Below, one piece after another: positions 1-64,000 of a stretch of 64,000 nt of DNA. The position numbers and the translations under genes are program-made. The stretch is taken from IMG/VR virus record IMGVR_UViG_3300047321_000238, positions 48,297 to 112,296 of that record. The stretch is one strand, 5' to 3'. The DNA comes from a virus. Position 1 is the stretch's first letter. The number at the start of each line of letters is the position of its first letter. The notes beneath the pieces were generated by a model. That model saw nothing but the letters and a program-made list of their open reading frames with translations. It did not search any database and had not been told where the DNA came from.

Positions 1-413
1 GCTTTTTCAATTCTATCTTGCATAGTTTTTTCAAACAATTCACATTTAAGTTCTGCTACTTTTAAAGCAGGTAATACAGTTGCTACGTCAAATTGAACTT
101 GAGCTTCTAATTTGCCATCACATTTGAACACTAAAGAACTAGTCTTAGTAAGTTGTACAACATTAGTAGGAGTAGCAAATTTAAATGCAATTGTATCTAC
201 GCCAACTACTCCAGTTAAAGATGCAGAGAAATCTCCACTAACGTCTTTAGTTATAAAACCTGAAAATAAACTTCCTGTATCTACTGATACTGCACCGAAA
301 TCATTTTCCAAACCAGCTTCTATAATATCGTCTGGATCATCTTGTACAAATTTTCTAACAACAGTAGAAGTAAAAGCTTTATTAGTTAAATCTCTTAATA
401 CATCAAATTTCAT
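1..413 (-). CDS. putative virion structural protein, N-terminal 137 aa (gene runs off left window edge)
   Basis: Reverse complement of 1..413 is an uninterrupted frame from ATG at 413..411 (MKFDVLRDLTNKAFTSTVVRKFVQDDPDD...) with an AAAGGA RBS about 11 nt upstream. It is missing from the ORF track because its stop lies off-window. It displaces the +strand ORF 112..531. Confidence 0.5.
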   Translation of the reverse strand, partial: MKFDVLRDLTNKAFTSTVVRKFVQDDPDDIIEAGLENDFGAVSVDTGSLFSGFITKDVSGDFSASLTGVVGVDTIAFKFATPTNVVQLTKTSSLVFKCDGKLEAQVQFDVATVLPALKVAELKCELFEKTMQDRIEK

Positions 414-527
414 TATTAGTCACGTCCTTTATATATATTTCACCATCATCAAGTGCAATCTACACATAATCATTACTTCATATTTTTCTGTTTTTAACAT
501 AGTACTGAAAACGTTAATTACTTTTTT

Positions 528-1097
528 TTAGTTATACATTATATTGTATGTCTCTATGCCTGCTAGGAAGAAATGTACATGAGTAGGAAAAGTAGAAGTT
601 ACTACATTAAGCATCTCATCATTAGTAGAATCATTTGTGTTATAATCATCAAAGAACACTTCTGGATTCATTCTAAATCCTAATAAGTTTTGTGAGTTGT
701 TATTATAGAAGTATATAATTGTACCAAAATTAAATTCGATACTATATCTATTATGTCTAACAACTTGTCCCATAAGATCTGAACGATTTAATAGTTCTAT
801 CATTGCTTCTTTCATATAACGACATTGATTATTTGTTCTACTTATAATAAGCTTAGTGTTATGTGTTTGATTTAAGAATATGCTTTGATATACTTTTAAG
901 AGCAAGGCAGTAGATGTACCACTTTGTCTTGGTTGAGCCGCATACATTGTTTGTGAATTACTAGCAGTCTCAGCTATCAAAACATCTAATTGATAATCAT
1001 TTAAATAATACCCACATAAACGTCTTAGGTTTTCCCTTCTTCTGTTATATCTATATTCCTCAGTTTGCATATCTTGTACTAATTTTAATATCTCCAT
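528..1097 (-). CDS. hypothetical protein (189 aa from second ATG; N-terminus MEILKLVQD)
   Basis: Track ORF 528..1118. The internal ATG at 1097 is preceded by GGAGGA, so it is the likelier start. Contains AAQPRQSGTST, a degenerate P-loop-like string. Confidence 0.5.
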   Translation of the reverse strand: MEILKLVQDMQTEEYRYNRRRENLRRLCGYYLNDYQLDVLIAETASNSQTMYAAQPRQSGTSTALLLKVYQSIFLNQTHNTKLIISRTNNQCRYMKEAMIELLNRSDLMGQVVRHNRYSIEFNFGTIIYFYNNNSQNLLGFRMNPEVFFDDYNTNDSTNDEMLNVVTSTFPTHVHFFLAGIETYNIMYN

Positions 1098-1133
1098 AAC
1101 GTAACATCCTCCAAACATTTAATTAATAGCTAT

Positions 1134-1961
1134 TTATTGACCATATGCTTTTTGTTGACCATATAATTCTGAGTTACTCATTTGGCCGCCTCTACCAAAC
1201 ATCGAGAATATTAATCCCCCACCAACTGCTATAGGTATAGCTTGTTTCAAGAACGAATCCATTTTACCTTGAGTCTGTTTTTGCTCTTCCTTTTTTGTAC
1301 TTTTTATTTGATTCTTTAATTGATCGTTATTTTCTGCATACATTTTTCTTAAAACTTCAGGATCTTTTATATTTACAGGACCATGATCTGGTATTTTTGG
1401 GCCAAAATGCTCTTTTGGAATTGTATTATTAAATTCATTCATAAAATTAACTCTGCCAGTTCTCATAGTGTCAGCAATATTTTCTGAAGATCTTCCATTT
1501 AAATAACTTAATGCATTACCTAATTTAGTATCAGTAGCTGCAACGTTGTTTCTTGTTTTATTAGCTCTTAACTTACTAATTTGATAATCTAAATCAGGAT
1601 CTGCCTTACTAACTTTTAAAGTTTGTCCCATATCAGCAGCTCTTTGATTCCACATTTTTTCGTTATTTATAGTTTTTTGTTTTTTCATTGCATCATCATA
1701 AAAAGCATTTGGTCCTTTTGAATTCCTAAAAATACTTAAATCAGGTTCTTCAGTAACATTATCTAGAACATTTTTAACATACTTACTTTCATTTTGTTCA
1801 AATTTTCTTCCTTGTGACATTATAGTATGTTCTAAAGAATTTGCTTCGAATTTTTTACCCTGATTAAGTATTAATTCGCGAACTGATTTTGCTGTTCCTC
1901 TTTTTAATTCAAGATTTATTCCTTTAGTTGCAAGTTGTTCTGCAATATTTCCAAAACCCAT
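1134..1961 (-). CDS. hypothetical protein, 275 aa, Gly-rich C-terminal tail
   Basis: Track ORF with AAAGGAAG RBS. Lys/Asn-rich with a GGGLIFSMFGRGG tail. Lies in the minus-strand operon. Confidence 0.55.
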   Translation of the reverse strand: MGFGNIAEQLATKGINLELKRGTAKSVRELILNQGKKFEANSLEHTIMSQGRKFEQNESKYVKNVLDNVTEEPDLSIFRNSKGPNAFYDDAMKKQKTINNEKMWNQRAADMGQTLKVSKADPDLDYQISKLRANKTRNNVAATDTKLGNALSYLNGRSSENIADTMRTGRVNFMNEFNNTIPKEHFGPKIPDHGPVNIKDPEVLRKMYAENNDQLKNQIKSTKKEEQKQTQGKMDSFLKQAIPIAVGGGLIFSMFGRGGQMSNSELYGQQKAYGQ

Positions 1962-1990
1962 TATATTTCACTTCCTTTCTTAGCTATTAA

Positions 1991-2425
1991 TTACCTATTT
2001 AAATAAGCAGCTTCATTTCCCATTAATGTTTGTTGTAAATTGTATTGACTTGCTTTAGCCATTTGCATTCCTGCTTGTCTCATTGTGAAAGCTTGATTGT
2101 AATCATTAAAGCTAGAATTAACAAAAGGAACTTGTTTTCCTTGTTGATTCATTTGTCTTGTTAATTTACCTAATGATTCATATCCTTCTACGGCCATCTT
2201 AGGAAGTGCTGGTAGTAATTGCATTGCCATCGTTGGTACAAAACCTAATGATTGATACAATGCGAAATTTCCTACACCAGCAACTGTTGCTCCTAATCTA
2301 CTTGAACCACCTTCTCTTGCAGTCTTGTAGTCAGATGCAGCAAAAGCAACGTCCATACCAACACCAATCATTGAACCAAGACCTATCTTTTCTAAAGCAC
2401 CTTTTGCAAAAGGGATCTTCGCCAT
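1991..2425 (-). CDS. hypothetical Gly/Ala/Met/Gln-rich protein, 144 aa
   Basis: Track ORF with AGGAGG RBS 8 nt upstream. Composition resembles small virion or internal proteins. Confidence 0.55.
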   Translation of the reverse strand: MAKIPFAKGALEKIGLGSMIGVGMDVAFAASDYKTAREGGSSRLGATVAGVGNFALYQSLGFVPTMAMQLLPALPKMAVEGYESLGKLTRQMNQQGKQVPFVNSSFNDYNQAFTMRQAGMQMAKASQYNLQQTLMGNEAAYLNR

Positions 2426-2436
2426 ATTATTTCCTC

Positions 2437-3066
2437 CTATCTATTTTTGAACATAGAGAATACTAAGTCTCCAGTTGCACCTGCATTGTTTGAATAACTT
2501 CCTCCACTAGATTGTTGTTGTACTGGAACTATTGGTGTAGCATTTCTTATTATTCCATCATTAGTTCCCATTCTACTTTTCTCAAAAGCACTTACTCCAT
2601 CAGCAAGACCTTTAAATGCAGATGCTCCAAGTATTAATGGAATAGCAGTTGCTTTATTTAATTTAAATTCTCCTAAGTCTCCTAAGCCAACTGGACCTTT
2701 TGGAGCTTTTATCATTCCTCTACCAACAGTGCCTAATGCGTTTACACCAATCATTGCAGCACCAGCTACACCCAAAGCAGCACCTGAAGCTACAGTTGCT
2801 CCACCAAATGCTGCAAGTCCTGCTCCCCATGCTGCTCCTCTACCAGCAGCTTTTCTTGGATCAACTTGACCATCTTGATCTGCAAGTACTGCACCAGCAG
2901 TAGCTCCAGCTAACACTGTTCCTACTACGGCAGCAGCACGATTATCAAATTGATGCATTAGAGATTTTCCTGGTACTTTAGCTATATCCATACTAATCTC
3001 TCCAACAGCACGAGCAGAACCTAAACCTAATTTACCTATACCTTTTAATATACCACCTAAGCCCAT
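2437..3066 (-). CDS. hypothetical Gly/Ala-rich protein, 209 aa
   Basis: Track ORF with AAGGAG RBS. Long Ala/Gly stretches (AVVGTVLAGATAGAVLA...GAALGVAGAAMIG), possibly membrane-active or structural. Confidence 0.55.
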   Translation of the reverse strand: MGLGGILKGIGKLGLGSARAVGEISMDIAKVPGKSLMHQFDNRAAAVVGTVLAGATAGAVLADQDGQVDPRKAAGRGAAWGAGLAAFGGATVASGAALGVAGAAMIGVNALGTVGRGMIKAPKGPVGLGDLGEFKLNKATAIPLILGASAFKGLADGVSAFEKSRMGTNDGIIRNATPIVPVQQQSSGGSYSNNAGATGDLVFSMFKNR

Positions 3067-3082
3067 AAGCTATTTCATCTCC

Positions 3083-3427
3083 TTATACAAATGGAACTCC
3101 TACTAAATTAGTACTACCGTTACCATCTTTATATATTCCACCACCAGTTAATACTCGTCCTGCGGCAGCTGCTCCTAAATAAGATCCAGCTATTTTACCA
3201 GCATCCCACTTAGTAACTTTACCTTCTGTATCGAAATTTTTACCGAAGGTCTTTGTTAATGATTCCATTCCTTCTCCTCGTAAGGCTCTGCCTGCAGCTT
3301 CTAATCCACCAAAGCCATTGTTAGCTATAGCATTAATAGCTTTATTAGATCCATTTCTTTTTGTACCATTATATGCTGCTTTAACTAGTGCGGCAGCTTC
3401 TTTAGCAGCATCATCGTATAAACCCAT
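3083..3427 (-). CDS. hypothetical Gly/Ala-rich protein, 114 aa
   Basis: Track ORF with AAGGAG RBS. Composition similar to 2437..3066. Confidence 0.55.
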   Translation of the reverse strand: MGLYDDAAKEAAALVKAAYNGTKRNGSNKAINAIANNGFGGLEAAGRALRGEGMESLTKTFGKNFDTEGKVTKWDAGKIAGSYLGAAAAGRVLTGGGIYKDGNGSTNLVGVPFV

Positions 3428-3447
3428 ATTAATTCACTCCTTCTTTA

Positions 3448-4149
3448 TTAATTTTGTTCTTTGACATCTACAAACTCTGCAGGAGCTTCATCGATTATGA
3501 ATTCTGCATTACCTGACATAACTGTATTAATCATATCAGTTAACGAATCCTTATCACTAATCTCACCTTTCTTATTCTTTCTAGTAGCAAGCATTAAATC
3601 ATATATCTCATTTCTTTTTCTTTCTGTTCTTTCTAATGCTTCCCAATGTTTTGATATCTCAGGTTTGAAATAAACCTCACCTTGTTCACTAACACCAGCA
3701 AATACATCTTCTACTAGAACGCCTGCTTTATTAAGTAAGGCTTTGCATCTCTCAATCATAATGTCGTGATTAATTAATGATATAACTAAATTCTTATCAG
3801 TGAAACTTGCATCTTCTAGATCAAAGTCATTTTCATATCCAGCATATCGTAACTCAATTTGGGCCGTCTCTACTGGACACGGTTCACCAAGTGGTGCCAA
3901 ATTATATGGAAGCAAACTACAAGTTTCTGCATACGGACATCCGTCAGCTTTACAACTAAGCGGTATTCTAGCATACATTCCCGTTTTTGTAGATAACATA
4001 CTCATAGCAGCTCTTTTAGCTTCAACTCCTACAGCAGAGTAACCCCACATATTTTCTAAGTTCTTTTCAAAGTTTTCTCTATTTATCATAGCCTCACACT
4101 GAGTATCATCTACAGCTAAATCAGATTGTAATACTTCTTCTTCATCCAT
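3448..4149 (-). CDS. hypothetical acidic protein with Cys4 cluster, 233 aa
   Basis: Track ORF. Its ATG overlaps the stop of the upstream gene (ATGA at 4149). Contains CKADGCPYAETC...CPVE, a putative Zn-binding cluster. Confidence 0.55.
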   Translation of the reverse strand: MDEEEVLQSDLAVDDTQCEAMINRENFEKNLENMWGYSAVGVEAKRAAMSMLSTKTGMYARIPLSCKADGCPYAETCSLLPYNLAPLGEPCPVETAQIELRYAGYENDFDLEDASFTDKNLVISLINHDIMIERCKALLNKAGVLVEDVFAGVSEQGEVYFKPEISKHWEALERTERKRNEIYDLMLATRKNKKGEISDKDSLTDMINTVMSGNAEFIIDEAPAEFVDVKEQN

Positions 4150-4565
4150 TATTTATCACCACCAGTCTCTTCTTCTATTTCCTCTACCTTGACCATACCC
4201 TTATACTGTGGTCCGATATCTCCCATAATAGGATGTTCATCTTTATACATTTCATCTTCGATCATTTTCATCTCAGAAGGATATAGTATAAATTTAGCAC
4301 CATCTTCTTCAATTCCTAAGATTTCTAATTTAGTACAAGTGAAATAATATCCTATATTATAATCATCACTTCCGAAACTTTCTTGATATACTTCTACTCC
4401 AGTCAATTTAAATCTCTTTGTTTGTATTGAAGTAATGTCATCAAAGTACAGATGTGTCAAAATAATACCTTGAATCTTAAATCCTGATCTATCCTCATTA
4501 GGTACTCTATCAAATGTCACTTTTCCATTTACAGAAAGATCATTGTTTATTATTATGTTTGCCAT
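4149..4565 (-). CDS. hypothetical acidic protein, 138 aa
   Basis: Track ORF with AAGGGGGA RBS. First gene of the minus-strand operon. Confidence 0.55.
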   Translation of the reverse strand: MANIIINNDLSVNGKVTFDRVPNEDRSGFKIQGIILTHLYFDDITSIQTKRFKLTGVEVYQESFGSDDYNIGYYFTCTKLEILGIEEDGAKFILYPSEMKMIEDEMYKDEHPIMGDIGPQYKGMVKVEEIEEETGGDK

Positions 4566-5098
4566 GTTAAATTCCCCCTTGTTCTTTTCTTTTCTCTATA
4601 TATTACTATCTATATCTCATATATTAATAACGTCTTGCCATATATTACTTATTCTAAATATTCTATTTAATTTCCAAATATTACCTTATATAGAGATGAA
4701 AAATTTATAAAAAATAATTTTAAAAAATAGAAAAGTTGAACTTTTAAAAAAAGCCTATAGGGAAAAACGAAAAATATAAAAAATTTCTAGGGGAAGTAGG
4801 TATATATATATATGTATATATGTTGAAAATGTAGCCCCATGGGTATCATTATCATTATCAAGTTGAACTGTTTCAGTAACCGAGTTGAATGGAATAACAT
4901 GCAACGTCATGCCACAACTCATGGAGGATCATGAAAAACTTATCTCTATCTGTCAAGATAACCTTAACTTTAAAAGACTTATTAATAACTAGTACAGTAA
5001 AGGCTTATATATGTGCATACATATATAGGTCTTATAGTGTACTAGATACACAAGCAATAGACTACATATAGTAGGTGAGCATAAGGAGGACAACTAGT
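4566..5098. promoter_or_regulatory. divergent AT-rich control region between the minus-strand and plus-strand gene blocks
   Basis: 533 bp with no ORFs. Contains ATATATTAC direct repeats and a (TA)n tract at about 4800-4830. Genes diverge from it on both strands. Confidence 0.4.
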
Positions 5099-5554
5099 AT
5101 GACAACTTTATCAATGGAGGCTTTAATGAGCTTAAGCAAAGAAGAATTAGCAAGAATGGTTATGGACTTACACAAAGACACATTAACAGGATGTTATAAA
5201 AGAGAAGTATTAGATACAGTGAAACAAGACTTATACACTGTAGCGTTTGTTGATGTTAATGGATTAAAGGCTATTAATGATACACAAGGTCATGAGTATG
5301 GAGATAAGCACATACTAAGTGTAGTAGATAGTATCAATGCTAATGTAAGGAAACAAGATACTGTAGTTAGGTATGGTGGAGATGAATTCATAATCATATT
5401 CAATGACTGTAGTATAGACAATGCTAAAGGTGCTATATCTAGGATAACATCTGCATCAGTGGGTATAGCACAACATACAGACTTAGATATGGCAATTAAA
5501 CTAGCTGATATGGACATGTATAAGAACAAAAGAAACTACTATGATGTAGTATAG
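5099..5554 (+). CDS. GGDEF-domain diguanylate cyclase-like protein (no sensor domain)
   Basis: Start taken at the ATG 9 nt after AAGGAGG. Motifs FVDVNGLKAINDTQGHEYGDKHIL and RYGGDEFIIIF match the GGDEF active-site region. Confidence 0.7.
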   Translation: MTTLSMEALMSLSKEELARMVMDLHKDTLTGCYKREVLDTVKQDLYTVAFVDVNGLKAINDTQGHEYGDKHILSVVDSINANVRKQDTVVRYGGDEFIIIFNDCSIDNAKGAISRITSASVGIAQHTDLDMAIKLADMDMYKNKRNYYDVV

Positions 5555-5582
5555 ATACTCATATACGAAAGGATGAATAAAC

Positions 5583-5840
5583 ATGAAAACAACAAAGAAT
5601 GAAGCATTACTTATACTAGCACAAAGGATAATGGATCAACGTATTAAGCCTATGATAGATAAGGCTATTAGTATGGACCATGATAGTAAGCCTATAGCAT
5701 ATAGACCTGAATTAGACAATAACGATTATGCTGAATACATAGCATCTAAGGACAAGACATTAGTACACATAAATAAACACACACGAAAGGATGATGAAAC
5801 ATGCATTACTACGAATACAACGATACAGAGGACAAGATAA
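5583..5840 (+). CDS. hypothetical protein, 85 aa
   Basis: Track ORF with AGGATG RBS-like sequence upstream. Confidence 0.4.
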   Translation: MKTTKNEALLILAQRIMDQRIKPMIDKAISMDHDSKPIAYRPELDNNDYAEYIASKDKTLVHINKHTRKDDETCITTNTTIQRTR

Positions 5841-5992
5841 TCCACTTACTAGTAGCAGCAATAGGAGAAGGCTTATATAAACAAGCTATATCAGAATGTG
5901 CTATAGAGTATGGACAAGCAACAACAGATAAAGCAGTAACAGTATTTAATGAACAATACGCTAACTTAATCAGATTAATAGGAGGAAGATAA
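5801..5992 (+). CDS. hypothetical protein, 63 aa
   Basis: Track ORF with AAAGGATGA upstream. Overlaps the previous ORF by 40 nt, so one of the two starts is probably misplaced. Confidence 0.35.
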   Translation: MHYYEYNDTEDKIIHLLVAAIGEGLYKQAISECAIEYGQATTDKAVTVFNEQYANLIRLIGGR

Positions 5993-5993
5993 C

Positions 5994-6263
5994 ATGGAAA
6001 ACAGAAGAATAGAGGCAATCATGTATATGAAATTCAACAATAACGATAAAAGAGGTGCTTTATTACAAGCTAATAAGAAAGGGGTAGTAGTAGTGGACAA
6101 GCCATTTAAAGAAGTACTAAAACAAGTAGTTATAGAAAGTGCCCATATAGTAGAGGTAGCACCTATAGTAACTCATACAGAAGAAGTAGAAATAACGTTA
6201 TTATGGCAATCTCAAATACATGCTAATTACCTAAAACAAAGAGGAGGAAAACAAAATGATTAG
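5994..6263 (+). CDS. hypothetical protein, 89 aa
   Basis: Track ORF with GGAGGAAG RBS at 5982. Confidence 0.45.
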   Translation: MENRRIEAIMYMKFNNNDKRGALLQANKKGVVVVDKPFKEVLKQVVIESAHIVEVAPIVTHTEEVEITLLWQSQIHANYLKQRGGKQND

Positions 6264-6576
6264 GAAGAGCAAAACAATATTCAAATTCTTTATGAACAAG
6301 TACAATTTAGACTTATCAACTACAAAAATCTATATAATTGATCTTGTAGGAAAGAATGGTGCTTATGATTATATAGAAGATGAAGTCTATATAGATCATA
6401 CTTTAAATGCAATAACTAGAGAACTAACATTAGTACATGAACTTACTCATAAGATTGTTTATGTACTAGAGTTAGATGTTATAGATGAAGAAGCATATTG
6501 TAAAGAAGTTACATTAGAATACGTCAAACAAGAATTTAATGAAGTAGCTGTAACTTTAGTAAAAAATGAAATATAG
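6256..6576 (+). CDS. small HExxH zinc-metallopeptidase-like protein (ImmA/IrrE-like motif)
   Basis: GAGGAGG RBS. HELTH at LTLVHELTHKIV. Confidence 0.4.
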   Translation: MIRKSKTIFKFFMNKYNLDLSTTKIYIIDLVGKNGAYDYIEDEVYIDHTLNAITRELTLVHELTHKIVYVLELDVIDEEAYCKEVTLEYVKQEFNEVAVTLVKNEI

Positions 6577-6588
6577 GAGGAATTAATA

Positions 6589-6789
6589 ATGATGAAAGTA
6601 AAAGAAATAAAAACAGAACGCGTATCAAGAGAATATGTAGTTGAACAATTTGGTGAAGAAGAAGTAGCCAGAATGGAAAGAGATTGGATGTTAGGTGTCA
6701 AAAGAAAATTAGTTAAACATTCTCTTAGCACAAGAATAAAAAGAAAAGTAGTTGATTTAATTAATAGCTTATTAAACAAATTAATTTAA
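6589..6789 (+). CDS. hypothetical protein, 66 aa
   Basis: Track ORF with AGGAGG RBS. Confidence 0.4.
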   Translation: MMKVKEIKTERVSREYVVEQFGEEEVARMERDWMLGVKRKLVKHSLSTRIKRKVVDLINSLLNKLI

Positions 6790-6892
6790 TGTAGGGAATA
6801 AGGAATATGGAGAGATCTGTATTCCTTTTATCGTGCATTAAAGCACATTGGTTAGCTGTAATCCTTAATATAGCAAGAAAAGGAGAACAATT

Positions 6893-7183
6893 ATGATAAA
6901 GTACAAGGACCTAGATTCATTGGAAGGAGTTGAACTTGAGAAGGCTATTTTTGAAGTAAATCTAAATAGCATTAATGAGTTAACTCAAGAACAAAAAGCA
7001 ATCTTGTGTAAAATCAATTACAAGAAAGCAGAAGCTCAAGAACCAGAATCAGAAGTAATGTCATTGGTTGATCTAATCAGCAGTAAGTTATTCAAAAAGA
7101 AAAAGTTCAATCAAAAGAAAACAGACCTTAAAGACAGGTTACAAGGTTGTATTAAACCAATAAAAAAAGAAGGAGAGATGTAA
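6893..7183 (+). CDS. hypothetical protein, 96 aa
   Basis: Track ORF with AAAGGAG RBS. Confidence 0.45.
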   Translation: MIKYKDLDSLEGVELEKAIFEVNLNSINELTQEQKAILCKINYKKAEAQEPESEVMSLVDLISSKLFKKKKFNQKKTDLKDRLQGCIKPIKKEGEM

Positions 7184-7184
7184 T

Positions 7185-7721
7185 ATGTCAATATTAATCG
7201 TGCTAGCTATGATATGCATTATTATGGCTACAAAAGAAATCAGGAAAGAAAAAGCTCATAATAAAAAAAGAAAGGAAATCAGAAGTAAAAAACAATTAAC
7301 TTCAGTTCCAGTAGATGCTGTAGATAAGTTAAATGCATTCTTAGAAGTAGATAAGTCTAAGGATAAAGAATTTAAATTAGCTGCACTGTTTATAGAAGAC
7401 GAATCAGGACACATATCTATTGAAGATGTAGATCTTAGAGGAGATTCAGCTGAAAACATTAAGTTATCAGATTATGCTATTAATAAAAAGAAATATATAG
7501 CTGATCAAATACTATTTAATAGTAATGCTGTTAAGTTAATAGCTAATAAAGTTAATAGTATGGTAGCTGACACTGAAAGATACTATGCATTCGAAATAAC
7601 TAAAGAGAATGTGGAAGCAGGAAGACATGGAAAAACAAAGAAGAAGATAGTAAATGATTTTGTTATGTTATTAGATTTAAATGAAAAGGAACTTAAGAGA
7701 ATTGCTAATCTAAGTTTCTAA
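7185..7721 (+). CDS. hypothetical membrane-anchored protein, 178 aa
   Basis: N-terminal hydrophobic helix ILIVLAMICIIMA. GGAGAG RBS. Confidence 0.5.
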   Translation: MSILIVLAMICIIMATKEIRKEKAHNKKRKEIRSKKQLTSVPVDAVDKLNAFLEVDKSKDKEFKLAALFIEDESGHISIEDVDLRGDSAENIKLSDYAINKKKYIADQILFNSNAVKLIANKVNSMVADTERYYAFEITKENVEAGRHGKTKKKIVNDFVMLLDLNEKELKRIANLSF

Positions 7722-7749
7722 TGTAAAAGGTGAAAGGTGGATAAACAAA

Positions 7750-8367
7750 ATGGAAAACATCAATAAGAATTTAGACTTCATGGACTTAACAGGAAACGTA
7801 AAGGATATGAGAATTATCAATAATACACAAGTTGGTATATTCTCTGTTGTGCAAAAGCATTTAACAGAATCATATTTTCACACATCAAGAGGATATATCA
7901 AAGTTGATCCTGTTGTATCTATAATATGTGTTGAACATGCTAAAGGTAAAATGGAACTATTAGCTGGAATCAAGATGTTAGAAACAGTCCAAATGATTAA
8001 CTATTTGATTGAAAAGAATTTCACAATTGCTGAACTTCCTACAGAAGTTGCAAAGATCAGAAACTACAGAGCTATTATAAGAACTGTAGAAAATAAGTTG
8101 AAGTTCGAAGCTAAACAATTATTAGTAGCTAAAGAAGCAGAGAATAAAGAAATAGAGAATAAAGAAATAGAAACTACTGTAGTTGTTGAACCAATCAAAA
8201 AACAACTTCCTAAGATGAAGACTCTTTCTGATATACCTTCATATAGAGAAGTTGCTTTAACAGTTGAAGAAAAGAAGATAATGCAAAGCATTGTTCACAC
8301 TAAAGATATAGCATCATCTTTCTTCAACAAAAGTAAAATAATCAATATCTTTAGCAAAACTAAATGA
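7750..8367 (+). CDS. hypothetical protein, 205 aa
   Basis: Track ORF with GGTGAAAGGTGG RBS. Internal ENKEIENKEIE repeat. Confidence 0.5.
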   Translation: MENINKNLDFMDLTGNVKDMRIINNTQVGIFSVVQKHLTESYFHTSRGYIKVDPVVSIICVEHAKGKMELLAGIKMLETVQMINYLIEKNFTIAELPTEVAKIRNYRAIIRTVENKLKFEAKQLLVAKEAENKEIENKEIETTVVVEPIKKQLPKMKTLSDIPSYREVALTVEEKKIMQSIVHTKDIASSFFNKSKIINIFSKTK

Positions 8368-8419
8368 TAGATTATATACGTACTAAAGACAAATAAACTC
8401 CACCAGACCTTAGCAAGCA

Positions 8420-8900
8420 AATTCGCTTGAAAGGAGGTGATGCCTGGCAAGATATACGAACTTGGGTAGGCTGCTTGAACATGTTGTGCTTTTGATGCAG
8501 CAACAGTTGGTTGGGTGGGACAGAAACACAACAATGGGGGATGAAATAAACAGATTTCACTAACGAAAGGAAGAAACAAACAGAATGATATTTTCAAAAC
8601 TAAAGACGCTAAAGGAAGACTCGGCAAATTACCAACAACTATTCAGCCTGGAGGTTGATGAATTAAATTTTCTTCAATCTCTAGAAAGGAGGTTGATAAT
8701 CTAAATTTTTATCAGCCACCGAAAAGGAGGTTGGTAAGGATTATGACGTAACTTTACACATATCATTTAAGGAGGTTGATACTCACACATGGACTAATAT
8801 TAAAGGAGATGATGCTTGGCAAGAAATAGAAATGACTATAAATATGAAAGGAGGTGATGCTAAATCTAAGACTAATAAGACTACTGAAGGATTGTTCGTA
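8420..8900 (+). repeat. cluster of seven Shine-Dalgarno-like repeats (AAAGGAGGTGATGC x3, AAGGAGGTTGAT x4) with mini-ORFs
   Basis: Direct reading: 8431, 8800 and 8845 carry the GGAGGTGATGC type. 8645, 8686, 8721 and 8768 carry the GGAGGTTGR type. No ORF longer than 30 codons on the + strand. Local GC is elevated. Confidence 0.5.
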
Positions 8901-8927
8901 ATCTTTCAATGCATGGGCCTATAGTAT

Positions 8928-11900
8928 TTGAACTTAGGCACTATGAGTGACAGGGATAATGGGGTACAAATAAAAATATATGATGAAAAGGATGGATACA
9001 AAATGATAAACACAAACACATTAACTAATGGAACTACTACAACAAACACAAATGAAGGGATGGATGTACAAATGGTAAATATCAATGTAACAAACGTAGC
9101 TAAAATAGTAGGGGTATCAAATGAAGAAGTTGTAGCATTAGCTATAAGATTAGGTTTAGAAGTTTCAACATCAGGTAAGAAAATAAACAATGTTATTTCT
9201 ACTGCAATTGTAGTTGAAGCTGTTAATGATTTAATAGCTAAAGATGAAGTTGCAGTTACAAATATAGTAAACAATAATGAAGGGATGGATGTAAAAATGG
9301 TTAACAAGATTAAAGAGGAAATAATGGAAATGGTTTATTCTGAAATGAACAAGGAAATAGCTAAACAAGAAATTAGAGACGAATACTTAAACAGAGTTGC
9401 AACTGTTGCAGCTATAGTTGATGAATCTAATAAAAAGTACAAAAGAAATACTTTAAGCAAAGTAGAATTAGTTGATTATGTAGTAGCTAACAATATCGAA
9501 GTTAATGACAAAGAATTAAGAGCACTATATTCTCAATTAAATGCTGCAAGAGATAAAGAAGCTAAATCAGAATTAGTTCACAAGATCATAGATCAAATGA
9601 ATGAAGGTAAATTCACTTATAAAATGTATGCAACTGCTAATAAGTACAAGCACCTTTTATCTGAAGATGATACAATTACTTTTGAATTAGCATTAGATGT
9701 AGCTCTTAATAAGGCTTCTATGAAGAACTACAAGAACCTATTAGCTGTTAAAAGATGGACTAAAGATATCACTGTTGCATTATTAAGAAGAGTTGTTTGC
9801 TATACTGGTAATCAATATGAAACAGAAGTAGCTCCTCAAATGTTCAGTTCTCTAATCAGAGCTTGTGATGTTACAGTTAAAGATGTTGCAGATTCTAAGA
9901 TGACTTTAAATGGATACACTACTGATGAGTTACTATTATTCTCATTCGATAAAGATGTATTAAAATTAACTGGAAATAATGACAGAGAAGTATTAGCTAA
10001 AAAAGATTACCTAGCTAAAGTATTCTATATCATTGCTGGATTATCTGAACAAAAGGTTTATATAGTTGAAAGAAAATCAGGTATTGCAGATGTTTATACT
10101 AATATCAACAAGATCAAATTAAATGAAGGTGAAGTTATAAAACAATATGAATTCTTAGGAATAACTCCATCTGGTTTAAGATCTGGAACTATGACATTAG
10201 CTATCACTAAAGAAATTCACGCTGATGGAACTGTTGTTGAAAGAGATAGAAGAGTTGAAATCATGGACAAAGCTTCTGATAATTCATTCAGCATTAACTT
10301 TATCGTAGGTGCGAATGAAAATGGACAAGCTATATTCAAAGATTGCGAATCAGTACTTGATGCATTTAAAGAAATGTCTAGAATGATGTTATGTGCTACA
10401 TCTTCAAAAGTGCTTGGTAAATTAGACTCTTATGTTGTATTAGATAATTTATCTTTTGGTGCAGGATATAATGCTAAAGATACTAACTCTCCTGCTAAAA
10501 TGGGTGAAGAAAATTTCGTAGATTGTCAAGATACTACTGATGGTTTAGGATTAATATCTAATGATATGTTAAAAGAAAATCTTCAAGCTATGAACATTCC
10601 ATGCTCAATTAAAGACTTATTAGGAATGACATTCCAAGCTAGAGGTGGCGGATTAAAGATTGCTGCAATGTCAAGATCTAAAGAAGCTATTAGACTAGAA
10701 GCAAAAGCATCATTAAGCAGAGGAGCATCTGTATTAAGAGCTGTATTCAAAGGACAAGAAGTTAAAGCTAAAGATCTAACTGATGAAATGTTAGATAACA
10801 TGCAAGGATTGTTTGATGGTAATGGTATGAAGTTAATCGATCACAATGCTGAAATCGAATTAGTAATGCTTAAGAAAGCTTATTCATCTGACTCTAAATT
10901 ATCTGATGTTGTTAATATTATAATGATGGTTAATGATGAACAAGCTACTACAGCATTATTATCTTCTAAAATAAAAAGTCAAATCTTAGACAAATTAAAA
11001 GACATTGGTATAAACGTAGATTACAATGCAGAAACTGATGAAGTTATCAGCGTAAAATGTGATCTTAAGAACTTAAAAAGAATCAACAATGACAGTCAAA
11101 CAGTTGAATGGATGTTTAGATCTCTTCCTGAAACTATGATTGCATTAGCTCCTGGTGTTCAAAAGACAAACTTTAATAGCTTATTGAAAGGTTTAGCTAA
11201 CCTAATCAACGAGCTTAATGTTGAAGTTAATTGTGAATATACTGTTGTTCAATCAGATCCAGCAGTTAGATTTGGTGTAAGAATAATAAAAGAAGATGAA
11301 GTATTCTGCCCAAGCTTAATAGAAGTAAATAAAGTATCAGGTGTTAGACATCCAGTATCAAACTTATTTGCTGTTTCTACATTCAAGACACTTACTCTAA
11401 AAACTATCTTAAAGAGAATTGATAAATTGAATGTATCTCTTGAAGTTAAAAACATGTTATTTGAATTCTACAAAGGAGTAGAAGGTTATGCTATAATACC
11501 AGCATCTCACTACTACATGGAAAAACATGATGGAATGGATTTCGATATCGATGCTATGCAATTTTTCTTAGATCAAGAAGTAGTAGCAATACTTGAAAAG
11601 ACTTCTGATATAGGAACAATAATTGATAGATCTATTGATGAAGAAATGGATTGTTCTATTAAGGAATCTAATGATGACCATGCTATCAAAGCTTTCTACA
11701 AAGATATTAACAAGAAAGATTTCCACCCTATAGCTTATGATGTAAAAGTATCTGAAGAAAAGATAGCACCAGTTAAAGCATTAAAAGGAATGGTTATGCC
11801 TAAGAAGATTAATGTTGCTTCTACTGAAGATAATCATTACAAGAAAAATGCAAATGGAAGATACTCATTAGACTTCTCTTCAGTTGCTATGATGGTATTA

Positions 11901-13946
11901 GATTATTTCTTAAACCCAATAGATTCAGTTGGTATCATGGCAACAAACTTCTATAATAATGCTAAAATACTTATGGCATTAAAATCAATTAACACTGAAA
12001 TCACTAAAGAAATGAAACAATTCATAGTTCAAGGAATGAGAACAATGTTTTCTTGTAGTGGTTTAAAGAAGTATTCTTCTCCAATCAGAAAGAACAATGA
12101 CGGAACAAAATTTAACTACAACGATAGAAATAAAGTTGTTCTATGCAAAGATGTTTGTCACAAAATAATCAAAACATTTATCAACTCTAAAGGAGATTTT
12201 GCAGATTGTATTCAATTCTTAATTGATGTATGTATTTGTAGTAGATATCCAGCTGAAACTTCTATTGATAGTGCTAAGAAAATGTATAAAGTTATAAACA
12301 TGTTTGCATTATCTGGTTGTATTAAAGCTATGGGTTGTAAAAATGCTGTTAAATTCTTAAACTTTGATCCATATATGTTAGATGACCAAGGTAACTCTAT
12401 TGAAGAAGTAGAAACTACAAAAGCATTCACTAACATTATTGACATCTTTAATGCAGCTCAACCAAAAAATGCTCTACAATATTCAACAAACAATTTCTTT
12501 GGATTAAAATTAATAAAAGAAGAAATGTCATGTGTTGGTTGGGAAGATGCTGATAAGGCTATGTTAGCTTTCAATACAGAGAAAAAAGTAGCAGGTATTA
12601 AAGATCCTACTTATCTATTAAAAGAAAGACTAATGAACTTTGCTAATTCAGTTATAGTATTTGCAGCTAAAGAATTAGAAGCATTTGTTAAATCAGATGA
12701 AGCTAATGCTATCAGAAAAGAATTCAAAGGTTTCTACAATTCAGAAGATAATTATTTCAGAGTTGATAAAGTAGTATCTAACATCGTTGGTACTTATATC
12801 ACATTAACTGAATCAATCAAAGCTTCAGAAAATGATGAAATAGATGATATAACTGCAAAGAAATATCTTAAGACAAATGCATTACAAGCTCTAATGAACA
12901 CAGCTAAACTTTCATTTAAAACAGCTAGAAAACCAGTATCTGATGAAGAAATTGGAGCAGGTGTGTTCTATTATATGATTACTTCTTTTGAAAAAGAAAA
13001 AGACAATGTATGTACTTCAGTTAACTCTAAGATTCTTGATATCTTCCAAAAAGAGATATTAGCATTCTTAAAATCTAAAGGATATGATATGCTTGCTGCT
13101 GAAGAAATATTATATGCTGTTAATCCTGTAACTAACAGACAAGTTAAATTAAATACAACAGAAGGATTAACATGTTCTGCATATAATGGTCATGGTACAA
13201 TTGAATTAGAAGATGGTTCAATCTATTTATTAACTCTAAAGAATAAGAAAGCATCTTTTGATAATGGTACTATTTCTATAGTAGATGATAAGTATGTTGT
13301 TGTTCAACAAAGAAAAACTTTAGAAGAAAATATACAATCAGGATTCTACTTTGGTGCTAAAATGGAAAAAGGAATATTCAACAAAGCTAATCTTCTAATG
13401 CAAGATATTAAAAAGACTACTGGTGATTACAATGAATACAAAGCAGCATTAGCAGAAATAAATCCTAATAACATTTTAGCTGAGACACAATATGATGAAA
13501 TTCTTTTCAGAACAAGAAGAGAAATGGACGAAAGAGGAAAATCATATACAGCTAATCTTTTAATTGGTATGAAAGATGATCAAGAATGTTTAATAGCTGA
13601 GTTATACCTTAATACAATCGTTGCTCAATTATTACAAACTGCTGAGTTATCTGAAAGCAATGTAAGATTATTCATGACTGAAAATAGTTGTACTGTTAAC
13701 ATTATTGAAGACTCTCTATTAGCTGAAGTTGAATCAGTTAGCACTCCTGACACTATAAGTGATTCATTTGGATTAGATGACTTAGAAGGATTCAGTAACT
13801 CAATAATAGATTATTCTTGTTATGATGTTACTCCAGTTCAAGAAAACTATGATGAAAAACAATTCGTTGCAATTACAACAAACTACGATATTCCTCAAGT
13901 TGACATGTGCAATGACGAAAACTATTTAAATGGTTTAACTCAATAA
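8928..13946 (+). CDS. giant protein, 1672 aa, with a DFDID (DxDxD) motif; candidate two-barrel RNA polymerase-like enzyme
   Basis: Single uninterrupted ORF, track start TTG at 8928 (alternative ATGs at 8943 and 9004). Motif HDGMDFDIDAMQ resembles the beta-prime NADFDGDQM Mg-binding loop. Direct repeat NEGMDV[QK]MVN near the N-terminus. Confidence 0.8.
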   Translation: MNLGTMSDRDNGVQIKIYDEKDGYKMINTNTLTNGTTTTNTNEGMDVQMVNINVTNVAKIVGVSNEEVVALAIRLGLEVSTSGKKINNVISTAIVVEAVNDLIAKDEVAVTNIVNNNEGMDVKMVNKIKEEIMEMVYSEMNKEIAKQEIRDEYLNRVATVAAIVDESNKKYKRNTLSKVELVDYVVANNIEVNDKELRALYSQLNAARDKEAKSELVHKIIDQMNEGKFTYKMYATANKYKHLLSEDDTITFELALDVALNKASMKNYKNLLAVKRWTKDITVALLRRVVCYTGNQYETEVAPQMFSSLIRACDVTVKDVADSKMTLNGYTTDELLLFSFDKDVLKLTGNNDREVLAKKDYLAKVFYIIAGLSEQKVYIVERKSGIADVYTNINKIKLNEGEVIKQYEFLGITPSGLRSGTMTLAITKEIHADGTVVERDRRVEIMDKASDNSFSINFIVGANENGQAIFKDCESVLDAFKEMSRMMLCATSSKVLGKLDSYVVLDNLSFGAGYNAKDTNSPAKMGEENFVDCQDTTDGLGLISNDMLKENLQAMNIPCSIKDLLGMTFQARGGGLKIAAMSRSKEAIRLEAKASLSRGASVLRAVFKGQEVKAKDLTDEMLDNMQGLFDGNGMKLIDHNAEIELVMLKKAYSSDSKLSDVVNIIMMVNDEQATTALLSSKIKSQILDKLKDIGINVDYNAETDEVISVKCDLKNLKRINNDSQTVEWMFRSLPETMIALAPGVQKTNFNSLLKGLANLINELNVEVNCEYTVVQSDPAVRFGVRIIKEDEVFCPSLIEVNKVSGVRHPVSNLFAVSTFKTLTLKTILKRIDKLNVSLEVKNMLFEFYKGVEGYAIIPASHYYMEKHDGMDFDIDAMQFFLDQEVVAILEKTSDIGTIIDRSIDEEMDCSIKESNDDHAIKAFYKDINKKDFHPIAYDVKVSEEKIAPVKALKGMVMPKKINVASTEDNHYKKNANGRYSLDFSSVAMMVLDYFLNPIDSVGIMATNFYNNAKILMALKSINTEITKEMKQFIVQGMRTMFSCSGLKKYSSPIRKNNDGTKFNYNDRNKVVLCKDVCHKIIKTFINSKGDFADCIQFLIDVCICSRYPAETSIDSAKKMYKVINMFALSGCIKAMGCKNAVKFLNFDPYMLDDQGNSIEEVETTKAFTNIIDIFNAAQPKNALQYSTNNFFGLKLIKEEMSCVGWEDADKAMLAFNTEKKVAGIKDPTYLLKERLMNFANSVIVFAAKELEAFVKSDEANAIRKEFKGFYNSEDNYFRVDKVVSNIVGTYITLTESIKASENDEIDDITAKKYLKTNALQALMNTAKLSFKTARKPVSDEEIGAGVFYYMITSFEKEKDNVCTSVNSKILDIFQKEILAFLKSKGYDMLAAEEILYAVNPVTNRQVKLNTTEGLTCSAYNGHGTIELEDGSIYLLTLKNKKASFDNGTISIVDDKYVVVQQRKTLEENIQSGFYFGAKMEKGIFNKANLLMQDIKKTTGDYNEYKAALAEINPNNILAETQYDEILFRTRREMDERGKSYTANLLIGMKDDQECLIAELYLNTIVAQLLQTAELSESNVRLFMTENSCTVNIIEDSLLAEVESVSTPDTISDSFGLDDLEGFSNSIIDYSCYDVTPVQENYDEKQFVAITTNYDIPQVDMCNDENYLNGLTQ

Positions 13947-13956
13947 TATCAACATT

Positions 13957-13993
13957 AGAGTCTCATTAATTTGAGGCTCTTTTTATTTTAAAT
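13957..13993 (+). terminator. rho-independent terminator downstream of the giant gene
   Basis: AGAGUCUCA-UUAAUU-UGAGGCUCU forms a 9-bp stem (one G-U pair) followed by UUUUUAUUUU. Confidence 0.55.
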
Positions 13994-14010
13994 TTGAAAG
14001 GATGATTATA

Positions 14011-15102
14011 ATGAAAACAATTAATAACAAACAATTAGAAACAGGAAAGAAAATAGTAAATCAATTAGGAGTTAACAAAACTGCTATAGCACTAACTCAT
14101 TATAATGTAGAAAAGAACAATATTGATATCAGAATGTTTTTGTACTCAGATGAAGACATTACAATATATACAACTGGTAGATTGTTTTTAGGAACATATA
14201 AAAAGGAAGATAAAAAGTTCTCATTCGATCCTGCTACTAAACTACCTTATGTTGTAGGATGCAATAACATTAAGACTCGTAGAGAAGTTAAGGATGCTAT
14301 TAAGAAAGTATTATCTACTCATGCAGATGTATTAAAAATGAGTAATGGATACAAAAACTTAATTAATGATGTAGAGGATGTTTTACTTTATGTTATCAAG
14401 AGTGGAATTATTAAAGGCAGCTACTTACCACTTGAGGCACAACTAAAACATAATTGGATCATGAATCCAGACACAATAATTGTAGAGGGTGAGTCAGTAG
14501 CTAAACATGAAATAGCAGTAACAACAGATACTAATACAAAAACAGAAGGAGAAGTCAAAATGAATATAATGAGTGCGGCACATAAACTAAGAAAAGAAAT
14601 GGAAATAGAAGATAAAGAATATGCATCTTACAGCTATAAACTTAAAATGAAGATTGCATTAAAGTATGCATGGGATACATGTCATATTAATAAAGTAGTA
14701 GCTATTAAAGAAGTAGCTATTACTGTAGATAAAGTGATAAACATAAATACACGTAGACCAGAGCCAACAGCTAAGGATGAAGTTATGGCAAGTAAGCTTG
14801 AACCATTAACAGCTAAGTGCGACAATGGCAAGAAAAGAATCAAAGGAGAAACTTATATTGTATCCACACCAGGACACGTTAATATAGAAGATCACATTGG
14901 AACAGTGATTAAGGCTTTTGATATATCCACTCAAATATTAGGCAGAAAAACATTAGCTGAGTTAAATGTGAAATTCACTGAAAGAAAGTTTGCAGAGAGC
15001 AGATTTTACAGAGAGAATGCACATAAGTTAATTATTGTTACTAGCCATAAAGATGAATATGAACAAATTAAAAACCCAAGAGGATTTATACTTGTTAAAT
15101 AG
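14011..15102 (+). CDS. hypothetical protein, 363 aa
   Basis: Track ORF 14002. The ATG at 14011 follows AAAGGA, so it is the likelier start. Confidence 0.55.
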   Translation: MKTINNKQLETGKKIVNQLGVNKTAIALTHYNVEKNNIDIRMFLYSDEDITIYTTGRLFLGTYKKEDKKFSFDPATKLPYVVGCNNIKTRREVKDAIKKVLSTHADVLKMSNGYKNLINDVEDVLLYVIKSGIIKGSYLPLEAQLKHNWIMNPDTIIVEGESVAKHEIAVTTDTNTKTEGEVKMNIMSAAHKLRKEMEIEDKEYASYSYKLKMKIALKYAWDTCHINKVVAIKEVAITVDKVININTRRPEPTAKDEVMASKLEPLTAKCDNGKKRIKGETYIVSTPGHVNIEDHIGTVIKAFDISTQILGRKTLAELNVKFTERKFAESRFYRENAHKLIIVTSHKDEYEQIKNPRGFILVK

Positions 15103-15104
15103 TA

Positions 15105-15190
15105 TTGCCCCCTTCGGGGATAGATCAGTGCCATTCCTTCGGATAAATATAAATAAGCTCCCTCCGCTCGCAGTCCCTTCGGGAACAAAT
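15105..15190 (+). ncRNA. three C-rich UUCG-loop mini-hairpins (CC-UUCG-GG x3) in non-coding DNA
   Basis: cccccttcgggg, tccttcgga and tcccttcggga fall within 80 nt in a 28% GC genome. No long ORF fits here. Confidence 0.25.
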
Positions 15191-15213
15191 AAACTAACTT
15201 CGTTAGTAGAAAT

Positions 15214-15240
15214 AAGCTTCGCAGACTAATCGTGCGGATT
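15214..15240 (+). promoter_or_regulatory. conserved intergenic motif copy a (AAGCTTCGCAGACTAATCGTGCGGATT)
   Basis: Member of a 5-copy motif family with core TAATCATGCG flanked by CGCA/TGCG inverted repeats. Confidence 0.35.
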
Positions 15241-15296
15241 CTATGAGAGCTATATTGAAACTAAGTTCTTATTGAACTATTTAGTTCTCATAATAA

Positions 15297-15336
15297 ATTC
15301 GCTACACTCATAGTCTTAGTCATGCGTGTTATCTGA
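15297..15336 (+). promoter_or_regulatory. conserved intergenic motif copy b (degenerate)
   Basis: CGCTACACTCATAGTCTTAGTCATGCGTGTTATCTGAG. Confidence 0.3.
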
Positions 15337-15374
15337 GATTATCCTTAATCCCAAATCTCATCTTATCCCAATAA

Positions 15375-15415
15375 ACTCACTACGTTCGTAGTTTTAATCA
15401 TGCGGATATCTTGAG
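15375..15415 (+). promoter_or_regulatory. conserved intergenic motif copy c
   Basis: CACTACGTTCGTAGTTTTAATCATGCGGATATCTTGAG. Confidence 0.35.
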
Positions 15416-15580
15416 ACATTTATATGCTTACTCATAGTTATAAACTTACTTACGAGTGACATTATAAATTCAATTAGCTATTAATTAGCTACTACATACA
15501 TACAACAAGGGGGAAATAATAGGAGACTTGCGTTTAATCCATTTCTCAGGTTAAATCTATATGCTCTGTATGTATAAAAT

Positions 15581-15620
15581 AAGCTACGCAGTTTAATCAT
15601 GCGTATTATTCGTGTAACTC
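15581..15620 (+). promoter_or_regulatory. conserved intergenic motif copy d
   Basis: AAGCTACGCAGTTTAATCATGCGTATTATTCGTGTAACTC. About 90% identical to copy e at 19029. Lies 265 bp upstream of gene 15885. Confidence 0.4.
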
Positions 15621-15884
15621 TAATGCTGAAAATAGAGTGTAGACTTAGCAGGTTCTTCTATTGCTTGCTATATGTTGAACGTATAAATGGAATCCTTATA
15701 TATTATTTATGTCTGTAATAATATAAGAAGTTAGCCCAAGACATGTTGTATATATATGAGAGTGCACGCTTATGTATATATTCCTAATTAAATTATTAAA
15801 TATGTATACATCCCTACTTACGAGTGAATGTATATATATAAGAATGATTTAAGCGAAAACGAAAAAATCAAAATTTGAAAGGAA

Positions 15885-16445
15885 ATGATTAAAATGGAAA
15901 AGAGAATATTTTTAGCAACAAAGAAAGAACACACAGTAGGAGTAGTGTTTAATGTAACAGAGAATAAATGTAACAGAATTCCTACAATCGTATATGAACA
16001 CGCTGGACAAATGAATGGCTTCAGTGACACAAGACTTAGTGCAATGAGTGCATTAATAAAAGTAATTGAAGAAAATAATAGTACTGAACTTACAAATGTA
16101 GTACCAGTATTTGTTAATGAAGCATTAGCAAAGTTTATAACTGATGAAACATATAAGTTCTGGATTAAGACTGGTGCAAAAAGTACTGGTGAAGTAATTA
16201 GTGAAAATGAAATGACAATACTAAAGAAGTTCGTAGAAGTTTGGAAAGAAAAAGGAGATGACTTTGTAATCAGAGATATATTTACTTGTCGTATTAATGA
16301 TAAAGTAAAAGCTGACCCTGCAAAGATATCTAAATTCAAACCATACAGCAGACAAAATGACGCATACTGCAGATACTGTTGGGACGAAATTGCTAAACTA
16401 TATAATGAAACAGTTGAAGCATCTATAGCATCAGTTGCAGTTTAA
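15885..16445 (+). CDS. hypothetical protein, 186 aa
   Basis: Track ORF with AAAGGAAATGA RBS-like sequence. C-terminal CRYCWDE. Confidence 0.55.
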   Translation: MIKMEKRIFLATKKEHTVGVVFNVTENKCNRIPTIVYEHAGQMNGFSDTRLSAMSALIKVIEENNSTELTNVVPVFVNEALAKFITDETYKFWIKTGAKSTGEVISENEMTILKKFVEVWKEKGDDFVIRDIFTCRINDKVKADPAKISKFKPYSRQNDAYCRYCWDEIAKLYNETVEASIASVAV

Positions 16446-16547
16446 ATAAATAGATATATGAGATTGATTACTTATCGTAGTCTTTCTCATATTTTTTATG
16501 TTATTTATGTGAAAATAATAAAACAATAAGAGGAGAGAATAAATAAA

Positions 16548-16742
16548 ATGAAAATTAATCAATCAAGAAAGTCAACACATTCAATCATGGCTCATCAAAG
16601 TTTCGAAGGAGTATTACTAATTAAAGATGGTATCAAAATGTATATACCTAAAGAATGGATTACTCAAAAAGGTAAGATAAAGAAGTATGCATTAAAAGCA
16701 TTTGATAAGTTACAAAAGGAAGAACTAAGAAAGGCAATTTAA
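16548..16742 (+). CDS. hypothetical protein, 64 aa
   Basis: Track ORF with AGAGGAGAG RBS. Confidence 0.45.
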   Translation: MKINQSRKSTHSIMAHQSFEGVLLIKDGIKMYIPKEWITQKGKIKKYALKAFDKLQKEELRKAI

Positions 16743-16906
16743 ATTATGTTCAGAATAAAATATGTAGTAAGTGGTTTGGTTAAAGAACAATTATATGAAG
16801 ACACATTCTATGCAGTCAGTTTAAGACAAGCATGGTATTACTTTGGTAAGAAGTACGGCTTCAATATTAGGGACTTTAAGAGACTGAATAGTGGGGGAAT
16901 AGCATC

Positions 16907-17389
16907 ATGAAGAAACTTAATGTGTTCATAGATGGAGCATGTAAAGATGTAAAGAACAAAGAAAAAGCAATTGGTGGTTGGGGATACATAATCACTGATG
17001 AATATTTTAATGTTATCAAACAAGATAATGGCAAAATAAGAGAAGGCATCCAAGATAGTAATCGTGCAGAACTTGAAGGACTGTATCAAGCATTACTTAA
17101 GATGAAGACGTTTAAAGGAAATAATAAGTTCCATATCTATACTGATTGTGAAAGCATAGCAGATAGTTTAAATGGATATTCAGAACGTAGAGCCAATAGA
17201 GATTATTGGGATAATATAGAACCTATATGTAAAAGGTTAGCAGGACACTTTAGAATATCTCACATCGTAAGTCATCAAGTAAATGATAACGATGATAAAT
17301 TTATTGAGTATAATAATAAAGTAGACAAGCTAGCAAGAATTGGAGCAAATAGTCTAACTAAAGCACCAGTAACAAACATAGCAATATAA
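16907..17389 (+). CDS. rnh: ribonuclease H (RNase HI-like)
   Basis: VFIDGAC...IGGWGYII...SNRAELEGLYQAL...IYTDCESIA...DYW match the RNase H catalytic D-E-D-D layout. Confidence 0.75.
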   Translation: MKKLNVFIDGACKDVKNKEKAIGGWGYIITDEYFNVIKQDNGKIREGIQDSNRAELEGLYQALLKMKTFKGNNKFHIYTDCESIADSLNGYSERRANRDYWDNIEPICKRLAGHFRISHIVSHQVNDNDDKFIEYNNKVDKLARIGANSLTKAPVTNIAI

Positions 17390-17418
17390 AAATTTATGAG
17401 ATGAAAGAGGTAATCATT

Positions 17419-17724
17419 ATGAAACTAGGATTTAAATTAGGAAATATAGAATATAACGAAATCAAATTAAGCAATGTAGAATTAAACGTACAATTCTCAG
17501 CAGAAGAATTAGTAGCAGAATATGATTTATTAAAAAGAATAGCTAAAGAACTTCCAGAGATATGTACAGATTTAGCTAATGGAGCAGTAGCATTTGCAGA
17601 AATAGATAAAGCATTTACTAAGTATACAACTGCAGTAGTAGCAGAAGATTCAACAGAAGAAACAAAAACAACTGCAATGGATCTAGTTAAGTCAGCTATT
17701 AATAAAATCAATCAAGCAGTATAA
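17419..17724 (+). CDS. hypothetical protein, 101 aa
   Basis: Track ORF 17401. The ATG at 17419 follows AAAGAGG, so it is the likelier start. Confidence 0.5.
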   Translation: MKLGFKLGNIEYNEIKLSNVELNVQFSAEELVAEYDLLKRIAKELPEICTDLANGAVAFAEIDKAFTKYTTAVVAEDSTEETKTTAMDLVKSAINKINQAV

Positions 17725-17754
17725 TTAAAACAATAAGAAGGAAGTGTAATTAAT

Positions 17755-18579
17755 ATGTCAAAAATAGATATAGATATGAATTCAACAGTAAAAATAAACG
17801 GTGGAAAGTCTTTAAATATGGCAGAGTTTGCAGATAAGTTTGGAGTAGATTTAGCTAATCCTCAATTAGTAGTATCAACAGCTAATATATTAGAGAAACA
17901 AGGCAAGTTAATAGTAGTTGAAACTAAATCTAAAGAAGAACAAATCGTAGACCAAGCAATGGGACAAGAAGTATTCCAAAGTGTTGTAGAAAATTTAGAT
18001 AATGAAGAACAAGCTTATAAAGAACAACTAAGAGAAGCTAAGAAAGCAGAATCAGATGTATTAAAAATAACATTAGCATTTATAACAACATTAGATGCAA
18101 CAAAGTTTAATATGTGGTTAACTAGCTTAGGAGTAACTGAAGTATCTCAAATAATAAAGAATGGTTGTATTAAACTATTAATAGAAGATATAACTCCGCA
18201 AGAATATACTAAGATATCAGCTAAGTATAAAGCAGAGAAAGCTATTAATGCAACAGTTAATACAACAAGTAAAGTAATGAATGGAACTACTAATGCTGTA
18301 AACTATGGTTTAAGTGAAGTAGTCGCACCTGTAGCTAAAATAGCAGGAGAAGCTGGTATGAATTTAGGTAAAGGATTATTCCATACTCTAATTAAAACAG
18401 GAGCAGGTTTAATCAATAGTGGAGCTAAAGCAGTTACAGATACTAAAATAGCTTTAATGACAGATCCTGAATGTTTAAGAGCAACTAGTCAATTAATCGA
18501 TGCAAAGAATAATATAACTAGAGGCGTTAATAAACAAATGAATAATAGAGGATTTGGATCAGGAATCGAAATACTATAA
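17755..18579 (+). CDS. hypothetical protein, 274 aa, Gly/Ala-rich C-terminal third
   Basis: Track ORF with AGAAGGAAG RBS. Confidence 0.55.
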   Translation: MSKIDIDMNSTVKINGGKSLNMAEFADKFGVDLANPQLVVSTANILEKQGKLIVVETKSKEEQIVDQAMGQEVFQSVVENLDNEEQAYKEQLREAKKAESDVLKITLAFITTLDATKFNMWLTSLGVTEVSQIIKNGCIKLLIEDITPQEYTKISAKYKAEKAINATVNTTSKVMNGTTNAVNYGLSEVVAPVAKIAGEAGMNLGKGLFHTLIKTGAGLINSGAKAVTDTKIALMTDPECLRATSQLIDAKNNITRGVNKQMNNRGFGSGIEIL

Positions 18580-18726
18580 TAGATAGGAGTTGTTGTAATG
18601 GGACAATTAATAGCTAAAGTACTATTTAATCAGAAGGTGATGAGCAGTATTGTTCCGCCTTCTCTACTTAGTAATTTAGGAAACATAATAACAAAAGCAG
18701 TATTAAAATAATAGGAGTGATATATA

Positions 18727-18963
18727 ATGTTAGAACATCAACCAATCTTGAGAGCATTAATAGAACAAGGATATAGTAGCAAGATGTTAGGTGCAGTTAT
18801 TAATGAGAAGACTCAAAGAGGAACTGCATTAATCAAACTAGACTCTATAGAAAAACCATTTAATATATACTGGAATAAACATAAATCACAATGGCAAGAC
18901 GTAAAACCAGCAGAAGAAGTATCACCTGCAATAGTAGAAAGATACTACGCATCAGCAATATAA
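18727..18963 (+). CDS. hypothetical protein, 78 aa
   Basis: Track ORF with AGGAGTGA RBS. Confidence 0.45.
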   Translation: MLEHQPILRALIEQGYSSKMLGAVINEKTQRGTALIKLDSIEKPFNIYWNKHKSQWQDVKPAEEVSPAIVERYYASAI

Positions 18964-19028
18964 GATTAAAATAGCTATTGGTAATCTACTTAATCTAATA
19001 TATAAATAATAAAATCCTATATATAAAT

Positions 19029-19065
19029 AAGCTTCGCAGTTTTAATCATGCGTATTATTTGTATA
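19029..19065 (+). promoter_or_regulatory. conserved intergenic motif copy e
   Basis: AAGCTTCGCAGTTTTAATCATGCGTATTATTTGTATA, immediately after gene 18727..18963. Confidence 0.4.
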
Positions 19066-19511
19066 TAGGTTGGACCCTTAATCCATGAAAAGACGATTGG
19101 AGCATCTACGTATGTTGGGTATCGCAAAGTTTTCATTAATCCATCCCGTTCCTTATAGTATTATGCAGGATTTAGAATTCATTCTTGCATTCCTACTATA
19201 GGGAATACCCCTAAAAAGACTCAATCTTGCAAGAAAAAGAAAACCAACTTTCAGAATTACTATTATTGTGGAATAGATTATAATATATGCAAATATATTT
19301 TTAAGCTATCTTAACACAATTATGGTTAATTTTTTTCAGAGTTGGACACTAGTGTAATATATATAACACCAATTAACAGCTAACGCAGTTATGGAAATAA
19401 CACTTTGATATAGCTTAAAGTATATTTGCTGTTAATACACAATTCGTACTTACGAGTGCCGTAGATGCATATGCGACATAAAGTTAAGATGGATTTGTGC
19501 TTCCGAGTGCG

Positions 19512-19693
19512 AGCGTTAGCGAGCACGTATAATTAAATAGCGTTAGCGTCAATTATATAATAGCGTTAGCGTCAAAATTAAATAAAGCGTTAGCGTAGAT
19601 TTATAAATAGATATAATCTTCTATAGTATACCCATACTATTATGAAGTATATCGTCCTACAATTCCATTCAGTGACAGTTATAGCGTTAGCGT
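19512..19693 (+). repeat. iteron-like array: 5 direct copies of AGCGTTAGCG(T/A) spaced 13-26 bp apart, with a more distant fifth copy
   Basis: Copies at 19512, 19539, 19562, 19586 and 19683, embedded in AT-rich DNA inside a 1.1-kb ORF-free region (18964..20055). Confidence 0.5.
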
Positions 19694-20055
19694 TTAATAA
19701 CAAGCGTAGAATCGATTGTATCATCTATTAAGAGTAGCCATGTGTATACATACTACTAAACTTTAATAGATGCAACGTTGAACACGTAGTGCGAAACACA
19801 ATAAAATTATAATAATTTCTCTATACCTACCTAGCAGAATGTAAGTGATGTGGTAGTAGAGGATTAGGAGTCATATCTCCGTTTTAAAGAAATGGCACTC
19901 GTAGACCTGAACCAAGACGGTTTTGGGACGTAATCGGTGCTTTCACGTTATAATGGATATAAGCGTAGTGAGTAGTCTAAAAACGAACGGATTACTATTA
20001 CAGTAGTATATATACTTATATACACACATGGAATAAAAATAAAGGAGATTATAAT

Positions 20056-20286
20056 ATGCCTAATTATAATAGAATAAAACAAGAATTAATTAATAAAAGA
20101 ATTGAAGAAAGATATGATGGAGTAGATATGTTAACATCACGTCTTACTAATGGAGATATAGCTATTAAATGTAATGATATAGATAATAAGTGTAACCATC
20201 CTAATGGTTGTTGTATATTAAGTTTACAAGAATTTCAAGAATGGAATTGTAAATGTGCATATCAAAATAAGTATTACTTTAGGTAA
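20056..20286 (+). CDS. small Cys-rich protein, 76 aa
   Basis: Track ORF with AAAGGAG RBS. Contains CNHPNGCC and CKC cysteine clusters. Confidence 0.5.
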   Translation: MPNYNRIKQELINKRIEERYDGVDMLTSRLTNGDIAIKCNDIDNKCNHPNGCCILSLQEFQEWNCKCAYQNKYYFR

Positions 20287-20303
20287 GAAAGGATATATAA
20301 TAG

Positions 20304-20636
20304 ATGGAAGTATTAAAGTATATTAATGATACGTTAGTATCATATACATTAGCTGAACTATATGATAATAGAATAGGAATATCTGTAAGTAACGTAGAAG
20401 AGTTTATAGACATAATCGATAAATTAGATGCAACAGGTTTAGTGTATATGCCTACCGATGTAAAACGAGATAAGGTAGCATTGTACAATAGAGGTACAAG
20501 TAAAAATAGTTGTATATTAATAGAAAGAAGACCTGACCTAGGTAAATGTGAATATATATTAAGGTATTATTCAGAAGACTATGTAACTATGTATGCTGGC
20601 ACTATAAAGAAGTATAGTGAGGTGACATTAGTATAA
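20304..20636 (+). CDS. MELLKYIN-leader family small protein (MEVLKYIND)
   Basis: Conserved N-terminus. AAAGGA RBS. Tandem with the following family members. Confidence 0.65.
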   Translation: MEVLKYINDTLVSYTLAELYDNRIGISVSNVEEFIDIIDKLDATGLVYMPTDVKRDKVALYNRGTSKNSCILIERRPDLGKCEYILRYYSEDYVTMYAGTIKKYSEVTLV

Positions 20637-20956
20637 TGGAGTTGTTAAAGCATATTAATGATATGGCAAATACGTATACTATAAGTAAGCTGTTAAATAC
20701 AAACGCTATAGTACAGTGTGATAGTAAAGAAGAGTTTATGCAGTTAATATATAAGATAAACTGTACATCGTATCTACATACAACCCTTAGTGGTAGTACA
20801 TGGGATATTTATAATAACCAGGATAGATATAATGGAAGTATGGCAATATACTTTAACAGTAGACATCTAGAGTTTTGTTACGTAGATTATTATAAAACAT
20901 ATAGACGTAAGAACCCTAAGTATAAGTATAGTGAAGTAAATATAGTAACTATATAG
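20636..20956 (+). CDS. MELLKYIN-leader family small protein (MELLKHIND)
   Basis: Conserved N-terminus. TAATG overlap with the upstream gene. Confidence 0.65.
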   Translation: MELLKHINDMANTYTISKLLNTNAIVQCDSKEEFMQLIYKINCTSYLHTTLSGSTWDIYNNQDRYNGSMAIYFNSRHLEFCYVDYYKTYRRKNPKYKYSEVNIVTI

Positions 20957-20965
20957 AGTATGCAG

Positions 20966-20996
20966 AGTTTTTCTTCTGCACGCGAACATATGTTTA
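20966..20996 (+). promoter_or_regulatory. palindrome-containing intergenic element copy 1 (GTTTTTCTTCTGCACGCGAACATATGTTTAT)
   Basis: Contains the perfect palindrome AAACATATGTTT. Repeats at 23149 and 23498. Confidence 0.4.
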
Positions 20997-21023
20997 TTAT
21001 ATGAAAGGAGATTAAGCAAGTCT

Positions 21024-21371
21024 ATGAGTATAGAGTTATTAGATTATATAAATAAGAATAGTAAAAAGTCTTATACTATACAACAGATGATAGATGATAA
21101 GATAGCAATTCAAGTATGTAGTAGAGAAGAGTTGCAAAATCTTATAGATATAAGAAGTAGTCATGGTTGTATTGGGTGTACAGTAGAATCATGGGATACG
21201 TATGTAATAAAATATAACAAAAAGAGATATAATGGTCGGATGTGTTTAGCATTTCAAAGACCAGGATTTCTTGATTTCTGTGATACAGGATATTATCTAA
21301 ACCAAGGATATACTATAGTGCCTTATACAAGTCTAGTTATAATAGATAGTGATAAGGTGGTGTTAATATAA
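21024..21371 (+). CDS. MELLKYIN-leader family small protein (MSIELLDYINK)
   Basis: Family N-terminus shifted by 2 aa. C-terminal Y-L-N-Q-G-Y-T-I motif shared with other members. Confidence 0.6.
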   Translation: MSIELLDYINKNSKKSYTIQQMIDDKIAIQVCSREELQNLIDIRSSHGCIGCTVESWDTYVIKYNKKRYNGRMCLAFQRPGFLDFCDTGYYLNQGYTIVPYTSLVIIDSDKVVLI

Positions 21372-21688
21372 TGGAAGTATTAAGTCATATTAATAATATA
21401 CAAAGGTTTAGTATGTCAGACTTTATAGATAAAGGATATGTAATAAAGGTATGTCATAGAGCTGGACTAGAAGCTATAGTAGAGTATTTAGATAATCATG
21501 GTGTAGAAGTTAACGATGATATACGTGGAGCTGATGATAGAAGATGTGAATACTTATGTTTAAGACTAGGAGGATGGACAGATAAGAGTGGTAACATAAC
21601 AGGTTATTGTGCATGGCAAGCAAACTATGAACACTATAAGAGTAGAGGATGTACTATGTACGATTATGATGAGGTGGTGTTAGTATAA
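21371..21688 (+). CDS. MELLKYIN-leader family small protein (MEVLSHINN)
   Basis: Conserved N-terminus. TAATG overlap with the upstream gene. Confidence 0.65.
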   Translation: MEVLSHINNIQRFSMSDFIDKGYVIKVCHRAGLEAIVEYLDNHGVEVNDDIRGADDRRCEYLCLRLGGWTDKSGNITGYCAWQANYEHYKSRGCTMYDYDEVVLV

Positions 21689-21689
21689 T

Positions 21690-22022
21690 ATGGAGTTATT
21701 AAAAGAAGTAAATGAATTTAATAAGTATAGAATACGAGATATAATACGTAATAGCATGGATATATTAATACATACACCTAAGGAAGAAGACTTAATTATA
21801 TTATATAACAAGTTAATTGAATTAGGATATATAATAAGTGATCACATGTTGCATATATATAGTTCGTATAAAGAAGAGACATGTATAAGATTCTATAAGT
21901 ATACTAGTCAAAGTAGTGTAGCAAATGAATTAGGAATGAGTTATGCTGATAAACCATGGTATATCGAGAATGAAAAACAAATGAAGATAATAAACATGGG
22001 GGACATAGTATGGAAGTATTAA
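21690..22022 (+). CDS. MELLKYIN-leader family small protein (MELLKEVNE)
   Basis: Conserved N-terminus. Confidence 0.6.
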   Translation: MELLKEVNEFNKYRIRDIIRNSMDILIHTPKEEDLIILYNKLIELGYIISDHMLHIYSSYKEETCIRFYKYTSQSSVANELGMSYADKPWYIENEKQMKIINMGDIVWKY

Positions 22023-22324
22023 GATATATTAATGATGTAGTATATGGTATGTATACTATAGAAGAATTAATAAATAAGAAGATAGCAGTACATGTACCTA
22101 CAAAAGAAAAATTTAATAATATGCAAGATATGCTTATATTATTATATGGCAATAAAATAAAAACATTATCTTATGATAAAATAGGTAGGTATGCAAAGTT
22201 AATGTGTATTAACGTAGAGAGTAGTACAGGACCATATCAATATGACATGGTTATAAGTTATTGCGATAAACAATGGTATCTGGATAATGGTTATACTGTT
22301 ATAAGTATGGATAGTATAAGATGA
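22010..22324 (+). CDS. MELLKYIN-leader family small protein (MEVLRYIND), CDKQWYLDNGY C-terminus
   Basis: Conserved N- and C-terminal motifs. Confidence 0.65.
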   Translation: MEVLRYINDVVYGMYTIEELINKKIAVHVPTKEKFNNMQDMLILLYGNKIKTLSYDKIGRYAKLMCINVESSTGPYQYDMVISYCDKQWYLDNGYTVISMDSIR

Positions 22325-22512
22325 GTAAAGAATTATTAAGTTATATAATAGTAATGTTTATTACGGGTTTCTTAATAGGAATAATGGGAAACCTAATGGG
22401 CTCACCAAGTAAAAATAATATATTTATAGATGCTATATTATTTGGAATATTCATGATATTTTATCCATTTTATATTATTATATATGAAATAAGAAACAAT
22501 AGAAAGAAGTGA
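22321..22512 (+). CDS. small membrane protein with related N-terminus (MSKELLSYI), 63 aa
   Basis: Two predicted TM helices. ATGA overlap with the upstream gene. Confidence 0.5.
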   Translation: MSKELLSYIIVMFITGFLIGIMGNLMGSPSKNNIFIDAILFGIFMIFYPFYIIIYEIRNNRKK

Positions 22513-22519
22513 AAATATC

Positions 22520-22831
22520 ATGGAGATATTAAGTTATATAAATGATATAGCCTTTAACACGTATACTATAAAACAGTTAATAGGTAATAAGATAGCAGTG
22601 CATGTACCCACGCTTAAAGAATTCAAAGATATGCAAGAGATAGTTAAAGCACACAATAAAGATGTATATATAATGGATGATAGTATATATAATTGTATGA
22701 AAGAGGAGACATGTCTTAATATAGAAAATTGGAGCGGAGATTGTATATGTGATATACAAATAGAATATTGCGATAAACAATGGTATATAGATAATGGTTA
22801 TAAGATTATAAGTATGGAGGATATAAGATGA
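22520..22831 (+). CDS. MELLKYIN-leader family small protein (MEILSYIND), CDKQWYIDNGY C-terminus
   Basis: Conserved N- and C-terminal motifs. Confidence 0.65.
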   Translation: MEILSYINDIAFNTYTIKQLIGNKIAVHVPTLKEFKDMQEIVKAHNKDVYIMDDSIYNCMKEETCLNIENWSGDCICDIQIEYCDKQWYIDNGYKIISMEDIR

Positions 22832-23142
22832 GTGTAGAACTATTAAATTATATAAACAAAGAAATGTTTAAGATTATAATAACAGTAGATGAACTAGTTA
22901 ATAATGGAGTAGTTATACATGTAAATAATAGAGAAGAACAGGAAGAGTTTTTCACCGCAGTATGTAATGTGGATATACATGTACCTGCTGATACTAGAAT
23001 ACATTCATATAAAACACATGGAGATAAGCTGTTACACTTAATACAAAATCATAATGGTTTATATAGAGTAATGTATGGCACTAAGATGTCATTAGGTAAG
23101 TATAGAGTATTAGAGTATAAAGATATAAGTATAGTTAAGTAA
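22828..23142 (+). CDS. MELLKYIN-leader family small protein (MSVELLNYINK)
   Basis: Family N-terminus shifted by 2 aa. ATGA overlap with the upstream gene. Confidence 0.6.
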   Translation: MSVELLNYINKEMFKIIITVDELVNNGVVIHVNNREEQEEFFTAVCNVDIHVPADTRIHSYKTHGDKLLHLIQNHNGLYRVMYGTKMSLGKYRVLEYKDISIVK

Positions 23143-23148
23143 ACAACG

Positions 23149-23170
23149 GTTTTTTCTTTGCACGCGTAAT
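23149..23170 (+). promoter_or_regulatory. intergenic element copy 2 (GTTTTTTCTTTGCACGCGTAAT)
   Basis: Shares TTTTTCTTTGCACGCG with copies 1 and 3. The palindrome half is missing. Confidence 0.35.
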
Positions 23171-23187
23171 AAGAAGGAGTGAACGTA

Positions 23188-23487
23188 GTGATTGAGTTAT
23201 TAAAGTATATTAACAATGACTTCGTAAAAGAAGAAACTGTTGAAGCTATTAATAAAAGAAATAAGTTATTCAACGAACATGTATTAACATTAAGAAAAGA
23301 TATAGAAGAACTTAATGATAGAATAGAACTAGATAATAAAAGAAAAAGTAAAGCATTATTTATTATAGTATCTTCTACTATAGTTAATCTTATAATACAA
23401 TTAATATCTATAAGTCTTTATATTAAAGTATCATCAGCTATAGTATATGTATTGCTATTACAATTAGTTATATGGAAGAAAGATTAA
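23188..23487 (+). CDS. MELLKYIN-leader family protein with membrane C-terminus (V/MIELLKYINND)
   Basis: GTG start 8 nt after AAGGAG. The track ORF starts 9 nt earlier, inside the RBS. C-terminal hydrophobic helices. Confidence 0.55.
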   Translation: MIELLKYINNDFVKEETVEAINKRNKLFNEHVLTLRKDIEELNDRIELDNKRKSKALFIIVSSTIVNLIIQLISISLYIKVSSAIVYVLLLQLVIWKKD

Positions 23488-23497
23488 GTAGAAAAAG

Positions 23498-23528
23498 GTT
23501 TTTCTTTGCACGCAAACATATGTTTATA
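23498..23528 (+). promoter_or_regulatory. palindrome-containing intergenic element copy 3 (GGTTTTTCTTTGCACGCAAACATATGTTTAT)
   Basis: Near-identical to copy 1 and includes AAACATATGTTT. Confidence 0.4.
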
Positions 23529-23548
23529 TTAAGAAGGAGTGATAAGTC

Positions 23549-24016
23549 ATGGAAGAATTGTTAGAATTATTGGGAGATAGAAGAATACCTAAGTATGAGG
23601 AGACGACAGCATTTAATAACATACCTATTACAGATGAGTATGTAAAACATCAAATTATAAGTGAAGATAAAAAAGAAGTGAAGGCAATATTAAAAAGAAT
23701 AAGGACTAGCGGATTTCATTGCAATAGTACGAACAATTTAATAACTGTCATATTAGAGAACAAAGCTCTCTTAGATAAAATTAGTTTAGTAAAGGATGGT
23801 AGTTATTTAAATACAAAGATACTTTTAAAACGTAATAGCAAACCATATATACTTATATATAGTGGAATTAAAACTGTATTAGGTGATAAAGTATTCGATT
23901 TGAAATTTGATTATAGTGAAATAGAAATGTTAAATCTTATTACTGATAGAAGTGAAAGAGTATATATTAATATAAGAGATTATATAGATAGAGATAGATA
24001 TAGATGGAACTATTAA
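23549..24016 (+). CDS. hypothetical protein, 155 aa (N-terminus MEELLELL)
   Basis: Track ORF with AAGGAGTGA RBS. Loosely related leader. Confidence 0.55.
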   Translation: MEELLELLGDRRIPKYEETTAFNNIPITDEYVKHQIISEDKKEVKAILKRIRTSGFHCNSTNNLITVILENKALLDKISLVKDGSYLNTKILLKRNSKPYILIYSGIKTVLGDKVFDLKFDYSEIEMLNLITDRSERVYINIRDYIDRDRYRWNY

Positions 24017-24333
24017 ATTATATAAACAACGTGTTAAATAAGTATAACTTTGATTATCTATATGATAATAAAGTAGCAATAAGAGTACCAACAGCAGACG
24101 ATTATTATATATTAGAGAAGATGATAAATGATTATTGTAAGAGAAAATATATATCAGTAAGATTATTACCATTCTTAAGGAATAGTAATTATATAAAAAT
24201 ACATGCTACATGTATTAATATAGGACCAGAAACTATAACAAATCATTATGATATAAATATAAACTATTGTGATCAAGAATATTATATACAACAAGGATAT
24301 ACTATAGTTAATATATCTGACTGTTGTATATAG
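24004..24333 (+). CDS. MELLKYIN-leader family small protein (MELLNYINN), CDQEYYIQQGY C-terminus
   Basis: Conserved N- and C-terminal motifs. Confidence 0.65.
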   Translation: MELLNYINNVLNKYNFDYLYDNKVAIRVPTADDYYILEKMINDYCKRKYISVRLLPFLRNSNYIKIHATCINIGPETITNHYDININYCDQEYYIQQGYTIVNISDCCI

Positions 24334-24345
24334 GAGAGTAGTATA

Positions 24346-24558
24346 ATGGAACTATTAAAGTATATAAACAATTATAAACACAAGATGATGTGTGGCAGTA
24401 CTAGTAGACAAAAAAGAGGATGTGACAATATCGATATAAAAGCATGTTGTATAACATGTAATAAGAGAGACGATTGTTACTTTGAATGTGCAGGCTCACA
24501 GACAGAAAGACATTATCGAAATATAGATGAGCCATGTGATAAAGGAGTAGTACTATGA
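24346..24558 (+). CDS. MELLKYIN-leader family, short Cys-rich form (10 Cys in 70 aa)
   Basis: MELLKYINN leader followed by a CxxxxxCC...C..C...C Cys-rich body. Confidence 0.6.
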   Translation: MELLKYINNYKHKMMCGSTSRQKRGCDNIDIKACCITCNKRDDCYFECAGSQTERHYRNIDEPCDKGVVL

Positions 24559-24686
24559 TGGAATTATTACAAGCAGTTAATAAAATGAATATGTATACTT
24601 TAACAGATGTAGTCTATGCATTTACAAGAGGAAAGAAAATAGCAATAGAAATAAAAGATATTATAATAAAGAAGGAGTATTTATGA
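24555..24686 (+). CDS. MELLKYIN-leader family mini-protein, 43 aa (MMELLQAVNK)
   Basis: Not in track (under 60 aa). ATGA overlaps on both sides. Related leader. Confidence 0.4.
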   Translation: MMELLQAVNKMNMYTLTDVVYAFTRGKKIAIEIKDIIIKKEYL

Positions 24687-25051
24687 CCGAACTATTAAGT
24701 ATGATTAATAATTATTCTATAGGATATAGTTTAAACGATTTATATAATAAACATATAATAATTAGAATATTAAACAAAAAAGATTTATGTGATTTCATTG
24801 AAATTTCTAATTATAATAATACAGTTAGAACCTTTAATGCAGAAAAAGTATGGAATAAATATGTAGAACCACTTAATAATTGTAATAAAATTATATGCAT
24901 AGAATTAGAAGTAAATGACGAAGAAGATAATTATGATTTTATGTTTACATTTGGAAGTATAAGTTATTATACTGATCCAATACTACATCGTGAAAATAAA
25001 TATGAAATAGTAGATTATCATAAAGATATAATAAATAATTGGGAGATATAA
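24683..25051 (+). CDS. MELLKYIN-leader family small protein (MTELLSMINN)
   Basis: Conserved N-terminus. Confidence 0.6.
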   Translation: MTELLSMINNYSIGYSLNDLYNKHIIIRILNKKDLCDFIEISNYNNTVRTFNAEKVWNKYVEPLNNCNKIICIELEVNDEEDNYDFMFTFGSISYYTDPILHRENKYEIVDYHKDIINNWEI

Positions 25052-25054
25052 TTT

Positions 25055-25402
25055 ATGATTGAATTATTAAGTTTTGTTAATGATGAAACAAACATAAAAG
25101 AAACAGTATATGTAGACGACATAGCTGGAAACAAAATAACATTAGAATTTTCTACTAAAGAAAGTTATATGATATTTTGTAAAGCTATGGACGAAACATA
25201 TGATACTTATACTGAATATACAAAGAATGATGCATGGGAAGACTATATAGAAGATGAAGAGCAGAACAAAGATTTTAAAGGTAAGCTTGGTTTGAATCTA
25301 CATGATAATAAAAAAGGTTGGAACTATTGTGAAATTGATTGGTATAAAGATAATGGCTATAAAGTATATAAGTACGATGATATTATATTAAAGTACAATT
25401 AA
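25055..25402 (+). CDS. MELLKYIN-leader family small protein (MIELLSFVND), CEIDWYKDNGY C-terminus
   Basis: Conserved N- and C-terminal motifs. Confidence 0.65.
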   Translation: MIELLSFVNDETNIKETVYVDDIAGNKITLEFSTKESYMIFCKAMDETYDTYTEYTKNDAWEDYIEDEEQNKDFKGKLGLNLHDNKKGWNYCEIDWYKDNGYKVYKYDDIILKYN

Positions 25403-25419
25403 AAAGGAAATGAAGAATA

Positions 25420-25746
25420 ATGAGGGAATTATTAAAACATATACAAGAGAATCAATATAAAATAGAAGATATTATAAAAGATAATGTAGCGTTGTATATT
25501 GATAATAGAAAAGATTTAGATACTATAATAGAAGTAGCAAATAGACATAATATATTTATTGGGCCATTTATAAGAACATCATTAACGGATTCATATTGTA
25601 AAAAAGGAATCTTTATAAAGATAATACACATTAAAGAAAATGATTATTATGTGAAAGGATATAAATATAGATTAGGATGGAATTTCGATGATAATGATAA
25701 ATCACTCTTAACTGTATATAGTAGAGAGGATTATATATTAGTATAA
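25420..25746 (+). CDS. MELLKYIN-leader family small protein (MRELLKHIQE)
   Basis: Conserved N-terminus. Confidence 0.6.
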   Translation: MRELLKHIQENQYKIEDIIKDNVALYIDNRKDLDTIIEVANRHNIFIGPFIRTSLTDSYCKKGIFIKIIHIKENDYYVKGYKYRLGWNFDDNDKSLLTVYSREDYILV

Positions 25747-25758
25747 GGAGAGATTAAT

Positions 25759-26070
25759 ATGGCCGAGCTATTAAAATATGTAAATGAAAATATTAAAGAC
25801 AAATATACCGTAAAGATGATTATAGACAAAAGATTAGTAGTTAATGTAAAAACTAAAGAAGCGTTTAATGATATGCAGGATAAAATATGGGATTATAATC
25901 ATAAAGTATGCTTTATAGATAATGATGTTTATTCCATACACAAATCACAAACATGCATTAAAGTAGAAAGAATAAATACATCGGAATATGATTTAAATAT
26001 AGAATTTTGTGACAAACAATGGTATATAGATGAAGGCTATCAAATAATTGATATAGGAAAAGTAATATAA
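25759..26070 (+). CDS. MELLKYIN-leader family small protein (MAELLKYVNE), CDKQWYIDEGY C-terminus
   Basis: Conserved N- and C-terminal motifs. Confidence 0.65.
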   Translation: MAELLKYVNENIKDKYTVKMIIDKRLVVNVKTKEAFNDMQDKIWDYNHKVCFIDNDVYSIHKSQTCIKVERINTSEYDLNIEFCDKQWYIDEGYQIIDIGKVI

Positions 26071-26249
26071 TGGAGCTATTAAAATACATTAATACTCACA
26101 TATATAAAAGAAAATGTAAGTATGGATGTAGATATAAAGAAGATGAAGATGAACATATATGTTGTCATGATTGTGATCGTATAGATATATGTGACGCAGT
26201 CTGTTTCTCTTTAGATGAAAAGGAATGTGACTTCACTATTAAGGAATAA
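26070..26249 (+). CDS. MELLKYIN-leader family, short Cys-rich form, 59 aa
   Basis: Not in track. TAATG overlap with the upstream gene. MELLKYINTHIYKRKCKYGCRYK...CCHDCDRIDICDAVC. Confidence 0.5.
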   Translation: MELLKYINTHIYKRKCKYGCRYKEDEDEHICCHDCDRIDICDAVCFSLDEKECDFTIKE

Positions 26250-26263
26250 GAAGGAGATGTATT

Positions 26264-26788
26264 ATGAGCGTTAAAGATGATTTACTACAAGAATTAAATA
26301 AAGTTTTAGCATTACAAGAAGAAATGGCTAAAAGAGTAGAAATAGTAAAAACTAAAATATTAGAGGAAGAAAATAAGAAAGTATTTTGGACACCAACTCA
26401 TGGGCAACAATATTACTATATAAATAACGAAGTGATCGTTCTAGGCTGTCCTTATGACAATAACTGGCGTAGTGATAAAGTAAGAATAAAAAATCTTAAC
26501 TATTACGAAACAGAAAAAAAATGTGAAAGAGCCATATTTGAACAAATTTTAAACAGAAAATTGAATAAATTTGCTCATGAAAACAATGAAGAAGAAATTG
26601 ATTGGAGTAATCCAGTGCAAGCTAAATATATGATAATATATGACAATGATTCAAAAAAGCTTGAAGCTAGTATCTATAGTCATATTCAATCTTTTGGACA
26701 AGTATATTTCACATCAAAAGAAATAGCAGAACGAGCAATTAAAAATTTTAAAGATGATTTAATAAGATCTTTTACTACTAAGGAGTAA
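26264..26788 (+). CDS. hypothetical protein, 174 aa
   Basis: Track ORF with AAGGAGATG RBS. Confidence 0.55.
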   Translation: MSVKDDLLQELNKVLALQEEMAKRVEIVKTKILEEENKKVFWTPTHGQQYYYINNEVIVLGCPYDNNWRSDKVRIKNLNYYETEKKCERAIFEQILNRKLNKFAHENNEEEIDWSNPVQAKYMIIYDNDSKKLEASIYSHIQSFGQVYFTSKEIAERAIKNFKDDLIRSFTTKE

Positions 26789-26794
26789 TAATCT

Positions 26795-27421
26795 ATGGAA
26801 ATATTAAAACATATAAATGAATTAAAAACTAAAGGAATAGCATATATATGTTACGATACTGGAGGTAGTGGAGAAGATGGTAGAAGATTATACGCACGCA
26901 ATATATATGATTATTATAAAGAATTATACTTCGATGTAGTAGTATTAAGCTATAGTACTCACGCAAAATATAATAATATAGATAATATTCTACCACAAGG
27001 AACTGGTGGCACTTATATGTCATCGCCATTAACTTTATTAATGCAAGATGCAGAGAGAGTTAAAAACGATAAAGAACTATGTCATTATGCTTACAACTTC
27101 AATCCTAATAATATAATTGTATTAGTAGGGGATGGAGATAACTGGAGTGAAGATAATGATAGATTCTGTAGATGTATAGAAGAGATAACAAAAACTAATA
27201 GTGTTGTATATCATGAAATATTAGGAGGTTCACATCATGATAATACAATGTACAAGCGGTTAAAAGCTAAAAGATATTCAAAGGTTCATCTCTATAAAGT
27301 AGAGAAAGAACAAGATATATTTGGCAATAAGAAAAAACAAATAAAAGGTGCCGATTATTATACTGCTATAACTGAAGATTTAGTAGATAGTATATTTGAT
27401 TGGGATGTATCATATGAATAA
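26795..27421 (+). CDS. MELLKYIN-leader family, long member, 208 aa (MEILKHINE)
   Basis: Conserved N-terminus on a larger body that is unrelated to the other members. Confidence 0.6.
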   Translation: MEILKHINELKTKGIAYICYDTGGSGEDGRRLYARNIYDYYKELYFDVVVLSYSTHAKYNNIDNILPQGTGGTYMSSPLTLLMQDAERVKNDKELCHYAYNFNPNNIIVLVGDGDNWSEDNDRFCRCIEEITKTNSVVYHEILGGSHHDNTMYKRLKAKRYSKVHLYKVEKEQDIFGNKKKQIKGADYYTAITEDLVDSIFDWDVSYE

Positions 27422-27454
27422 TAAAGAATAAATAATATAAAGGAGATGATTGCC

Positions 27455-27529
27455 ATGAGTATATTACCGATGATATTAGTATTAGTAATTGGTTATATTT
27501 TAGGCAAAAATAACGCACACTTAAAATAA
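27455..27529 (+). CDS. hydrophobic micro-protein, 24 aa (MSILPMILVLVIGYILGKNNAHLK)
   Basis: AAAGGAG RBS 7 nt upstream. Single TM helix. Not in track. Confidence 0.35.
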   Translation: MSILPMILVLVIGYILGKNNAHLK

Positions 27530-27554
27530 GAAAGGAGTATAAAGATTAAATGTC

Positions 27555-27731
27555 ATGAAACTCAATTTGAAAACAGACTTAATAAAAGCATTTATATTAA
27601 TAGGGATTTTTACCGCTATATATTTAGTATGGTGGTTTTTTGAATTGTTTATTAATTATAAAATAATGGAGATGGTAGTAAATGGAGGTTTAACTTATTG
27701 TATATACTACATATTAAGAAGTAATAAGTAG
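27555..27731 (+). CDS. small membrane protein, 58 aa
   Basis: AAAGGAG RBS. Two hydrophobic segments. Not in track. Confidence 0.4.
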   Translation: MKLNLKTDLIKAFILIGIFTAIYLVWWFFELFINYKIMEMVVNGGLTYCIYYILRSNK

Positions 27732-27758
27732 GAATAAGCAAGAAAGGAGTAAATTATT

Positions 27759-27950
27759 ATGGCTGATGCAACTTTAATAAATACACCACCAACAGGAACA
27801 CCACCGCCAGGACCAACAGGTATGCCACCAAATCCTGCACAAGGACTAGGAATGGGATCATGTTTAAATTCTCATATGAATGGTTATTTTATAAATTCAT
27901 TTGGCAGTGGACATAAAACTACTGCAAAGAAAAAGAAGAAGAAAAAATAA
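27759..27950 (+). CDS. hypothetical Pro/Gly-rich protein with poly-Lys tail, 63 aa
   Basis: AAAGGAG RBS. PPTGTPPPGPTGMPPNP followed by a KKKKKKK tail. Confidence 0.4.
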   Translation: MADATLINTPPTGTPPPGPTGMPPNPAQGLGMGSCLNSHMNGYFINSFGSGHKTTAKKKKKKK

Positions 27951-27962
27951 GGAGGATTTTAT

Positions 27963-28109
27963 ATGGATTCAAATATGTACAATTACTTATATGGAATTGG
28001 AGATAGAACCTCCTTATCTAGTCAAAATAAGAAAAGTACTAAAAAATCTACTAAGAAAACGGCAGTTAAAAAAACAACAGCTAAGAAGACTGCAACTAAA
28101 AAGAAATAA
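27963..28109 (+). CDS. small basic KKT-repeat protein, 48 aa (histone-H1-tail-like composition)
   Basis: AAGGAGG RBS 7 nt upstream. STKKSTKKTAVKKTTAKKTATKKK. Preferred over the track ORF 27901..28119, which is in another frame. Confidence 0.45.
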   Translation: MDSNMYNYLYGIGDRTSLSSQNKKSTKKSTKKTAVKKTTAKKTATKKK

Positions 28110-28295
28110 CATATCGTGAAAGAATGTATTTGTTTAATATAGATACATTCTTTTTTGTTATATACAAATAATAAGGAGAAATGAATATGTATATAAGCAC
28201 AGGAGCAAGTATTGCAATAATTATTTTTTTATCTACATCACTTATTTGTAATGTAGTGTCATTAATTATTCAAATAAACCAACATAATAAAGGAA

Positions 28296-28571
28296 ATGAA
28301 AATTATGATAAGAAAGAATGAGAAGAAAAAAGCTTTAAAAGTTAATTTAATCTGTATAACATATTGTATTGTAATGGGAATACCTATAGGTATTTTACTT
28401 GAACATGTTAACAATGAAAATATAGCAACTGCAATATTTATGTTTTTTAGTATTAGTGTAGTATTATTATCTATTTATTTAGACAATAAAGGCAAAACTA
28501 CTATCTATAAAAGTATTCCTTATAATGAAGAGTATGAAAAATTTATGAAACAAATAGAAATGATACATTAA
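28296..28571 (+). CDS. small membrane protein, 91 aa
   Basis: Track ORF. Two TM helices. Confidence 0.5.
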   Translation: MKIMIRKNEKKKALKVNLICITYCIVMGIPIGILLEHVNNENIATAIFMFFSISVVLLSIYLDNKGKTTIYKSIPYNEEYEKFMKQIEMIH

Positions 28572-28572
28572 T

Positions 28573-28836
28573 ATGGAGATATTAAATCATATCAATAATG
28601 CTATGAGTATAAACTTTCATGAAGATTCATTGCTTATAGCTAATATATTAGTAAACTACACGCTTGAATATCAAGATTATAGTGAGAATAAAAAAGCTGC
28701 AGACTATATGGTAAAGGGAGTAAGTTATGTTATGGGAGATAGTCATTGGTCAATCAAAAATGTATATAACTTAGCAGAAACCGTTAAAGGATTGTATGTA
28801 GCAGGAGTTCCACTACATCAATATAGGAAGGGATAA
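28573..28836 (+). CDS. MELLKYIN-leader family small protein (MEILNHINN)
   Basis: Conserved N-terminus. TAATATG junction with the upstream gene. Confidence 0.6.
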   Translation: MEILNHINNAMSINFHEDSLLIANILVNYTLEYQDYSENKKAADYMVKGVSYVMGDSHWSIKNVYNLAETVKGLYVAGVPLHQYRKG

Positions 28837-28840
28837 TTGT

Positions 28841-29338
28841 ATGGAATATCATGTATTTGGAAAAGTAGTTCAAAGAAATTATGTATTAGAAGTAGATAAC
28901 TTCTTTTTGTGTGACACAGTTAAATTACCAATAACAGTAGAGCAATATTTAAAAAAGAATTTAGCATGGGAGAAATATAATGAATCAAATGCATATATAG
29001 GCGGCAGCCATCCTAATAACAAATTCTTAAATGATTGCATATTAATACACAAAGATACTATTATTGAGCATAAAGAATTATTTGTAATAGATGTATGCAG
29101 AACGTTTATGGATGGAGATATATACGTATATAAGAATAAAGAATACAAAGCAAAATATAAATACAATGGCGATTTGAATCGACATGAATTATATATAGAC
29201 TATATATTAAAGTTACGTGAGAATGACTTGCAAAAAGCATCTAGCGAAATAATATTAAACTATATTAAGGAATACAATAAATCAATTAAGAATAAAAAAG
29301 AAACTAAAAAAAAGAAACCCTGGTATAAAATATTTTGA
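28841..29338 (+). CDS. hypothetical protein, 165 aa
   Basis: Track ORF with AGGAAGGGA RBS. Confidence 0.5.
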   Translation: MEYHVFGKVVQRNYVLEVDNFFLCDTVKLPITVEQYLKKNLAWEKYNESNAYIGGSHPNNKFLNDCILIHKDTIIEHKELFVIDVCRTFMDGDIYVYKNKEYKAKYKYNGDLNRHELYIDYILKLRENDLQKASSEIILNYIKEYNKSIKNKKETKKKKPWYKIF

Positions 29339-29368
29339 AAATAACGAACAAGGAAAGGAGATGACAAT

Positions 29369-29473
29369 ATGTTAGCAATAATTGGAGCATTTTTATTAAA
29401 AGCAATAGGTGTATTTAATATGGTATGTTCAACAGTTTCAAACTTAAGAATGATAGCATGCATAGGATACTAA
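29369..29473 (+). CDS. hydrophobic micro-protein, 34 aa
   Basis: AAGGAAAGGAG RBS. MLAIIGAFLLKAIGVFNMVCSTVSNLRMIACIGY. Not in track. Confidence 0.35.
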   Translation: MLAIIGAFLLKAIGVFNMVCSTVSNLRMIACIGY

Positions 29474-29499
29474 TATAAATAAAAAGAGAGGCAATATAT

Positions 29500-29706
29500 A
29501 TGAAAGTAACAACAGGATTAAAACCAATTATAAAAGCATTAAAACCAGTAACAAAAAATGTTACAAAAAAGGTGACAACAACTGTAACACAAATAGCTGG
29601 AACAGTTAATAAGAAATCAATAGATAGAGTAAAAGCACAAGTATCTTTAGTAGTAGCTCAAAAAGCAGTCGAAATTGCGAAAGTTGCATTAAAAGGATTT
29701 CTATAA
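29500..29706 (+). CDS. small basic protein, 68 aa
   Basis: Track ORF with AGAGAGG RBS. Lys/Val/Thr-rich. Confidence 0.45.
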   Translation: MKVTTGLKPIIKALKPVTKNVTKKVTTTVTQIAGTVNKKSIDRVKAQVSLVVAQKAVEIAKVALKGFL

Positions 29707-29729
29707 AATAATCTAAGGGGTGATTAAAT

Positions 29730-30074
29730 ATGTTAAAAAGATATTATCAAAATAAAGAAAAAAGTTTCAGAATACAAAGTGAAGAAATACATGCATTTTT
29801 AGAAGATTATCGATATATATGTAAAGGAATAAGAGAAGGCAAAAAGATTTCAAAAGCAATGGAGGAACGTATGGATAGTACATTTAAAACCATAGCTTGT
29901 AAAATAAGAAATGATGCAAAGATTAAAAACGTTATGTCGTTAATACCTATGTACAATGATATGGTATTAGTAGAAGTTTATGATTATGAATTACCAGATC
30001 CAAATTGGAATGCATTTTGCGAACCAAAATTAGATGAAGATAAAGAGTTATGGTATTTTGAAATAGAAGAGTAA
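29730..30074 (+). CDS. hypothetical protein, 114 aa
   Basis: Track ORF with AAGGGGTGA RBS. Confidence 0.5.
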   Translation: MLKRYYQNKEKSFRIQSEEIHAFLEDYRYICKGIREGKKISKAMEERMDSTFKTIACKIRNDAKIKNVMSLIPMYNDMVLVEVYDYELPDPNWNAFCEPKLDEDKELWYFEIEE

Positions 30075-30096
30075 AAATAATCTTAGGGGGATTATT

Positions 30097-30336
30097 ATGG
30101 AATACAGACGCAAAAGAGACGAAGAAACAAAGAAAATGCTTAAGAGTATAATACGTGAGATGGCTACAGTTGGAATTGTATTTATCTTATTGGGACTAAT
30201 AGGTTTTGTAGTGTTTCATTACACTGGTAAATATCTAATACATCCTGCAGTATATTTTGTAGCAGTAGCTGGAGGTACTTTTACATCATTAACAGCTGGT
30301 ATTATGTATTTAAATTTAGTAGTAAGGAAAAGGTAA
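30097..30336 (+). CDS. small membrane protein, 79 aa
   Basis: Track ORF with AGGGGGA RBS. Two TM helices. Confidence 0.5.
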   Translation: MEYRRKRDEETKKMLKSIIREMATVGIVFILLGLIGFVVFHYTGKYLIHPAVYFVAVAGGTFTSLTAGIMYLNLVVRKR

Positions 30337-30341
30337 ATAAT

Positions 30342-30536
30342 ATGAAGAAGATACAAGCTTTTAATCAAATGATAAATGGCAATAGAATTAGACACGAATA
30401 TTTCGGATCATCAGAGTATTTGTATATGGAGTATGGTATAATATATTCCGAAGAAGGATACAACTTCGAAGACGCATGGGATAATAGAAATGGCCCAGAA
30501 TGGGAAGAAGGTTGGAGCTTATATGGAGCTGCTTAG
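30342..30536 (+). CDS. hypothetical protein, 64 aa
   Basis: Track ORF. Trp-rich C-terminus. Confidence 0.4.
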   Translation: MKKIQAFNQMINGNRIRHEYFGSSEYLYMEYGIIYSEEGYNFEDAWDNRNGPEWEEGWSLYGAA

Positions 30537-30765
30537 TTTTATTAATAAATTAAGTGAAAGATATACTGAATATAGTATGGTATGTTCAAGAATAGATAAT
30601 CTTGCTGACAATAAATACTATCCATTATTATTAGTTAGTGATAAAGATAATATAAAAGAAGCAATTAAAAAATGGTTTAATATTTATTGTTATGTAGATG
30701 AAACTCAAATACTACAAGCTATAGATATTTATCTTGAAGTAAGAAAAGAAATAACAGGAGATTAA
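30523..30765 (+). CDS. MELLKYIN-leader family small protein (MELLSFINK)
   Basis: Internal ATG of track ORF 30490. Chosen because it restores the family leader. GGAG 6 nt upstream. Confidence 0.5.
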   Translation: MELLSFINKLSERYTEYSMVCSRIDNLADNKYYPLLLVSDKDNIKEAIKKWFNIYCYVDETQILQAIDIYLEVRKEITGD

Positions 30766-30787
30766 TTTTATCGGGGGATAGATATAT

Positions 30788-31222
30788 ATGAGTAAACATG
30801 AGAAAGAAATAGCAAATAAAATTGCATTATATGTTAGTTCAACATATGAAATAATAGACAAGGAAATAATGAAAATGGGCAAAGGACTTTTTAATCGAAA
30901 ATGCCACTTGAATTCAGTTCAATGTCTTAAAGATGAATATAACAATGCAACAGAGGTTTATGCTTGTATAACATTAGATGCAGGTTGTATCTCTAATCCT
31001 GTACTTCACTTCATAAATAAAACAAGTGAAGGATTCTATGTAGATAATACATTAGGATGGGAATATGCTTTATATGATTATTACATTATAAAGAAATTAA
31101 ATGAAGATGAATGTAATCATGTGTGGGATTCATTACAAAACATAAGAGACTCGTTAGTTAACTTACAATGTGGTAAGTTATATCAAAAGATATTTTGTAT
31201 CCAAAGTTATAATGTATTATAA
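30788..31222 (+). CDS. hypothetical protein, 144 aa
   Basis: Track ORF with GGGGGATAG upstream. Confidence 0.5.
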   Translation: MSKHEKEIANKIALYVSSTYEIIDKEIMKMGKGLFNRKCHLNSVQCLKDEYNNATEVYACITLDAGCISNPVLHFINKTSEGFYVDNTLGWEYALYDYYIIKKLNEDECNHVWDSLQNIRDSLVNLQCGKLYQKIFCIQSYNVL

Positions 31223-31255
31223 ATATGTACAAGCCTAAACAATGGGAGGAAAGAT

Positions 31256-31531
31256 ATGAAGACAGTATTAAAAATCGTTGCTGTATGTACTTTAGGTATG
31301 TTTGATAGTTTTTTAGCACGAACTTATGAAGCTATACAAACCTTAATTAACAGTCGTTCAGCTGTACAAGCTTTAAAGAACTCCAATGAAGGATATGTAG
31401 TAAGTCAAGTATTTCAATTTGATGGAACTGTATTCTATGGAGTAATGATATTAATAAATGTATTAATCCTTTATTTGATGTTTAGAACATCATTTAAAGT
31501 TAATAAAGATAAAAATGAAGAAACAAAATAA
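31256..31531 (+). CDS. small membrane protein, 91 aa
   Basis: Track ORF with GGGAGGAAAG RBS. Confidence 0.5.
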   Translation: MKTVLKIVAVCTLGMFDSFLARTYEAIQTLINSRSAVQALKNSNEGYVVSQVFQFDGTVFYGVMILINVLILYLMFRTSFKVNKDKNEETK

Positions 31532-31556
31532 TAAATATGATGGGGGAAAAATAATT

Positions 31557-32525
31557 ATGAAAAACGTAAATAAAAAAGTGTTAGCAGCAATCTTACTAGT
31601 AGGAATATCTTCAACAGGACTTATGGCATGTAAGCCATATAACACTCCTGAATTTGTAGATATATCACCATCTCAAACAGCATTTGCTATTCCATTAAAG
31701 GGAAATGGAGCAGATCAAGTTAAGTTAGATTCAGAAGAAGCTGTTAAAGCAAACTTAGTTACATCTAAAAGAGTACCAATCAGTAAAGAATGGTTACAAA
31801 CAGGTAGAGCATTTATATTTGAAGAAGGTAAATGGATTGCAAATGAAGTAGTTATAGTAGTTGAGCGTAAGCCAGAAACTAGAGCTTGGACAGAAGCATC
31901 AGGAACTGGAACTTCTGTAACAAATGAAGGAATAGAAGCAGAGACTAAAGGCTCAATAGCTTTTATAGCTGGCATGAATTGTACAGCTAGTATTCAAGAG
32001 TCTGATGCTGCTAAGTATTTATTTAACTATAATGAAAAACCTTTAAAAGATGTAATGGATACAGAAATTAGAGCAGCAGTAGAATCTAAGTTTGGCGAAG
32101 AAATAGCTAAACGTGATTTAGAAGTAGTTCTTGTTGAGAAAGAACAAATTATGACTGCAGTTAGAACTTATGTTGATGACATGTTTTCTAAGAAAGGAAT
32201 CACTATAAACCAATTAGGTTTAAAAGGTGAGTTCACATATAAAGATCCTAAAGTTCAAGCATCTTTAAATGCTAAATTTACAGCAGCTAAAGACCAAGAA
32301 TCTCAAACAATTGTAAATGAAACAAATAAAGCTAAAGCAATTGCTGATGCAGAAGTTATTAGAACTCAAGCATCTACAATGTCTGACACTATTAAACTTA
32401 AACAAGCAGAAGCAGCAATCATTGAAGCAAATGCTAAATTAGAAATGGCTAAATCTATAGGTAACATGAAAGATGTAAAAGTATTAGGAAACAATCCTTT
32501 GTTTGGATCAGACATGTTAAAATAA
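31557..32525 (+). CDS. lipoprotein with SPFH/band-7-like C-terminal domain
   Basis: Signal peptide with lipobox LMAC. C-terminal Ala/Glu-rich coiled region (AKAIADAEVIRTQA...AEAAIIEANAK) typical of SPFH proteins. Start taken at the ATG after GGGGGAAAA. Confidence 0.45.
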   Translation: MKNVNKKVLAAILLVGISSTGLMACKPYNTPEFVDISPSQTAFAIPLKGNGADQVKLDSEEAVKANLVTSKRVPISKEWLQTGRAFIFEEGKWIANEVVIVVERKPETRAWTEASGTGTSVTNEGIEAETKGSIAFIAGMNCTASIQESDAAKYLFNYNEKPLKDVMDTEIRAAVESKFGEEIAKRDLEVVLVEKEQIMTAVRTYVDDMFSKKGITINQLGLKGEFTYKDPKVQASLNAKFTAAKDQESQTIVNETNKAKAIADAEVIRTQASTMSDTIKLKQAEAAIIEANAKLEMAKSIGNMKDVKVLGNNPLFGSDMLK

Positions 32526-32667
32526 TAAATACATGCCAGTGTGAATACTTTTCACTCTGGTATTTTAAAACACATAAACACATAAATACAGTAAATACTT
32601 TAAGGAAACATATAGCAGCAAAATTAAGCTCAGTAAGAACTAGACGAAAGAAACGAGGTGTAGCTTA

Positions 32668-33084
32668 GTGCTTAAAAACAAAGAAAGAAGAGACTATACA
32701 AAAAAACATAATAAAGCATATACGATTGTAGAAGGAATGTTATTAGGTAAAAATACAATACATGGTCTTCTTCATGATGTAGATAAAATAATTTTATATT
32801 GTTTTTTTAATTATAAAACAGTGCATGAATTTCATAGGAAACATTCGAAGCATCATGAGAAAGCTAAGACATTTGAAGATTATTTATCAATGGTAATAGA
32901 TTGGGAATGTGCCCGATTTACTAAGCCAGATAAAGGTCTAAATGCATATGATACATTGTATAAATATTATCCAGAACTTGAAAGCAGGATCTTACCTATA
33001 TTAGACGCATTTAATTTAGCTAAGAGTGAAAGCAACTGGTTAGATCATTATAAAGACTATATAGAAGAAAGGTTGGCTGTCTAG
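32668..33084 (+). CDS. hypothetical His-rich protein, 138 aa
   Basis: GTG start (track). LLHDVDK and HRKHSKHHEK motifs suggest possible metal binding. Confidence 0.45.
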   Translation: MLKNKERRDYTKKHNKAYTIVEGMLLGKNTIHGLLHDVDKIILYCFFNYKTVHEFHRKHSKHHEKAKTFEDYLSMVIDWECARFTKPDKGLNAYDTLYKYYPELESRILPILDAFNLAKSESNWLDHYKDYIEERLAV

Positions 33085-33299
33085 TGAGATGGAAAAAGAT
33101 AATCAAGAAATTTCCTAAGATAGGAGATACAAGAGTAATTAGTTATTTCGCATTACTTTTAGTAGAAATAGATAAAGAAGTAAGATGGCTTGAAAAAGTA
33201 ACAGTAAAACAAATAAGAGCATATAAGTACTATGGTCCTTGTGGTCAATACGGTCCACATTGGAAGAATATAAAATTTATAGATGAAGAGGTGAAATAA
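33084..33299 (+). CDS. hypothetical protein, 71 aa
   Basis: Track ORF. Overlapping start and stop with neighbours. Confidence 0.45.
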   Translation: MRWKKIIKKFPKIGDTRVISYFALLLVEIDKEVRWLEKVTVKQIRAYKYYGPCGQYGPHWKNIKFIDEEVK

Positions 33300-34075
33300 T
33301 GTTAAAGTTTATTGGAAGAGGATCTTGTTTTAATTCAAAAGAAGGAAACAATTCAGCTTATATAAAAAAAGGTGAAAGTTTCTTATTAATAGATTGTGGT
33401 TGTCTAACTGCAAATAAGATAATTGAATCAAATTTATTAGATGGAGTAAAGAAAGTTCATATATTAATAACGCATTTCCACGATGATCATGTTGGTAGCT
33501 TGGGAAGCTTACTATTATATTGTCGTTATGCATTAGATATAATACCAGATATATATTTTGAAGACAAACAGTATTTAGTTGATTTCTTAGCTATGCAAGG
33601 ACTATTAGAACATGAAGTTTATACGTATATGACAAATAGATATGTTGACGATATGAAATTAACTTATTCTCCAGTTCCAACAAAACATTATGAATTTTAT
33701 AAGCCAATTCAAGAGACTGTTTATTCAAGTGAAATAACAAAGACTGTAGTCATGACAAATTACTTTAAATGCTATGGATATTATCTTGTAAAAAATAATA
33801 TTGAAAGAACAAATCAACATGCATATTATTCTGGAGACAGCAATTCAATTCCAAAAAATATGTTAGATATATTAGAATTTTATGATTCAGCAATTTTATA
33901 TCAAGATGTATGCTTATCAGATGAACATGGATATGCTCATTTACCTCTAAGTAAGTTATGTGAATTAATACCTAAAGAATTAAGACATAAAGTATATTGT
34001 ATGCATTTGAACTCAGATGAATTAATAACTAAATGTAAAGAAGAAGGATTCAACGTTGTTGAAGTGGAGGTTTAA
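33299..34075 (+). CDS. metallo-beta-lactamase-fold hydrolase
   Basis: HxHxDH motif at ITHFHDDHVGSLGS. Confidence 0.6.
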   Translation: MLKFIGRGSCFNSKEGNNSAYIKKGESFLLIDCGCLTANKIIESNLLDGVKKVHILITHFHDDHVGSLGSLLLYCRYALDIIPDIYFEDKQYLVDFLAMQGLLEHEVYTYMTNRYVDDMKLTYSPVPTKHYEFYKPIQETVYSSEITKTVVMTNYFKCYGYYLVKNNIERTNQHAYYSGDSNSIPKNMLDILEFYDSAILYQDVCLSDEHGYAHLPLSKLCELIPKELRHKVYCMHLNSDELITKCKEEGFNVVEVEV

Positions 34076-34077
34076 AA

Positions 34078-34308
34078 ATGGAACATGAACATTTATGTAC
34101 AATACAAATTGTAGAAAAATTTCAAGCACTGATTTCAGAAGTAAAAGATTTTGAATCAGCACTTAAAAGCCTTAGAGGAAACGGACCAGATTGGAACGTT
34201 GGTATAGAAAAAGACGAAAGACCAGCTGTTAAAACTTTATATTTAGCTTATAAAGAAGCAAAAGAAAGAGCTAATGATTTCAATCAAATTATTTGGAAAG
34301 AGGCGTAA
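34078..34308 (+). CDS. hypothetical protein, 76 aa
   Basis: Track ORF. Confidence 0.45.
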   Translation: MEHEHLCTIQIVEKFQALISEVKDFESALKSLRGNGPDWNVGIEKDERPAVKTLYLAYKEAKERANDFNQIIWKEA

Positions 34309-34309
34309 G

Positions 34310-35071
34310 ATGAATAAGATATTAAAAAACAGTATAGTAATTATTGTTCTTCTTATGGCATATTCTTTTATAAGTAATTTTGCAAATATAAATGCTTTGT
34401 TTATGCCAAAAGTAGATACAATATTCGAAGACTTTAAAACATTATTTGCTAATGGAATGCTAACAGAATCTATATTAAAATCATTTTTAAGGATAACAAT
34501 AGCTACAAGTATATCTTGTGCAATAAGTGTTCCTTTAGCATTACTTATATATAGTTCTAAAACATTAGATGATATTATATCACCTATAGCAAATATGTTT
34601 AGATATGTACCAATAACTGCTTTCGGCCCATTATTAATATTATGGGTTGGAATAGGCGAAGATATGAAGATAACATTCTTATTTTGTGCAACATTCTTTT
34701 ATTTCTTACCAACATTGGTAATGAACATGAAAGAAATAGACATAAGACTTATAGAAACAGGTTACACAATGGGAATGAGTAAGTTCCAAGTAATAACTAA
34801 AATTGTAGTACCTTATACGTTACCAAGTATATGCCAAAGCATTCTTATGATGTATGGAATAGGTTGGTCGTATATAGTTGTAGCAGAAGCTACAAATGCA
34901 ACAAGAGGCTTAGGGTATTTAATCAATATAGGTTCTGCAAGAGGTAGAACTGATATGGTATTTATGTCTATGATAACTATAATGGCAATAAGCTTTATAG
35001 TAGACACAATTGGTAATAAATTAATAGCTAAATGTTTTAGCTGGAAGTTTAAAAAAATAGAGGAAAATTAA
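34310..35071 (+). CDS. ABC transporter permease-like protein (NitT/TauT-type)
   Basis: Six predicted TM segments. EATNATRGLGYLIN occupies the position of the EAA loop. Start taken at the ATG after AAAGAGG. Confidence 0.5.
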   Translation: MNKILKNSIVIIVLLMAYSFISNFANINALFMPKVDTIFEDFKTLFANGMLTESILKSFLRITIATSISCAISVPLALLIYSSKTLDDIISPIANMFRYVPITAFGPLLILWVGIGEDMKITFLFCATFFYFLPTLVMNMKEIDIRLIETGYTMGMSKFQVITKIVVPYTLPSICQSILMMYGIGWSYIVVAEATNATRGLGYLINIGSARGRTDMVFMSMITIMAISFIVDTIGNKLIAKCFSWKFKKIEEN

Positions 35072-35072
35072 T

Positions 35073-35336
35073 ATGGATTCAAATAAATTTAGTAAAATAT
35101 TATTAGAAAAAAACGATAAAGATTATGGCTTATGCCCACCACCTATAAATGCTCAAGAAGGATTAAATATCTTAATTGAGCATTTTTTAGGAGAAGATTG
35201 GTTTGTAACAATGCCAATGTGTCAAGAACAGGTAAATACAGCAGCCATTTATACAATATTAAATAAATATCAAAAAAAAGAATCATTAATCGAAATCGTT
35301 AAGAACATGATAATAAGTAGAGGAAAAATGATATAA
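35073..35336 (+). CDS. hypothetical protein, 87 aa
   Basis: Track ORF. Confidence 0.45.
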   Translation: MDSNKFSKILLEKNDKDYGLCPPPINAQEGLNILIEHFLGEDWFVTMPMCQEQVNTAAIYTILNKYQKKESLIEIVKNMIISRGKMI

Positions 35337-35367
35337 TAAATAATATAATTTGAGGAGGAAATAACAA

Positions 35368-37422
35368 ATGGGATTAGCATTTAGAAATTTTAAAAAAATA
35401 TTTCAAGGAAATTTTGAGGGACTAGTAAAAGATGAAAGTAAATTATTTGAGGTAACAGTAGATAAAGATGAATTATGGTATTTATATCTTAATTCATTCC
35501 CAGCTGGCACTAATGAAATGTATAGAAACAGAAGAGAATTTGATTGTTCTTGCTGTAGACAATTCATGAGAGCTGTAGCTAGTGCCGTTACTATAAAAAA
35601 TAATAAAATAGTTACTATGTGGGACTTTGACGCACAAAGTACTACGTTCCAACCAGTAATTGATGCATTAGATGCTTATATCAAATCTAAAGCTATCAAT
35701 AGTGTTTATGTTAGTAAGCTTAAGAAAATAGGTACTGACAGCAATAGAGAATTAGTAGATGGAAATGCAAACACTTGGGAACATTTCTTTTTAGAACTTC
35801 CAGATAAGTTTGTTGATAGAAGTGATAAGTCTGAAGGAGATATCCAAGGAACTTATAGATCTACTAAAGATGTATTTAAAAGATCTTTAGAAGAATTAAC
35901 AGTAGAATCAGTTGAAACATTATTGGAATTAATTGCTTCTAATTCTTTGTATAAAGGTGAAGAATGGAAAGCTGCATTAACAGAATTCTTAAAGCTTAAA
36001 AAAGAATATGAAAAATTACCAGAAGAAGAAAAAGATTTATACGCTTGGGTTAAATCAGTTGATGTCAATATGGCTGTTGGTAGAATAAGAAATCATTCTA
36101 TCGGAGTACTTCTTGTTGATCTAAGTGAAGGTATGGATCTAGAAAAAGCTATTAATAAATATGAAACTGTAATTGTAGCACCAGAAAACTTCAAGAGAAA
36201 GAGAGTGTTATATACTTCTAGACAATTAGAAGAAGGTAAAACAAAATTAACTGAAGGAGGATATATGCCAGCACTTCCAAGAAGACATGCTAATCTTGAT
36301 GATATAAGTGTTAACAACATTTTATTTAGCAACAAAGATTCAGCTAAAAGAATGAAAGGAACTGACATATTTGATGAAATGGCAAGTGCTGTTCCAGTTA
36401 ATCCTAAGAAGTTCAATAAAGTTGAAGAAATTGCTATAGAAGACTTTGTTAAAAATGTGCTTCCATTAACAAGAGAAGTTGAAGTATATTTAGAAAATAA
36501 ACATTCTAATAACATGATGTCATTGATAACTGCACAAGATGCAGAAGCACCATCTATGTTTAAATGGAATAATCCTTTCTCATGGGCATACTCAGGTAAT
36601 ATCACTGACTCTTCTATGAAAGAAAGAGTAAAAGCAGCTGGTGGTGGTGTAGACGGTGTATTAAGATTTAGTATACAATGGAATTCAGGAACTGCCCATG
36701 ATAGAAATGATTTAGATGCACATTGTAAAGAACCAGAAAATTATGAAATTTATTTCAACAATAGACACAAGATTAGTCCAACTGGAGGAAAATTAGATGT
36801 AGATATTACTAATCCTAGAATTGGAATTCCTGCAGTAGAAAATATAACATGGGCAAATACAAGCAGTATGAAAGAAGGAACTTATAGATTCTTCGTTGAT
36901 GGTTTTGCTAATAGAGGAGGTCGTGATGGCTTTACTGCTGAAATAGAATTCAACGGTCAAATCTTCTCATTCGAATACAATAAAGAAGTAAGAGATAAAG
37001 AAAAAGTCATGGTTGCTGAAGTCACTTATAGCAAAGAAAATGGATTCAGTATTAAAGAATTATTACCATCTACTGTGTCTTCGAAAGAAGTATGGGGATT
37101 AAATACTAATCAATTTGTACCAGCAAGTGTTGTTATGTTCTCACCAAATTTTTGGGATGAACAAGAAGGAATTGGACATAAGCACTATTTCTTCATGTTG
37201 AAGAATTGCGTTAACCCAGAGAAACCAAACGGTTTCTATAACGAATTCTTAAACAATGATTTAACACCTATTGCAAGAGTTACTGAATTCTTAGGAAGTA
37301 AAATGGCTGTGCAAGATGTTAAGGATCAATTATCAGGAGTAGGATTCTCTTCTACTAAGAGGAACAATCTTATAGTAAAAGTAAAAGGTCAAACTGAAAG
37401 AGTATTAAAAATAATATTTTAA
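35368..37422 (+). CDS. large hypothetical protein, 684 aa
   Basis: Track ORF with GAGGAGGAAA RBS. N-terminal CSCC cluster. No recognised motif. Confidence 0.6.
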
Positions 37423-37443
37423 TTAAGAGAGGAAAGATGTAAA

Positions 37444-37824
37444 ATGGAAAAAAATTTATTTGAATTAGCAACAAGAATGAGATTGAGGTTCCCACACAAT
37501 GGGATTGTAGATGTTGAAGGATTGTGGCAATTACCAGTCACTAAATTAGATGCAATATACAAGGTTTTAAATTCTGAAGCAAAGCAAACAAAAGAAGAAA
37601 GTCTTCTTGATACAAAAACAGCTAAAGATGAAGAACTTGAACTTAAAATTGAAATAGTAAAACACATTGTAAAGACAAAGCAAGATGAAGCTAAAACTTT
37701 AAAAAATGCTGCGGCTAAGAAAGAAGAAAAGGAAAAGCTTCTTAGTGTATTAGATAGAAAAGAAAATGAAGCTTTAGAATCTTTATCAGCTGAAGAACTT
37801 AAGAAAAGAATAGCAGAACTATAA
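37444..37824 (+). CDS. coiled-coil protein, 126 aa
   Basis: Track ORF. Lys/Glu-rich heptad character. Confidence 0.5.
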   Translation: MEKNLFELATRMRLRFPHNGIVDVEGLWQLPVTKLDAIYKVLNSEAKQTKEESLLDTKTAKDEELELKIEIVKHIVKTKQDEAKTLKNAAAKKEEKEKLLSVLDRKENEALESLSAEELKKRIAEL

Positions 37825-37901
37825 TTTTAACGAATTCATTATTTGATATGTAATGTATTGAATAATGAATTCATATTAATGAAAACTAGGAGGAATTTAG
37901 T

Positions 37902-38084
37902 ATGAAGAAAATAGTATCAAGTGATTTAATAGTATATGATGACATGCAAGAGTTTATGGATGAATATCAAAAACTAATAGATATTAAACAACTAAATGGA
38001 GAAGAAGTCGAAACACATTATGCTCATACCCCACAAGGTAATTTCTTTTCAGCATTAGTATTAGGTAGAAAGGATAGATATTAA
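37902..38084 (+). CDS. hypothetical protein, 60 aa
   Basis: Track ORF with AGGAGGAA RBS. Confidence 0.45.
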   Translation: MKKIVSSDLIVYDDMQEFMDEYQKLIDIKQLNGEEVETHYAHTPQGNFFSALVLGRKDRY

Positions 38085-38190
38085 TATGGAACAGAGCAAA
38101 ACGTTAGACCAAATATGTACAAAAAAAGGCTTTAAGCCTAATAAAATATATCTATTCAATACTAAATTAATTAAATAGAAGGGTGATAAT

Positions 38191-38409
38191 ATGGATTTGT
38201 ATATAAACATAATAAAAGCTCAGTTAGATAACATAATACAATCTAATAAACATTATGTCGCAGCTAAGGGCGATAAAGGTAAGAAACAGTCAGCTTTAGT
38301 ACTGGCTACTAATATATGCAAACTAGAAAAAATTATAGAAGAATCATTAAAAGAGATTGAAAAAGCAGGAGTAGATGTAGATAGAGTAAGAATGAGGTTA
38401 GATTTATGA
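38191..38409 (+). CDS. hypothetical protein, 72 aa
   Basis: Track ORF with AAGGGTGA RBS. Confidence 0.45.
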   Translation: MDLYINIIKAQLDNIIQSNKHYVAAKGDKGKKQSALVLATNICKLEKIIEESLKEIEKAGVDVDRVRMRLDL

Positions 38410-39035
38410 TAGAATGTACTGGTTTATCTATGAAATATGGAAAACAAGAAATCTTTAAAAACTTTAATCATACCTTTAAAGATAACTCAATAACAGCAAT
38501 TATGGGTGAGTCAGGTAAAGGCAAGACTACATTAATTAAATGTATAGCAGGGCTTAATAAAGCTTATGAAGGACAGATTCTATATAAGAAGTCAAAGGAG
38601 GATGCCGCAGGAGATACCATCACTAAACCACATAAGGATATATTTATGATGCATCAAAGCTATACTAATTTTCCTTGGAAAAATTGTTTAGAAAATGTAT
38701 TGTTTCCATTAGAAATTAATGGTAAGATAAGTGAAGCAGATATACTAGAAGCAAAAGAGATTTTGGCTTCTGTTAATCTAAATGGATATGAAGATAAACA
38801 TCCTAGTGAATTATCTGGAGGAATGAATCAAAGGTTAGCAATGGCAAGAATGCTAATGGCCAAGCCTAGAGTTCTTTTGATGGACGAGCCTATGAGTGCG
38901 TTAGATAGCGTAACTAGAGGTAAAGTACAGGATTTATTGATGAATTTCCAAAGGAAACTAAAAAATACAATCATATTAATAACACATGATGAAAGCGAAG
39001 CTAAGAGAATATCAAGTGAGATAATAAATTTTTAG
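38406..39035 (+). CDS. ABC transporter ATP-binding protein
   Basis: Walker A GESGKGKTTL, ABC signature LSGGMNQR, Walker B VLLMDEP, H-loop ITHD. Confidence 0.8.
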   Translation: MIECTGLSMKYGKQEIFKNFNHTFKDNSITAIMGESGKGKTTLIKCIAGLNKAYEGQILYKKSKEDAAGDTITKPHKDIFMMHQSYTNFPWKNCLENVLFPLEINGKISEADILEAKEILASVNLNGYEDKHPSELSGGMNQRLAMARMLMAKPRVLLMDEPMSALDSVTRGKVQDLLMNFQRKLKNTIILITHDESEAKRISSEIINF

Positions 39036-39047
39036 GAGGAAAAAATT

Positions 39048-39584
39048 ATGGGATTTATGGACAAAATTAAAAACGCATTAATAGAAGAGGACGTTACTTC
39101 GGTAAACGTAGGGCCTGCAGGGAGAGTAAATGTAACTCCAGTAGCAACGTATGAACCAATTATAGAAGTAGATACTACAAATGTATTAAGTATTGACAAT
39201 ATCTATGAAGCTGGCTGTATTACAGACAGAGAAAGATCAATCTATAAAGTAGAAGAAATTAGAAAGATACTTCCAGATAGTCTTACAAAAGAAGCAAAGA
39301 AAGCTTCAGTTGTTGGAATGTTAAGTGTTTCAAAGATAACTGTAGAAGAAGTATGTTTAGATGCAGATAAGAGAACTGAATTGCTATTAAATACATTAGA
39401 ACAATTCACTCAAGAAACTGTAGCTATTAGACAACAAGCTCAAGTAGAAATTGATGAGTTAGAAGCTCAAGTTGAAGCAAAGAAAGCAGAAGTAACTGCA
39501 AGAAACTTAGAACAAGAAAAACAAGGTGAAATTATAACTACAGAATTAGAAGCAATTAGAACAATAAATGAATTTATTAAATAA
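39048..39584 (+). CDS. hypothetical protein with C-terminal coiled coil, 178 aa
   Basis: Track ORF with AGGAGGAAAA RBS. Confidence 0.5.
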   Translation: MGFMDKIKNALIEEDVTSVNVGPAGRVNVTPVATYEPIIEVDTTNVLSIDNIYEAGCITDRERSIYKVEEIRKILPDSLTKEAKKASVVGMLSVSKITVEEVCLDADKRTELLLNTLEQFTQETVAIRQQAQVEIDELEAQVEAKKAEVTARNLEQEKQGEIITTELEAIRTINEFIK

Positions 39585-39600
39585 GAGAGGATGATGTAAA

Positions 39601-40329
39601 ATGATAACTTTAATCGTTGGAGCATTAATTGTATTCGGAGGTATTTTAGTAGTATTTCCAAAGTCTAGAGTATTGTTAAAAGGAATGGTCAATGTCTTCA
39701 TAGAAGATGCAGCTAAAACTCCTGAAGGAGCTAAAGCAGTATATAATGAAGCTATTGATCAAAAGAAGAAAGATTATACTAGAGCAGCTGATACATTACA
39801 AAAGTTCACGGGAGCTCTTGAAACAGCTAAGAATAATCAAATTAGAGCAGAAAAAGATTTAAAGAATGCTGAACATCAATGTGATGTATTAATGAGTCAA
39901 AACAATGAAGCTGATGCACAAATCATGGTGCAAGAAGTAATGCTTCATAGAAAAGAAATCGAAACTTATTCAGCTCAAGTTGCTAAGTTAACACCAGCAG
40001 TTGAAGAAGCTAGAAATATAGCTACAACATTCCAAAAAGATGTTAAAGAACTTCAAGTCAAGAGAGAAATGAATGTTAAAGATCTTGAACTTAATATTCA
40101 AAATAAAGAGTTATATGATAGTTTAGATGAGTTAAGACATTCTAAACCAATCAATAATCTTCTTAAATCAGTTGAAGAAGGTATTGTTGAAAAGAGAGAA
40201 ATAGCTGTTGGAGCTAGAGAAGTTCATGAAAACAAACTTACAACAAAGATCGATAGAATTAACACTAAAGTAGCTGATGTCGAAAGTGATAATTATTTAG
40301 CTAGTTTAAGAGATAAATATAAGAAATAA
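39601..40329 (+). CDS. PspA/IM30 (ESCRT-III-like)-family-like coiled-coil protein with N-terminal TM helix
   Basis: After the TM helix, MVNVFIEDAAKTPEGAKAVYNEAIDQ resembles the PspA N-terminal helix (LLDKAEDPEKMLRQ...). The rest is a long coiled coil. Confidence 0.35.
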   Translation: MITLIVGALIVFGGILVVFPKSRVLLKGMVNVFIEDAAKTPEGAKAVYNEAIDQKKKDYTRAADTLQKFTGALETAKNNQIRAEKDLKNAEHQCDVLMSQNNEADAQIMVQEVMLHRKEIETYSAQVAKLTPAVEEARNIATTFQKDVKELQVKREMNVKDLELNIQNKELYDSLDELRHSKPINNLLKSVEEGIVEKREIAVGAREVHENKLTTKIDRINTKVADVESDNYLASLRDKYKK

Positions 40330-40359
40330 TTGTAACAAATATGAGGAGGATGTAATAAA

Positions 40360-41928
40360 ATGAAAAGATTTAAATTTACAAAAACAGCGAGGATTTTATT
40401 AGTAATACTAGCTTTAGCTATAATAGGTGTGTTAGGTTGGAAAACTGGAGCAGCTAAAAAAGTAGTAACATTTGCAAAGAACGATGTATCTTCAGTATTT
40501 AGTAAAAATGATAGTACTGATGAAATGTATGCAAAAGCAGAAGCAATTAAAAAAGAAGATGGAGCTATTAATATATCATTAGATGAATGGGTTGGTTGGA
40601 AACCTATTATAGATGCTAACGGTGGTTTACAAACTGCTAAAGGAAGTATCTTAGATAAAAAAGGAATTAAATTAAACATTTCAGTAATTAATGATTATAC
40701 TCAATCAAGTAATGCTTTAATCAAAGGTGATCTTAATGCCGCTGGTTATACAGTAAATAGATATGCTTTTCTTTATGACAAATTTAAATCAGCTAATGTT
40801 GAAACTAATATGGGTATCATAATTGATAACTCCAATGGTGGTAACGGAATTATAGCTAAAAAAGGTATTAATAGTTTAAGAGATTTAATAGGTAAGAAGA
40901 TTGGTATTCCAAGATTCTCTGAATGTCAAGCAATGGTAGAATTCTTAATCCAAAAATCAGATTTAACAGCTGATGAAGCTACAAAATTAAGAGCAGGATT
41001 CGTTCCATTTGACTCTCCAGATGATACAGCTAAAGCATTCTATGCTGGAGAATTAGATGCAGCATCAACTTGGCAACCATATCTAACACAAGCAACATCT
41101 ACAGTAGATGCACATATATTGTTCTCTACAAAAGATGCTCCAAACTTAATTATGGATGGTCTTGTGTTTAGAAAAGATTTCGCAGATAAGAATAAAGAAA
41201 CTATCGAAAAATTATTAGAAGGTATTTTAGAAGCACAAGCAATATATTCTACAGATGCAAAAGCTATATCTCAATCTTTCCCAATGTTTGCAACTCAAAC
41301 AGATAAAGAAACTTTAGATATGACTGGTGATTCACAACCAACTAATAGTGCAAGTATGTTAAATTATATGGATAAAAACGGAGCTGCTGTCAACTTATTC
41401 AGAGATATGGCTAACATATGGTCTGGATTAGGAGAAAAATCAGATCCAGCAAATGCAGCAGTTGCATTTGATAACACTTATATTAAAGATGTTGCACCTA
41501 AATATACTGATGCTAAGGTAGCAAAGCCAACATTTACTGCAGAACAAAAACAAACTGCACAATCTCAAGATAATAAACAAGCTTTATTAAGTCAAAAATT
41601 ATCTATTAGTTTTGATGTTGGTAGTGCAAGTATATCTTCAGATAGTTATGCATCATTAAAAGAATTCTTTAACACAGCGAATATATTAAACGGTACTGTT
41701 ATCCAAATTGAGGGTAACACAGATAATACTGGAGATGCAACAGCTAACCAAGCATTATCTGAAAAGAGAGCACAAAGTATTGCAAAATACTTACAAGCTC
41801 AAGGTTTAGATGCAAGTAGATTCGTAGTTATTGGTAATGGACCTAATAAACCAGTTGCAGATAATAATTCTGCCGAAGGTCAAGCTGCTAATAGAAGAAC
41901 AGATATGTACTTCAAAGTAGTTAAATAA
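40360..41928 (+). CDS. membrane-anchored substrate-binding-like protein with C-terminal OmpA/MotB peptidoglycan-binding domain
   Basis: N-terminal TM or signal segment. C-terminal GNTDNTGDATANQALSEKRAQSIAKYL...GNGPNKPVADNNSAEGQAANRRTDM matches the OmpA-C pattern. Confidence 0.6.
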   Translation: MKRFKFTKTARILLVILALAIIGVLGWKTGAAKKVVTFAKNDVSSVFSKNDSTDEMYAKAEAIKKEDGAINISLDEWVGWKPIIDANGGLQTAKGSILDKKGIKLNISVINDYTQSSNALIKGDLNAAGYTVNRYAFLYDKFKSANVETNMGIIIDNSNGGNGIIAKKGINSLRDLIGKKIGIPRFSECQAMVEFLIQKSDLTADEATKLRAGFVPFDSPDDTAKAFYAGELDAASTWQPYLTQATSTVDAHILFSTKDAPNLIMDGLVFRKDFADKNKETIEKLLEGILEAQAIYSTDAKAISQSFPMFATQTDKETLDMTGDSQPTNSASMLNYMDKNGAAVNLFRDMANIWSGLGEKSDPANAAVAFDNTYIKDVAPKYTDAKVAKPTFTAEQKQTAQSQDNKQALLSQKLSISFDVGSASISSDSYASLKEFFNTANILNGTVIQIEGNTDNTGDATANQALSEKRAQSIAKYLQAQGLDASRFVVIGNGPNKPVADNNSAEGQAANRRTDMYFKVVK

Positions 41929-41940
41929 TAAAGATAATTG

Positions 41941-41975
41941 GGCTCATATAAATGGGCCCTTTGTTTTATTAATAT
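41941..41975 (+). terminator. rho-independent terminator
   Basis: GGGCUCAUAUAAAUGGGCCC stem-loop followed by UUUGUUUUAUU. Confidence 0.5.
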
Positions 41976-42029
41976 ATGTATTCAGTAATATGAATATAAA
42001 TATTAGTAAAAATAAAAGGAGTTATTATT

Positions 42030-42293
42030 ATGATATTGTTAAATATTTTTATCACTTTTTGCGTTTGGGCAATTGGTTGTTATGTTGTTCAAGAATATGA
42101 GTTTTTTAATGAATTTGCTGAAAAATTTCCAAGACCGATAGAATTATTCATTAAAATTTTGTATATGACTCCCTATGTAGGTCTTATAATAGTTGTTACT
42201 ACTATTTGTCTTTTGTTATGTGGATGTATAATTGGAATAATTATATTATATCCTATAAGTTGTATTACAAGTATATTTGAAAAAGATAAATAA
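42030..42293 (+). CDS. small membrane protein, 87 aa
   Basis: Track ORF with AAAGGAG RBS. Cys-rich TM segments. Confidence 0.5.
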   Translation: MILLNIFITFCVWAIGCYVVQEYEFFNEFAEKFPRPIELFIKILYMTPYVGLIIVVTTICLLLCGCIIGIIILYPISCITSIFEKDK

Positions 42294-42308
42294 TAAGGTG
42301 GATGATAG

Positions 42309-42650
42309 ATGGAATTATTAAAGTATATCAATAATCTAAATAACATTAGTAAACCTCGAACAGTTATAAAAATTAAAAGAGGAGTAATAAATAACTTACC
42401 TAATAGATTAGAACCAAATGAAATATTTTATGTAACAGATGCCCATATATTAGGAGTAGCTGATAGCACAGGAAATCCTAATTTATTAGTAGCAGTCGAA
42501 GAACTACCTTATATAGAAGATTTTCCTGTATATCCCGATAGAAATAAATTATACTATTCAATATTGAATGAGCAAGTATATTATTATGATTATCAGACTC
42601 AGAGATATGAACCTGTTAGATTAAATACATTTAATTTAGATATTAGATAA
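42309..42650 (+). CDS. MELLKYIN-leader family small protein (MELLKYINNL), isolated copy
   Basis: Perfect family N-terminus 16 kb away from the main array. Confidence 0.6.
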   Translation: MELLKYINNLNNISKPRTVIKIKRGVINNLPNRLEPNEIFYVTDAHILGVADSTGNPNLLVAVEELPYIEDFPVYPDRNKLYYSILNEQVYYYDYQTQRYEPVRLNTFNLDIR

Positions 42651-42661
42651 GGAGGAGTATT

Positions 42662-42871
42662 ATGGTAGAAAAGAAAATAGTTAATGTAAATTACTATAGA
42701 AGTTGGTTTGGTATAATTCATAAATGCACAATCATAGGACATGAAACCTTTTATCCTATAATATGTGATACGTATACAAGATATCTTATAAAAATAGAAA
42801 GTAACGGCAAATTAAAATATGTTCATGAGAAAAGAATAGTCAGTGGAAAGGAAGAAGTTTATGATATCTAA
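42662..42871 (+). CDS. hypothetical protein, 69 aa
   Basis: Track ORF with AAGGAGGAG RBS. Confidence 0.45.
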   Translation: MVEKKIVNVNYYRSWFGIIHKCTIIGHETFYPIICDTYTRYLIKIESNGKLKYVHEKRIVSGKEEVYDI

Positions 42872-43176
42872 ATTGATATAGCAACTTCTCCAGTTCCTAC
42901 TATTACAATTGTATCACCAACATGAATAATCCCTAAATTTATAACTTCATCTTTATTATCAAATTTTTTTTGTACCCTTTCATTTCCATTAGAATCAAAT
43001 ATTGATAAATACATAGTATTTGAAGACATTAGTTTGGCGGTAGCATTATATTCTTTTACAGCATCTATAGTATAGATGCCTTGTTTATATGTATTTGATA
43101 TAAAAACTGCTTTTGCAGGACAAGCTAAAAAGAATACTGATAATGTAAGAATTATTAAAGGAATTTTAAATTTCAT
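42868..43176 (-). CDS. secreted small protein (signal peptide), lone minus-strand gene
   Basis: Start at MKFKIPLIILTLSVFFLACPAKA after a GAGGTG RBS. The track ORF is 3 codons longer. Confidence 0.5.
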   Translation of the reverse strand: MKFKIPLIILTLSVFFLACPAKAVFISNTYKQGIYTIDAVKEYNATAKLMSSNTMYLSIFDSNGNERVQKKFDNKDEVINLGIIHVGDTIVIVGTGEVAISI

Positions 43177-43261
43177 AGTATGCACCTCATTTCATTATAT
43201 TTTGTTTAATTTTAATAAGATGTATACATTTAAAATTATATGAGTTAAGGAGAAACAACTT

Positions 43262-43417
43262 ATGAATAAATTTAAAGAAGGATCTATTAAAACATATGGG
43301 TGGGAATTATCTTACTCTAATGAACTAGGTAAGAATAAATTACCTAAAGACGAAAAGAAATATATTAGAAGATTATCAAGAAATAAATTGAAAAGAATTA
43401 AAAATGAGGAGGAATAA
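43262..43417 (+). CDS. small basic protein, 51 aa
   Basis: AAGGAGAAA RBS. Not in track. Confidence 0.35.
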   Translation: MNKFKEGSIKTYGWELSYSNELGKNKLPKDEKKYIRRLSRNKLKRIKNEEE

Positions 43418-43420
43418 ATC

Positions 43421-43831
43421 ATGGCCATTAAAAAAGATTACTATTGTAAAGACTGCGGACATAACAATAATGGATGGTGTCCTAAGAAAAAGAAGAATGG
43501 ATTAAAAGACATTACAGCAAAAGATTGTAATGAAAAGACATTAGAGAAGAACATAGACGGAATAGAAATAGAAATAGAAGTAGAAGACGACATATTAAGT
43601 AAAGCAAATAAAGAAATGGCTTGTACTAAACAATCTCTTTGTGATGACATAGACAAAGTAAACGATGTAGCTCAATCATTAAAAAATAAAGAGATGCTTG
43701 ATTTCTTAAAAGAACATTTACGTTTAGACAGCGATACTAGATCAGGATTAATTCCAGGAAGTAAAATAGTAACGGTCACTTTAATGATTGACGATGAGCC
43801 AATCAGTGATATAGATTTTTTAACAAGATAA
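43421..43831 (+). CDS. hypothetical protein with N-terminal CxxC...C Zn-ribbon-like motif, 136 aa
   Basis: Track ORF with GAGGAGGAA RBS. Confidence 0.5.
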   Translation: MAIKKDYYCKDCGHNNNGWCPKKKKNGLKDITAKDCNEKTLEKNIDGIEIEIEVEDDILSKANKEMACTKQSLCDDIDKVNDVAQSLKNKEMLDFLKEHLRLDSDTRSGLIPGSKIVTVTLMIDDEPISDIDFLTR

Positions 43832-43875
43832 TACGTAATATGTAGATATGGCGACTTAACTAAAAGGGGAATATC

Positions 43876-44133
43876 GTGATGAAAATTAACACAATAGCAG
43901 AGATTGTCTTAAAATACAAAGAAAAGGAATATAAATTTAATTTTGATTTTGGGAGTTATATTCCAAGTGAAAATGCAGAATATTTGTTTGAAGATGGTAA
44001 TTATGCTTGTGATTGTAATAGGTCAATGTTTATAAAGAAATATTGTAATAAGGATTTTTTGGAATTACAATGCGGTGGAGATGAAATAGATTTAATAAGC
44101 TTCACAATAATACAAGAGGGGCAAAAAGAATAA
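43876..44133 (+). CDS. hypothetical protein, 85 aa
   Basis: Track ORF with AAAGGGGAA RBS. Confidence 0.45.
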   Translation: MMKINTIAEIVLKYKEKEYKFNFDFGSYIPSENAEYLFEDGNYACDCNRSMFIKKYCNKDFLELQCGGDEIDLISFTIIQEGQKE

Positions 44134-44186
44134 TGAGACGCAATACTAAAATATTACGCATAAAAAATAAGGAGGAAATTATTATG

Positions 44187-44861
44187 AAAATTATCGCATT
44201 TATAGGGCCTACAGGCACAGGAAAGAGTTCTATACAAAAAGGAGTACAAGAATACTACAGAGATAGAGCAAGCTATACAAATGACAGCATGAATGACTAC
44301 TTGCGAGTTAAAACAGTTGTTACAACTACAGACAGAGCAATAAGACATGGAGAAAAGAATGGAAAGGATTATCACTTCGTTATACCTGAAACATTTAAAA
44401 CTGGAGTAGTCAATGACCACTTTATTGAAGTAAAGACAGTTAAAGATTATGAAGAGAAAGAAATTCATTATGGATTAAAAAAAGATGCTTTAGGTATCTT
44501 AAGTAATAATAATGACATATTATTGTTATCACTAGATATTGGTGGATTAATTAATCTACAACAGTATCTACAAGAACAAGAATTAGATTCAAATGAAATA
44601 TTATTCCCAATCTTCATTGAAACATCTGCTGAAAGAAGAATGAGAAGATGTATGATTAGAGCTACAGGAGATACTGGACAAGGGCCTCATATAAAATGTC
44701 CAGATGAAACTGTATATAAGATTTGTGAAAGAATGATTCATGATGCAGAAGAAAACGAAGAAGCTAAAGATTATTGTATTTTAACAATTAAAAATGAAAT
44801 GGATTGTGATAAGCAAGAATGTGTTAGCTTTGTTATTAAGTTAATTCAAGGCATGCTTTAA
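44187..44861 (+). CDS. guanylate kinase-like P-loop nucleotide kinase
   Basis: Start after AAGGAGG. Walker A IGPTGTGKSS. TTTDRAIRHGEKNGKDYHFV matches the guanylate kinase TTRxxRxGExxGxDYxFV motif. Confidence 0.6.
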   Translation, partial: KIIAFIGPTGTGKSSIQKGVQEYYRDRASYTNDSMNDYLRVKTVVTTTDRAIRHGEKNGKDYHFVIPETFKTGVVNDHFIEVKTVKDYEEKEIHYGLKKDALGILSNNNDILLLSLDIGGLINLQQYLQEQELDSNEILFPIFIETSAERRMRRCMIRATGDTGQGPHIKCPDETVYKICERMIHDAEENEEAKDYCILTIKNEMDCDKQECVSFVIKLIQGML

Positions 44862-44868
44862 TTAGGAG

Positions 44869-45081
44869 GTGCAAACCATGAAAAAAATAACAGAAGAACA
44901 GTTAACAGAAATATCAGCACAAATATGCGACATATTTGAAGATGTTCTTGAAGAAAATGATGTTACTATTCCAGATGATGAAAGAGATGATAATCAAGAA
45001 GATCAAGCAAGATTATTTGGAGCTACTTATTATGAAGTAGAAGACAAAGTAAAAGAAATATTAAGAAAATTAGGGGAGTAA
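44869..45081 (+). CDS. hypothetical acidic protein, 70 aa
   Basis: Track ORF with AGGAGGTG RBS. Confidence 0.45.
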   Translation: MQTMKKITEEQLTEISAQICDIFEDVLEENDVTIPDDERDDNQEDQARLFGATYYEVEDKVKEILRKLGE

Positions 45082-45084
45082 ACT

Positions 45085-45726
45085 ATGAAAAAATTTAAAA
45101 GTTCACTACTTATAGCTATAGTATTATGTTTTTTAATGTCAATGCCAGCGATTAGTGCACAAGCAGTAGGCACTTCGGTAGGAAGTAGTAGCAAGACTAC
45201 AACAACTACTAAGACACCTACAACAACGACTAAGACGCCACAAACAAGTACAAACAGTACAGGATTTAAAAGTGGTAGTTATTCAGGTACAGGTAGTCAG
45301 ACTCAAACAAGTAAAACTGCTCCTGCACCAACTACACCTAAAACACAAACAGGTAGTACAGGAAGTACATCTACTAAAACACAAACAAGTGGAACTAGTG
45401 GTACTCAAACAGGAAGTGTTAGTAAGAAGTCAATAGACACTAGCAGTCCTGCTTTAAAGAGTATTCCTTCAGATTATAGTGGTCATTCTACAAGCAACAA
45501 TTATTATTATCATGATAGCAGTAGTGGCTTTTATAATGCAATGAGTAGCTATTATTTCTGGAGAGCATTACATCCACAAGATAGAGTATATTATGTAGAT
45601 GGACATGAGCAAATTGCACCAGCTAGCACTGGAGTAAGATCTATGTTTGCTGATATCTTTACGCTTATATTTTTAATAGCTTTAGGTTATGGAATATATT
45701 ATTTTGGATTTAAAAAAAGGAGGTAA
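45085..45726 (+). CDS. secreted Thr/Ser-rich (mucin-like) protein with C-terminal membrane anchor
   Basis: Signal peptide. Long T/S/K/Q low-complexity region. C-terminal hydrophobic helix followed by basic residues. Confidence 0.55.
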   Translation: MKKFKSSLLIAIVLCFLMSMPAISAQAVGTSVGSSSKTTTTTKTPTTTTKTPQTSTNSTGFKSGSYSGTGSQTQTSKTAPAPTTPKTQTGSTGSTSTKTQTSGTSGTQTGSVSKKSIDTSSPALKSIPSDYSGHSTSNNYYYHDSSSGFYNAMSSYYFWRALHPQDRVYYVDGHEQIAPASTGVRSMFADIFTLIFLIALGYGIYYFGFKKRR

Positions 45727-45728
45727 TT

Positions 45729-45893
45729 ATGAAAAGATTAATTGATTTTTTTGTTGGAGCAGGTATCCTGTTTATGATTAGTTATTCTGCATTTGAATGG
45801 AAGAGTCCAATATTAGTAATGGCTTTCTCATTAATCTTTGGAGTAAGAGGTTATTGGGAAGGATATTCAAAAGGAATGAATAATAGAAAATGA
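45729..45893 (+). CDS. small membrane protein, 54 aa
   Basis: AGGAGG RBS. Not in track. ATGA overlap with the next gene. Confidence 0.4.
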   Translation: MKRLIDFFVGAGILFMISYSAFEWKSPILVMAFSLIFGVRGYWEGYSKGMNNRK

Positions 45894-46312
45894 ATTTAGA
45901 ATGTAGTTCTAAGGGTGATACTGATTATTCCGCTCTATTTGCAAAAGTAGACGGGGTATCCATTGAACATAGATATCAGTTATCTAAACGATTTCTATTT
46001 AATCAATGCATAGTTCACCCTGAGACATATAAACAAGCAAAGTATTGGCAAAGAAGAAATGAGTACTTCTTATTAGATTTTGTAGTAGACTCACATATAT
46101 ACTCATTAGAATACCTTAGTATGTTTTATAACAGTCTATGGTATAAATACTTAATCAAGAATTCTAAGCTTATAAAGAACTTAGAGAAGTATGACACATT
46201 CACTGACTGCTTTAAAAACAGTAACACAATCAATAGTCAATGTGATATAATTGCTTTAGTAGCAAACAAAGGCATTGATGAATTAAAAAGACAAAGTGGA
46301 ATATTTATATAA
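45890..46312 (+). CDS. hypothetical protein, 140 aa
   Basis: Track ORF. Confidence 0.5.
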   Translation: MNLECSSKGDTDYSALFAKVDGVSIEHRYQLSKRFLFNQCIVHPETYKQAKYWQRRNEYFLLDFVVDSHIYSLEYLSMFYNSLWYKYLIKNSKLIKNLEKYDTFTDCFKNSNTINSQCDIIALVANKGIDELKRQSGIFI

Positions 46313-46323
46313 GGAGGAATCAC

Positions 46324-46785
46324 ATGGTAAAACAAGTTGAATCTAAATCAATGATTGATGCAATAGCAGCTGTTAAAGATGATGAAATAACTTTTGCTAA
46401 ATTGAATAACTTCATAATTAAAAAGAATTCAAGTGGCGAAGTTAGAATATATCATGGAAAGCCAGCTCCAGTATCATTTCCTGTAGATCATGACTTTGCA
46501 TGTTTTATTGAAACATTTGAAAAGAGTGATTTAAAAACAGGAATGATTGTTAGAACTAGAGATGGTTACAAATATATAGTTATAGATAATCGTTTAATGC
46601 ATGATACTGAAAATTTAGACTTAAGATATTATAAAGATGATTTAACTCATTCAGATATCAATAATAAAAAGATGGATATTATTAAAATATATAAATCAAA
46701 GCCAGACGAAGTGGAAGGTTTGGATGATTATTTTGATACTAAAAATCTTAATATTATAGCTTCAATAAATGTAATTAAAGACTAA
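46324..46785 (+). CDS. hypothetical protein, 153 aa
   Basis: Track ORF with AGGAGGAA RBS. Confidence 0.5.
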   Translation: MVKQVESKSMIDAIAAVKDDEITFAKLNNFIIKKNSSGEVRIYHGKPAPVSFPVDHDFACFIETFEKSDLKTGMIVRTRDGYKYIVIDNRLMHDTENLDLRYYKDDLTHSDINNKKMDIIKIYKSKPDEVEGLDDYFDTKNLNIIASINVIKD

Positions 46786-46806
46786 ACACTAAAGGTGGGA
46801 AGAGAG

Positions 46807-47787
46807 ATGAACTTAAAAAATATACTGGATAAGTATACGAAAGCAAGCTTAGTTGAGGCTTTTTTACACTTGTATCCACATCAGAAAACTTCAATATCTG
46901 GTTACGAATATATAATAGATGAATTAAAAGATAAAGTTCAAGAAGAAACTGATACTATACTTCATATAGATATGTATATGAAAGATGGTAAAGATTCTTA
47001 TGAAGTTTATGGACTTAACCAGAATAAAAGAATAGATCTTTCTTTTATGCCATGGAATAAATGGGTAACCATGGAGATAGATCCCGAAATACTTGAATAT
47101 ATAGATGAGAAGGTTATATTTGGACATGCTCTATATGAAATATCATTTAATAGTTGCACCGAAGATATGGTACATGGATTAGGAATAGATATATCAGATG
47201 TAATTGAAACTTTATTATCTAATCCTAACACTAAAGTTACTGCAGTTTCTTCTATGGAAGACTTATTTAAAGAAATGGATAAGTGGAAAGAAGAGTTAAT
47301 GAATAGCTTTACAATAGAAGAGCTAGGAACTTTTGAACTTCAATCTGATGAATTAGTATTAAGTGATGCAAATTGTTTTGATGATAAAATAATATTAGGC
47401 AATATGAAACAAGGGACCTGGCATGCTTCTGTAGTTAATTGTAGTGCAAGTGATGAAATAGAAAATGATTATATTGAATTGGCAATTAAACATGAAGATA
47501 TAAAAGATGTTGATATCTATGATTTATATTATACTGGACCTGTAGATCTGCATGAAGATAAATTAATTACAGACAATAAAAAAATTGTAGTTATGGATGC
47601 AAGCAAGTTGGATGAGAATAAAACGTTTAACATAGAAGACTTTGAGCCTTGTATATTAGAAAGTGGAGTTCTAGCAATTGCTGGCGTAGAGGAAGGGCCT
47701 TATGAAATCTATTTATTTAAAGATGAAGAAGGTAAAATAGTAGGCTTAAGAATAGCATTCATGCAAGAAGAAGATGATGAATATTAG
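46807..47787 (+). CDS. hypothetical acidic protein, 326 aa
   Basis: Start taken at the ATG after AAAGGTGGGAAGAGAG. Track start is 46795. Confidence 0.55.
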   Translation: MNLKNILDKYTKASLVEAFLHLYPHQKTSISGYEYIIDELKDKVQEETDTILHIDMYMKDGKDSYEVYGLNQNKRIDLSFMPWNKWVTMEIDPEILEYIDEKVIFGHALYEISFNSCTEDMVHGLGIDISDVIETLLSNPNTKVTAVSSMEDLFKEMDKWKEELMNSFTIEELGTFELQSDELVLSDANCFDDKIILGNMKQGTWHASVVNCSASDEIENDYIELAIKHEDIKDVDIYDLYYTGPVDLHEDKLITDNKKIVVMDASKLDENKTFNIEDFEPCILESGVLAIAGVEEGPYEIYLFKDEEGKIVGLRIAFMQEEDDEY

Positions 47788-48134
47788 AAATAATATAGCT
47801 TTGAGAATTTATTTTTCAAGGCTTCATTTTTGTATGGACAAGTACTAAATATTATTGTAAAATGTAAACAAGCATTAAATTTATACTGCATTGAGAAGTG
47901 CTCAATATGGAGCATTGTTGTACAGGTACGAAGTGAGAAGAGAAGAATATACAGCAGTATTAAGATTAGTGCTTTTTTGACCAAAAAATTAAATATATTA
48001 ATATAAGAGTTGACATGGACAATCTCTATAAAATAACCTGTCGTAAAAGGCGTACCTCCCCACGTATTGAAAAAAGTATACAAAGGGCTAGGGATTATTC
48101 TATACTTTTTGACTATATCCAAGAAGTATAAACC

Positions 48135-48171
48135 CCTCGTGTGAATAGTAGGGTGAGACTCCCAGACGAGG
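48135..48171 (+). other. nested GC-rich hairpin in a 760-bp ORF-free region (47790..48549)
   Basis: CCTCGT...ACGAGG outer stem enclosing an inner GGG-TGAGACT-CCC hairpin. No U-tract follows. Confidence 0.25.
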
Positions 48172-48549
48172 TTAAATAATAATATTAGGCGATAAGAACT
48201 GACGAACTTATCAATTGGATGTCCTAGTGATTGATTTCACGGCATTGTTATAGTAATACATTTATGTAGTTGTTTTAGGGTTAGGAATGGAACAATTAAA
48301 GCTATAATGCTGATATAGATATGAAGACACAATTCAGAATATACTTAGCGTATATTTCATATGAAAACCTTTTTTGCTGATTATGCATTAAGGGTTTTTA
48401 TATTCATCTGTGTCCACAGGAATTCCTTAGCATATATTCTGAAGAGCAACACGCAAGCAATATGACTTATAAATTTAGATATAAGCTATTAAATAAACGT
48501 TTAATGGTTGATATGTAAATTTTATATTTTATAAGGGAGGATTATTAAG

Positions 48550-48828
48550 ATGAGTAATAATAACAGTAGTAGTTCCAGTTCTTCTGGACTAGGTTTCTTA
48601 GGAGCGTTAACATTACTATTCGTAGGGCTAAAGCTAACACACTTCATTGATTGGAGCTGGTGGTGGATAACTGTACCTATATGGGGACCAGTATTAGCAG
48701 TTATAGCTTTCCTAGTTATAACATTCGTTTGTGCAATTCTTAAGAGCATGTATGATGATCATCGTCATGAAAAAAGAATGAAGATACTAAAAGAACAAAT
48801 GGAAAAGTTAAAAGAAAAGACAAGATAG
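48550..48828 (+). CDS. membrane protein with poly-Ser N-terminus and Trp-rich TM helices, 92 aa (holin-like topology)
   Basis: Track ORF with GGGAGGA RBS. Two TM helices and a charged C-terminal tail. Confidence 0.5.
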   Translation: MSNNNSSSSSSSGLGFLGALTLLFVGLKLTHFIDWSWWWITVPIWGPVLAVIAFLVITFVCAILKSMYDDHRHEKRMKILKEQMEKLKEKTR

Positions 48829-48841
48829 GGGAAACATACGA

Positions 48842-48997
48842 ATGACAAATTACAGAGTAATGAAAGTAAAAGTAAAATGTTCTTGTTGTGAAACACCAAC
48901 GATATTATATCATTATTTAGATAAAGTAAGAAAGAAAGAACCATTAAAGCCTATGTACTGTTTTGTATGTAGAAAAAAGAAAGTATATATTTACTAA
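48842..48997 (+). CDS. Zn-ribbon-like small protein, 51 aa
   Basis: CSCC...CFVC. Not in track. Confidence 0.35.
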   Translation: MTNYRVMKVKVKCSCCETPTILYHYLDKVRKKEPLKPMYCFVCRKKKVYIY

Positions 48998-49020
48998 AAC
49001 ATAATAAGGAGGAATATGGC

Positions 49021-49521
49021 ATGAGAACATATGATAGATTTATAAAGGACGAGAAAGATATACACGTACAATGTTATGATGATTTCGGAGGTTCCATGTC
49101 ATCATTCAAAATAGGAGAAAAAGTACCACAAGCTAAAATGAATAATGACTTTCAAATTTCAGCAACTTACGGTGAACATTATAATATATTTGACTACATG
49201 ACATCAGATACCATAATCTTAATTAGATATGGTATTTTTGTTGGCCTAAAATCGACTAAAACCATTGTAGAAACTGAAGTTAAAGATATTTTATGTATTG
49301 ATAAATATGGTAGTGAATTAGAATTAAATACCCAATCCGAGTATATTGAATTTAGAAATGAACAAAATTTAGAGCAACATATAAGAGTAGACTTTTATAA
49401 AAGAATATGTGATAATTTTGATTCATCTGTAGACAAACCAAATACAAAACTTAATCGCCAAGGCATCTTAGATAGTATCGTAGCTAAACTTAGTGGTTTT
49501 AAGCATGGGAGGACTAAATAG
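49021..49521 (+). CDS. hypothetical protein, 166 aa
   Basis: Track ORF with AAGGAGGAA RBS. Confidence 0.5.
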   Translation: MRTYDRFIKDEKDIHVQCYDDFGGSMSSFKIGEKVPQAKMNNDFQISATYGEHYNIFDYMTSDTIILIRYGIFVGLKSTKTIVETEVKDILCIDKYGSELELNTQSEYIEFRNEQNLEQHIRVDFYKRICDNFDSSVDKPNTKLNRQGILDSIVAKLSGFKHGRTK

Positions 49522-49539
49522 TAAAAGAAGGTGATAATA

Positions 49540-49758
49540 ATGGAAGAATTCAAACAAGAATTAAAAAATGCTTTAAAAATTAATAGTTCAGACAGTGTAG
49601 ATGTTATAATAGATACTGAAAAGAAAACTGTATATGGAAGTTTTCATAGCAGGCATGATTCACATCCAGTTACAGAAACTTATACATTAACTGAAGAAGA
49701 ATTAGAAGAATTAATTAGTTATTGCGAAACAAATGACATATGCTATTGTGAAGATTAA
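49540..49758 (+). CDS. hypothetical acidic protein, about 72 aa
   Basis: Track ORF 49531 (GTG). ATG at 49540 after AAGGTGA. Confidence 0.45.
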   Translation: MEEFKQELKNALKINSSDSVDVIIDTEKKTVYGSFHSRHDSHPVTETYTLTEEELEELISYCETNDICYCED

Positions 49759-49783
49759 ATAAATAAATAAATAAATAAATAAA
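49756..49783 (+). repeat. (TAAA)7 microsatellite
   Basis: Seven perfect tandem TAAA units. The first unit contains the stop of the upstream gene. Confidence 0.9.
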
Positions 49784-49797
49784 AAGGTGGAGATATT

Positions 49798-51228
49798 ATG
49801 TTAAAAGATATTAGAAAAAATCCAATTAAGTTAACTGATTGCTATAACTTATCACATGAGGAATTAAAATGTAATACAGACTTTGAAGTTTCTCATATGT
49901 ATAATAGAGCAGACGGAATGTTATTATATGGCTTTAAAGAAATTGCATTAGGTATTCTTAGTATAAAGATTACAGAAGAAATGGTTGAAGATGCAGCAGT
50001 TGATGCTGAAGAATTAAACTTAACTTTCCCTAAAGATTTATGGATGAGAGTAGTTACAGAATGTAGAGGATATGTTCCATTAGAAGTTCAATCAGTTCCA
50101 GAAGGAACATGGTGCCCTAAAGGAACTCCATTTGCTCAAGTAAGAAATACCGTAGAAGGTTTCGGAGAAATGGTTACATGGTTTGAAGGCGTGTTTATGA
50201 TGGCGTATTTCCCATCTACATGTGCAACTAGAGCATTTGAAATGAGAAACTATTTAGAAGAAAAGAAAGAACAATACGGATACGATGATAGCTTTCTATG
50301 GAGATTTCATAGTTTTGGATTCAGAGGACATAAAAGCTTGGAAGATGCGTACTTCGCAGGAACTGCATGGTCAACATTCTTATTAGGAACAGATGATTTC
50401 CATATAAGACAACACATGTCAGAAGATACTGTTATGGGAAGTATTGCAGCGTTAGCTCATAAAGTTACGCAACAATATGATAATGAATATGATTGTTTCA
50501 TTCGTTCAATAGATTATGCAGCTGCAAGCGGTAAGAATATCGTAGCTTTAGTTATAGATACTTACAATGCATATAGAGTTATTCAAGAATATGTGTTAAA
50601 ATTAGCTGAGTATGCTAAAGGAAAAGGAGTTCATATTGTATTTAGACCAGATAGTGGAGACATTTTTGGACAAGCAATGGCTATATATACAAGAGTTTCA
50701 ACTGCAGGTTATAAAAATGTAAGTGTAATAATTGGAGAAGGTATGAGTTTTAATAATGCTAAATCAATGGATAAAAAATTTGAGTTAATGGGAGTGCCAT
50801 TAACATTTATTGCTTATGGTATAGGAGCAGGATTCTATAAAGATATAGAAAGAGATACTTTAGGATGGGCAATGAAGACTGGTTATTCTAATGGAGCTCC
50901 AAGAATGAAAGTAGTTAAGTCGGATCCATTTAAGCAATCAATACCTGGGATTGTAGATTTAATGTACGATGAAGATGATTTAATGACAGTATATATAGAA
51001 AAAGAAGATAATGCTGCTGATTCAATATATGAATGTATATATAGATATGATCTTGATCAAAATACAACACCTTCTATGAAAGACTTATCTTATATTCCTG
51101 CACAAGCTATTAAGGATAGAGCATACAATACTACAGGATATAGAGTTGGAGAAAAAATACAAGAAAGAATAATCATATCTAATGAAATTAAAGAACTTAT
51201 AAATGTAATAACAAAAAAATATGAATAA
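49798..51228 (+). CDS. nadV: nicotinamide phosphoribosyltransferase (NadV/NAMPT family)
   Basis: Blocks EVQSVPEGTWCPKGTPF, FHSFGFRGHKS...GTDDFH, FRPDSGD, IIGEGM, IAYGIGAG align with the NAMPT conserved regions (EIKAVPEG, HDFGYRG, RPDSG, IQGDG, IAFGSGGG). Confidence 0.8.
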   Translation: MLKDIRKNPIKLTDCYNLSHEELKCNTDFEVSHMYNRADGMLLYGFKEIALGILSIKITEEMVEDAAVDAEELNLTFPKDLWMRVVTECRGYVPLEVQSVPEGTWCPKGTPFAQVRNTVEGFGEMVTWFEGVFMMAYFPSTCATRAFEMRNYLEEKKEQYGYDDSFLWRFHSFGFRGHKSLEDAYFAGTAWSTFLLGTDDFHIRQHMSEDTVMGSIAALAHKVTQQYDNEYDCFIRSIDYAAASGKNIVALVIDTYNAYRVIQEYVLKLAEYAKGKGVHIVFRPDSGDIFGQAMAIYTRVSTAGYKNVSVIIGEGMSFNNAKSMDKKFELMGVPLTFIAYGIGAGFYKDIERDTLGWAMKTGYSNGAPRMKVVKSDPFKQSIPGIVDLMYDEDDLMTVYIEKEDNAADSIYECIYRYDLDQNTTPSMKDLSYIPAQAIKDRAYNTTGYRVGEKIQERIIISNEIKELINVITKKYE

Positions 51229-51949
51229 AACAGGAGATAAAACAATGGACATATATTTAATCTGTGAAAATAACAAAGACGTTGAAGATTACTTAACGGT
51301 TGGTAAAGAATATAAAGTAATAAGCATGTTTCCTAAAACTGGACTAATTCTAGTAAAAAGCGATACAGGATTAGTTGAACATGTAAAAGAAAGTAGATTC
51401 AAAGTAAGAAAGGATGATAGTATGAAAACATGTTATAAACCATTTATTATCGAGATAAACGTAGAAGGTAAAGAAGCTTCAGGACATATATCATATGTAG
51501 ATGAAAATTTACCAACAATGGATTCAATGAATGAATTCTTAAATATACCATCACCATTTGGAATAGATTTAAAATTAACAAAAACAGGTAGAGGTACTAG
51601 AGTATTCTTCTTTGATAAAGATGGATCAGATAAAGCTTTAGCTAACAATATGGAAGCTTTAGAGTTTGCTTATTTAATTAAGAAGACAATAGTATTGTAT
51701 AATATATTGCTACAAAACAAAGAATATGTAGTAAAGACAGTTTATGATGTACAATTTCAACCTGAAGGAAAACTATATACATTCAGAAGTACTGATAGCC
51801 CAATAATTGGACAACTTGTAGTATGCAATAGTTGTAATGGTAAAGATTATGGTATGGTAGTAGCAATTAAAGAAGAATCAGAACATGAATATAATTCAAG
51901 AGCATATTGTACAACATCTAATATTCTGTCACGAAGAGCACCATTTTAA
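51221..51949 (+). CDS. hypothetical protein, 242 aa
   Basis: Track ORF. Confidence 0.5.
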   Translation: MNKTGDKTMDIYLICENNKDVEDYLTVGKEYKVISMFPKTGLILVKSDTGLVEHVKESRFKVRKDDSMKTCYKPFIIEINVEGKEASGHISYVDENLPTMDSMNEFLNIPSPFGIDLKLTKTGRGTRVFFFDKDGSDKALANNMEALEFAYLIKKTIVLYNILLQNKEYVVKTVYDVQFQPEGKLYTFRSTDSPIIGQLVVCNSCNGKDYGMVVAIKEESEHEYNSRAYCTTSNILSRRAPF

Positions 51950-51964
51950 TTTAAATAGAATAGC

Positions 51965-51995
51965 TGGAGACTTAAAACCTCTGGCTTTTTTATAA
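51965..51995 (+). terminator. putative rho-independent terminator
   Basis: GCUGGAGACUUAAAACCUCUGGC (7-bp stem with G-U pairs) followed by UUUUUUAU. Confidence 0.4.
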
Positions 51996-52025
51996 AATAA
52001 ATAGATGAATAGGAGTGAATGTAAA

Positions 52026-52328
52026 ATGAATAAAAAGAAAAAATTTAGAGAAAACATAATAGTAAGAGCACAGGATTGTGGCAAACATATAACAGAGACA
52101 GGCGATACTTTAAGAACAACAGCGAAATTATTTGGTTGTTCAAAATCAACAGTACACAAAGACATAAATGATAGATTATTATTCATCAATAAAAGATTGT
52201 ATAATAAAGCTAGAAAGGTACTAGAAAAGAATTTAGCTGAGAGAAATTTAAGAGGAGGATTAGCTACTAAGAATAAATATGCTAATTCAGGCAAAGACAA
52301 TAACATATTAGATAAAAGCAAAAGCTAA
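52026..52328 (+). CDS. spoIIID: SpoIIID-like sporulation transcriptional regulator
   Basis: AKLFGCSKSTVHKDINDRL and RNLRGGLATKNKY match B. subtilis SpoIIID (AKEFGVSKSTVHKDLTERL...RHLRGGEATKLKY) along the whole length. Start after AGGAGTG. Confidence 0.75.
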   Translation: MNKKKKFRENIIVRAQDCGKHITETGDTLRTTAKLFGCSKSTVHKDINDRLLFINKRLYNKARKVLEKNLAERNLRGGLATKNKYANSGKDNNILDKSKS

Positions 52329-52654
52329 TGGAACTATTGGCATACGTAAGGAAAATTTGGTTAAGAAAACATTCTAAAGGAAAGTGGGAGACTAAAGATG
52401 GATCAGAACAGTATGTTGAAGAACTTACTGATGACCATCTAATGAGGATCCCACATTTCATTTGGAAACAATATCGTAGCTATTCAAAAACAATGATTTC
52501 AGATGTGATCAAAGAAGAAATAGAAGAAAGAAATATGTATATTGACTATGATAACGAATGTAAAGTAAGACGTAATCATCCAGCTCTTAAAGCAATTTCC
52601 TCTAAATCTAATGTCGCTAAAAAGAAAACACATAATAAAATATTTTATAAATAA
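52328..52654 (+). CDS. hypothetical protein, 108 aa
   Basis: Track ORF. TAATG overlap with the upstream gene. Confidence 0.5.
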   Translation: MELLAYVRKIWLRKHSKGKWETKDGSEQYVEELTDDHLMRIPHFIWKQYRSYSKTMISDVIKEEIEERNMYIDYDNECKVRRNHPALKAISSKSNVAKKKTHNKIFYK

Positions 52655-52675
52655 GAAATTAAATGAGGAAGCAAT

Positions 52676-53224
52676 ATGACAAAAGAAGAGTTTAAAGCGA
52701 TGATAATAGAAAACTATATAAAAGGGAAAAAAATAGTTTTTGTTAACATTGGAACAGAAAAATATATAGGAGATAGTTTTGCACCATTATTAGGTTCTAT
52801 GCTACAATGTAAACTAGATATTATTAAGATATATGGAACATTAGATGAAACAATTAATGGCAGAAACATGATAGAAGAATTAGAACATATTAATAAGAAA
52901 TATAAGAATGATTTTATAATAGGAGTTGACGCAGCGTTTTCTGATGATTACGATAATTGTAATGAAGATTTTATAATACGTAAAGAATCTTTTAAGCCAG
53001 GCGAAGGAGTTGGTAAAAACCATCTACCACACATTGGAAATGCATGTATTAAATTTTGTATCAGAAATGACGAAGAAGATCATTTTGATTCATTAAAAAA
53101 ACCAAACATCAAAGAAATATATAATAGAACAAAGAAAGCAGCAGACTTCATATTTGAAATAGATGAAGAACTAAAAGCGTTGGAGGTGCAATATGAAGAC
53201 AGAGATAGTCATTACACTGAGTAA
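52676..53224 (+). CDS. YyaC-like putative sporulation protease (DUF1256/GPR-like)
   Basis: VFVNIGTEKYIGDSFAPLLGSML parallels the YyaC signature CIGTDRSTGDSLGPLVG. Confidence 0.55.
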   Translation: MTKEEFKAMIIENYIKGKKIVFVNIGTEKYIGDSFAPLLGSMLQCKLDIIKIYGTLDETINGRNMIEELEHINKKYKNDFIIGVDAAFSDDYDNCNEDFIIRKESFKPGEGVGKNHLPHIGNACIKFCIRNDEEDHFDSLKKPNIKEIYNRTKKAADFIFEIDEELKALEVQYEDRDSHYTE

Positions 53225-53396
53225 AGATGAATATGATCAAAAAATAGCAGAGCTTGAAGCATTAATAGCTGATCTTGATGTGCAGTATAATTTTATATTA
53301 AATCACACAAACGATAGTGAAATCATACATGCTTTAATAAATATCAAGAAGGCTTTTATTAAGATGCGTGAAGAATTAATTATTTATGAAATTTAA
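53193..53396 (+). CDS. hypothetical protein, 67 aa
   Basis: Track ORF. Overlaps the previous gene by 32 nt. Confidence 0.4.
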   Translation: MKTEIVITLSKDEYDQKIAELEALIADLDVQYNFILNHTNDSEIIHALINIKKAFIKMREELIIYEI

Positions 53397-53763
53397 AGTA
53401 ATAGTAGCTGGAGGTAGACTTTTTGATGACTATGAGCTATTAAAAGAATGTTTGGACATGTTACTTACTTTATACGTAATGTACGGGTATGAAATAGTTA
53501 TAGTATCTGGCACAGCAAAAGGTGCAGATACACTAGGTGAAAGATATGCTAAAGAAAGAGGCTACGAAATTATACGAATGCCTGCAGACTGGAGTATCGG
53601 TAAAAGTGCTGGTTATAGACGCAATGCGGATATGGCTGACATAGCTGATGCTTCAGTTTGTTTTTGGTCAGGTTCTAAAGGAACGGGCCATATGATAGAT
53701 TTATCAAAAAGTAAAGGATTAGATTATAGAATAATAGAGTACGAGGAGGAAGAGTATGAATAG
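53386..53763 (+). CDS. SLOG/DUF2493 (DprA-like Rossmann) family protein
   Basis: IVSGTAKGADTLGERYA...ADWSIGKSAGYRRNADMADIADASVCFWSGSKGTGHMI fits the SLOG nucleotide-binding pattern. Confidence 0.5.
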   Translation: MKFKVIVAGGRLFDDYELLKECLDMLLTLYVMYGYEIVIVSGTAKGADTLGERYAKERGYEIIRMPADWSIGKSAGYRRNADMADIADASVCFWSGSKGTGHMIDLSKSKGLDYRIIEYEEEEYE

Positions 53764-53974
53764 CATGGATATATATAGCGAAGAAGGAACTAAAGTAAGA
53801 TTTAGAAATAAAGGTGGATATGATAGTGAACCAAAAAATGCAGTTAAAGCAAGATTAGTTGAAGGAGAAATATATACTGTAAATTTTACTAATGTTGGTG
53901 GTTGGTCAAGTGACGTTATATTAAAAGAATTTCCAGGTAGAAGATTTAATACTGTAATGTTTGAGGAGGTATAA
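53756..53974 (+). CDS. hypothetical protein, 72 aa
   Basis: Track ORF. Confidence 0.45.
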   Translation: MNSMDIYSEEGTKVRFRNKGGYDSEPKNAVKARLVEGEIYTVNFTNVGGWSSDVILKEFPGRRFNTVMFEEV

Positions 53975-53975
53975 T

Positions 53976-54266
53976 ATGCAATATGAATTATCTGATGAAG
54001 AAAAACTAGAAGTAGTAAAAAAAAGATTAAATGCTCTTAATTTAAATGTAACCAGAAGTGGATCTAATTTAACTTTATTTAACATGGACAATGGAGAAAT
54101 CAATCTAAGTATCTTTGATGAAGTAAACGATAGAGCTTATGCTATGTCATTAAATGATGAAGCTTTAGATGAAATGTATAAATATTTAAAACAAAGACAT
54201 GAATTAAAAAAAGAATTAGATTACTTAGAAAAACCTAGAGTAACAAGAAAAAGAGGACCTTTTTAA
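53976..54266 (+). CDS. hypothetical protein, 96 aa
   Basis: ATG after GAGGAGG. Track start is 53961. Confidence 0.5.
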   Translation: MQYELSDEEKLEVVKKRLNALNLNVTRSGSNLTLFNMDNGEINLSIFDEVNDRAYAMSLNDEALDEMYKYLKQRHELKKELDYLEKPRVTRKRGPF

Positions 54267-54292
54267 ATAAAATAATTATGGGGGAAAATAAA

Positions 54293-54760
54293 ATGAATCA
54301 CTTGATTGTATATTTAGATGAAAACAAAAATATGATAAATGAGATACATGATAGTGCAGCAATAAGCCTATCAATAATACACGCAAATCTAATAGCATAT
54401 AGGAATAATAGACAAGTCTTAAATGTTAAGATGTTTAATGCAAAAGAACTTATACTTAAAGCAATTAAAGAAGAAAAAATAGATACTGTAATAAACACGA
54501 TTATAGCGTATAATGAAGATAATAAGTATATATTAAACAAGGTAGCAGATTTAGCTGTTAATGATGGAATAATATTTAAACAAGAAGAATTCGAAAATAG
54601 CGTGATACAATTTTTAGAACTTGATGAGTATCTTATAGCTTTGTATGGAATATATAATGCGTATGGAATTATTGATTTCAAAAGTATCCATGTTAAGAAT
54701 AAAAATTTAGTAATAATAATGGACAAGGAGATAGATAATGGAGAGAAAAGAGCTGTTTAG
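54293..54760 (+). CDS. hypothetical protein, 155 aa
   Basis: ATG after GGGGGAAAA. Track start is 54278. Confidence 0.5.
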   Translation: MNHLIVYLDENKNMINEIHDSAAISLSIIHANLIAYRNNRQVLNVKMFNAKELILKAIKEEKIDTVINTIIAYNEDNKYILNKVADLAVNDGIIFKQEEFENSVIQFLELDEYLIALYGIYNAYGIIDFKSIHVKNKNLVIIMDKEIDNGEKRAV

Positions 54761-55499
54761 AGCATTGTTTGGTTCAGATAATTATGATCTTTCAATGAAA
54801 GCAAATGAAAAGTTAAAGATACCAGCTAGCGATAAAGACTATAAGGTATTCTTAGTGCCATCATTTGATGACCTATATACAAAAAAGGAATATTCTTTTG
54901 ATGAAATTACCGAGACTGTAGATCTTGTATATAGTGATATAAGAAAGTTAGAAAGAGTTTCTACAAATCTTAATTGGTTAGAAATATTCTTTAGTAAAGA
55001 GATAATATATAATCCAACTTTATCTATAAGAGAAAGACAATTATTAAATTTAATATTTAATATGAGACATGATATAGTACGTATGAATTTAGCATATTTC
55101 TTTGATTCATGTATGGGAATGCATATAGAACGTGTAAAAAGATTACACAAATATTCTGCTTCATGTTTATATATGAAAGACTTATACGGATATAATATCA
55201 AAGAAGCATTACATGCTTATAGGGTGCCAGATACTGCAATTAGATTTGCAGATGGTGGATTTAAAGATTTAGGTGCTGCGTTGAGATATGAAGGTGAATC
55301 AAAAGACTTTATGATGAAGATCAGACACGGAGAGATATCTGAAGAAGTAATGATTAAAACATTAGATGGTATAAAAAATTATGCTAATGAAAAATATCAA
55401 GAAGCATATCATGCATTTGCTAAAAATGAAGAAGTTGAAGTAAAATTAAAAGCAATAATATATGAGTTAGTTAAAATAAATGTAGTTAAGGGGGAATAA
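54738..55499 (+). CDS. hypothetical protein, 253 aa
   Basis: Track ORF. Confidence 0.55.
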   Translation: MERKELFRALFGSDNYDLSMKANEKLKIPASDKDYKVFLVPSFDDLYTKKEYSFDEITETVDLVYSDIRKLERVSTNLNWLEIFFSKEIIYNPTLSIRERQLLNLIFNMRHDIVRMNLAYFFDSCMGMHIERVKRLHKYSASCLYMKDLYGYNIKEALHAYRVPDTAIRFADGGFKDLGAALRYEGESKDFMMKIRHGEISEEVMIKTLDGIKNYANEKYQEAYHAFAKNEEVEVKLKAIIYELVKINVVKGE

Positions 55500-55501
55500 C
55501 A

Positions 55502-56068
55502 TTGAGAGAATGTAATATATGCAAAAAGGAATTAAAAGAATCAGAGTACCAATTATGTGAAGGTTGTAAGACTGTTGGCAATGAATTTTTTAAAGTAAAA
55601 GGATCTGTAAGTAAACCTACAAAGAAATTAAATAGAGAAGAATATTACTTAGGAATAGCTAAAGCTGTTTCAGTAGGTGGTACATGCCTTAGACGTAACT
55701 ATGGTGCCATTATAGTAAACAACGATGAGATTATATCTACTGGTTATACAGGAGCTCCTAGAGGTAACGCTAACTGTTGTGACTTAGGAGTTTGTGAAAG
55801 GCAAAGATTAAAGATTGCTCCTGGAGAAAGATATGAATTATGCAAATCAGTTCATGCTGAACAAAATGCAATAATATCAGCATCTAGACAAGAAATGCTT
55901 GGAGCTACATTATATCTATATGGATATGATAAAGAAAAGGATTGTGAAATACTTGTAGCTCAACCGTGTGATTTATGTAGTAGAATGATTATAAATGCTG
56001 GAATATCTAAAGTAGTAGCAGCAAATTATATATGGTATCCATCAGCTAATAGAAAGTATATAGAATAG
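55502..56068 (+). CDS. dCMP/cytidine deaminase-family protein with N-terminal Zn-ribbon
   Basis: TTG start after AAGGGGGAA. HAEQNAI and PCDLC zinc-ligand motifs. Confidence 0.75.
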   Translation: MRECNICKKELKESEYQLCEGCKTVGNEFFKVKGSVSKPTKKLNREEYYLGIAKAVSVGGTCLRRNYGAIIVNNDEIISTGYTGAPRGNANCCDLGVCERQRLKIAPGERYELCKSVHAEQNAIISASRQEMLGATLYLYGYDKEKDCEILVAQPCDLCSRMIINAGISKVVAANYIWYPSANRKYIE

Positions 56069-56078
56069 AGGTGATTGC

Positions 56079-56327
56079 ATGGATATAGAAATGAGAAGTC
56101 CTTATCTTGAAGTAATTGAAATTAAAAGAAAGATTACTGCAGAATTATTTAAAGATTTAAAAGTCGGACATAAAATTAGATTATCTCAAATAATCGAAAA
56201 AGGAAGATCAGGATATGTAGCAAAAATAACAGTTACTAACGATGAAAACGGTAAAAAAATAACTAAAACTATGCATGAATTGTGCAATATTTTAGATAGT
56301 TTTAGATTAGTATCAGTAAATAGATAG
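56079..56327 (+). CDS. hypothetical protein, 82 aa
   Basis: Track ORF with GAGGTGA RBS. Confidence 0.45.
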   Translation: MDIEMRSPYLEVIEIKRKITAELFKDLKVGHKIRLSQIIEKGRSGYVAKITVTNDENGKKITKTMHELCNILDSFRLVSVNR

Positions 56328-56339
56328 GAGATGTTTATA

Positions 56340-56510
56340 ATGAGTAATAAATTTCAAAGAGCTGTGAGTAAAGAAGTATTAAGAAGAGTGAGTAAAGAAC
56401 TTGATGTTGAAGGTTATGGTGTTAATAAGATTAGATCAATAATTAATCTTGATATTGGAAAAATTCAAAGAGAAGTTCGTAAAGAAATTAGAAAAGGTCC
56501 AAGGTTATAA
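56340..56510 (+). CDS. small basic protein, 56 aa (MSNKFQR N-terminus)
   Basis: AGGAGATG upstream. Shares its N-terminus with 58180..58368. Not in track. Confidence 0.4.
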   Translation: MSNKFQRAVSKEVLRRVSKELDVEGYGVNKIRSIINLDIGKIQREVRKEIRKGPRL

Positions 56511-56530
56511 AATATTAGGGGGAAATAATA

Positions 56531-56824
56531 TTGAACAAATATCAAAATAATATTAAGAAATTAACATTAAAAAAAATGGCAGATATATATAAAAATTTTA
56601 TTAAAGAGCATGGAACTTATAGAGAAATGTTAAATAGTGTTACTACTGAAAAAGAATATGTATTTCATATTGATATGAAAAATCCAGTAGTAAGTAAATA
56701 TTGTGACGCTGCTGATATTGCATTTAAATCTTTTGAAGTAACAAGAAAAGAAGTTCGTAAAGGTCTAAAAGATAACAAAAAGGCATTAAATTTATTAAAA
56801 AAAATGGAGCCTGTAAATTATTAA
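56531..56824 (+). CDS. hypothetical basic protein, 97 aa
   Basis: TTG start after GGGGGAAA. EVRKGLKDN motif related to 56340..56510. Confidence 0.45.
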   Translation: MNKYQNNIKKLTLKKMADIYKNFIKEHGTYREMLNSVTTEKEYVFHIDMKNPVVSKYCDAADIAFKSFEVTRKEVRKGLKDNKKALNLLKKMEPVNY

Positions 56825-56845
56825 TAAATAAGACATTAGGGGGAA

Positions 56846-57535
56846 ATGATATTGAATAAAATAAATGATTTTTTTAAAGGATGGACAAAGCTAGATTTTG
56901 CTTGGCTATTAATAGCTAATGCAATCATGTTAGGATTATCTATCAGAAATGGTGATACAGTAGTATCTATGATATGTGCTGTAACAGGAATAGTTAGTGT
57001 TATATTTGCAAGTAAGCAAATGACAGCTAATTATGTAGTAGGACTTATAAATGTAGCGTTATATGCTTATCTTTCATATCAAGCCAAATTATATGGAGAT
57101 TTTCAATTAAATGCTTTCTTCTATGTACCAATGCAATTCATAGGATATTATATGTGGAATAAAGCTAAAAACAAATCATCAGAACATAAAGTTGAAGCTA
57201 AAAGACTAACTGGAGAGCAAGCTATATTTATATCAGTAGGAACAATAGGAACTATATTGGTATACGCTAAAATATTAGATATGCTTAGAGGAAATATAAC
57301 TTTAATCGATTCAGCCTCTACAGTACTATCAGTGATAGCTATGATATTAATGGTTAAACAATATACTGAACAATGGTATATGTGGGTTCTTGTTAATATA
57401 GTATCTATAGTAATGTGGGTAGTATCTTTATCACAAGGCACAGGAGATTTGGCTACATTATTAATGTGGGTAGTTTTCTTAATTAATTCTATATTTGGAT
57501 TAGTTAATTGGAGAAAGGCTAGTAAGAAGGCTTAA
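56846..57535 (+). CDS. pnuC: nicotinamide riboside transporter PnuC
   Basis: Seven TM helices. LSVIAMILMVKQYTEQWYMWVLVNIVSIV aligns closely with PnuC (LSIVAMILMTRKYVENWLLWVIINVISVV). GLINVALYAYL matches GLINVTLFG. Confidence 0.8.
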   Translation: MILNKINDFFKGWTKLDFAWLLIANAIMLGLSIRNGDTVVSMICAVTGIVSVIFASKQMTANYVVGLINVALYAYLSYQAKLYGDFQLNAFFYVPMQFIGYYMWNKAKNKSSEHKVEAKRLTGEQAIFISVGTIGTILVYAKILDMLRGNITLIDSASTVLSVIAMILMVKQYTEQWYMWVLVNIVSIVMWVVSLSQGTGDLATLLMWVVFLINSIFGLVNWRKASKKA

Positions 57536-57782
57536 ATGATAATTATTAAGATTATAGTAGCTGTCTTTATTGTTTCTTGGATATTAGCTAAGGATTCTGT
57601 AGAGAAATAGGAAGAAGGTTAAATTATGATCAAATTAATAATTGTAATATTTATTGTATTGTATGTAGTAAGTATTATGAATGAATAAGATGGAGCTCTA
57701 ATAGGCTCCTACTTTATATGAGCTATTAATAATATAATGGTTGATATAAAGTATTACGTAATAAAGAAAGGGTGGAGTAATT

Positions 57783-57863
57783 ATGGCATATGAAATTAAG
57801 TGTCTTCATTGTGGACAGGAATATGATGGCCTGGATTATGTTGAAACAGGAGGTATGATATGA
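57783..57863 (+). CDS. micro-ORF, 26 aa, CxxC-containing
   Basis: GGTGGAG RBS. MAYEIKCLHCGQEYDGLDYVETGGMI. Confidence 0.3.
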   Translation: MAYEIKCLHCGQEYDGLDYVETGGMI

Positions 57864-58036
57864 ATAATAAAAATGAGATATATGTTTGTAATGCTAATTG
57901 TCCCGAATTAGATAGTGATAATAGTAAGCACTGTACCTGTACCGTTAAAAATGAAGAAGATAAGTTTAATATGTTAAATAATGAATGTCCATGTGGAAAT
58001 AATTCAAAATGGGCATTAAAAGAAAAGTTACAATAA
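57860..58036 (+). CDS. small Cys-rich protein, 58 aa (8 Cys)
   Basis: AGGAGG RBS. CNANCP, CTC and CPCG motifs. Not in track. Confidence 0.4.
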   Translation: MNNKNEIYVCNANCPELDSDNSKHCTCTVKNEEDKFNMLNNECPCGNNSKWALKEKLQ

Positions 58037-58054
58037 ACATGGAGGAATAAAATT

Positions 58055-58168
58055 ATGAAGCTTGAATTAGCAATATGTAAAGAATGTAAACACAAATCCT
58101 TCTGTAAAAAGAAAAAAGTTCAATGTGAAGAGTATTCAATTTTAATAAGAGCATTAGAAAGCAAATAA
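58055..58168 (+). CDS. small Cys-rich protein, 37 aa
   Basis: GGAGGAATAA RBS. CKECKHKSFC...C. Confidence 0.35.
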   Translation: MKLELAICKECKHKSFCKKKKVQCEEYSILIRALESK

Positions 58169-58179
58169 GGAGGTTTAAT

Positions 58180-58368
58180 ATGTCAAATAAATTTCAAAGA
58201 TTAGCTATTCAAGTGGCTAAAGATGATTCTAAAAAGGAGTATTATATAAATAGAAAGTTTAATATTAGAGAAACTAAGTCTTTAGTATTGGCAGGATTTA
58301 GAGAAGAACTAAGAACATATGAAGATGCAAGAAGATATAAAAATTGGAATAAAAATATAGAATTTTAA
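58180..58368 (+). CDS. small basic protein, 62 aa (MSNKFQR N-terminus)
   Basis: Track ORF with AAGGAGG RBS. Confidence 0.5.
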   Translation: MSNKFQRLAIQVAKDDSKKEYYINRKFNIRETKSLVLAGFREELRTYEDARRYKNWNKNIEF

Positions 58369-58379
58369 GGAGGATTAAT

Positions 58380-58646
58380 ATGGACGAAGATAATAGAGTT
58401 TATTACAAGATTTTTAAGTCTCCAGGGATAAACAATAAATTAACTATTATTACTATGCAATGGTTTGACGAAAATCAATATGAACAAAAGAGATTTTTTA
58501 AAGATAAGCAAGGAAATCAATTAGAATTCGAAGACAAAGAGAAAGCAGTTGAATGGTTATTAGACAATATTAAAGAAGAACTTATAGATGAAGAGTATCT
58601 AAAATGCAAAATAATGAAAGACGAAGATTATTTATTAAGTAAATAA
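58380..58646 (+). CDS. hypothetical protein, 88 aa
   Basis: Track ORF with AAGGAGGA RBS. Confidence 0.5.
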   Translation: MDEDNRVYYKIFKSPGINNKLTIITMQWFDENQYEQKRFFKDKQGNQLEFEDKEKAVEWLLDNIKEELIDEEYLKCKIMKDEDYLLSK

Positions 58647-58673
58647 ATTATATTAAAGATGGGGGAATAAGAA

Positions 58674-59552
58674 ATGAAAGTTCAAAGTTTAAGTATTAGT
58701 GTACCAGCAAAGTGTACAAATAATTGCTATTTTTGTGTAGCACACATGCACAGGGAGGACTATTGTAATCAAATAGAAAACAATACAAGATTTATCGATT
58801 TATATACTAAGGATTATAAAAAGAGATTAATGTTTGCAAGAGACAATGGATGCAATACAGTTATGTTAACTGGAAATGGTGAACCATTATTAAATAAAAG
58901 ATTCTTAGAAAGATTTGCATTATGGAATGAATCATTGCCAAAGCCTTTTGTATGGATTGAAATTCAAACTTCAGGAACATTGTTAGATGATGAATATCTA
59001 AGATACTTAAGAAATACAGTAGGAGTTAATACTATTAGTTTATCATTATCGAATATTTTTGATTCAGATAAAAATGCAGAATATAATAGAACTCAAGCAG
59101 GAGTTAAAATTGATATCGATAAATTATGTGATGAAATAAAGAAATATGATTTCAATTTAAGATTATCACTTAATATGACAGACTATTATAATGACACTGA
59201 AATTAAGAGTATTTTTGAAAGAGCAAAACAATTAGGAGCAGATCAAATCACATTTAGAAAGCTATATACTAGTAGTATAAATGGAGAGAATGAACAAAAT
59301 AAGTGGATTGAAAAGCATGCTTGTGCGTCTTCTAAGTATGAAGAATTAACACAGTATGTTAAAAAGAATAGTACACCTTTAGAAGTATTACCTTTTGGAG
59401 CAATCAAGTATTCATTAGGCTCTTTTGCAGTAGTAGTTGATGATGATTCAATGAGTACTCAAATAAAAGATGATACAGTTAAATATTTAATACTTAGAGA
59501 AAATTGCAAATTATATTCAAAATGGGAAGATAAAAATTCATTAATATTCTAG
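58674..59552 (+). CDS. radical SAM superfamily enzyme
   Basis: CTNNCYFC (CxxxCxxC) cluster at residues 14-21. GNGEPLL glycine-rich SAM-binding motif. No SPASM-type C-terminal Cys cluster. Confidence 0.65.
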   Translation: MKVQSLSISVPAKCTNNCYFCVAHMHREDYCNQIENNTRFIDLYTKDYKKRLMFARDNGCNTVMLTGNGEPLLNKRFLERFALWNESLPKPFVWIEIQTSGTLLDDEYLRYLRNTVGVNTISLSLSNIFDSDKNAEYNRTQAGVKIDIDKLCDEIKKYDFNLRLSLNMTDYYNDTEIKSIFERAKQLGADQITFRKLYTSSINGENEQNKWIEKHACASSKYEELTQYVKKNSTPLEVLPFGAIKYSLGSFAVVVDDDSMSTQIKDDTVKYLILRENCKLYSKWEDKNSLIF

Positions 59553-59564
59553 GAGGAATAATAA

Positions 59565-60005
59565 ATGAAAAGAGTACAATTTCTAAAAACAGAAGAAGAT
59601 TTTAAGACATTAAAAATTGGAGATAATATCTTATTAAAATATAAAGATGGAAAGATATTTATGTTAAAAATAACTAAAATAGAGGAAAATCAATTAATTG
59701 TAAAAGAAGATGTTAGTTTTCTTCAAGAAACATACATAAATATTTCTTCTGTGATTAATAACGGATTAAATAAATATTTAGAATACATCATTGTAGAAAG
59801 AAATATAAAAAGTCCATATAGTACTCAACTTGATGGACTTATAAAGAGTATGAAAGAGCTTAGAGTAAGGTTAATGAAAGCTTATTATAGTAAGCAATTT
59901 TGTGATAATAAAACAATATTACTTGATTTAAAGGCGATGTCAAAAGGAATTGCAACAATGATGAATGATAAGCTATTATATAACATATTAAAAGGAGCTA
60001 AATGA
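59565..60005 (+). CDS. hypothetical protein, 146 aa
   Basis: Track ORF with AGGAGGAA RBS. Confidence 0.5.
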   Translation: MKRVQFLKTEEDFKTLKIGDNILLKYKDGKIFMLKITKIEENQLIVKEDVSFLQETYINISSVINNGLNKYLEYIIVERNIKSPYSTQLDGLIKSMKELRVRLMKAYYSKQFCDNKTILLDLKAMSKGIATMMNDKLLYNILKGAK

Positions 60006-60006
60006 T

Positions 60007-60177
60007 ATGGTAGATAATAAAAAAGATAATGCATTTATTGAAAAAATTGCTAAAGAAATTGATGAAAATAAAATACACATAGGAATTGAAAATATATTAG
60101 AACTAGTTTATGATATGGGAGTTAAAGAAGGAAAAGCATTGGTAGTAAAAAATGCTGTTGAATTCATAAGTAAGTAA
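60007..60177 (+). CDS. hypothetical protein, 56 aa
   Basis: Not in track. Starts 1 nt after the upstream stop. Confidence 0.3.
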   Translation: MVDNKKDNAFIEKIAKEIDENKIHIGIENILELVYDMGVKEGKALVVKNAVEFISK

Positions 60178-60198
60178 ATAATCTTGAGGGGGATTAAA

Positions 60199-61257
60199 AT
60201 GAATAAAATATCAGACATGCCAAAGAAAGGTGTATGGTTTGCTAAAGCATTACCACCACATAGAGGTCATTTAAGTACAATATTACAAGCTGCTACACAA
60301 GTACAACAATTAGATGTAATTGTATCAGAGCATGAAGAAGGAAATGGTAAACTGTGTAGAAATGTCGGAATACCATATATGCCAGGAGCAAAAAGAGTAC
60401 AATGGCTTAGTCAGGAATTAATGGACATGCCTCATATTACCGTTAAGTTACTTAATGAAAATAATATGCCTGTATATCCTAATGGATGGGATATGTGGAC
60501 TCAAGAATTACAAAAAGTTGCAGGAGAAAAAATAGATATGTTTTTCTGCGGTAAAAAAGATATAGATGTATATGGACCAAAATTAAAGAGTTATTTTCCA
60601 GGAGTTAAAGTTACAGCGTATGATACAGATACTTGTTACTTTAATATATCAGCTACAGAGATCAGAAGTAATCCAATTAAGCATTGGGACTATATATTAG
60701 GACCAGCAAGACCATTCTTTGCTAAGAAAATATTAATAGCTGGAACTGAAAGCACAGGTAAGACTACTTTAACTAAAACTTTAGCTAAGATGTATCATAC
60801 ATCATGGAGTGAAGAAGTAGGAAGATATTATGCAACGCAATATCTAGGAGGTAATGAAAATTACTTTACTGATGAAGACTTTACAAGAATAGCTCATTTG
60901 CAAGTTGAACAAGATCATCAAGCATTAAGAAACTGTAATAGAGTTTGTTTCTTTGATACAGACGCTACAGCAACAGATTACTTCAGTCAATTATATATGG
61001 GACATAGCAATAGCATAGTTAGAAGCTATATAGATCCTGATAAGTATGACATAGTGTTCATGTTGAAGCCTGATGTTGAATGGGTAGATGATGGCATGAG
61101 ATTAAATGGATCACAAGAGCAAAGAATTAAACTTCATAATAAATTAAAAGATATGTATGATAATTTAGGATTTAAAGTAGTTGAAGTAGGTGGAACATAC
61201 CAAGAAAGACTTAAATTTATATTATCAAAAATAGATGAAATGATTGGGGGAAAATAA
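60199..61257 (+). CDS. nadR: NadR-like bifunctional NMN adenylyltransferase / ribosylnicotinamide kinase (no HTH domain)
   Basis: HxGH-type motif PPHRGH in the N-terminal nucleotidyltransferase half. Walker A GTESTGKTTL in the C-terminal kinase half, as in NadR GGESSGKS. Start after GAGGGGGA. Confidence 0.75.
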   Translation: MNKISDMPKKGVWFAKALPPHRGHLSTILQAATQVQQLDVIVSEHEEGNGKLCRNVGIPYMPGAKRVQWLSQELMDMPHITVKLLNENNMPVYPNGWDMWTQELQKVAGEKIDMFFCGKKDIDVYGPKLKSYFPGVKVTAYDTDTCYFNISATEIRSNPIKHWDYILGPARPFFAKKILIAGTESTGKTTLTKTLAKMYHTSWSEEVGRYYATQYLGGNENYFTDEDFTRIAHLQVEQDHQALRNCNRVCFFDTDATATDYFSQLYMGHSNSIVRSYIDPDKYDIVFMLKPDVEWVDDGMRLNGSQEQRIKLHNKLKDMYDNLGFKVVEVGGTYQERLKFILSKIDEMIGGK

Positions 61258-61836
61258 ATGAGAAAGCTATTAAGCGTAGATAAACAAACGGATAATAAAT
61301 TCTTAAACATGTTTGTAGCAAACTATGAAGAAGACGGTGAAGAGTCTAAATACTTTATTGCATCAAGAAAAAAGAATGCAGAAGATTTAGATTGTATGAC
61401 TGGTAAGATGGTAGCTGATGCAGTAATAATCGTTCCTGTATATACTAATGGAGATATATTATTTATTAAGCAATTTAGAAAACCTATAAATGATTATATA
61501 TATGAATTTCCAGCAGGATTAATCGATGCAGGTGAAACTAGTAAACAAGCTGCAATAAGAGAGCTTCATGAAGAAACTGGATTAAGTGTAGTAAGTGCTA
61601 GAGAATTAATCAAGCCTACGTATACATCAGTTGGAATGTCAGATGAAGCTGTAGGAATATATATAGCTGAAGTTCAAGGAGAACTATCTCAAGAATATCA
61701 AGAAAAAAGCGAGGATATAAATTTTGAAATAGTAAAAATAGATGACTTAGCAAAGTTCATTAAAGAAAACAAAGTAGCAATGCAAGCATCAATACTTTCT
61801 TTATTCTTATATAGCATAGAAAAAGGAGAATATTAA
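61258..61836 (+). CDS. Nudix hydrolase (ADP-ribose pyrophosphatase-like)
   Basis: Nudix box GLIDAGETSKQAAIRELHEETGL. Start overlaps the NadR stop (TAAATG). Confidence 0.75.
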   Translation: MRKLLSVDKQTDNKFLNMFVANYEEDGEESKYFIASRKKNAEDLDCMTGKMVADAVIIVPVYTNGDILFIKQFRKPINDYIYEFPAGLIDAGETSKQAAIRELHEETGLSVVSARELIKPTYTSVGMSDEAVGIYIAEVQGELSQEYQEKSEDINFEIVKIDDLAKFIKENKVAMQASILSLFLYSIEKGEY

Positions 61837-62042
61837 TGGATATAGAAAATATTCCTGATGATATTTTTTATACTGAATATGAGAGAAGAAAATCAGAAAG
61901 AAAATCAAACCAAGAAGCCAAAGAAAAACAAGAAGAGCGACAAAGAATTAGATGGTTAGAATCTAATGGAGGAACGTGTGGTAATGATCAATGTGCTACA
62001 TCTTATTGTAGAATAAATTGTTATGGTTGTGATGGTTTTTAA
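61836..62042 (+). CDS. small protein with C-terminal Cys cluster, 68 aa
   Basis: Track ORF. CGNDQC...CRINCYGC. Confidence 0.45.
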   Translation: MDIENIPDDIFYTEYERRKSERKSNQEAKEKQEERQRIRWLESNGGTCGNDQCATSYCRINCYGCDGF

Positions 62043-62060
62043 TTTAAGGAGTGATATACA

Positions 62061-62366
62061 ATGTCATCTAATGTAATAAAATTTAATTTAAAAAAAGAAG
62101 TAGAATTGGATAAAGAATTTCAACCAATAAATGAAGAAAAAATATCTCTTTATGCTAATTGTGATGCAGTATCTTCATGGGTAGCCTATGTTGAAAATTA
62201 TGAACAAGCAAAAGAACTTATTTTACCAGAAAATATAGATGATTTATTTAATAGTTCATTAAGTTGTGATGAATTAGAAATATTTGTTGCAGTTTTAAAT
62301 AATCATTCAGAATATTATTTTTTTAATGAAGTATTTGATTATGAAGATTACAAAAATAAGGAGTGA
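62061..62366 (+). CDS. hypothetical acidic protein, 101 aa
   Basis: Track ORF with AAGGAGTGA RBS. Confidence 0.5.
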   Translation: MSSNVIKFNLKKEVELDKEFQPINEEKISLYANCDAVSSWVAYVENYEQAKELILPENIDDLFNSSLSCDELEIFVAVLNNHSEYYFFNEVFDYEDYKNKE

Positions 62367-62371
62367 TGTAA

Positions 62372-62824
62372 ATGGAAATAAAAGAAGTGAAAGGCAATTT
62401 ATTAGAAGCAAGTGAAGATCTAATATGTCATCAAGTAAACTGCCAAGGTAGAATGGGTAGTGGAGTAGCTTTAGCTATTAAAGAAAAGTATCCACAAGTA
62501 TATAAGCAATATAAAACTATGTGTAAATTAACGAATCCTTTAGGAGAAGCACAAGCAATCCAAGTATCAGAAAAACAAATAGTAATTAATATGTATGCAC
62601 AAGAATTCTATGGATATGATAAAAAGCAATATACTAGTTACGAAGCGTTTGAGAAGTGTTGTAAGAAGATTCGAGATATTGCAATTCAATTTAACTTAAG
62701 TGTAGCAATGCCATATAAGATTGGTAGTGTACGCGGAGGAGCTGAATGGGACGAGATATACAAGATATTAGTAAAGTATTTTGGACCACTAAGTAAAGTA
62801 AATTTAACGCTGTATAAATTATAA
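62372..62824 (+). CDS. macrodomain protein (DarG/TARG1-like)
   Basis: ICHQVNCQGRMGSGVALAIKEKYP parallels DarG VNTVNCVGVMGKGIALQFKRRYP and TARG1 CISEDCRMGAGIA. Confidence 0.65.
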   Translation: MEIKEVKGNLLEASEDLICHQVNCQGRMGSGVALAIKEKYPQVYKQYKTMCKLTNPLGEAQAIQVSEKQIVINMYAQEFYGYDKKQYTSYEAFEKCCKKIRDIAIQFNLSVAMPYKIGSVRGGAEWDEIYKILVKYFGPLSKVNLTLYKL

Positions 62825-62866
62825 AAGAATGAGTTAAGAGAGGAGCATTATATAAACTTAAATAAT

Positions 62867-63154
62867 ATGGATGTATTAAAGCATATAAATCGAATTAGTA
62901 GTAAAAAAATTGCTGTAGTAATGTTCAGTCGTGGTACTATGTGTTATTTTAAAACTACATTAGATGATCTAGAAGAAAATGATATGGTCTTAGTTCACAC
63001 TAAGCAGGGATATGAAATAGCACATTTTTATGAATATACAACCTATGAATTTGATGTTGAAAAAGCTATTCATTGGATAGTACAAAAAATAGATACAACA
63101 GAATATGAAGAAAATAAAAAATTATTTGAGGAGGATAACAATGTTAATAACTAG
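62867..63154 (+). CDS. MELLKYIN-leader family small protein (MDVLKHINR), distal copy
   Basis: Family N-terminus. About 36 kb from the main array. Confidence 0.5.
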   Translation: MDVLKHINRISSKKIAVVMFSRGTMCYFKTTLDDLEENDMVLVHTKQGYEIAHFYEYTTYEFDVEKAIHWIVQKIDTTEYEENKKLFEEDNNVNN

Positions 63155-63404
63155 AATAGGAAATGAAGATATAACAGTTGAAATAACAAACTCTAGCTAT
63201 TGTTCTATACCAAAATATACGATTGCATTAGGAGAAGCTGATGATTTAAGTGCAGTTCCTGAAATTAAATATGAAGATATAGATAAAACTGTAGCTATAA
63301 TGCTAGAAGCTAAAAAAATGATAGAAGATGAAATGGAATTAGACGCTAAAAATAAAGCTGAAGCAGAAAAAGCTAAGGAATTAGCAAACAAAACAATAGA
63401 TTAG
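63141..63404 (+). CDS. hypothetical protein, 87 aa
   Basis: ATG after GAGGAGGA. Track start is 63105. Confidence 0.5.
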   Translation: MLITRIGNEDITVEITNSSYCSIPKYTIALGEADDLSAVPEIKYEDIDKTVAIMLEAKKMIEDEMELDAKNKAEAEKAKELANKTID

Positions 63405-63413
63405 GGGGAATAC

Positions 63414-63908
63414 ATGTTAATAGAAATCGTACAAGCATTCATGACAAAAATTATGGATAATGGCTTAGGGACGTTTAAAAGTATTTATATTAATAAAGAA
63501 CAATACGTTAGAGGATCCTTATTTGCATCAGCTTCTACATTCTTTTATCTTGTAGGAGTCAAACAGGTTGCTACAAGTGGTTGGTTAGTCATTGGAGTAA
63601 TGACATTTGCCACTTTTATAGGGACATTGTTCCCTGGAATTTTCATGAAGAAAATAGAAAAAGATAAAACATGGACTTTTAATGTAATGGCAACATCTTT
63701 TGAAGAAGGTATTGAATTTGCAGATAAAATAAGAGAGCTTGATAATAGTTACAATATAGATATTAATACAACTATAAGTTATGATATTAATTTAAATAAA
63801 GTAGTTAGTTGTTCAATAGATTGTCCAACGAAAGAATCAAGTAAAATAGTATTAAATTTATTACCAGAAGATTTCAGTAAAAAGGTTAATATACCATTAG
63901 AAATATAA
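63414..63908 (+). CDS. membrane protein, 164 aa
   Basis: Track ORF with GGGGGAA RBS. Several hydrophobic segments. Confidence 0.55.
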   Translation: MLIEIVQAFMTKIMDNGLGTFKSIYINKEQYVRGSLFASASTFFYLVGVKQVATSGWLVIGVMTFATFIGTLFPGIFMKKIEKDKTWTFNVMATSFEEGIEFADKIRELDNSYNIDINTTISYDINLNKVVSCSIDCPTKESSKIVLNLLPEDFSKKVNIPLEI

Positions 63909-63922
63909 CAGGAGGAATGTTT

Positions 63923-64000
63923 ATGGGAATTATACACGGAATATATACAAAGTTTATGGATTTATATTGGTGGCAAATGTTATTGTGTGGAGCATATTTT
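63923..64000 (+). CDS. hypothetical protein, N-terminal fragment (runs off right window edge)
   Basis: ATG 8 nt after AGGAGG. Open to the end of the window. Confidence 0.4.
   Translation, partial: MGIIHGIYTKFMDLYWWQMLLCGAYF

Follow-up and report, generated by a model that had tools for sequence, protein, structure and literature searches.

The question raised by this locus is what a short, partly palindromic element is doing between the genes of a viral gene array that is otherwise tightly packed. The window, i.e., the whole 64-kb stretch of DNA that was analysed, represents ~26% of the phage genome (contig on record 247,883 bp, ~29% GC) and carries on its plus strand, from 20304 to 27421, a ~7-kb array of ~20 small paralogous genes which have the N-terminal motif M-E-L-L-x-Y-I-N in common. 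Only three gaps of at least 45 nt are found in this array, and each of them is filled by one copy of the element; the remaining junctions are all between -13 and +17 nt. Intrinsic terminator prediction gave no terminator inside the array or anywhere between 19000 and 27600, the first one downstream of the array being predicted at 27612-27646 on the plus strand. The genes that follow the three copies, all on the plus strand, are 21024-21371 behind copy 1 (115 aa, an array family member with the N-terminus MSIELLDYIN), 23188-23487 between copies 2 and 3 (99 aa, N-terminus (M)IELLKYIN, hydrophobic and probably membrane-spanning in its C-terminal half), and 23549-24016 behind copy 3 (155 aa, N-terminus MEELLELL). 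Homologues of SpoIIID (52026-52328, Pfam E = 9e-28), DUF1256 and DUF444 are also encoded in the window, as are proteins shared with Bacillus phages at 50% to 61% identity, from which we infer an endospore-forming Firmicute as the host.

The element, hereafter called the cassette, is present as two full copies and one truncated copy, all oriented as the genes. Copy 1 (20967-20997, GTTTTTCTTCTGCACGCGAACATATGTTTAT; 0 mismatches in the core scan) begins with a pyrimidine tract and TGCACGC (20967-20983) and continues with the palindromic box and TAT, and copy 3 (23497-23528, GGTTTTTCTTTGCACGCAAACATATGTTTAT; 1 mismatch in the core scan) is composed of GGTTTTTCTTTGCACGC plus AAACATATGTTTAT. Copy 2 (23148-23166, GGTTTTTTCTTTGCACGCG) is without the 15-nt box segment and runs directly into TAATAAGAAGGAG, and the palindrome is therefore missing. 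Reading of the sequence confirmed, within 1-2 nt, the three copies that the initial annotation had placed at 20966, 23149 (truncated) and 23498, and also their intergenic position, which holds both in the window and in the one relative found and is fixed relative to the Shine-Dalgarno (SD) sequence and the start codon. In each case a stop codon lies 6-10 nt upstream and a strong SD just downstream, the latter being AAAGGAG at 21004-21010 for gene 21024-21371, where it belongs to the 3' module of copy 1, and AAGAAGGAG at 23171-23179 and at 23531-23539 for genes 23188-23487 and 23549-24016, respectively (all plus strand). The corresponding starts are ATG 21024, GTG 23188 and ATG 23549; a GTG at 23179 was rejected as the start of the second gene because it overlaps the SD. 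The copies had been described as lying 25-45 bp upstream of the starts; upstream they are, but the distance from the 3' end of the element to the start codon is 20-26 nt (~21 nt for copy 2), with the palindrome centre ~29-34 nt upstream of the start codon.

Copies 1 and 3 match at 20 of 21 core positions, and the pyrimidine tract, which has one extra C in copy 1, adds one substitution and one indel. The cassette is thus far better conserved than the surrounding genes, the paralogs flanking the cassettes being 16% to 22% identical in amino-acid sequence. Copies 2 and 3 have TTTTTCTTTGCACGC and AAGAAGGAGTGA in common, AAGAAGGAGTGA at the copy 2 SD being identical to the sequence after copy 3. 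The heptamer TGCACGC occurs four times in the window against 0.88 expected, and three of these occurrences are in the element. A scan of the 64-kb window with the 21-nt core found no further copy, the next best sites having at least 6 mismatches, which is the level of shuffled sequence, and the wider palindrome signal that the initial annotation had proposed looking for across the genome did not appear within the window.

The kind of site carried by the cassette is suggested by the box of copy 1, CGAACATATGTTTA, at 20983-20996 and 27 nt from ATG 21024, which is a candidate LexA-type (Cheo/SOS) box. Firmicutes, the Bacillus clade included, use a LexA motif of the form GAAC-N4-GTTC, with CGAACATATGTTCG as the ideal site, and CGAACATATGTTTA, which is also found at 489-502 of the relative's contig (L002), differs from this consensus at 2 of 14 positions, one of them in the core, its N4 spacer ATAT being the same as the consensus spacer. 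GAAC....GTTT is the form used in searches of C. difficile, where it is listed for lexA, recA and ruvC, and SPbeta boxes with 3-4 mismatches are bound by LexA at 3.9-12 nM. No GAAC-N4-GTTY site other than the copy 1 box occurs in the window. At up to 2 mismatches, one LexA site was found, inside the element, in comparison to 0.10 expected per window, and such a site turned up in 10 of 100 shuffles, for a motif that was recognised post hoc; at up to 3 mismatches there were 4 sites in the window in comparison to 1.47 expected, two of them within genes. That the site falls within the conserved element lends the match some additional weight.

The copy 3 box (CAAACATATGTTTA, 23513-23526, 22 nt to ATG 23549) departs from the LexA consensus at 3 positions, among them a G>A change in the GAAC half-site which makes it less like a LexA site, and contains a perfect 12-bp palindrome, AAACATATGTTT; it fits a different dimeric protein reading RAACATATGTTT. 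The perfect 12-bp palindrome that had been described as the core of the element is therefore true of copy 3 only, since copy 1 has GAACATATGTTT and copy 2 has none. The further suggestion of a site of the type bound by dimeric regulators is borne out to the extent that the palindrome appears to match the Firmicute LexA box, with 2 mismatches in copy 1 and in the relative. Between the end of the box and the start codon there are 22-27 nt, a distance that falls in the range of known LexA boxes. Because the palindrome closely matches a LexA binding site, the cassette is probably a regulatory switch of an ordinary kind, although one found in an unusual place.

A competing signal that would account for the element sequence was absent, since no sigma-A promoter, terminator or RNA structure was found in it. 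No pair of sigma-A -35/-10 hexamers at workable spacing fits the element, the best pairs in the three gaps scoring 6-7 of 12 and not being called by the promoter scan: TYTGCA and TATWWT are conserved but 14 nt apart where sigma-A needs 16-18 nt, the partner hexamers at 16-18 nt spacing are not conserved, and a -10 at TATWWT would put the transcription start inside GGAG. Rfam covariance models gave no match at the gathering threshold in the whole window, and between 20900 and 23600 gave chance-level matches only, outside the element. Folding of the four copies, that of the relative included, gave z-scores of -0.43 to +0.95 and no common structure or hairpin. The element may be an operator or a roadblock inside one long operon, not one of a set of independent promoters. 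The proposal that the array is divided into separately controlled sub-operons finds only partial support, from a conserved, intergenic, operator-like element, and it has to contend with the lack of an internal terminator, of a sigma-A promoter and of the palindrome in copy 2.

The best explanation, to which we would assign a probability of roughly one in three, is that the cassette is modular and that its box is a candidate operator for host LexA or a LexA-like protein. The cassette would be a cis-regulatory module of ~55 bp set within one long operon of small accessory genes, in which module A, to which some role may be assigned, consists of the pyrimidine tract and the GC-rich heptamer TGCACGC, module B is the 14-bp dyad (C)RAACATATGTTTA and would act as the operator, and module C is a short A/T spacer with the strong SD. 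Module B would be bound by a dimer 22-27 bp upstream of the start, most likely of LexA, the host SOS repressor, or alternatively of a phage-encoded LexA-like protein, and RNA polymerase, whether initiating at the cassette or reading through it, would be stopped by the bound repressor. Expression of the genes that follow copy 1, with its strong box, and copy 3, with a weaker one, would stay low until LexA is cleaved, the trigger being, e.g., DNA damage, or single-stranded DNA from phage replication or nuclease attack, and copy 2, having lost the box, would leave its gene unregulated. The cassette copies and the conserved 5' ends of the genes would in addition be patches of homology through which genes are gained and lost by recombination.

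Several observations do not sit easily with LexA. LexA does not account for TGCACGC and the T-tract, the best-conserved part beyond the box, and this adjoining module has no counterpart in described SOS boxes; no recognisable promoter lies beside the candidate operator, which leaves both occlusion and roadblock possible; and copy 2 does without a box. The similarity between copies could also come from recent duplication or gene conversion instead of selection. In comparison to the Firmicute LexA boxes of Bacillus, Clostridium and SPbeta, the cassette box has the same half-site, spacer length, ATAT spacer and 14-bp dyad, and likewise precedes a start codon by a few tens of bp, but it is found inside a large-phage operon instead of at a recognisable sigma-A promoter, has A for the critical G in copy 3, and is missing from copy 2. 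A phage precedent is provided by GIL01, a Bacillus thuringiensis tectivirus which gates its own genes through dinBox operators, boxes of the CGAAC(n)4GTTCG type for host LexA; these boxes lie downstream of the transcription start, with weak or half sites beside strong ones, repression is by host LexA, and phage gp7 and the LexA homologue gp6 also take part. GIL01, however, is small and temperate, and its boxes, placed at defined sigma-A promoters, decide between lysogeny and the lytic cycle, whereas the genome considered here belongs to a very large phage, the window shows no evident lysogeny genes or promoters, and the candidate gated genes are small accessory paralogs.

A possible alternative, if on the unlikely side, is that the cassette is mainly a footprint of recombination or duplication, the 5' leader having been copied with inserted genes in the style of the T4 PeSL mini-circles and the palindrome being no operator; the copies would then stay similar through recent events or gene conversion. 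The relative, a contig of 719 bp and the only one found, bears directly on this reading. It carries a fourth cassette copy, again between two array genes, in the gene order 21371-like, 22520-like, cassette, 24004-like, and the identity in comparison to the window is 59% for its orthologous protein and 72% to 76% for its DNA. A single cassette with the same 5' flank, GTTAAGTAAAYAACGG, stands at the position of copy 2, and genes 22828, 23188 and 23549 are absent at this one junction of the 719-bp contig; the different gene content suggests recombination there, as with T4 PeSLs. Gene 23188-23487, thus missing from the corresponding place, is flanked in the window by copies 2 and 3 as direct repeats that have the 5' module and AAGAAGGAGTGA in common. 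Copy 2 itself looks like a chimera of sequence like that of the relative and sequence like that of copy 3 with a 15-nt deletion: its 5' flank GTTAAGTAAACAACGG agrees with that of the relative's element, from which copy 2 differs in that exactly AACATATGTTTATTT is gone between GCACGCG and TAATAA.

The PeSLs of T4-type phages, which are mobile regulatory cassettes, are a documented precedent for such a process (Arbiol et al. 2010; Comeau et al. 2014). They resemble the present cassette in that both are short, repeated and intergenic, reach from the upstream stop codon to the next SD or start, are concentrated in a hyperplastic region of small ORFans, and are surrounded by gene content that differs between relatives, for the cassette at the one junction available, with one gene here flanked by two copies. 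The PeSLs, however, carry a consensus sigma-70 promoter and a stable terminator stem-loop and number ~50 per genome, whereas the cassette has neither promoter nor stem-loop, is found three times in 64 kb, and has an operator-like dyad instead. A run of 25 nt that spans TGCACGC and the box is identical between copy 1 and positions 480-504 of the relative's contig, but conservation in the relative is by itself no proof of constraint, because coding DNA of the two phages also has identical runs of 18-25 nt, which again agrees with a footprint. What argues against a mere footprint is that copies 1 and 3 lie between paralogs so divergent that a leader of the same age, if neutral, should no longer be recognisable, that copy 1 matches the copy of the relative, another phage lineage, better than it matches copy 3, that the best-conserved segment is exactly the dyad with its GC-rich neighbour and not the whole leader, and that a near-consensus LexA box would be unlikely by chance at this spot. 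Recombination and operator roles are, moreover, not mutually exclusive.

It is also conceivable, though unlikely, that the box is the operator of a dimeric repressor or activator encoded by the phage, which would read RAACATATGTTT and form a private switch of the array unlinked to host LexA. Copy 3, with its perfect 12-bp palindrome and A in place of the LexA-critical G, speaks for such a protein, as do the restriction of the element to the array, which is expected of a dedicated regulator, the presence in the window of at least one homologue of a sequence-specific transcription factor, SpoIIID, and the example of phage GIL01, whose LexA homologue gp6 binds its own site. The regulator could be, e.g., a small DNA-binding protein that has escaped recognition or, with lower likelihood, the SpoIIID homologue at 52026-52328. 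SpoIIID binds as a monomer to the degenerate site WWRRACAR-Y, and its bottom-strand match in the element (8 of 9 positions) is expected dozens of times per window by chance. Besides SpoIIID, no HTH, LexA_DNA_bind or other DNA-binding Pfam domain was found in 81 proteins and 30 individually scanned ones, and the modelled array protein has no DNA-binding fold. The agreement with the LexA consensus at 12 of 14 positions, spacer included, would furthermore have to be a coincidence.

Another unlikely reading takes the conserved ~30 nt as the recognition sequence of a phage-specific promoter, used by a sigma factor or an RNA polymerase that the phage encodes. A convincing sigma-A promoter is absent from all intergenic regions of the window (the best scores 10/12, chance level in AT-rich DNA), and a 248-kb phage may well use its own transcription signals. 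One version would be a late promoter of the AR9 nvRNAP type, AACA-N6-T(A/G), with the start at the A of GTTTA: the AR9 late consensus is AACA-(6N)-TA/G with the last base as the start site, the AACA-TATGTT-TA (AACATATGTTTA) of copies 1 and 3 and the relative fits it, the resulting 5' UTRs would be 22-27 nt with the SD included, and AR9 likewise has a jumbo-sized, AT-rich genome and a Firmicute host. However, AACA-N6-T[AG] is neither enriched in the window (99 on the plus strand in comparison to ~84 expected) nor placed before genes, with only 17 matches within 60 nt of a start, mostly in coding sequence; copy 2 is without it, and the AR9 motif is much shorter than the conserved block of the cassette. 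Recurrence would be expected of a promoter class, but no further copy of the 21-nt core is present in the 64-kb window with its more than 100 genes. Among the window proteins scanned (~26% of the genome), no RNA polymerase or sigma domain was found, phiKZ/AR9-type RNAP subunits included, and a 1,672-aa protein has no sequence match to solved structures, which include the AR9 and phiKZ RNAPs in the PDB. The protein similarities point to Bastille-like phages and phage G instead of AR9 or phiKZ.

Very improbable is an RNA-level element of the 5' leader, be it a translational repressor site, an RNase processing site or a hairpin of U-rich tract and SD that sequesters the latter: the element is always on the coding strand directly upstream of a strong SD, and the tract UUUUUCUU can pair with AAGAAGGA in copies 2 and 3 (by inspection, and partly in the copy 2 fold), but this pairing is not the minimum-free-energy fold in copies 1 and 3 and the relative and is trivially expected for any pyrimidine run with an SD, the fold z-scores and Rfam search gave neither a common structure nor a match, and conservation is highest in a dyad of the DNA type instead of in a stem.

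The preferred reading of the box as a LexA-type operator also has a more far-reaching form, which we regard as improbable, in which the whole array would be a cassette system that is gated by the SOS response, driven by recombination and independent of an integrase, namely a bank of small accessory proteins which a large and possibly virulent phage keeps behind host-LexA operators and which is induced only when the cell senses DNA damage, e.g., on attack of a host nuclease on the phage or through single-stranded DNA from phage replication. The banked proteins, all with the same N-terminal MELLKYIN leader, may be counter-defence or capsid-targeted, and the cassettes and gene 5' ends would be the crossover points at which genes are shuffled in and out. 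Such a system would be a functional analogue of SOS-controlled integron arrays and T4 PeSLs combined.

Because the evidence is purely sequence-based and the copies are few, the candidate operator should for now be regarded as a lead and not yet as a discovery. Should the box prove to function as a LexA operator, this very large phage of a spore-forming Firmicute would be using the DNA-damage sensor of its host to time or condition part of the accessory-gene array, a use of LexA by phages that has so far been documented mainly for the temperate GIL01 and SPbeta and not for paralog arrays in a jumbo-sized genome, and mitomycin C or lexA mutants would offer a simple handle on a ~20-protein family of unmatched fold. 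If the box is instead a private phage operator or promoter, the cassette would still mark the sites of regulation and gene turnover in the array.

Reading the sequence from 20700 to 23800 showed that three copies of a short cassette, referred to as c1, c2 and c3, are present between genes of the small-paralog array at 20304-27421, as the initial annotation had reported; all of them are on the + strand. Copy c1 (20967-20997, + strand) reads GTTTTTCTTCTGCACGCGAACATATGTTTAT with one additional C in its pyrimidine tract, copy c2 (23148-23166, + strand) reads GGTTTTTTCTTTGCACGCG, then TAATAAGAAGGAG, and copy c3 (23497-23528, + strand) reads GGTTTTTCTTTGCACGCAAACATATGTTTAT. The copies start 6 to 10 nt past the upstream gene's stop codon, and 3' of each copy a short A/T spacer leads to a strong Shine-Dalgarno sequence (AAAGGAG or AAGAAGGAG) and to a start codon, which is ATG at 21024 for c1, GTG at 23188 for c2 and ATG at 23549 for c3. 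According to a crude gene map, the array contains just three gaps of at least 45 nt, which are the cassette sites, and its remaining junctions measure -13 to +17 nt. When the window was scanned with the 21-nt cassette core, matches were obtained at 0 and 1 mismatch, and the next best sites had at least 6 mismatches, equal to the level of shuffled sequence, so that the window yielded no further copies. TGCACGC occurs 4 times in the window in comparison to 0.88 expected, and 3 of the 4 lie inside cassette copies. The cassette is real and conserved. The perfect 12-bp palindrome AAACATATGTTT described earlier for the core holds for c3 only, whereas c1 reads GAACATATGTTT.

Searching 5.8 billion proteins for homologues of the array family returned, besides the family itself, only P0002, which shares 59% identity with the protein encoded by 22520-22831 and comes from a 719-bp ENA contig of a relative, L002; the array family is extremely rare. 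The same contig carries a cassette which reads ...TAA GTAGTTAAGTAAATAACGGTTTTCTTTTCTGCACGCGAACATATGTTTATTTTAATAAAAGGAGTAAAGCGAATG..., which shares with c1 an identical 25-nt run, TTCTGCACGCGAACATATGTTTATT, and which is also intergenic, being located between 22520-like and 24004-like genes. Because its 5' flank, GTTAAGTAAATAACGG, matches that of c2, this copy corresponds to c2 in position, and in comparison to L002 exactly AACATATGTTTATTT is missing from c2. The gene order in L002 is a 21371-like gene, a 22520-like gene, the element and a 24004-like gene, while the window has three additional genes before 22520, and between 22520 and 24004 three additional genes (22828, 23188 and 23549) and a second cassette copy, with c2 and c3 standing as direct repeats on either side of gene 23188-23487. 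The comparison with this one relative provides evidence that genes may come and go at the cassette. It was also observed that at 440-470 of L002 the 22520-like gene ends and GTAGTTAAGTAAATAACGG comes next, a stretch which, in comparison to window positions 22815-22831 and 23115-23147, matches the final codons and trailer of window gene 22828-23142. By recombination at the repeated GATATAAG, a repeat in paralog 3' ends, a 22828-like gene thus seems either to have been lost from L002 or to have been inserted in the window. The coding DNA of the window and L002 is 72% to 76% identical and itself has identical runs of 18 to 25 nt, and the L002 copy thus proves that a diverged relative has the cassette and has it between genes, not that it is under exceptional constraint. 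The case for constraint, or else for recent homogenisation, is made more strongly by the contrast within the genome, where the genes next to c1, c2 and c3 have only 16% to 22% amino-acid identity to one another and the cassettes are near-identical. Elsewhere, DNA patterns found no further copies in IMG/VR, where a 15-nt pattern gave single chance matches only (records L003-L082); JGI metagenome contigs contained no copies or relatives, GTDB genomes gave one unrelated Bacteroidales match only (L123), and the INPHARED phages gave none, or chance-level matches only, by megablast, blastn and tblastn.

The source contig is on record with 247,883 bp and a GC content of about 29%, and no DNA similarity to the window was found among 50,697 phage records. 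Sequence past the edges of the window amounted to 1.4 kb on one side and none on the other. Individual proteins of the window are similar to proteins of Bastille-like Bacillus phages (61%) and of Bacillus phage G (50%), and the window encodes a SpoIIID homologue at 52026-52328 (Pfam E = 9e-28; phmmer against B. subtilis SpoIIID 3e-19), DUF1256 and DUF444, and also NAMPT, a NadR-like adenylyltransferase, an NMN transporter, Nudix, Macro, NADAR, Tad8 and an Apyc1-like metallo-beta-lactamase. The dense counter-defence/NAD-salvage-type gene set was noted at 33299-34075, 49798-51228, 56846-57535, 60184-61836 and 62372-62824 and among their neighbours, accompanied by an ABC transporter pair and a GGDEF protein (5075-5554). 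We take the source to be a phage of very large size that infects an endospore-forming Firmicute and is rich in accessory and counter-defence genes, and the SpoIIID homologue together with the sporulation-type DUF1256/DUF444 genes suggests that the phage manipulates host sporulation.

The array itself comprises about 20 small genes, mostly paralogs at 19% to 30% identity, which had no match to a Pfam or PADLOC family, and the AlphaFold2 model of one of their products, although confident (pLDDT 87), resembled no fold in PDB or BFVD at a significant level. Nearly all array genes, otherwise unrelated membrane and Cys-rich proteins included, open with the same approximately 25 nt encoding M-E-L-L-x-Y-I-N. 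This shared start, in the form M-E-[LV]-L-x-[YH]-[IV]-N, was seen in about 20 consecutive genes across 20304-28836 (for example 20304, 21371, 22010, 22321, 22520, 23188, 24004, 24346, 24555, 26070, 26795 and 28573) and also on a DUF444-like 208-aa protein; we speculate that it could serve cassette shuffling as a site of recombination, or be an N-terminal targeting peptide such as the capsid-targeting sequence of the T4 internal proteins. Just upstream of the array, two large non-coding regions (15103-15893 and 18964-20055) have their own repeat families, namely AAATAAGCT(T/A)CGCAGTTTTAATCATGCG(T/G)AT about 5 times, TACTTACGAGTG 3 times and AGCGTTAGCG 5 times within 19512-19692; these look iteron-like or promoter-like, CGTTAGC among them recalls the SPO1 late -35 element, CGTTAGA, and neither region had a tRNA or Rfam match. 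Two further features were recorded: an SD-plus-start-like repeat, AAAGGAGGT(G/T)GAT(G/A), present seven times at 8368-9002, in the 635 nt upstream of a giant gene (9003/8928-13946; 1,647-1,672 aa) with no Pfam, PHROG or PDB match, and 762 nt without a convincing ORF at 47788-48549, with GC-richer complementary segments such as CCCCTCGTGTGAATAGTAGGGTGAGACTCCCAGACGAGG, which may be a non-coding RNA and had no Rfam match at the gathering threshold.

The earlier label of the palindrome as operator-like was reasonable, and by sequence the 14-bp dyad of the cassette in c1 and L002 comes close to the consensus of the Gram-positive box for LexA, the host DNA-damage (SOS) repressor. The box of these two copies, CGAACATATGTTTA, has 2 of 14 mismatches to the B. 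subtilis LexA consensus CGAACATATGTTCG (from a table after Au et al. 2005), and its spacer is the consensus ATAT. The box has the GAAC....GTTT form, which in C. difficile is used as a search motif and is listed at the lexA, recA and ruvC operators, and the motif of Firmicute and Actinobacteria LexA is GAAC-N4-GTTC. Within the window, c1 is the sole GAAC-N4-GTTY site and the sole site with at most 2 mismatches from the ideal LexA box (0.10 expected; at least one such site in 10 of 100 shuffles). By our own estimate, the chance of this single site falling in the approximately 60 nt of the full-length copies would be about 1e-4 for this motif, which becomes of the order of 1e-3 after allowing for the approximately 15 motifs compared by eye. 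The c3 box, CAAACATATGTTTA, has 3 mismatches to the consensus, including G>A in GAAC; SPbeta boxes bound experimentally have 3 to 4 mismatches and Kd values of 3.9 to 12 nM, with the GAAC/GTTC core intact. The closest working parallel to the cassette is found in the Firmicute SOS boxes and the dinBoxes of phage GIL01, in which the LexA of the host exerts repression at CGAAC(n)4GTTCG boxes situated beyond the transcription start, with a weak half-site beside a strong site, and in which the phage encodes a LexA homologue binding its own site. By sequence c1 and L002 belong to the LexA-box class, as candidate binding sites; overall, the cassette is probably a protein-binding cis-regulatory element of some kind, and we put the probability that the dyad is a LexA-type operator at roughly one in three.

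Other signals were considered for the cassette and rejected. Promoter prediction and our own scan of all intergenic gaps gave no acceptable -35/-10 pair for sigma-A: the conserved TYTGCA and TATWWT have a spacing of just 14 nt, with TATWWT as the -10 the mRNA would begin within GGAG, and at 16 to 18 nt spacing the partner hexamers are poor and unconserved, with best scores of 6 to 7 out of 12. No intergenic region of the 64-kb window contains a convincing sigma-A promoter, and the phage may use non-canonical promoters. The cassette contains no predicted intrinsic terminator, none being predicted across 19000-27600, and the c1 hairpin GCAGAG/TTCTGC is not common to the other copies; clear terminators exist in the window, for example at 13960-13995, 16460-16500, 28125-28160, 41940-41975 and 51965-52000. 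Small TTG ORFs on the minus strand overlap c1 (20867-21019) and c2 (23049-23273) and none lies over c3, and coding on that strand was rejected. Other Firmicute motifs were compared by eye with consensus sequences: the left arm of CIRCE, TTAGCACTC, matches TTTGCACGC at 7 of 9 positions and the right arm is absent, the cre, NrdR, Spo0A, ComK and Fur/PerR boxes and the sigma-B, E, F, G, H and K promoters did not fit, and the SpoIIID site fitted no better than expected by chance.

Several points leave room for alternatives to a LexA operator, namely that the perfect palindrome copy, c3, is the poorer LexA match, that LexA leaves TGCACGC and the T-tract unexplained, that no promoter is identifiable at the cassette, that c2 has no box, that recent recombination could account for the similarity of the copies, and that the DNA examined is only about a quarter of the genome. 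The alternative that survives best, unlikely as it is, would be the footprint of a PeSL-like duplication or recombination, with no function as an operator; like T4-type PeSLs, the cassette is a repeated stop-to-SD element in a hyperplastic ORFan array with differing gene content, but it has neither a sigma-70 promoter nor a terminator stem-loop, both defining features of PeSLs, and should not be classed as one. Ranked behind it, and regarded by us as improbable, is a private phage-encoded regulator in place of LexA. More doubtful again is a promoter for phage-specific transcription machinery, including the AR9 type, whose late consensus AACA-(6N)-TA/G fits the box, but is neither enriched nor positioned before genes in the window. 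An RNA-level leader element is very improbable, with fold z-scores of -0.43 to +0.95, no common fold and no Rfam match for the cassette.

Under the LexA-operator reading, the cassette would be a modular cis-regulatory unit within a single long operon, in which module A (the T-tract and TGCACGC) may act as an unrecognised kind of promoter element or offer a second site to protein, while module B would be the LexA-type operator and module C the Shine-Dalgarno sequence. The array looks like one long operon because no intrinsic terminator is predicted inside it, the first being at 27612, and the separately controlled sub-operons proposed in the initial annotation go beyond the evidence. LexA or a LexA-like phage protein, sitting 22 to 27 bp ahead of the start codon, would stop polymerase that initiates at the cassette or reads through it, and the genes behind c1, with its strong box, and c3, with its weaker box, would be expressed only once LexA is inactivated; c2 has lost the box. 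The sequence itself shows how the cassette is built, where its copies lie, that a relative has it, that it matches the LexA consensus and that competing signals are absent, and from this we infer LexA binding, repression, dependence on SOS and a part in recombination. What is new here is that the dyad is identified, specifically and in a form open to testing, as a near-consensus LexA box of the Gram-positive type.

Follow-up and report, generated by a model that had tools for sequence, protein, structure and literature searches.

Genes for a predicted, dispersed NAD+ reconstitution pathway in a jumbo phage

Gene content of the locus

The window analysed here is a 64-kb stretch from a tailed jumbo phage of approximately 248 kb, the host of which is probably an endospore-forming member of the Bacillota. 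The exact NadV protein discussed below is present on a 247,883-bp contig, a large terminase gene lies just upstream on the same contig as the window, and the window has PHROG matches. SpoIIID and YyaC-like sporulation genes are carried by this phage, and the neighbouring nucleotide-metabolism genes include a dCMP deaminase and a guanylate kinase. Five ORFs that an earlier note had assigned to NAD+ and ADP-ribose metabolism are all present on the plus strand at the positions given below, and profile searches placed each of them in the family proposed there. They span 13 kb and are indeed interspersed with other genes, the count of these being 23 called genes rather than roughly 20.

The first (NadV; 49798..51228) is a member of a divergent clade of the Nampt family of nicotinamide phosphoribosyltransferases and is predicted to form NMN from nicotinamide and PRPP. 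It matches PF04095 (52 bits) and phrog_448 (E = 1e-59), and its PDB matches are all to Nampt-family proteins (NAMPT, or Namat deposited under that name) with E values down to 2e-25. Identity is approximately 25-28% to characterised Nampts and at most 28% to any deposited phage NadV; the NCBIfam equivalog score (196) lies below the cutoff of 405. Residues with described catalytic or specificity roles in NAMPT (PMC7096376, PMC3665594) are retained (D14, Y16, F173, R176, D199, H221, R283, and D285) and near-invariant among 120 clade members, D199 corresponding to human D219, the nicotinamide-specifying Asp, and H221 to human H247, the catalytic His. In B. methanolicus, a clade member encoded on the chromosome has OMP-decarboxylase-like and PRA-CH-like genes as neighbours, a hint of other roles.

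PnuC (56846..57535) is a predicted nicotinamide riboside (NR) importer, scoring 158 bits against both TIGR01528 (cutoff 42.45) and PF04973, with E = 3e-64 to phrog_1880 and a full-length match to the N. mucosa PnuC structure 4QTN (E = 1.3e-47). The NadR-like gene (60199..61257, with a possible alternative TTG start at 60184) specifies an N-terminal NMNAT and a C-terminal ribosylnicotinamide kinase domain, which are predicted to convert NR to NMN and NMN to NAD+. Its alignment to PRK08099 (236.8 bits; cutoff 201) is limited to positions 62-408 of the 411 in the model, from which it follows that the regulatory HTH is absent, as the earlier note had proposed. The motifs PPHRGH, ISATEIR, and GTESTGKT are found, together with an AAA_28 match of 116 bits. 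The best PDB match is Bas30_86 (9X6F/9X6H; E = 2.7e-61), the enzyme of NARP3, with H. influenzae NadR ranking next; the NadR-like genes of other phages are only moderately similar, with identities of 37% or less. This protein is the sole NMNAT available for the NMN that NadV would make.

The Nudix gene (61258..61836) begins with an ATG directly after the NadR TAA (61255-61257), with GGGGGA upstream; the two genes do not overlap, contrary to what had been reported, and are probably translationally coupled. Its product is a predicted hydrolase of the ADP-ribose/ADP-sugar pyrophosphatase type (PF00293, 62 bits) with an intact Nudix box (GLIDAGETSKQAAIRELHEETGL). The best PDB matches are to the ADP-ribose pyrophosphatases NUDT5 and NudF (E = 2e-14), and the top NCBIfam matches are NudE and ADPRase, all equivalog models scoring below cutoff.

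The last of the five (62372..62824) is a stand-alone macrodomain of the BT1257/DarG/Poa1p/TARG1-like class, matching PF01661 at 35 bits and phrog_335 with E = 1e-39; the NCBIfam DarG score of 72 bits is below the cutoff of 250. An AF2 model (pLDDT 93) resembles BT1257 (TM 0.90), DarG (0.84), and Poa1p (0.79-0.85), and at the profile level the protein is nearer to BT1257 and DarG, with Poa1p more distant. Its homologues in deposited records carry annotations related to ADP-ribose 1''-phosphate phosphatase, and its substrate is probably some ADP-ribose derivative. The recycling or clearing of ADP-ribose previously ascribed to this protein is not upheld: the catalytic Lys position of DarG and TARG1 is an invariant Gln in this family, and a macrodomain lies near the NadV clade in just one other locus (L030). 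It is tied only loosely to the NAD set, and looks like a separate accessory gene.

Three genes with a more direct bearing on host defence had been overlooked in the window. A YAcAr-type SLOG domain protein (53386..53763, plus strand; PF10686 at 60 bits) has homologues within 10 kb of NadV in approximately five independent viral lineages, in one of which (L031) the gene overlaps the NadV stop; because of this recurrence near the clade we consider it a candidate sixth member of the set. A NADAR domain protein of the DarT1-associated type (45890..46312, plus strand; PF22397 at 37 bits, cutoff 27; phrog_9995, E = 5e-15) is a context gene for ADP-ribose processing or counter-defence. The third is a homologue of the type II Thoeris inhibitor Tad8 (35073..35336, plus strand; PF25189 at 83 bits, cutoff 27), a predicted direct anti-Thoeris protein; Tad3-Tad8 have been described as binding Thoeris TIR or effector proteins (PMC13243611). 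Since all three occur here, the region appears to encode a broader arsenal against NAD- and ADP-ribose-based immunity.

Gene order in relatives

Among 25 IMG/VR loci of the NadV clade, approximately 20 have an NMNAT gene immediately after NadV, usually with a Nudix gene next; since the clade is so regularly followed by an NMNAT, NMN is the only sensible reading of the NadV product. An unrelated viral contig (L013) contains a contiguous operon of NadV, PnuC, a 116-aa ORF, NadR, and Nudix, adjoined by a ribonucleotide reductase (RNR) gene. A relative with 70% identity (L005) has kept NadV, the NMNAT half of NadR, and Nudix, with no PnuC or macrodomain gene within 10 kb. PnuC and the NR-kinase domain are thus found together in the window and are both missing from the 10-kb neighbourhood in L005, an apparent case of joint presence or absence. 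Gene order in these relatives points to a functional link among NadV, PnuC, NadR-like, and Nudix.

In 50,697 phage records, matches to NadV, the NadR-like protein, and this macrodomain family number 1877, 446, and 1349, respectively. Independence would predict well under one record with all three, though this is a rough null model only, large phages being prone to accumulate such genes. The grouping exceeds chance.

Proposed pathway and alternative readings

We think it fairly probable that four of the five genes constitute a dispersed, coherent module for NAD+ reconstitution, in which two routes meet at NMN and the pay-off is counter-defence. What the sequences show directly is which genes are present, the families they belong to, their conserved catalytic motifs, and their genomic context; we infer the flux and the anti-defence role and, from homology, every enzyme activity. 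In route A, of the NARP2 type, NadV would join nicotinamide released by defence NADases to PRPP, yielding NMN; no PRPP synthetase gene is found within the 64-kb window, and this route would therefore depend on host PRPP. In route B, of the NARP3 type, NR would be imported by PnuC and converted to NMN by the kinase domain of the HTH-less NadR-like enzyme. NMN from either source would then become NAD+ through the NMNAT domain of the same protein. The Nudix hydrolase would most likely split ADP-ribose into AMP and ribose-5-phosphate, removing an NADase product and returning carbon towards PRPP. The likely benefit would be that the phage survives defences that deplete NAD+, for example Thoeris, DSR, SIR2-HerA, SEFIR, and RES-type systems, with NAD+ rebuilding acting alongside the putative direct inhibitors Tad8, NADAR, and SLOG. 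The sequence of steps from nicotinamide or NR to NAD+, as first outlined, follows from the domain content, and the counter-defence reading agrees with experiments on homologous NARP2 (10.1101/2024.02.11.579819) and NARP3 (PMC13464706).

Metabolism alone, with more NAD+ made available for phage replication, would account for these genes just as well. They might supply NAD+ during the long and resource-demanding infection cycle of a jumbo phage, irrespective of host immunity, and the need could lie in nucleotide metabolism, NAD-dependent enzymes, or starving or sporulating cells. A 2024 study of jumbo phages takes NAMPT, pnuC, nadR, and nadM as independent NAD+ synthesis (PMC11662467), and with NARP2 NAD+ is made in excess even when no defence system is present (10.1101/2024.02.11.579819); the dCMP deaminase and guanylate kinase neighbours, the RNR gene beside the L013 operon, and the sporulation genes of the phage point the same way. 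Against this stand the demonstrated rescue of phages from NAD+-depleting systems by NARP2 and NARP3 homologues and the dedicated anti-defence genes (Tad8, NADAR) in the same region, so that we regard auxiliary metabolism as the unlikelier account, albeit one with an appreciable chance of being right. The two roles are compatible and not mutually exclusive.

That the five are unrelated accessory genes sharing a variable early region, with no functional module, would fit the 13-kb spread with 23 other genes in between, the reduced gene set of L005, and the single further macrodomain locus. It is nevertheless quite improbable given the compact L013 operon, the NadR-Nudix stop/start junction, the recurring NadV-NMNAT-Nudix order, and the way in which PnuC and the NR-kinase domain seem to be present or absent together; for the macrodomain alone such a reading is reasonable. 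"NadV" might also be a Namat-type (NARP1) enzyme, which would combine nicotinamide and ADPR-pyrophosphate directly into NAD+, with Adps encoded elsewhere in the genome. Namat and Nampt are inseparable by Pfam, in the Tsamsa/Izhevsk group of Bacillus phages PnuC and NadR occur together with a PRPP-synthase-like gene and a phosphoribosyltransferase (PRTase), and our examination covered 64 kb of approximately 248 kb. The clamp-equivalent segment (GAGFYKDIERD) exactly matches neither Nampt nor Namat; in the clade it is aromatic-rich, with F-Y at positions 4-5 and H/Y at position 7 in most members, whereas the window NadV has Asp at position 7 and the invariant Gly at position 3, and the Namat signature GSX-phi-X-phi-X-phi-TRD is absent from it. 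No PRPS-like gene occurs in the window or beside the clade in any examined locus, and the NMNAT that almost always follows would be unneeded by a Namat, all of which makes this assignment highly improbable.

Relation to known phage systems

The set reads as NARP2-type and NARP3-type routes with one common NMNAT. NARP3 of Escherichia phage TrudiRoth consists of the PnuC-like Bas30_87 and the HTH-less NadR-like Bas30_86 (PMC13464706); it shares with the window an NR importer, an NMNAT-kinase enzyme, and the predicted chemistry from NR through NMN to NAD+, Bas30_86 being the nearest solved structure. It differs in that its genes form an adjacent operon, those of the window being separated by 2.7 kb and seven genes, and in being largely restricted to phages of Enterobacteriaceae (PMC13464706), whereas the host here is probably a spore-former of the Bacillota. 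The window phage adds NadV, and its NadR enzyme would consequently serve two routes.

NARP2, which also cancels aRES defence, comprises in Vibrio phage KVP40 a Nampt (NadV) and a bifunctional NMNAT-Nudix (NatV) (10.1101/2024.02.11.579819). Both phages encode a Nampt-family enzyme whose catalytic residues are intact, together with an NMNAT and a Nudix of the ADPR-pyrophosphatase type (predicted in the window), and share the logic of nicotinamide plus PRPP to NMN to NAD+; the NadR and Nudix pair of the window mirrors the NMNAT-Nudix fusions and pairs of NatV and of most NadV-clade relatives. However, the NMNAT of NARP2 is of the NadM/NatV type and that of the window is of the NadR type, the Nudix of the window is a separate gene after NadR, and NadV, separated from its NMNAT by 9 kb, belongs to the divergent clade. 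NARP2 and NARP3 are defined by tight operons, whereas the present genes are dispersed.

The description of the set as unusually complete was an overstatement, since the annotations of more than 20 deposited Bacillus phages include PnuC and an HTH-less NadR, and this macrodomain family also occurs in them. PnuC, a NadR-type NMNAT, a PRTase, and a PRPP synthase were listed for Izhevsk in 2020 (PMC7685451). Phages of the Tsamsa/Izhevsk group (NC_023007, MT254578) infect spore-forming Bacillus and have dispersed NAD genes: PnuC adjoins the NadR-type NMNAT, the Nampt-family PRTase is encoded at another site, and there is a macrodomain homologous to that of the window (40-45% identity; annotated as Poa1p-like in Izhevsk). 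Their backbone is that of a siphovirus of approximately 165 kb, and their PRTase is paired with a PRPP-synthase-like gene in a NARP1-looking arrangement, whereas a gene of that kind is absent from the window, where the partner of the NadV clade is an NMNAT. In one Vibrio jumbo phage, a stretch of 8 kb contains NMNAT, PnuC-like, NadR-like, and NadV genes. The window macrodomain can also be compared with Adpp, the ADPR-1''-phosphate phosphatase of NARP1-AP characterised in Vibrio phage Gary (10.64898/2026.01.28.702374) and itself a macrodomain. Here, too, a stand-alone macrodomain, with a Poa1p-like fold, is encoded by a phage predicted to rebuild NAD+, but it lies outside any NARP1 operon. The viral NAD+/ADP-ribose network was surveyed by Iyer, Burroughs and Aravind in 2022 (PMC9503650), in the text of which PnuC does not occur.

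The strategy and gene types have thus been described in other phages, through NARP2 (2024), NARP3 (2026), the 2022 survey, the 2024 jumbo-phage study, and the 2020 Izhevsk paper, and the novelty is modest. The new points are a divergent clade of NadV that deposited phages lack, its recurrent SLOG neighbour, and the layout in which a single NMNAT would be shared by two routes to NAD+.

The phage and its five NAD+ and ADP-ribose genes

The window belongs to a tailed phage. Immediately upstream, the same Logan contig carries genes for a large terminase and Cpn10; the exact NadV protein is found on a 247,883-bp JGI contig, and a conserved 684-aa protein is approximately 60% identical to Bacillus myophage proteins. 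The G+C content of the window is about 29%, and it contains no tRNA genes. A megablast search against deposited phages gave no match and revealed no near-identical phage. Homologues of the transcription factor SpoIIID (96 bits; 52005-52328, + strand) and of DUF1256/YyaC (113 bits; 52676-53224, +) are present, and both genes are kept in L005, the closest relative among the loci holding relatives of the window's NadV. Together with the Bacillus/Paenibacillus affinity of the NadV clade, they fit a predicted host among the endospore-forming Bacillota.

All five genes that the earlier note had picked out are present on the + strand, and profile searches place each ORF in the family proposed for it: NadV (49798-51228), PnuC (56846-57535), a NadR-like enzyme (60199-61257, with an alternative TTG start at 60184), a Nudix hydrolase (61258-61836) and a macrodomain (62372-62824; 150 aa). 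The set is interspersed as described, the number of interspersed called genes being 23 rather than the roughly 20 that had been claimed. The reported overlap of NadR and Nudix is incorrect; the genes abut, TAA being followed by ATG, with a GGGGGA run upstream.

PnuC scores 158.3 bits against TIGR01528 (cutoff 42.45) and matches the solved N. mucosa NR transporter 4QTN end to end (E = 1.3e-47, residues 8-227), making it a PnuC-family NR transporter of the kind found in NARP3, the pathway of phage TrudiRoth comprising PnuC-like Bas30_87 and the HTH-less, NadR-like Bas30_86 (PMC13464706). The NadR-like protein scores 236.8 bits against PRK08099 (cutoff 201), and the match is confined to model positions 62-408 of 411, from which we conclude that the DNA-binding HTH is missing. 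Alignment with H. influenzae NadR reveals PPHRGH, ISATEIR and GTESTGKT; the NMNAT domain thus carries the HxGH and ISxTxxR motifs, and AAA_28 is matched with 116 bits over residues 177-337. The protein therefore combines NMNAT and RNK domains without the N-terminal HTH, as does the NARP3 enzyme Bas30_86, which is its best PDB match and closest solved structure. Scans of IMG/VR with the single PnuC or NadR protein gave no matches. Between the two genes lies that of a 292-aa radical-SAM protein (58674-59552, +) with weak QueE-like similarity (phrog_2076, E = 1e-7).

The Nudix protein has an intact Nudix box, and its top PDB matches are all ADP-ribose or ADP-sugar pyrophosphatases. It falls below the cutoff for every NCBIfam equivalog (NudE, 59.8 against 169), and ADP-ribose or an ADP-sugar is, judged by similarity, the likely substrate.

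Several other genes in the window deserve mention. A small GGDEF (diguanylate cyclase) domain protein (5075-5554, +) appears in the precomputed Pfam matches for the source contig, and a 1672-aa ORF (8928-13946, +) matches neither a PHROG nor a Pfam family. At 20304-26070 (+), at least 12 divergent paralogues, each about 105 aa long, are arranged in tandem; these share 25-49% pairwise identity and are without family annotation. Parts of an ABC importer, all on the + strand, are a BPD_transp_1 permease (34274-35071), an ABC_tran ATPase (38406-39035) and an NMT1-like substrate-binding protein (40360-41928), the last being 522 aa in length with an OmpA-like domain.

Gene context in relatives and two proposed routes to NMN

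Twenty-five IMG/VR loci were retrieved with the NadV alignment as query. In about 20 of these an NMNAT gene directly follows NadV, usually with Nudix next, which is the layout of NARP2, the pathway of phage KVP40 formed by a Nampt (NadV) and the NMNAT-Nudix enzyme NatV (bioRxiv 10.1101/2024.02.11.579819). This position of NMNAT makes sense only if NMN is the product of NadV. One locus, L013, contains a contiguous NadV-PnuC-(116 aa)-NadR-Nudix operon adjoining ribonucleotide reductase genes, in which four of the window's five genes appear in compact form. In the window the partner NMNAT is NadR-type, unlike the NatV-type enzyme of NARP2, and is found 9 kb from NadV; the L013 operon and the adjacency in about 20 of the 25 loci support a functional link between it and the Nampt. 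Gene context is the strongest evidence. In L005, a 259-kb contig whose NadV is 70% identical to that of the window, NadR is represented by its NMNAT half alone (179 aa, 60% identity), Nudix is present and there is no PnuC within 10 kb, whereas the window has both PnuC and the NR-kinase domain.

Two routes to NMN can be proposed. In one, NadV would combine nicotinamide with host PRPP to form NMN; in the other, NR would enter through PnuC and be phosphorylated to NMN by the kinase domain of NadR. The routes would meet at NMN, a single NadR-type NMNAT turning it into NAD+. The Nudix enzyme, coupled to NadR, would most likely split ADP-ribose into AMP and ribose-5-phosphate, as does the KVP40 NMNAT-Nudix enzyme. 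The scheme, each of whose enzymatic steps we infer, merges the published NARP2 and NARP3.

Two further genes accompany NadV. An orphan 242-aa ORF (51221-51949, +) overlaps its stop codon by 8 nt, and in L005, too, the gene right after NadV is a homologue. The ORF falls into no Pfam or PHROG family; it has two close homologues, and 24 remote relatives among 1.8 billion representatives, none of them annotated. At a distance of 2 kb downstream from NadV is a YAcAr-type SLOG gene (53386-53763, +). Genes for such SLOG proteins recur within 10 kb of the NadV clade in about five viral lineages independent of one another, including the NadV-bearing loci L009 (8762-9139) and L031 (11299-11751, overlapping the NadV stop codon), and the protein may work together with the NAD set.

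NadV specificity and the role of the macrodomain

NadV belongs to PF04095 and phrog_448, and all of its solved-structure matches are of the Nampt family, being either NAMPT or Namat deposited under the same name. Pfam does not distinguish Nampt from the ADPR-pyrophosphate-using enzyme of NARP1, Namat. The NadV clade (120 members, 51-78% identity) was aligned and compared with solved Nampts and one solved Namat. Using the catalytic and binding residues listed for NAMPT (PMC3665594, PMC7096376), NadV D14, Y16, F173, R176 and D199 align with human D16, Y18, F193, R196 and D219, and H221, R283, D285 and G313-E314 with human H247, R311, D313 and G353-D354. These residues are invariant or nearly so among the 120 clade members. 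Both the nicotinamide-specifying Asp (D199) and the catalytic His (H221) are kept, and NadV is thus a PRTase of the Nampt family in which the catalytic and nicotinamide-binding site is intact, as in NARP2.

The segment equivalent to the clamp is FY-rich and differs from that of Namat. It reads G-A-G-F-Y-K-D-I-E-R-D in the window's NadV and G-[GAS]-G-F-Y-[NK]-[HYD]-I-x-R-D in the clade, position 3 being Gly in 120 of 120, while the solved Namat 9w5x reads GSFTYQYNTRD; the clade does not carry the Namat signature GSX-phi-X-phi-X-phi-TRD. A PRPS-like Adps, the other enzyme of NARP1, gave no Pfam match among the window's called genes (about 184 kb of the genome lies outside) or beside the NadV clade in the loci examined. 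Motif and gene context in the window and the loci examined speak against a Namat in place of a Nampt, a reading that was rejected. Use of nicotinate had been considered on the grounds of an apparent Asp219 to Ser exchange (HSFGFRG against HDFGYRG), and was dropped because this motif corresponds to H191-D192-F193 and D219 aligns with the invariant D199; Ser at the human D192 position is a trait of the NadV clade. Among 50,697 deposited phage records, no NadV exceeds 28% identity to the one in the window. The clade is absent from those records, being present in IMG/VR contigs and SPbeta-like Bacillus elements. Because the clade is divergent, its exact specificity is one that we infer. It is improbable that NadV represents a third Nampt-family clade, perhaps differing from both Nampt and Namat in donor or base specificity, which together with the YAcAr SLOG and the 242-aa gene would constitute a distinct variant of NAD+ reconstitution. 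A chromosomal clade member (52% identity) occurs in Bacillus methanolicus (CP007739.1; locus L006, 8001-10608), followed by OMP-decarboxylase-like, PRA-CH-like and HAD-phosphatase genes; these surroundings hint at a role different from NAD salvage in bacteria.

The best sequence matches of the macrodomain are DarG macrodomains, which provide its top NCBIfam and PDB sequence matches. This, and the presence of a NADAR gene in the window, had suggested a mimic of DarG acting against DarT. The match covers only positions 1-147 of the 338 in the DarG model (72 bits against a cutoff of 250), and the DarT-binding C-terminal domain is missing from the 150-aa protein. The DarG segment PTKKHW, the Lys of which in DarG and TARG1 we take to be catalytic, aligns with MYAQEFY (family pattern AQ[DE]xYGYD); the Lys position is occupied by Gln without exception in a 35-sequence alignment (A2), and by Gln in at least 95% of 120 family members. 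The missing catalytic Lys weakens the case for a DarG mimic. No DarT-like gene is evident beside the macrodomain, since no Pfam family is recorded for any neighbouring called gene.

Profile searches rank BT1257 (68 bits) first, then DarG, SCO6735, Poa1p (45 bits) and TARG1, and the AF2 model (pLDDT 93) best matches the fold of BT1257 (TM 0.90), followed by DarG (0.84), Poa1p (0.79-0.85) and TARG1. Homologues are found in 1349 phage records, the nearest being in Bacillus phage FADO, where the protein is annotated as ADP-ribose 1''-phosphate phosphatase-related and its gene is two genes away from that of a protein of COG3236, the NADAR family. The Poa1p-like phage macrodomain Adpp dephosphorylates ADPR-1''P and so counters RES-type NADases (bioRxiv 10.64898/2026.01.28.702374). 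By analogy an Adpp-like role is plausible for the macrodomain of the window, whose gene lies outside any NARP1 operon. The same family occurs near the NadV clade in only one other locus, and we treat the macrodomain as a separate accessory gene.

Three more genes of interest lie upstream. An 87-aa homologue of Tad8, the type II Thoeris inhibitor (35073-35336, +; PF25189, 83 bits against a cutoff of 27), sits between the ABC-permease gene and the conserved 684-aa DUF8224 gene. An ORF of 140 aa (45890-46312, +; PF22397, 37 bits against 27) encodes a DarT1-associated type of NADAR domain protein, which may reverse or process ADP-ribose adducts. A metallo-beta-lactamase-fold hydrolase (33299-34075, +) is a partial match to the anti-Pycsar protein Apyc1 (35 bits, below the cutoff of 50); L005 carries a better Apyc1-like gene. 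The region holding the Tad8, NADAR, metallo-beta-lactamase and SLOG genes is most aptly seen as an arsenal directed at NAD/ADP-ribose-based immunity.

Relation to known NAD+ reconstitution systems

The interpretation offered in the earlier note was largely right for four of the genes and is tentative for the macrodomain; novelty was overstated. In the Tsamsa/Izhevsk group, more than 20 deposited Bacillus phages have adjacent, annotated genes for PnuC and HTH-less NadR; these phages also carry the macrodomain family of the window, and the 2020 description of Izhevsk lists PnuC, a NadR-type NMNAT, a PRTase and a PRPP synthase (PMC7685451). In a Vibrio jumbo phage, genes for NMNAT, PnuC-like, NadR-like and NadV proteins all fall in a stretch of 8 kb, and in a 2024 study 71 of 174 NAD-jumbo phages had NAMPT and 68 had pnuC (PMC11662467). 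The adjacent PnuC-NadR operon typical of NARP3 is missing in the window, where seven called genes separate the end of PnuC (57535) from the start of NadR (60199); in L013 and the deposited Bacillus phages, in contrast, the two are adjacent or nearly so. A compact four-gene operon of the L013 type is found in no deposited phage.

The new points are modest: a divergent NadV clade, an NMNAT common to two routes, and a recurrent SLOG neighbour. The NAD+ gene set of the window opens no new question, and the divergent Nampt clade with its SLOG partner is worth biochemical study. The window places NARP3-type genes far outside the enterobacterial phages that served to define them. If the proposed scheme is true, phages of spore-forming Gram-positive bacteria would join two published NAD+-rebuilding strategies around one adenylyltransferase, and their NAD+ could come from either the nicotinamide freed by the defence itself or external nicotinamide riboside.

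Follow-up and report, generated by a model that had tools for sequence, protein, structure and literature searches.

A conserved SpoIIID–orphan–YyaC gene cassette in a large-phage lineage, with a plausible role in interference with host sporulation

Results

Organization of the locus

The window analysed here, a 64,000-nucleotide stretch of viral DNA with a GC content of 29%, contains a compact cassette in which a gene for a SpoIIID-family protein, an orphan gene and a gene for a YyaC/DUF1256-family protein follow one another (Table 1). Both outer open reading frames lie on the strand and at the positions given in the original prediction, and its placement of yyaC two genes downstream of spoIIID agrees with the single ORF found between them. 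An independent gene caller returned the same spoIIID start, 52026, and the sequence TAGGAGTGA around the spoIIID ribosome-binding site is identical in all three SpoIIID-bearing phages. The start codon of the orphan overlaps the spoIIID stop (TAATG), an overlap kept in the same three phages, which suggests that the two genes are translationally coupled. The hairpin ahead of spoIIID has a predicted folding energy of -13.2 kcal/mol (z = -3.6); a matching hairpin and T-run are present in one related large-phage contig (L003), and a second (L004) has a different stem sequence at -17.9 kcal/mol (z = -5.4). From its sequence, this terminator-like element appears to mark where a new transcription unit begins, with spoIIID as its first gene.

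The genes on either side of the cassette are less securely part of it. The upstream gene shares 77% amino acid identity with its counterpart in L003 and 33% with that in L004 (dN/dS 0.34-0.81) and has no Pfam, PHROG or PADLOC match, and whether it belongs to the cassette unit is uncertain. The 67-aa ORF downstream shares 72% identity with L003 and 19% with L004, matches no family above threshold and is probably not part of the core. No Rfam family and no tRNA was found anywhere in the window, and a sigma-70 promoter scan returned fewer sites than shuffled sequence. Genes associated with counter-defence and host takeover lie near the cassette (Apyc1, Tad8, NADAR, Macro, NUDIX and NAMPT/NadR-like/PnuC), and the cassette proteins themselves gave no meaningful match to PADLOC defence models. 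This setting among anti-defence genes rather than beside other sporulation genes counts against a sporulation role.

Table 1. Features of the cassette and its immediate flanks
Feature	Coordinates	Strand	Basis
Upstream gene, 234 aa, before the cassette in 3/3 SpoIIID-bearing phages, poorly conserved	51245..51949	+	
Terminator-like hairpin (8-bp stem, 9-nt loop, then T6) between the upstream gene and spoIIID	51962..51992	+	RNA fold
Ribosome-binding site AGGAG, 10 nt 5' of the spoIIID ATG	52011..52015	+	Sequence reading
SpoIIID-family helix-turn-helix DNA-binding protein, 100 aa	52026..52328	+	PF12116, TIGR02844, PDB 2L0K matches
Orphan protein, 108 aa; compact alpha/beta core (residues 1-85), disordered basic tail	52328..52654	+	
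YyaC/DUF1256-family protein, 182 aa, putative HybD/GPR-fold protease	52676..53224	+	PF06866, TIGR02841, AF2/Foldseek
Predicted coiled-coil ORF, 67 aa, 32-nt overlap with the yyaC 3' end	53193..53396	+	

The three cassette proteins

Profile searches with PF12116 and PF06866, the check proposed with the original prediction, returned both families above cut-off. The SpoIIID assignment is upheld by a PF12116 match of 96.6 bits (E 9e-28, cut-off 27) spanning profile positions 2-80 of 82, by a match to phrog_11726, 'sporulation stage III protein D' (E 4e-20), and by the presence of both predicted motifs, FG.SKSTVHKD and LRGG.ATK.KY. Against B. subtilis SpoIIID (PDB 2L0K, E 3e-16), residues 14-87 align with residues 8-81 with 37 of 74 positions identical (50%). 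The claimed whole-length alignment to SpoIIID therefore holds for residues 14-87 but does not extend to the basic N-terminal residues 1-13 or to a 13-residue C-terminal tail; F7 of the phage protein aligns with the cellular start Met beneath the N-terminal extension. The recognition helix, S39-KSTVHKD-46, is the same in all 117 cellular SpoIIIDs compared, the C-terminal basic motif is kept (R73, R76-GG-L-ATK-N-KY85), and among internal positions at least 80% conserved in cellular SpoIIIDs only Y21H, V29L, H74N and I75L are changed. According to Himes 2010, as cited in PMC3789822, the helix-turn-helix recognition helix and the C-terminal basic region are both required for DNA binding by SpoIIID. 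C18, C38 and the basic N-terminal extension are traits specific to the phage clade, within which identity is 64-96%, compared with at most 63% to the nearest cellular protein.

The YyaC assignment likewise stood, with 112.9 bits against PF06866 (E 1.4e-32, cut-off 27; profile positions 13-159 of 164), a match to phrog_8268, 'spore protease', and the predicted IGT...GDS..PL.G signature at residues 25-40 (VNIGTEKYIGDSFAPLLGS). The AF2 model has a pLDDT of 88.4, and its top Foldseek matches are HycI (5ZBY), 5TTX, HybD-like proteins and GPR (7C4X/1C8B), at E 8e-4 to 3e-3. All 10 phage YyaC copies compared carry the candidate catalytic aspartates D33 and D85. In a profile alignment with GPR, ..IGVDAA.. 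pairs with ..IAIDAL.., so that D85 falls opposite the Asp of that GPR motif, and PGeGV pairs with PGSGVG; the equivalence of D33 to a catalytic Asp is one of motif similarity only. These features predict a HybD-like/GPR-like peptidase fold bearing the acidic motif residues, and we treat the protease as putative. The C-terminal third has diverged, with a long predicted helix in its place. Identity with GPR itself was considered and rejected, given scores of 16.1 against 27.8 bits for Peptidase_A25 and 14.4 against 120 for TIGR01441, and a length of 182 aa against a zymogen of ~370 aa.

Judged on these profile scores, the family matches of both ORFs are far beyond chance, yet neither protein reaches its NCBIfam equivalog cut-off. 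The phage SpoIIID scores 91.3 bits against TIGR02844, where the cut-off is 111.5; its clade spans 82.8-97.8 bits, compared with 108.9-112.3 for cellular gut-Clostridia proteins. The phage YyaC scores 80.8 bits against TIGR02841 (cut-off 84.9), over model positions 1-108 of 140 only, and its relatives score 66-78, compared with 118.8 for phage G gp219. Because both miss these cut-offs, we regard them as diverged family members rather than orthologues, with the SpoIIID, by its scores, in a phage-specific subgroup. The clade-specific changes and the sub-equivalog score suggest that the specificity or partners of the phage SpoIIID may be altered.

The orphan has no Pfam family, no fold or sequence relative in the PDB and no counterpart in any deposited phage; its relatives number 16 among 1.84 billion representatives.

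The carrier phage and its likely host

The cassette resides in a bona fide phage, as originally claimed, and contaminating bacterial DNA is ruled out. Genes for Terminase_6N and Cpn10 are found on the 108-kb contig immediately to the window's left, many window genes match PHROGs, window proteins share 50-61% identity with those of Bacillus myoviruses and phage G, and identical cassette genes, including an identical YyaC, occur on a 248-kb contig. Contigs of this lineage measure 137-370 kb, and the SpoIIID-orphan-YyaC order recurs on contigs of 137-259 kb together with the same phage genes. Phage G is the nearest cultured relative as judged by another protein (50% identity), and megablast against deposited phages returned no close DNA relatives. 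Queries of IMG/VR, JGI metagenomes and GTDB genomes with the YyaC and orphan proteins gave no related loci.

The carrier belongs to an uncultured jumbo-phage lineage that most likely infects endospore-forming Clostridia. The closest cellular SpoIIIDs, at 47-63% identity to the phage protein, all come from Clostridia, mostly gut metagenome-assembled genomes, a similarity that resolves the host to class level only. The predicted spore-forming Firmicute host is reasonable in view of these nearest relatives and of the reported enrichment of such genes in phages of spore-formers (PMC10294663), but this support is partial and indirect: a search for a host link, such as a prophage or binned copy, found none, nor was a close donor found.

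Conservation and selection across the lineage

The order SpoIIID-orphan-YyaC is shared with L003 and L004, whose flanking genes differ; NAMPT, for example, is missing upstream of the cassette in L003. Relative to the distant L004, the cassette genes retain 55-63% amino acid identity compared with 19-42% for flanking genes, and dN/dS for all three is 0.21-0.41 at dS of up to 1.6 (0.21-0.41 for spoIIID, 0.21-0.28 for yyaC), showing that the cassette is under purifying selection. The orphan and a DUF1256 gene occur together in 6 of 6 loci, as neighbours in four and with 3.7-4.1 kb between them on a 249-kb and a 370-kb contig. SpoIIID is present in only three of these loci: within the 14-kb loci examined, more distant members keep the orphan and YyaC with no adjacent SpoIIID. 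The trio is therefore not obligate, and the pairing common to the lineage is orphan-YyaC rather than SpoIIID-YyaC. The function of YyaC and the orphan may thus be unconnected to SpoIIID. The original prediction had passed over both the conserved cassette and the orphan-YyaC pairing. Genes upstream of the orphan in two other loci (L009 and L006) were considered as diverged SpoIIIDs and rejected.

SpoIIID-box search

We searched the phage for SpoIIID boxes using consensus strings reportedly given by Halberg & Kroos 1994 and Himes 2010. The core GGACAAG occurs 14 times where 3.4 are expected, a count reached in 0 of 100 shuffles, with four copies clustered at 5750-6101 within three small genes. 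This excess was rejected as a box signal: reading-frame codons, GGA-CAA-G (Gly-Gln) or GAC-AAG, account for most copies, and when 140 7-mers of the same composition are ranked the string comes only second, with unrelated strings close to it. For the degenerate consensus WWRRACARNY the phage shows no enrichment (86 observed, 72 expected, 8 of 100 shuffles reaching 86), and the upstream region of the cassette itself has no match to the box core.

Discussion

The cassette presented here provides a clear new example of a phenomenon that is itself already known. Cellular SpoIIID governs the switch from sigma-E to sigma-K in the mother cell, and bacterial YyaC is a forespore protein under sigma-F control. 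To our knowledge, DUF1256/YyaC is confined to endospore-formers and their phages. Phage-borne copies of spoIIID and yyaC have already been catalogued (PHROGs; Schwartz 2023; phi3626, phiCD211 and phage G), and spoIIID (K06283) belongs to the set of genes for which phages of spore-formers show enrichment (Schwartz 2023, PMC10294663); the novelty implied by the original prediction was overstated, as PHROGs and the records of several deposited phages already annotate both genes. What is new is the conserved three-gene arrangement with an orphan between spoIIID and yyaC.

Cellular SpoIIID shares with the phage protein its family, size class, recognition helix SKSTVHKD and RGGxATKxKY motif, but lacks its basic N-terminal extension, C-terminal tail, Y21H, C18 and C38, and cellular spoIIID loci carry a yyaC-like gene within 1.5 kb in only 1 of 80 cases and the orphan in 0 of 80. 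Likewise-annotated SpoIIIDs occur in other phages of spore-formers (phrog_11726; Clostridium phages phi3626 and vB_CpeS-CP51 and Bacillus phage vB_BceM-HSE3), although these are only 30-57% identical to the present protein, and they are carried for the most part by small temperate siphoviruses or by myoviruses of ~124-165 kb, whereas here a linked cassette sits in a jumbo lineage. One deposited phage, Lysinibacillus LC76P1, carries both genes, ~82 kb apart. Bacterial YyaC shares with the phage copy the Pfam family, the HybD/GPR-like fold and the IGT..GDS..P..G and xDA motifs, but the phage copy is paired with the orphan, scores below the equivalog cut-off and has its C-terminal third replaced. 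GPR (Peptidase A25, 1C8B/7C4X) and HybD/HycI have in common with it the fold, the second-Asp motif and PGxGVG, with GPR twice as long. The YyaC-like 'spore proteases' of other spore-former phages (phiCD211/phiCDIF1296T gp219, phage G gp219 and that of Paenibacillus phage Lilo) belong to the same family but are only 25-36% identical to this YyaC; phage G gp219 is a canonical, full-length member (118.8 bits) that adjoins a MerR-type helix-turn-helix gene, not SpoIIID. That neighbour, gp220, was considered as a cryptic SpoIIID and rejected, as it gave no BLASTP alignment and its Pfam family is MerR. Our literature search found no experiments on any phage SpoIIID or YyaC.

Sporulation is a bacterial escape from phage attack, and it also gives phages a vehicle in which to persist. 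On the strength of its encoded proteins, the cassette may plausibly serve to interfere with host sporulation, and our preferred explanation, held tentatively and at a little below an even chance, is that the cassette is kept by selection in a jumbo phage and lets the phage decide the sporulation of the infected cell. The cassette would be transcribed together with the host-takeover and anti-defence genes nearby. Sharing its recognition helix and basic C-terminal motif with the cellular counterpart, the phage SpoIIID would be expected to bind host SpoIIID boxes. In B. subtilis, sigma-E promoters such as those of spoIID and spoIIIA have -10 and -35 elements that overlap with such sites, and SpoIIID acts on the mother-cell regulon as repressor and as activator (PMC517825), while in C. 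difficile it controls expression of the sigK regulon (PMC3789822). Phage SpoIIID supplied at the wrong time or dose would therefore upset the sigma-E to sigma-K programme of the mother cell. The YyaC-type protease, with the orphan probably its partner or controller, would act by cleaving some protein of the sporulation stage; in bacteria, forespores of a B. anthracis yyaC::Tn mutant collapse, whereas the B. subtilis homologue is dispensable for efficient sporulation (PMC12700454), a point against this reading. Together, these actions would let the phage instead of the host settle whether an infected cell finishes sporulation, either by arresting it, so that the cell stays productive through a long jumbo-phage cycle, or by supporting forespore viability, with entrapment of the phage genome. 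Phage sporulation sigma factors (sigF/sigG-like), which in experiments lowered spore yield by up to 99% as cited in PMC10294663, embody the same concept of a phage copy of a sporulation regulator able to rewire the host, although they are another class of protein from SpoIIID, a small helix-turn-helix repressor/activator.

An alternative that we consider unlikely, though deserving of real weight, is that the phage SpoIIID is a domesticated regulator controlling the phage's own genes, for example as a temporal switch or by repressing its neighbours, with no role in host sporulation and a resemblance to SpoIIID that reflects ancestry. The distinct, sub-equivalog phage clade with its own residues and added basic N-terminus is consistent with this view, as is the place of spoIIID at the head of its transcription unit with a terminator just before it, which is typical of a regulator; the lack of a close cellular donor (at most 63% identity, compared with 64-96% within the clade) further points to long residence in phages. 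However, the unchanged recognition helix and C-terminal motif argue that host sites should still be bound, the phage offers no convincing SpoIIID-box signal of its own (WWRRACARNY at 86 against 72, GGACAAG explained by codons), and the box core is absent upstream of the cassette.

A second possibility, also improbable but a serious contender, is that the orphan and YyaC make up a protease module that is found throughout the lineage and is unrelated to sporulation, acting for example in phage protein processing or in inactivating a host defence or housekeeping protein, with SpoIIID a later, independent insertion and the 'spore' label an annotation artefact. Such a module would account for the presence of the orphan with DUF1256 in 6/6 loci, only three of them with SpoIIID, in a neighbourhood made up mostly of counter-defence genes; the lineage YyaC has a diverged C-terminus and falls below the equivalog cut-off that the phage G copy passes at 118.8 bits, and no protease substrate is known for YyaC, bacterial proteins included (PMC12700454). 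Yet deposited phages with a DUF1256 match all have Bacillus, Clostridioides, Paenibacillus or Lysinibacillus as host or stem from faecal viromes, and the TAATG overlap of spoIIID and orphan, kept in 3/3 phages, argues for co-expression rather than accidental juxtaposition. A bolder reading, which as a whole strikes us as distinctly unlikely, is that the orphan and the diverged YyaC constitute an undescribed two-component effector common to the jumbo-phage lineage, in which the orphan would be adaptor, inhibitor or substrate, and that in one subclade a SpoIIID mimic has been joined to this pair in a single coupled operon, as a dedicated 'sporulation checkpoint' module. If true, such a module would hit mother-cell transcription through SpoIIID boxes and forespore proteostasis through YyaC at once.

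That the genes are neutral passengers, recently captured host DNA without function for the phage, is scarcely credible: large phages do accumulate many accessory genes, and this accessory-gene zone varies in content between relatives, but dN/dS of 0.2-0.4 over dS of up to 1.6 effectively refutes the idea, and the cassette genes are better conserved than their flanks, have no close cellular donor, and retain their ribosome-binding site, coupling, terminator and invariant catalytic and DNA-binding residues.

In summary, phage control over the sporulation of the infected cell remains our preferred, if tentative, explanation for a cassette that is compact (~1.2 kb), conserved, selected and directly clonable. 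Because phage carriage of sporulation regulators is already established, the expected payoff is incremental rather than conceptual. Spore-forming Clostridia are central in gut ecology and disease, and in phages that most likely infect them this cassette may offer a test of viral takeover of the sigma-E to sigma-K switch and a handle on the substrate of YyaC.

Conservation of a SpoIIID–orphan–YyaC cassette

A conserved, coupled cassette of SpoIIID, an orphan protein and YyaC in an uncultured jumbo-phage lineage is new, as is the association of the orphan with YyaC across that lineage; we favor the reading that the cassette interferes with host sporulation, at slightly less than an even chance. 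Profile searches bear out both families named in the original prediction, and the motifs it quoted are present in both ORFs. The SpoIIID-like protein scores 96.6 bits against Pfam SpoIIID (PF12116) and the YyaC-like protein 112.9 bits against DUF1256/YyaC (PF06866), each with a gathering score of 27, and PHROGs places them in phrog_11726 'sporulation stage III protein D' and phrog_8268 'spore protease'. Because both pass Pfam yet miss the NCBIfam equivalog cut-offs (91.3 bits against 111.5 for TIGR02844; 80.8 against 84.9 for TIGR02841), they are genuine but diverged family members. In calibration, cellular SpoIIID proteins of gut Clostridia reach 109–112 bits and the copies of this phage clade 83–98; the YyaC of this lineage aligns with TIGR02841 only up to about position 110 of 140, and phage G YyaC matches the full model at 118.8 bits. 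The spoIIID start was also picked by an independent gene caller, with AGGAG 10 nt upstream.

Features of the window and of related loci
Feature	Locus	Coordinates	Strand	Size
SpoIIID-like ORF	window	52026..52328	+	100 aa
Orphan ORF	window	52328..52654	+	108 aa
YyaC-like ORF	window	52676..53224	+	182 aa
YAcAr/SLOG-family protein	window	53386..53763	+	
YAcAr-NUDIX pair	L006	8683..9516		
YAcAr-NUDIX pair	L007	9601..10491		
MazE/AbrB-SpoVT-type protein and YyaC-like gene beside it	L007	11029..11864		80 aa (MazE/AbrB-SpoVT-type protein)
MerR-type HTH gp220 and YyaC-like gene beside it	L011 (phage G)	5908..6928		
GGDEF-domain protein	window	5099..5554	+	151 aa
DUF444 protein	window	26795..27421	+	208 aa
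Tandem array	window	20304..26070	+	~15 ORFs of 100-122 aa
Largest gene	window	8928..13946	+	1672 aa (1647 aa as called)
Counter-defence/NAD genes	window	33299..34075, 35073..35336, 45890..46312, 49798..51228, 56846..57535, 60184..61257, 61258..61836, 62372..62824		
Gene-free stretches	window	15102..15894, 18963..20056, 47787..48550, 4566..5098		

The phage SpoIIID aligns with the solved B. subtilis protein (2L0K) over residues 14–87 (E 3e-16, 37/74 identities) and, in a comparison with 117 further members of the family, most of them cellular, keeps essentially all positions conserved at 80% or more. Kept are the whole recognition helix S39-KSTVHKD-46, R14, T28, R30, R50-L51, N69, E72-R73 and the C-terminal motif R76-GG-L-ATK-x-KY85, which cover both regions essential for SpoIIID DNA binding as PMC3789822 cites them from Himes 2010. 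Across the phage clade the differences are a basic N-terminal extension, Y21H, V29L/I, C18 and C38; only the window copy and that of the related large-phage locus L003 have H74N and I75L. C18 and C38, found in 4/4 phage-clade SpoIIIDs examined where cellular counterparts have L/I and I/V, might be a disulfide or redox-sensitive pair, or simply core substitutions. The closest cellular SpoIIIDs, nearly all from gut Clostridia MAGs (Oscillospiraceae, Lachnospiraceae and others), are 47–63% identical to the window protein, against 64–96% within the clade, which argues for an old resident of the phage lineage and against recent capture. That the protein is a domesticated phage regulator is an alternative we consider unlikely.

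The window holds 14 copies of the heptamer GGACAAG, which we take to be the core of the SpoIIID box, in 5750..6101 and at 10 further sites; dinucleotide shuffles predict 3.4. We rejected this fourfold excess as SpoIIID binding sites; it looks like a codon-usage artefact, since nearly all copies lie in coding sequence, where they spell Gly-Gln or Asp-Lys, and among 140 7-mers of the same composition the heptamer ranks only second by frequency.

The AlphaFold model of the YyaC-like protein is confident (pLDDT 88.4, pTM 0.86); among PDB structures it most resembles NiFe-hydrogenase maturation proteases (HycI 5ZBY, 5TTX) and GPR, the germination protease (7C4X, 1C8B). Ten phage YyaC copies share invariant N24, G26, T27, G32, D33, F35, P37, G40, D85 and G121, and their profile matches both GPR sequences, pairing ..FIIGVDAA.. 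with ..FIIAIDAL.. and ..PGeGV.. with ..PGSGVG... Carroll and Setlow are said to have reported in 2005 that the Asp of the GPR ..FIIAIDAL.. motif is catalytic. Assignment as GPR itself was rejected, with GPR family scores far under threshold; judged from model and motifs, the protein looks like a putative active enzyme. The predicted fold of the phage copy is HybD-like, which is also the fold reported for bacterial YyaC (PMC12700454). Beside YyaC-like genes there is also, repeatedly, a small DNA-binding protein whose family differs from case to case, as on the 370-kb contig of L007, in phage G and in the window clade, where SpoIIID lies two genes upstream; small regulator plus protease could be a recurring theme or coincidence.

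The three ORFs are tightly packed on the + strand, the orphan start sitting on the spoIIID stop codon (TAATG). The orphan falls into no family of Pfam, PHROG or PADLOC. When 1.84 billion representatives were searched exhaustively with HMMER, only 16 relatives emerged, ~100–136 aa long except for a 50-aa fragment and one 520-aa protein; they have in common a basic tail and the motifs SKGxWxTKDG..HLMRIP and EIxxRNM. L003 (136.8-kb contig, SpoIIID 76% identical to the window copy) and L004 (also on a 259-kb contig, 64%) repeat the order [~232-aa gene]–SpoIIID–orphan–DUF1256 with different flanks. Among more distant relatives, the orphan adjoins DUF1256 without SpoIIID in L009 and lies 3.7–4.1 kb from it in L006 (249 kb) and L007 (370 kb), where no SpoIIID was found within the 14 kb examined. 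Since these three keep orphan and DUF1256 without SpoIIID, the pairing, present in 6/6 loci, is lineage-wide, and SpoIIID seems to have been added in one subclade. A YyaC–orphan module whose function is unrelated to sporulation is, to our minds, improbable.

All three genes have dN/dS of 0.21–0.41 (dS up to 1.6), and in L004 they retain 55–63% amino-acid identity against 19–42% for neighboring genes, which effectively rules out neutral carriage. Between the upstream gene and spoIIID, 3/3 phages have a hairpin and then a T-run (z-scores -2.1 to -5.4), with the stem sequence changed and the structure kept in L004; it marks the start of a transcription unit. The YAcAr protein (PF10686, 60.4 bits) just 3' of the cassette is a persistent neighbor of its genes, since a YAcAr-NUDIX pair also lies between orphan and DUF1256 in L006 and L007.

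Carrier and genomic setting

The window (GC ~29%, a dense run of + strand genes from ~5.1 kb on) corresponds to two Logan contigs of 108 kb and 15.6 kb (run SRR26076558). That the carrier is a phage, as originally proposed, holds: the same contig encodes a Terminase_6N large subunit and Cpn10 ~1.7 kb to the left of where the window begins, a 684-aa protein is ~60% identical to Bacillus Herelleviridae proteins, and an OmpA-NMT1 protein shares 50% identity with gp249 of Bacillus phage G (497 kb). It is very probably a jumbo phage, because an identical YyaC protein is recorded on a JGI contig of 247,883 bp and relatives occupy contigs of 137–370 kb; no close DNA relative was found among 50,697 deposited phages. 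The cassette surroundings, an accessory and host-takeover zone, carry anti-Pycsar Apyc1, Tad8, NADAR, Macro, NUDIX and dCMP deaminase, together with a NAD-salvage set of NAMPT, NadR-like NMN adenylyltransferase/kinase (AAA_28) and the PnuC NMN transporter. Such counter-defence and NAD-reconstitution genes are dense in the window, and an Acb2/Tad1-like gene is also present in L009.

The GGDEF protein (PF00990, 74.5 bits, 'RYGGDEF' intact), first gene of the + strand block, is a candidate phage diguanylate cyclase, with a potential effect on c-di-GMP signalling in the host. The DUF444 (YhbH/YeaH) match, 35.7 bits over C-terminal positions 284–409 of 418 only, may mark a third sporulation-related gene, since yhbH of B. 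subtilis is a sporulation gene that depends on sigma-E. At least 12 tandem-array ORFs are mutually related (20–52% identity, BLASTP E down to 2e-30) and match no known family, forming an expanded paralogue family; the largest gene has no Pfam or PHROG match. Long gene-free stretches in this tightly packed genome, one of which, after a DUF6557 gene, recurs in L003 and L004, gave no Rfam matches or tRNAs and may hold promoters, origins or uncatalogued RNAs.

Comparison with known systems and proposed mechanism

The spoIIID–yyaC adjacency is no cellular arrangement, because the orphan occurs in 0/80 bacterial spoIIID loci and a yyaC-like gene lies within 1.5 kb in only 1/80. The single case is Caloramator fervidus DSM 5463 (NZ_FNUK01000001.1), whose yyaC-like gene is 36% identical to phage G gp219 over 122 aa. 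Lysinibacillus LC76P1 is the only deposited phage with both genes, but there they lie ~82 kb apart. The original prediction overstated the novelty of the genes themselves: phage-borne SpoIIID (phi3626, CP51, HSE3) and YyaC (phiCD211, phiCDIF1296T, phage G, Lilo) are on record in deposited phages and PHROG families, spoIIID is listed in Table 1 of Schwartz et al. 2023 (PMC10294663), and a 2025 phage G paper calls gp219 'spore protease'. We found no experiments on phage-borne spoIIID or yyaC in the searchable literature.

Family identity, genomic context, selection and the intact DNA-binding and putative catalytic residues were observed; beyond these, the mechanism by which the cassette would interfere with host sporulation is inferred. 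Because its recognition helix is unchanged, phage SpoIIID would be expected to recognise the kind of site that host SpoIIID binds. Such sites in B. subtilis overlap the -10 and -35 regions of sigma-E promoters (for example spoIID and spoIIIA), and SpoIIID represses much of the sigma-E regulon and is needed for sigma-K expression (PMC517825); in C. difficile, sigK-regulon expression is under SpoIIID control (PMC3789822). Mistimed or misdosed phage SpoIIID would be expected to derail engulfment-stage gene expression. In B. anthracis, YyaC is needed against forespore collapse (PMC12700454), and phage YyaC, perhaps under the control of the orphan, could either support the forespore or undermine it.
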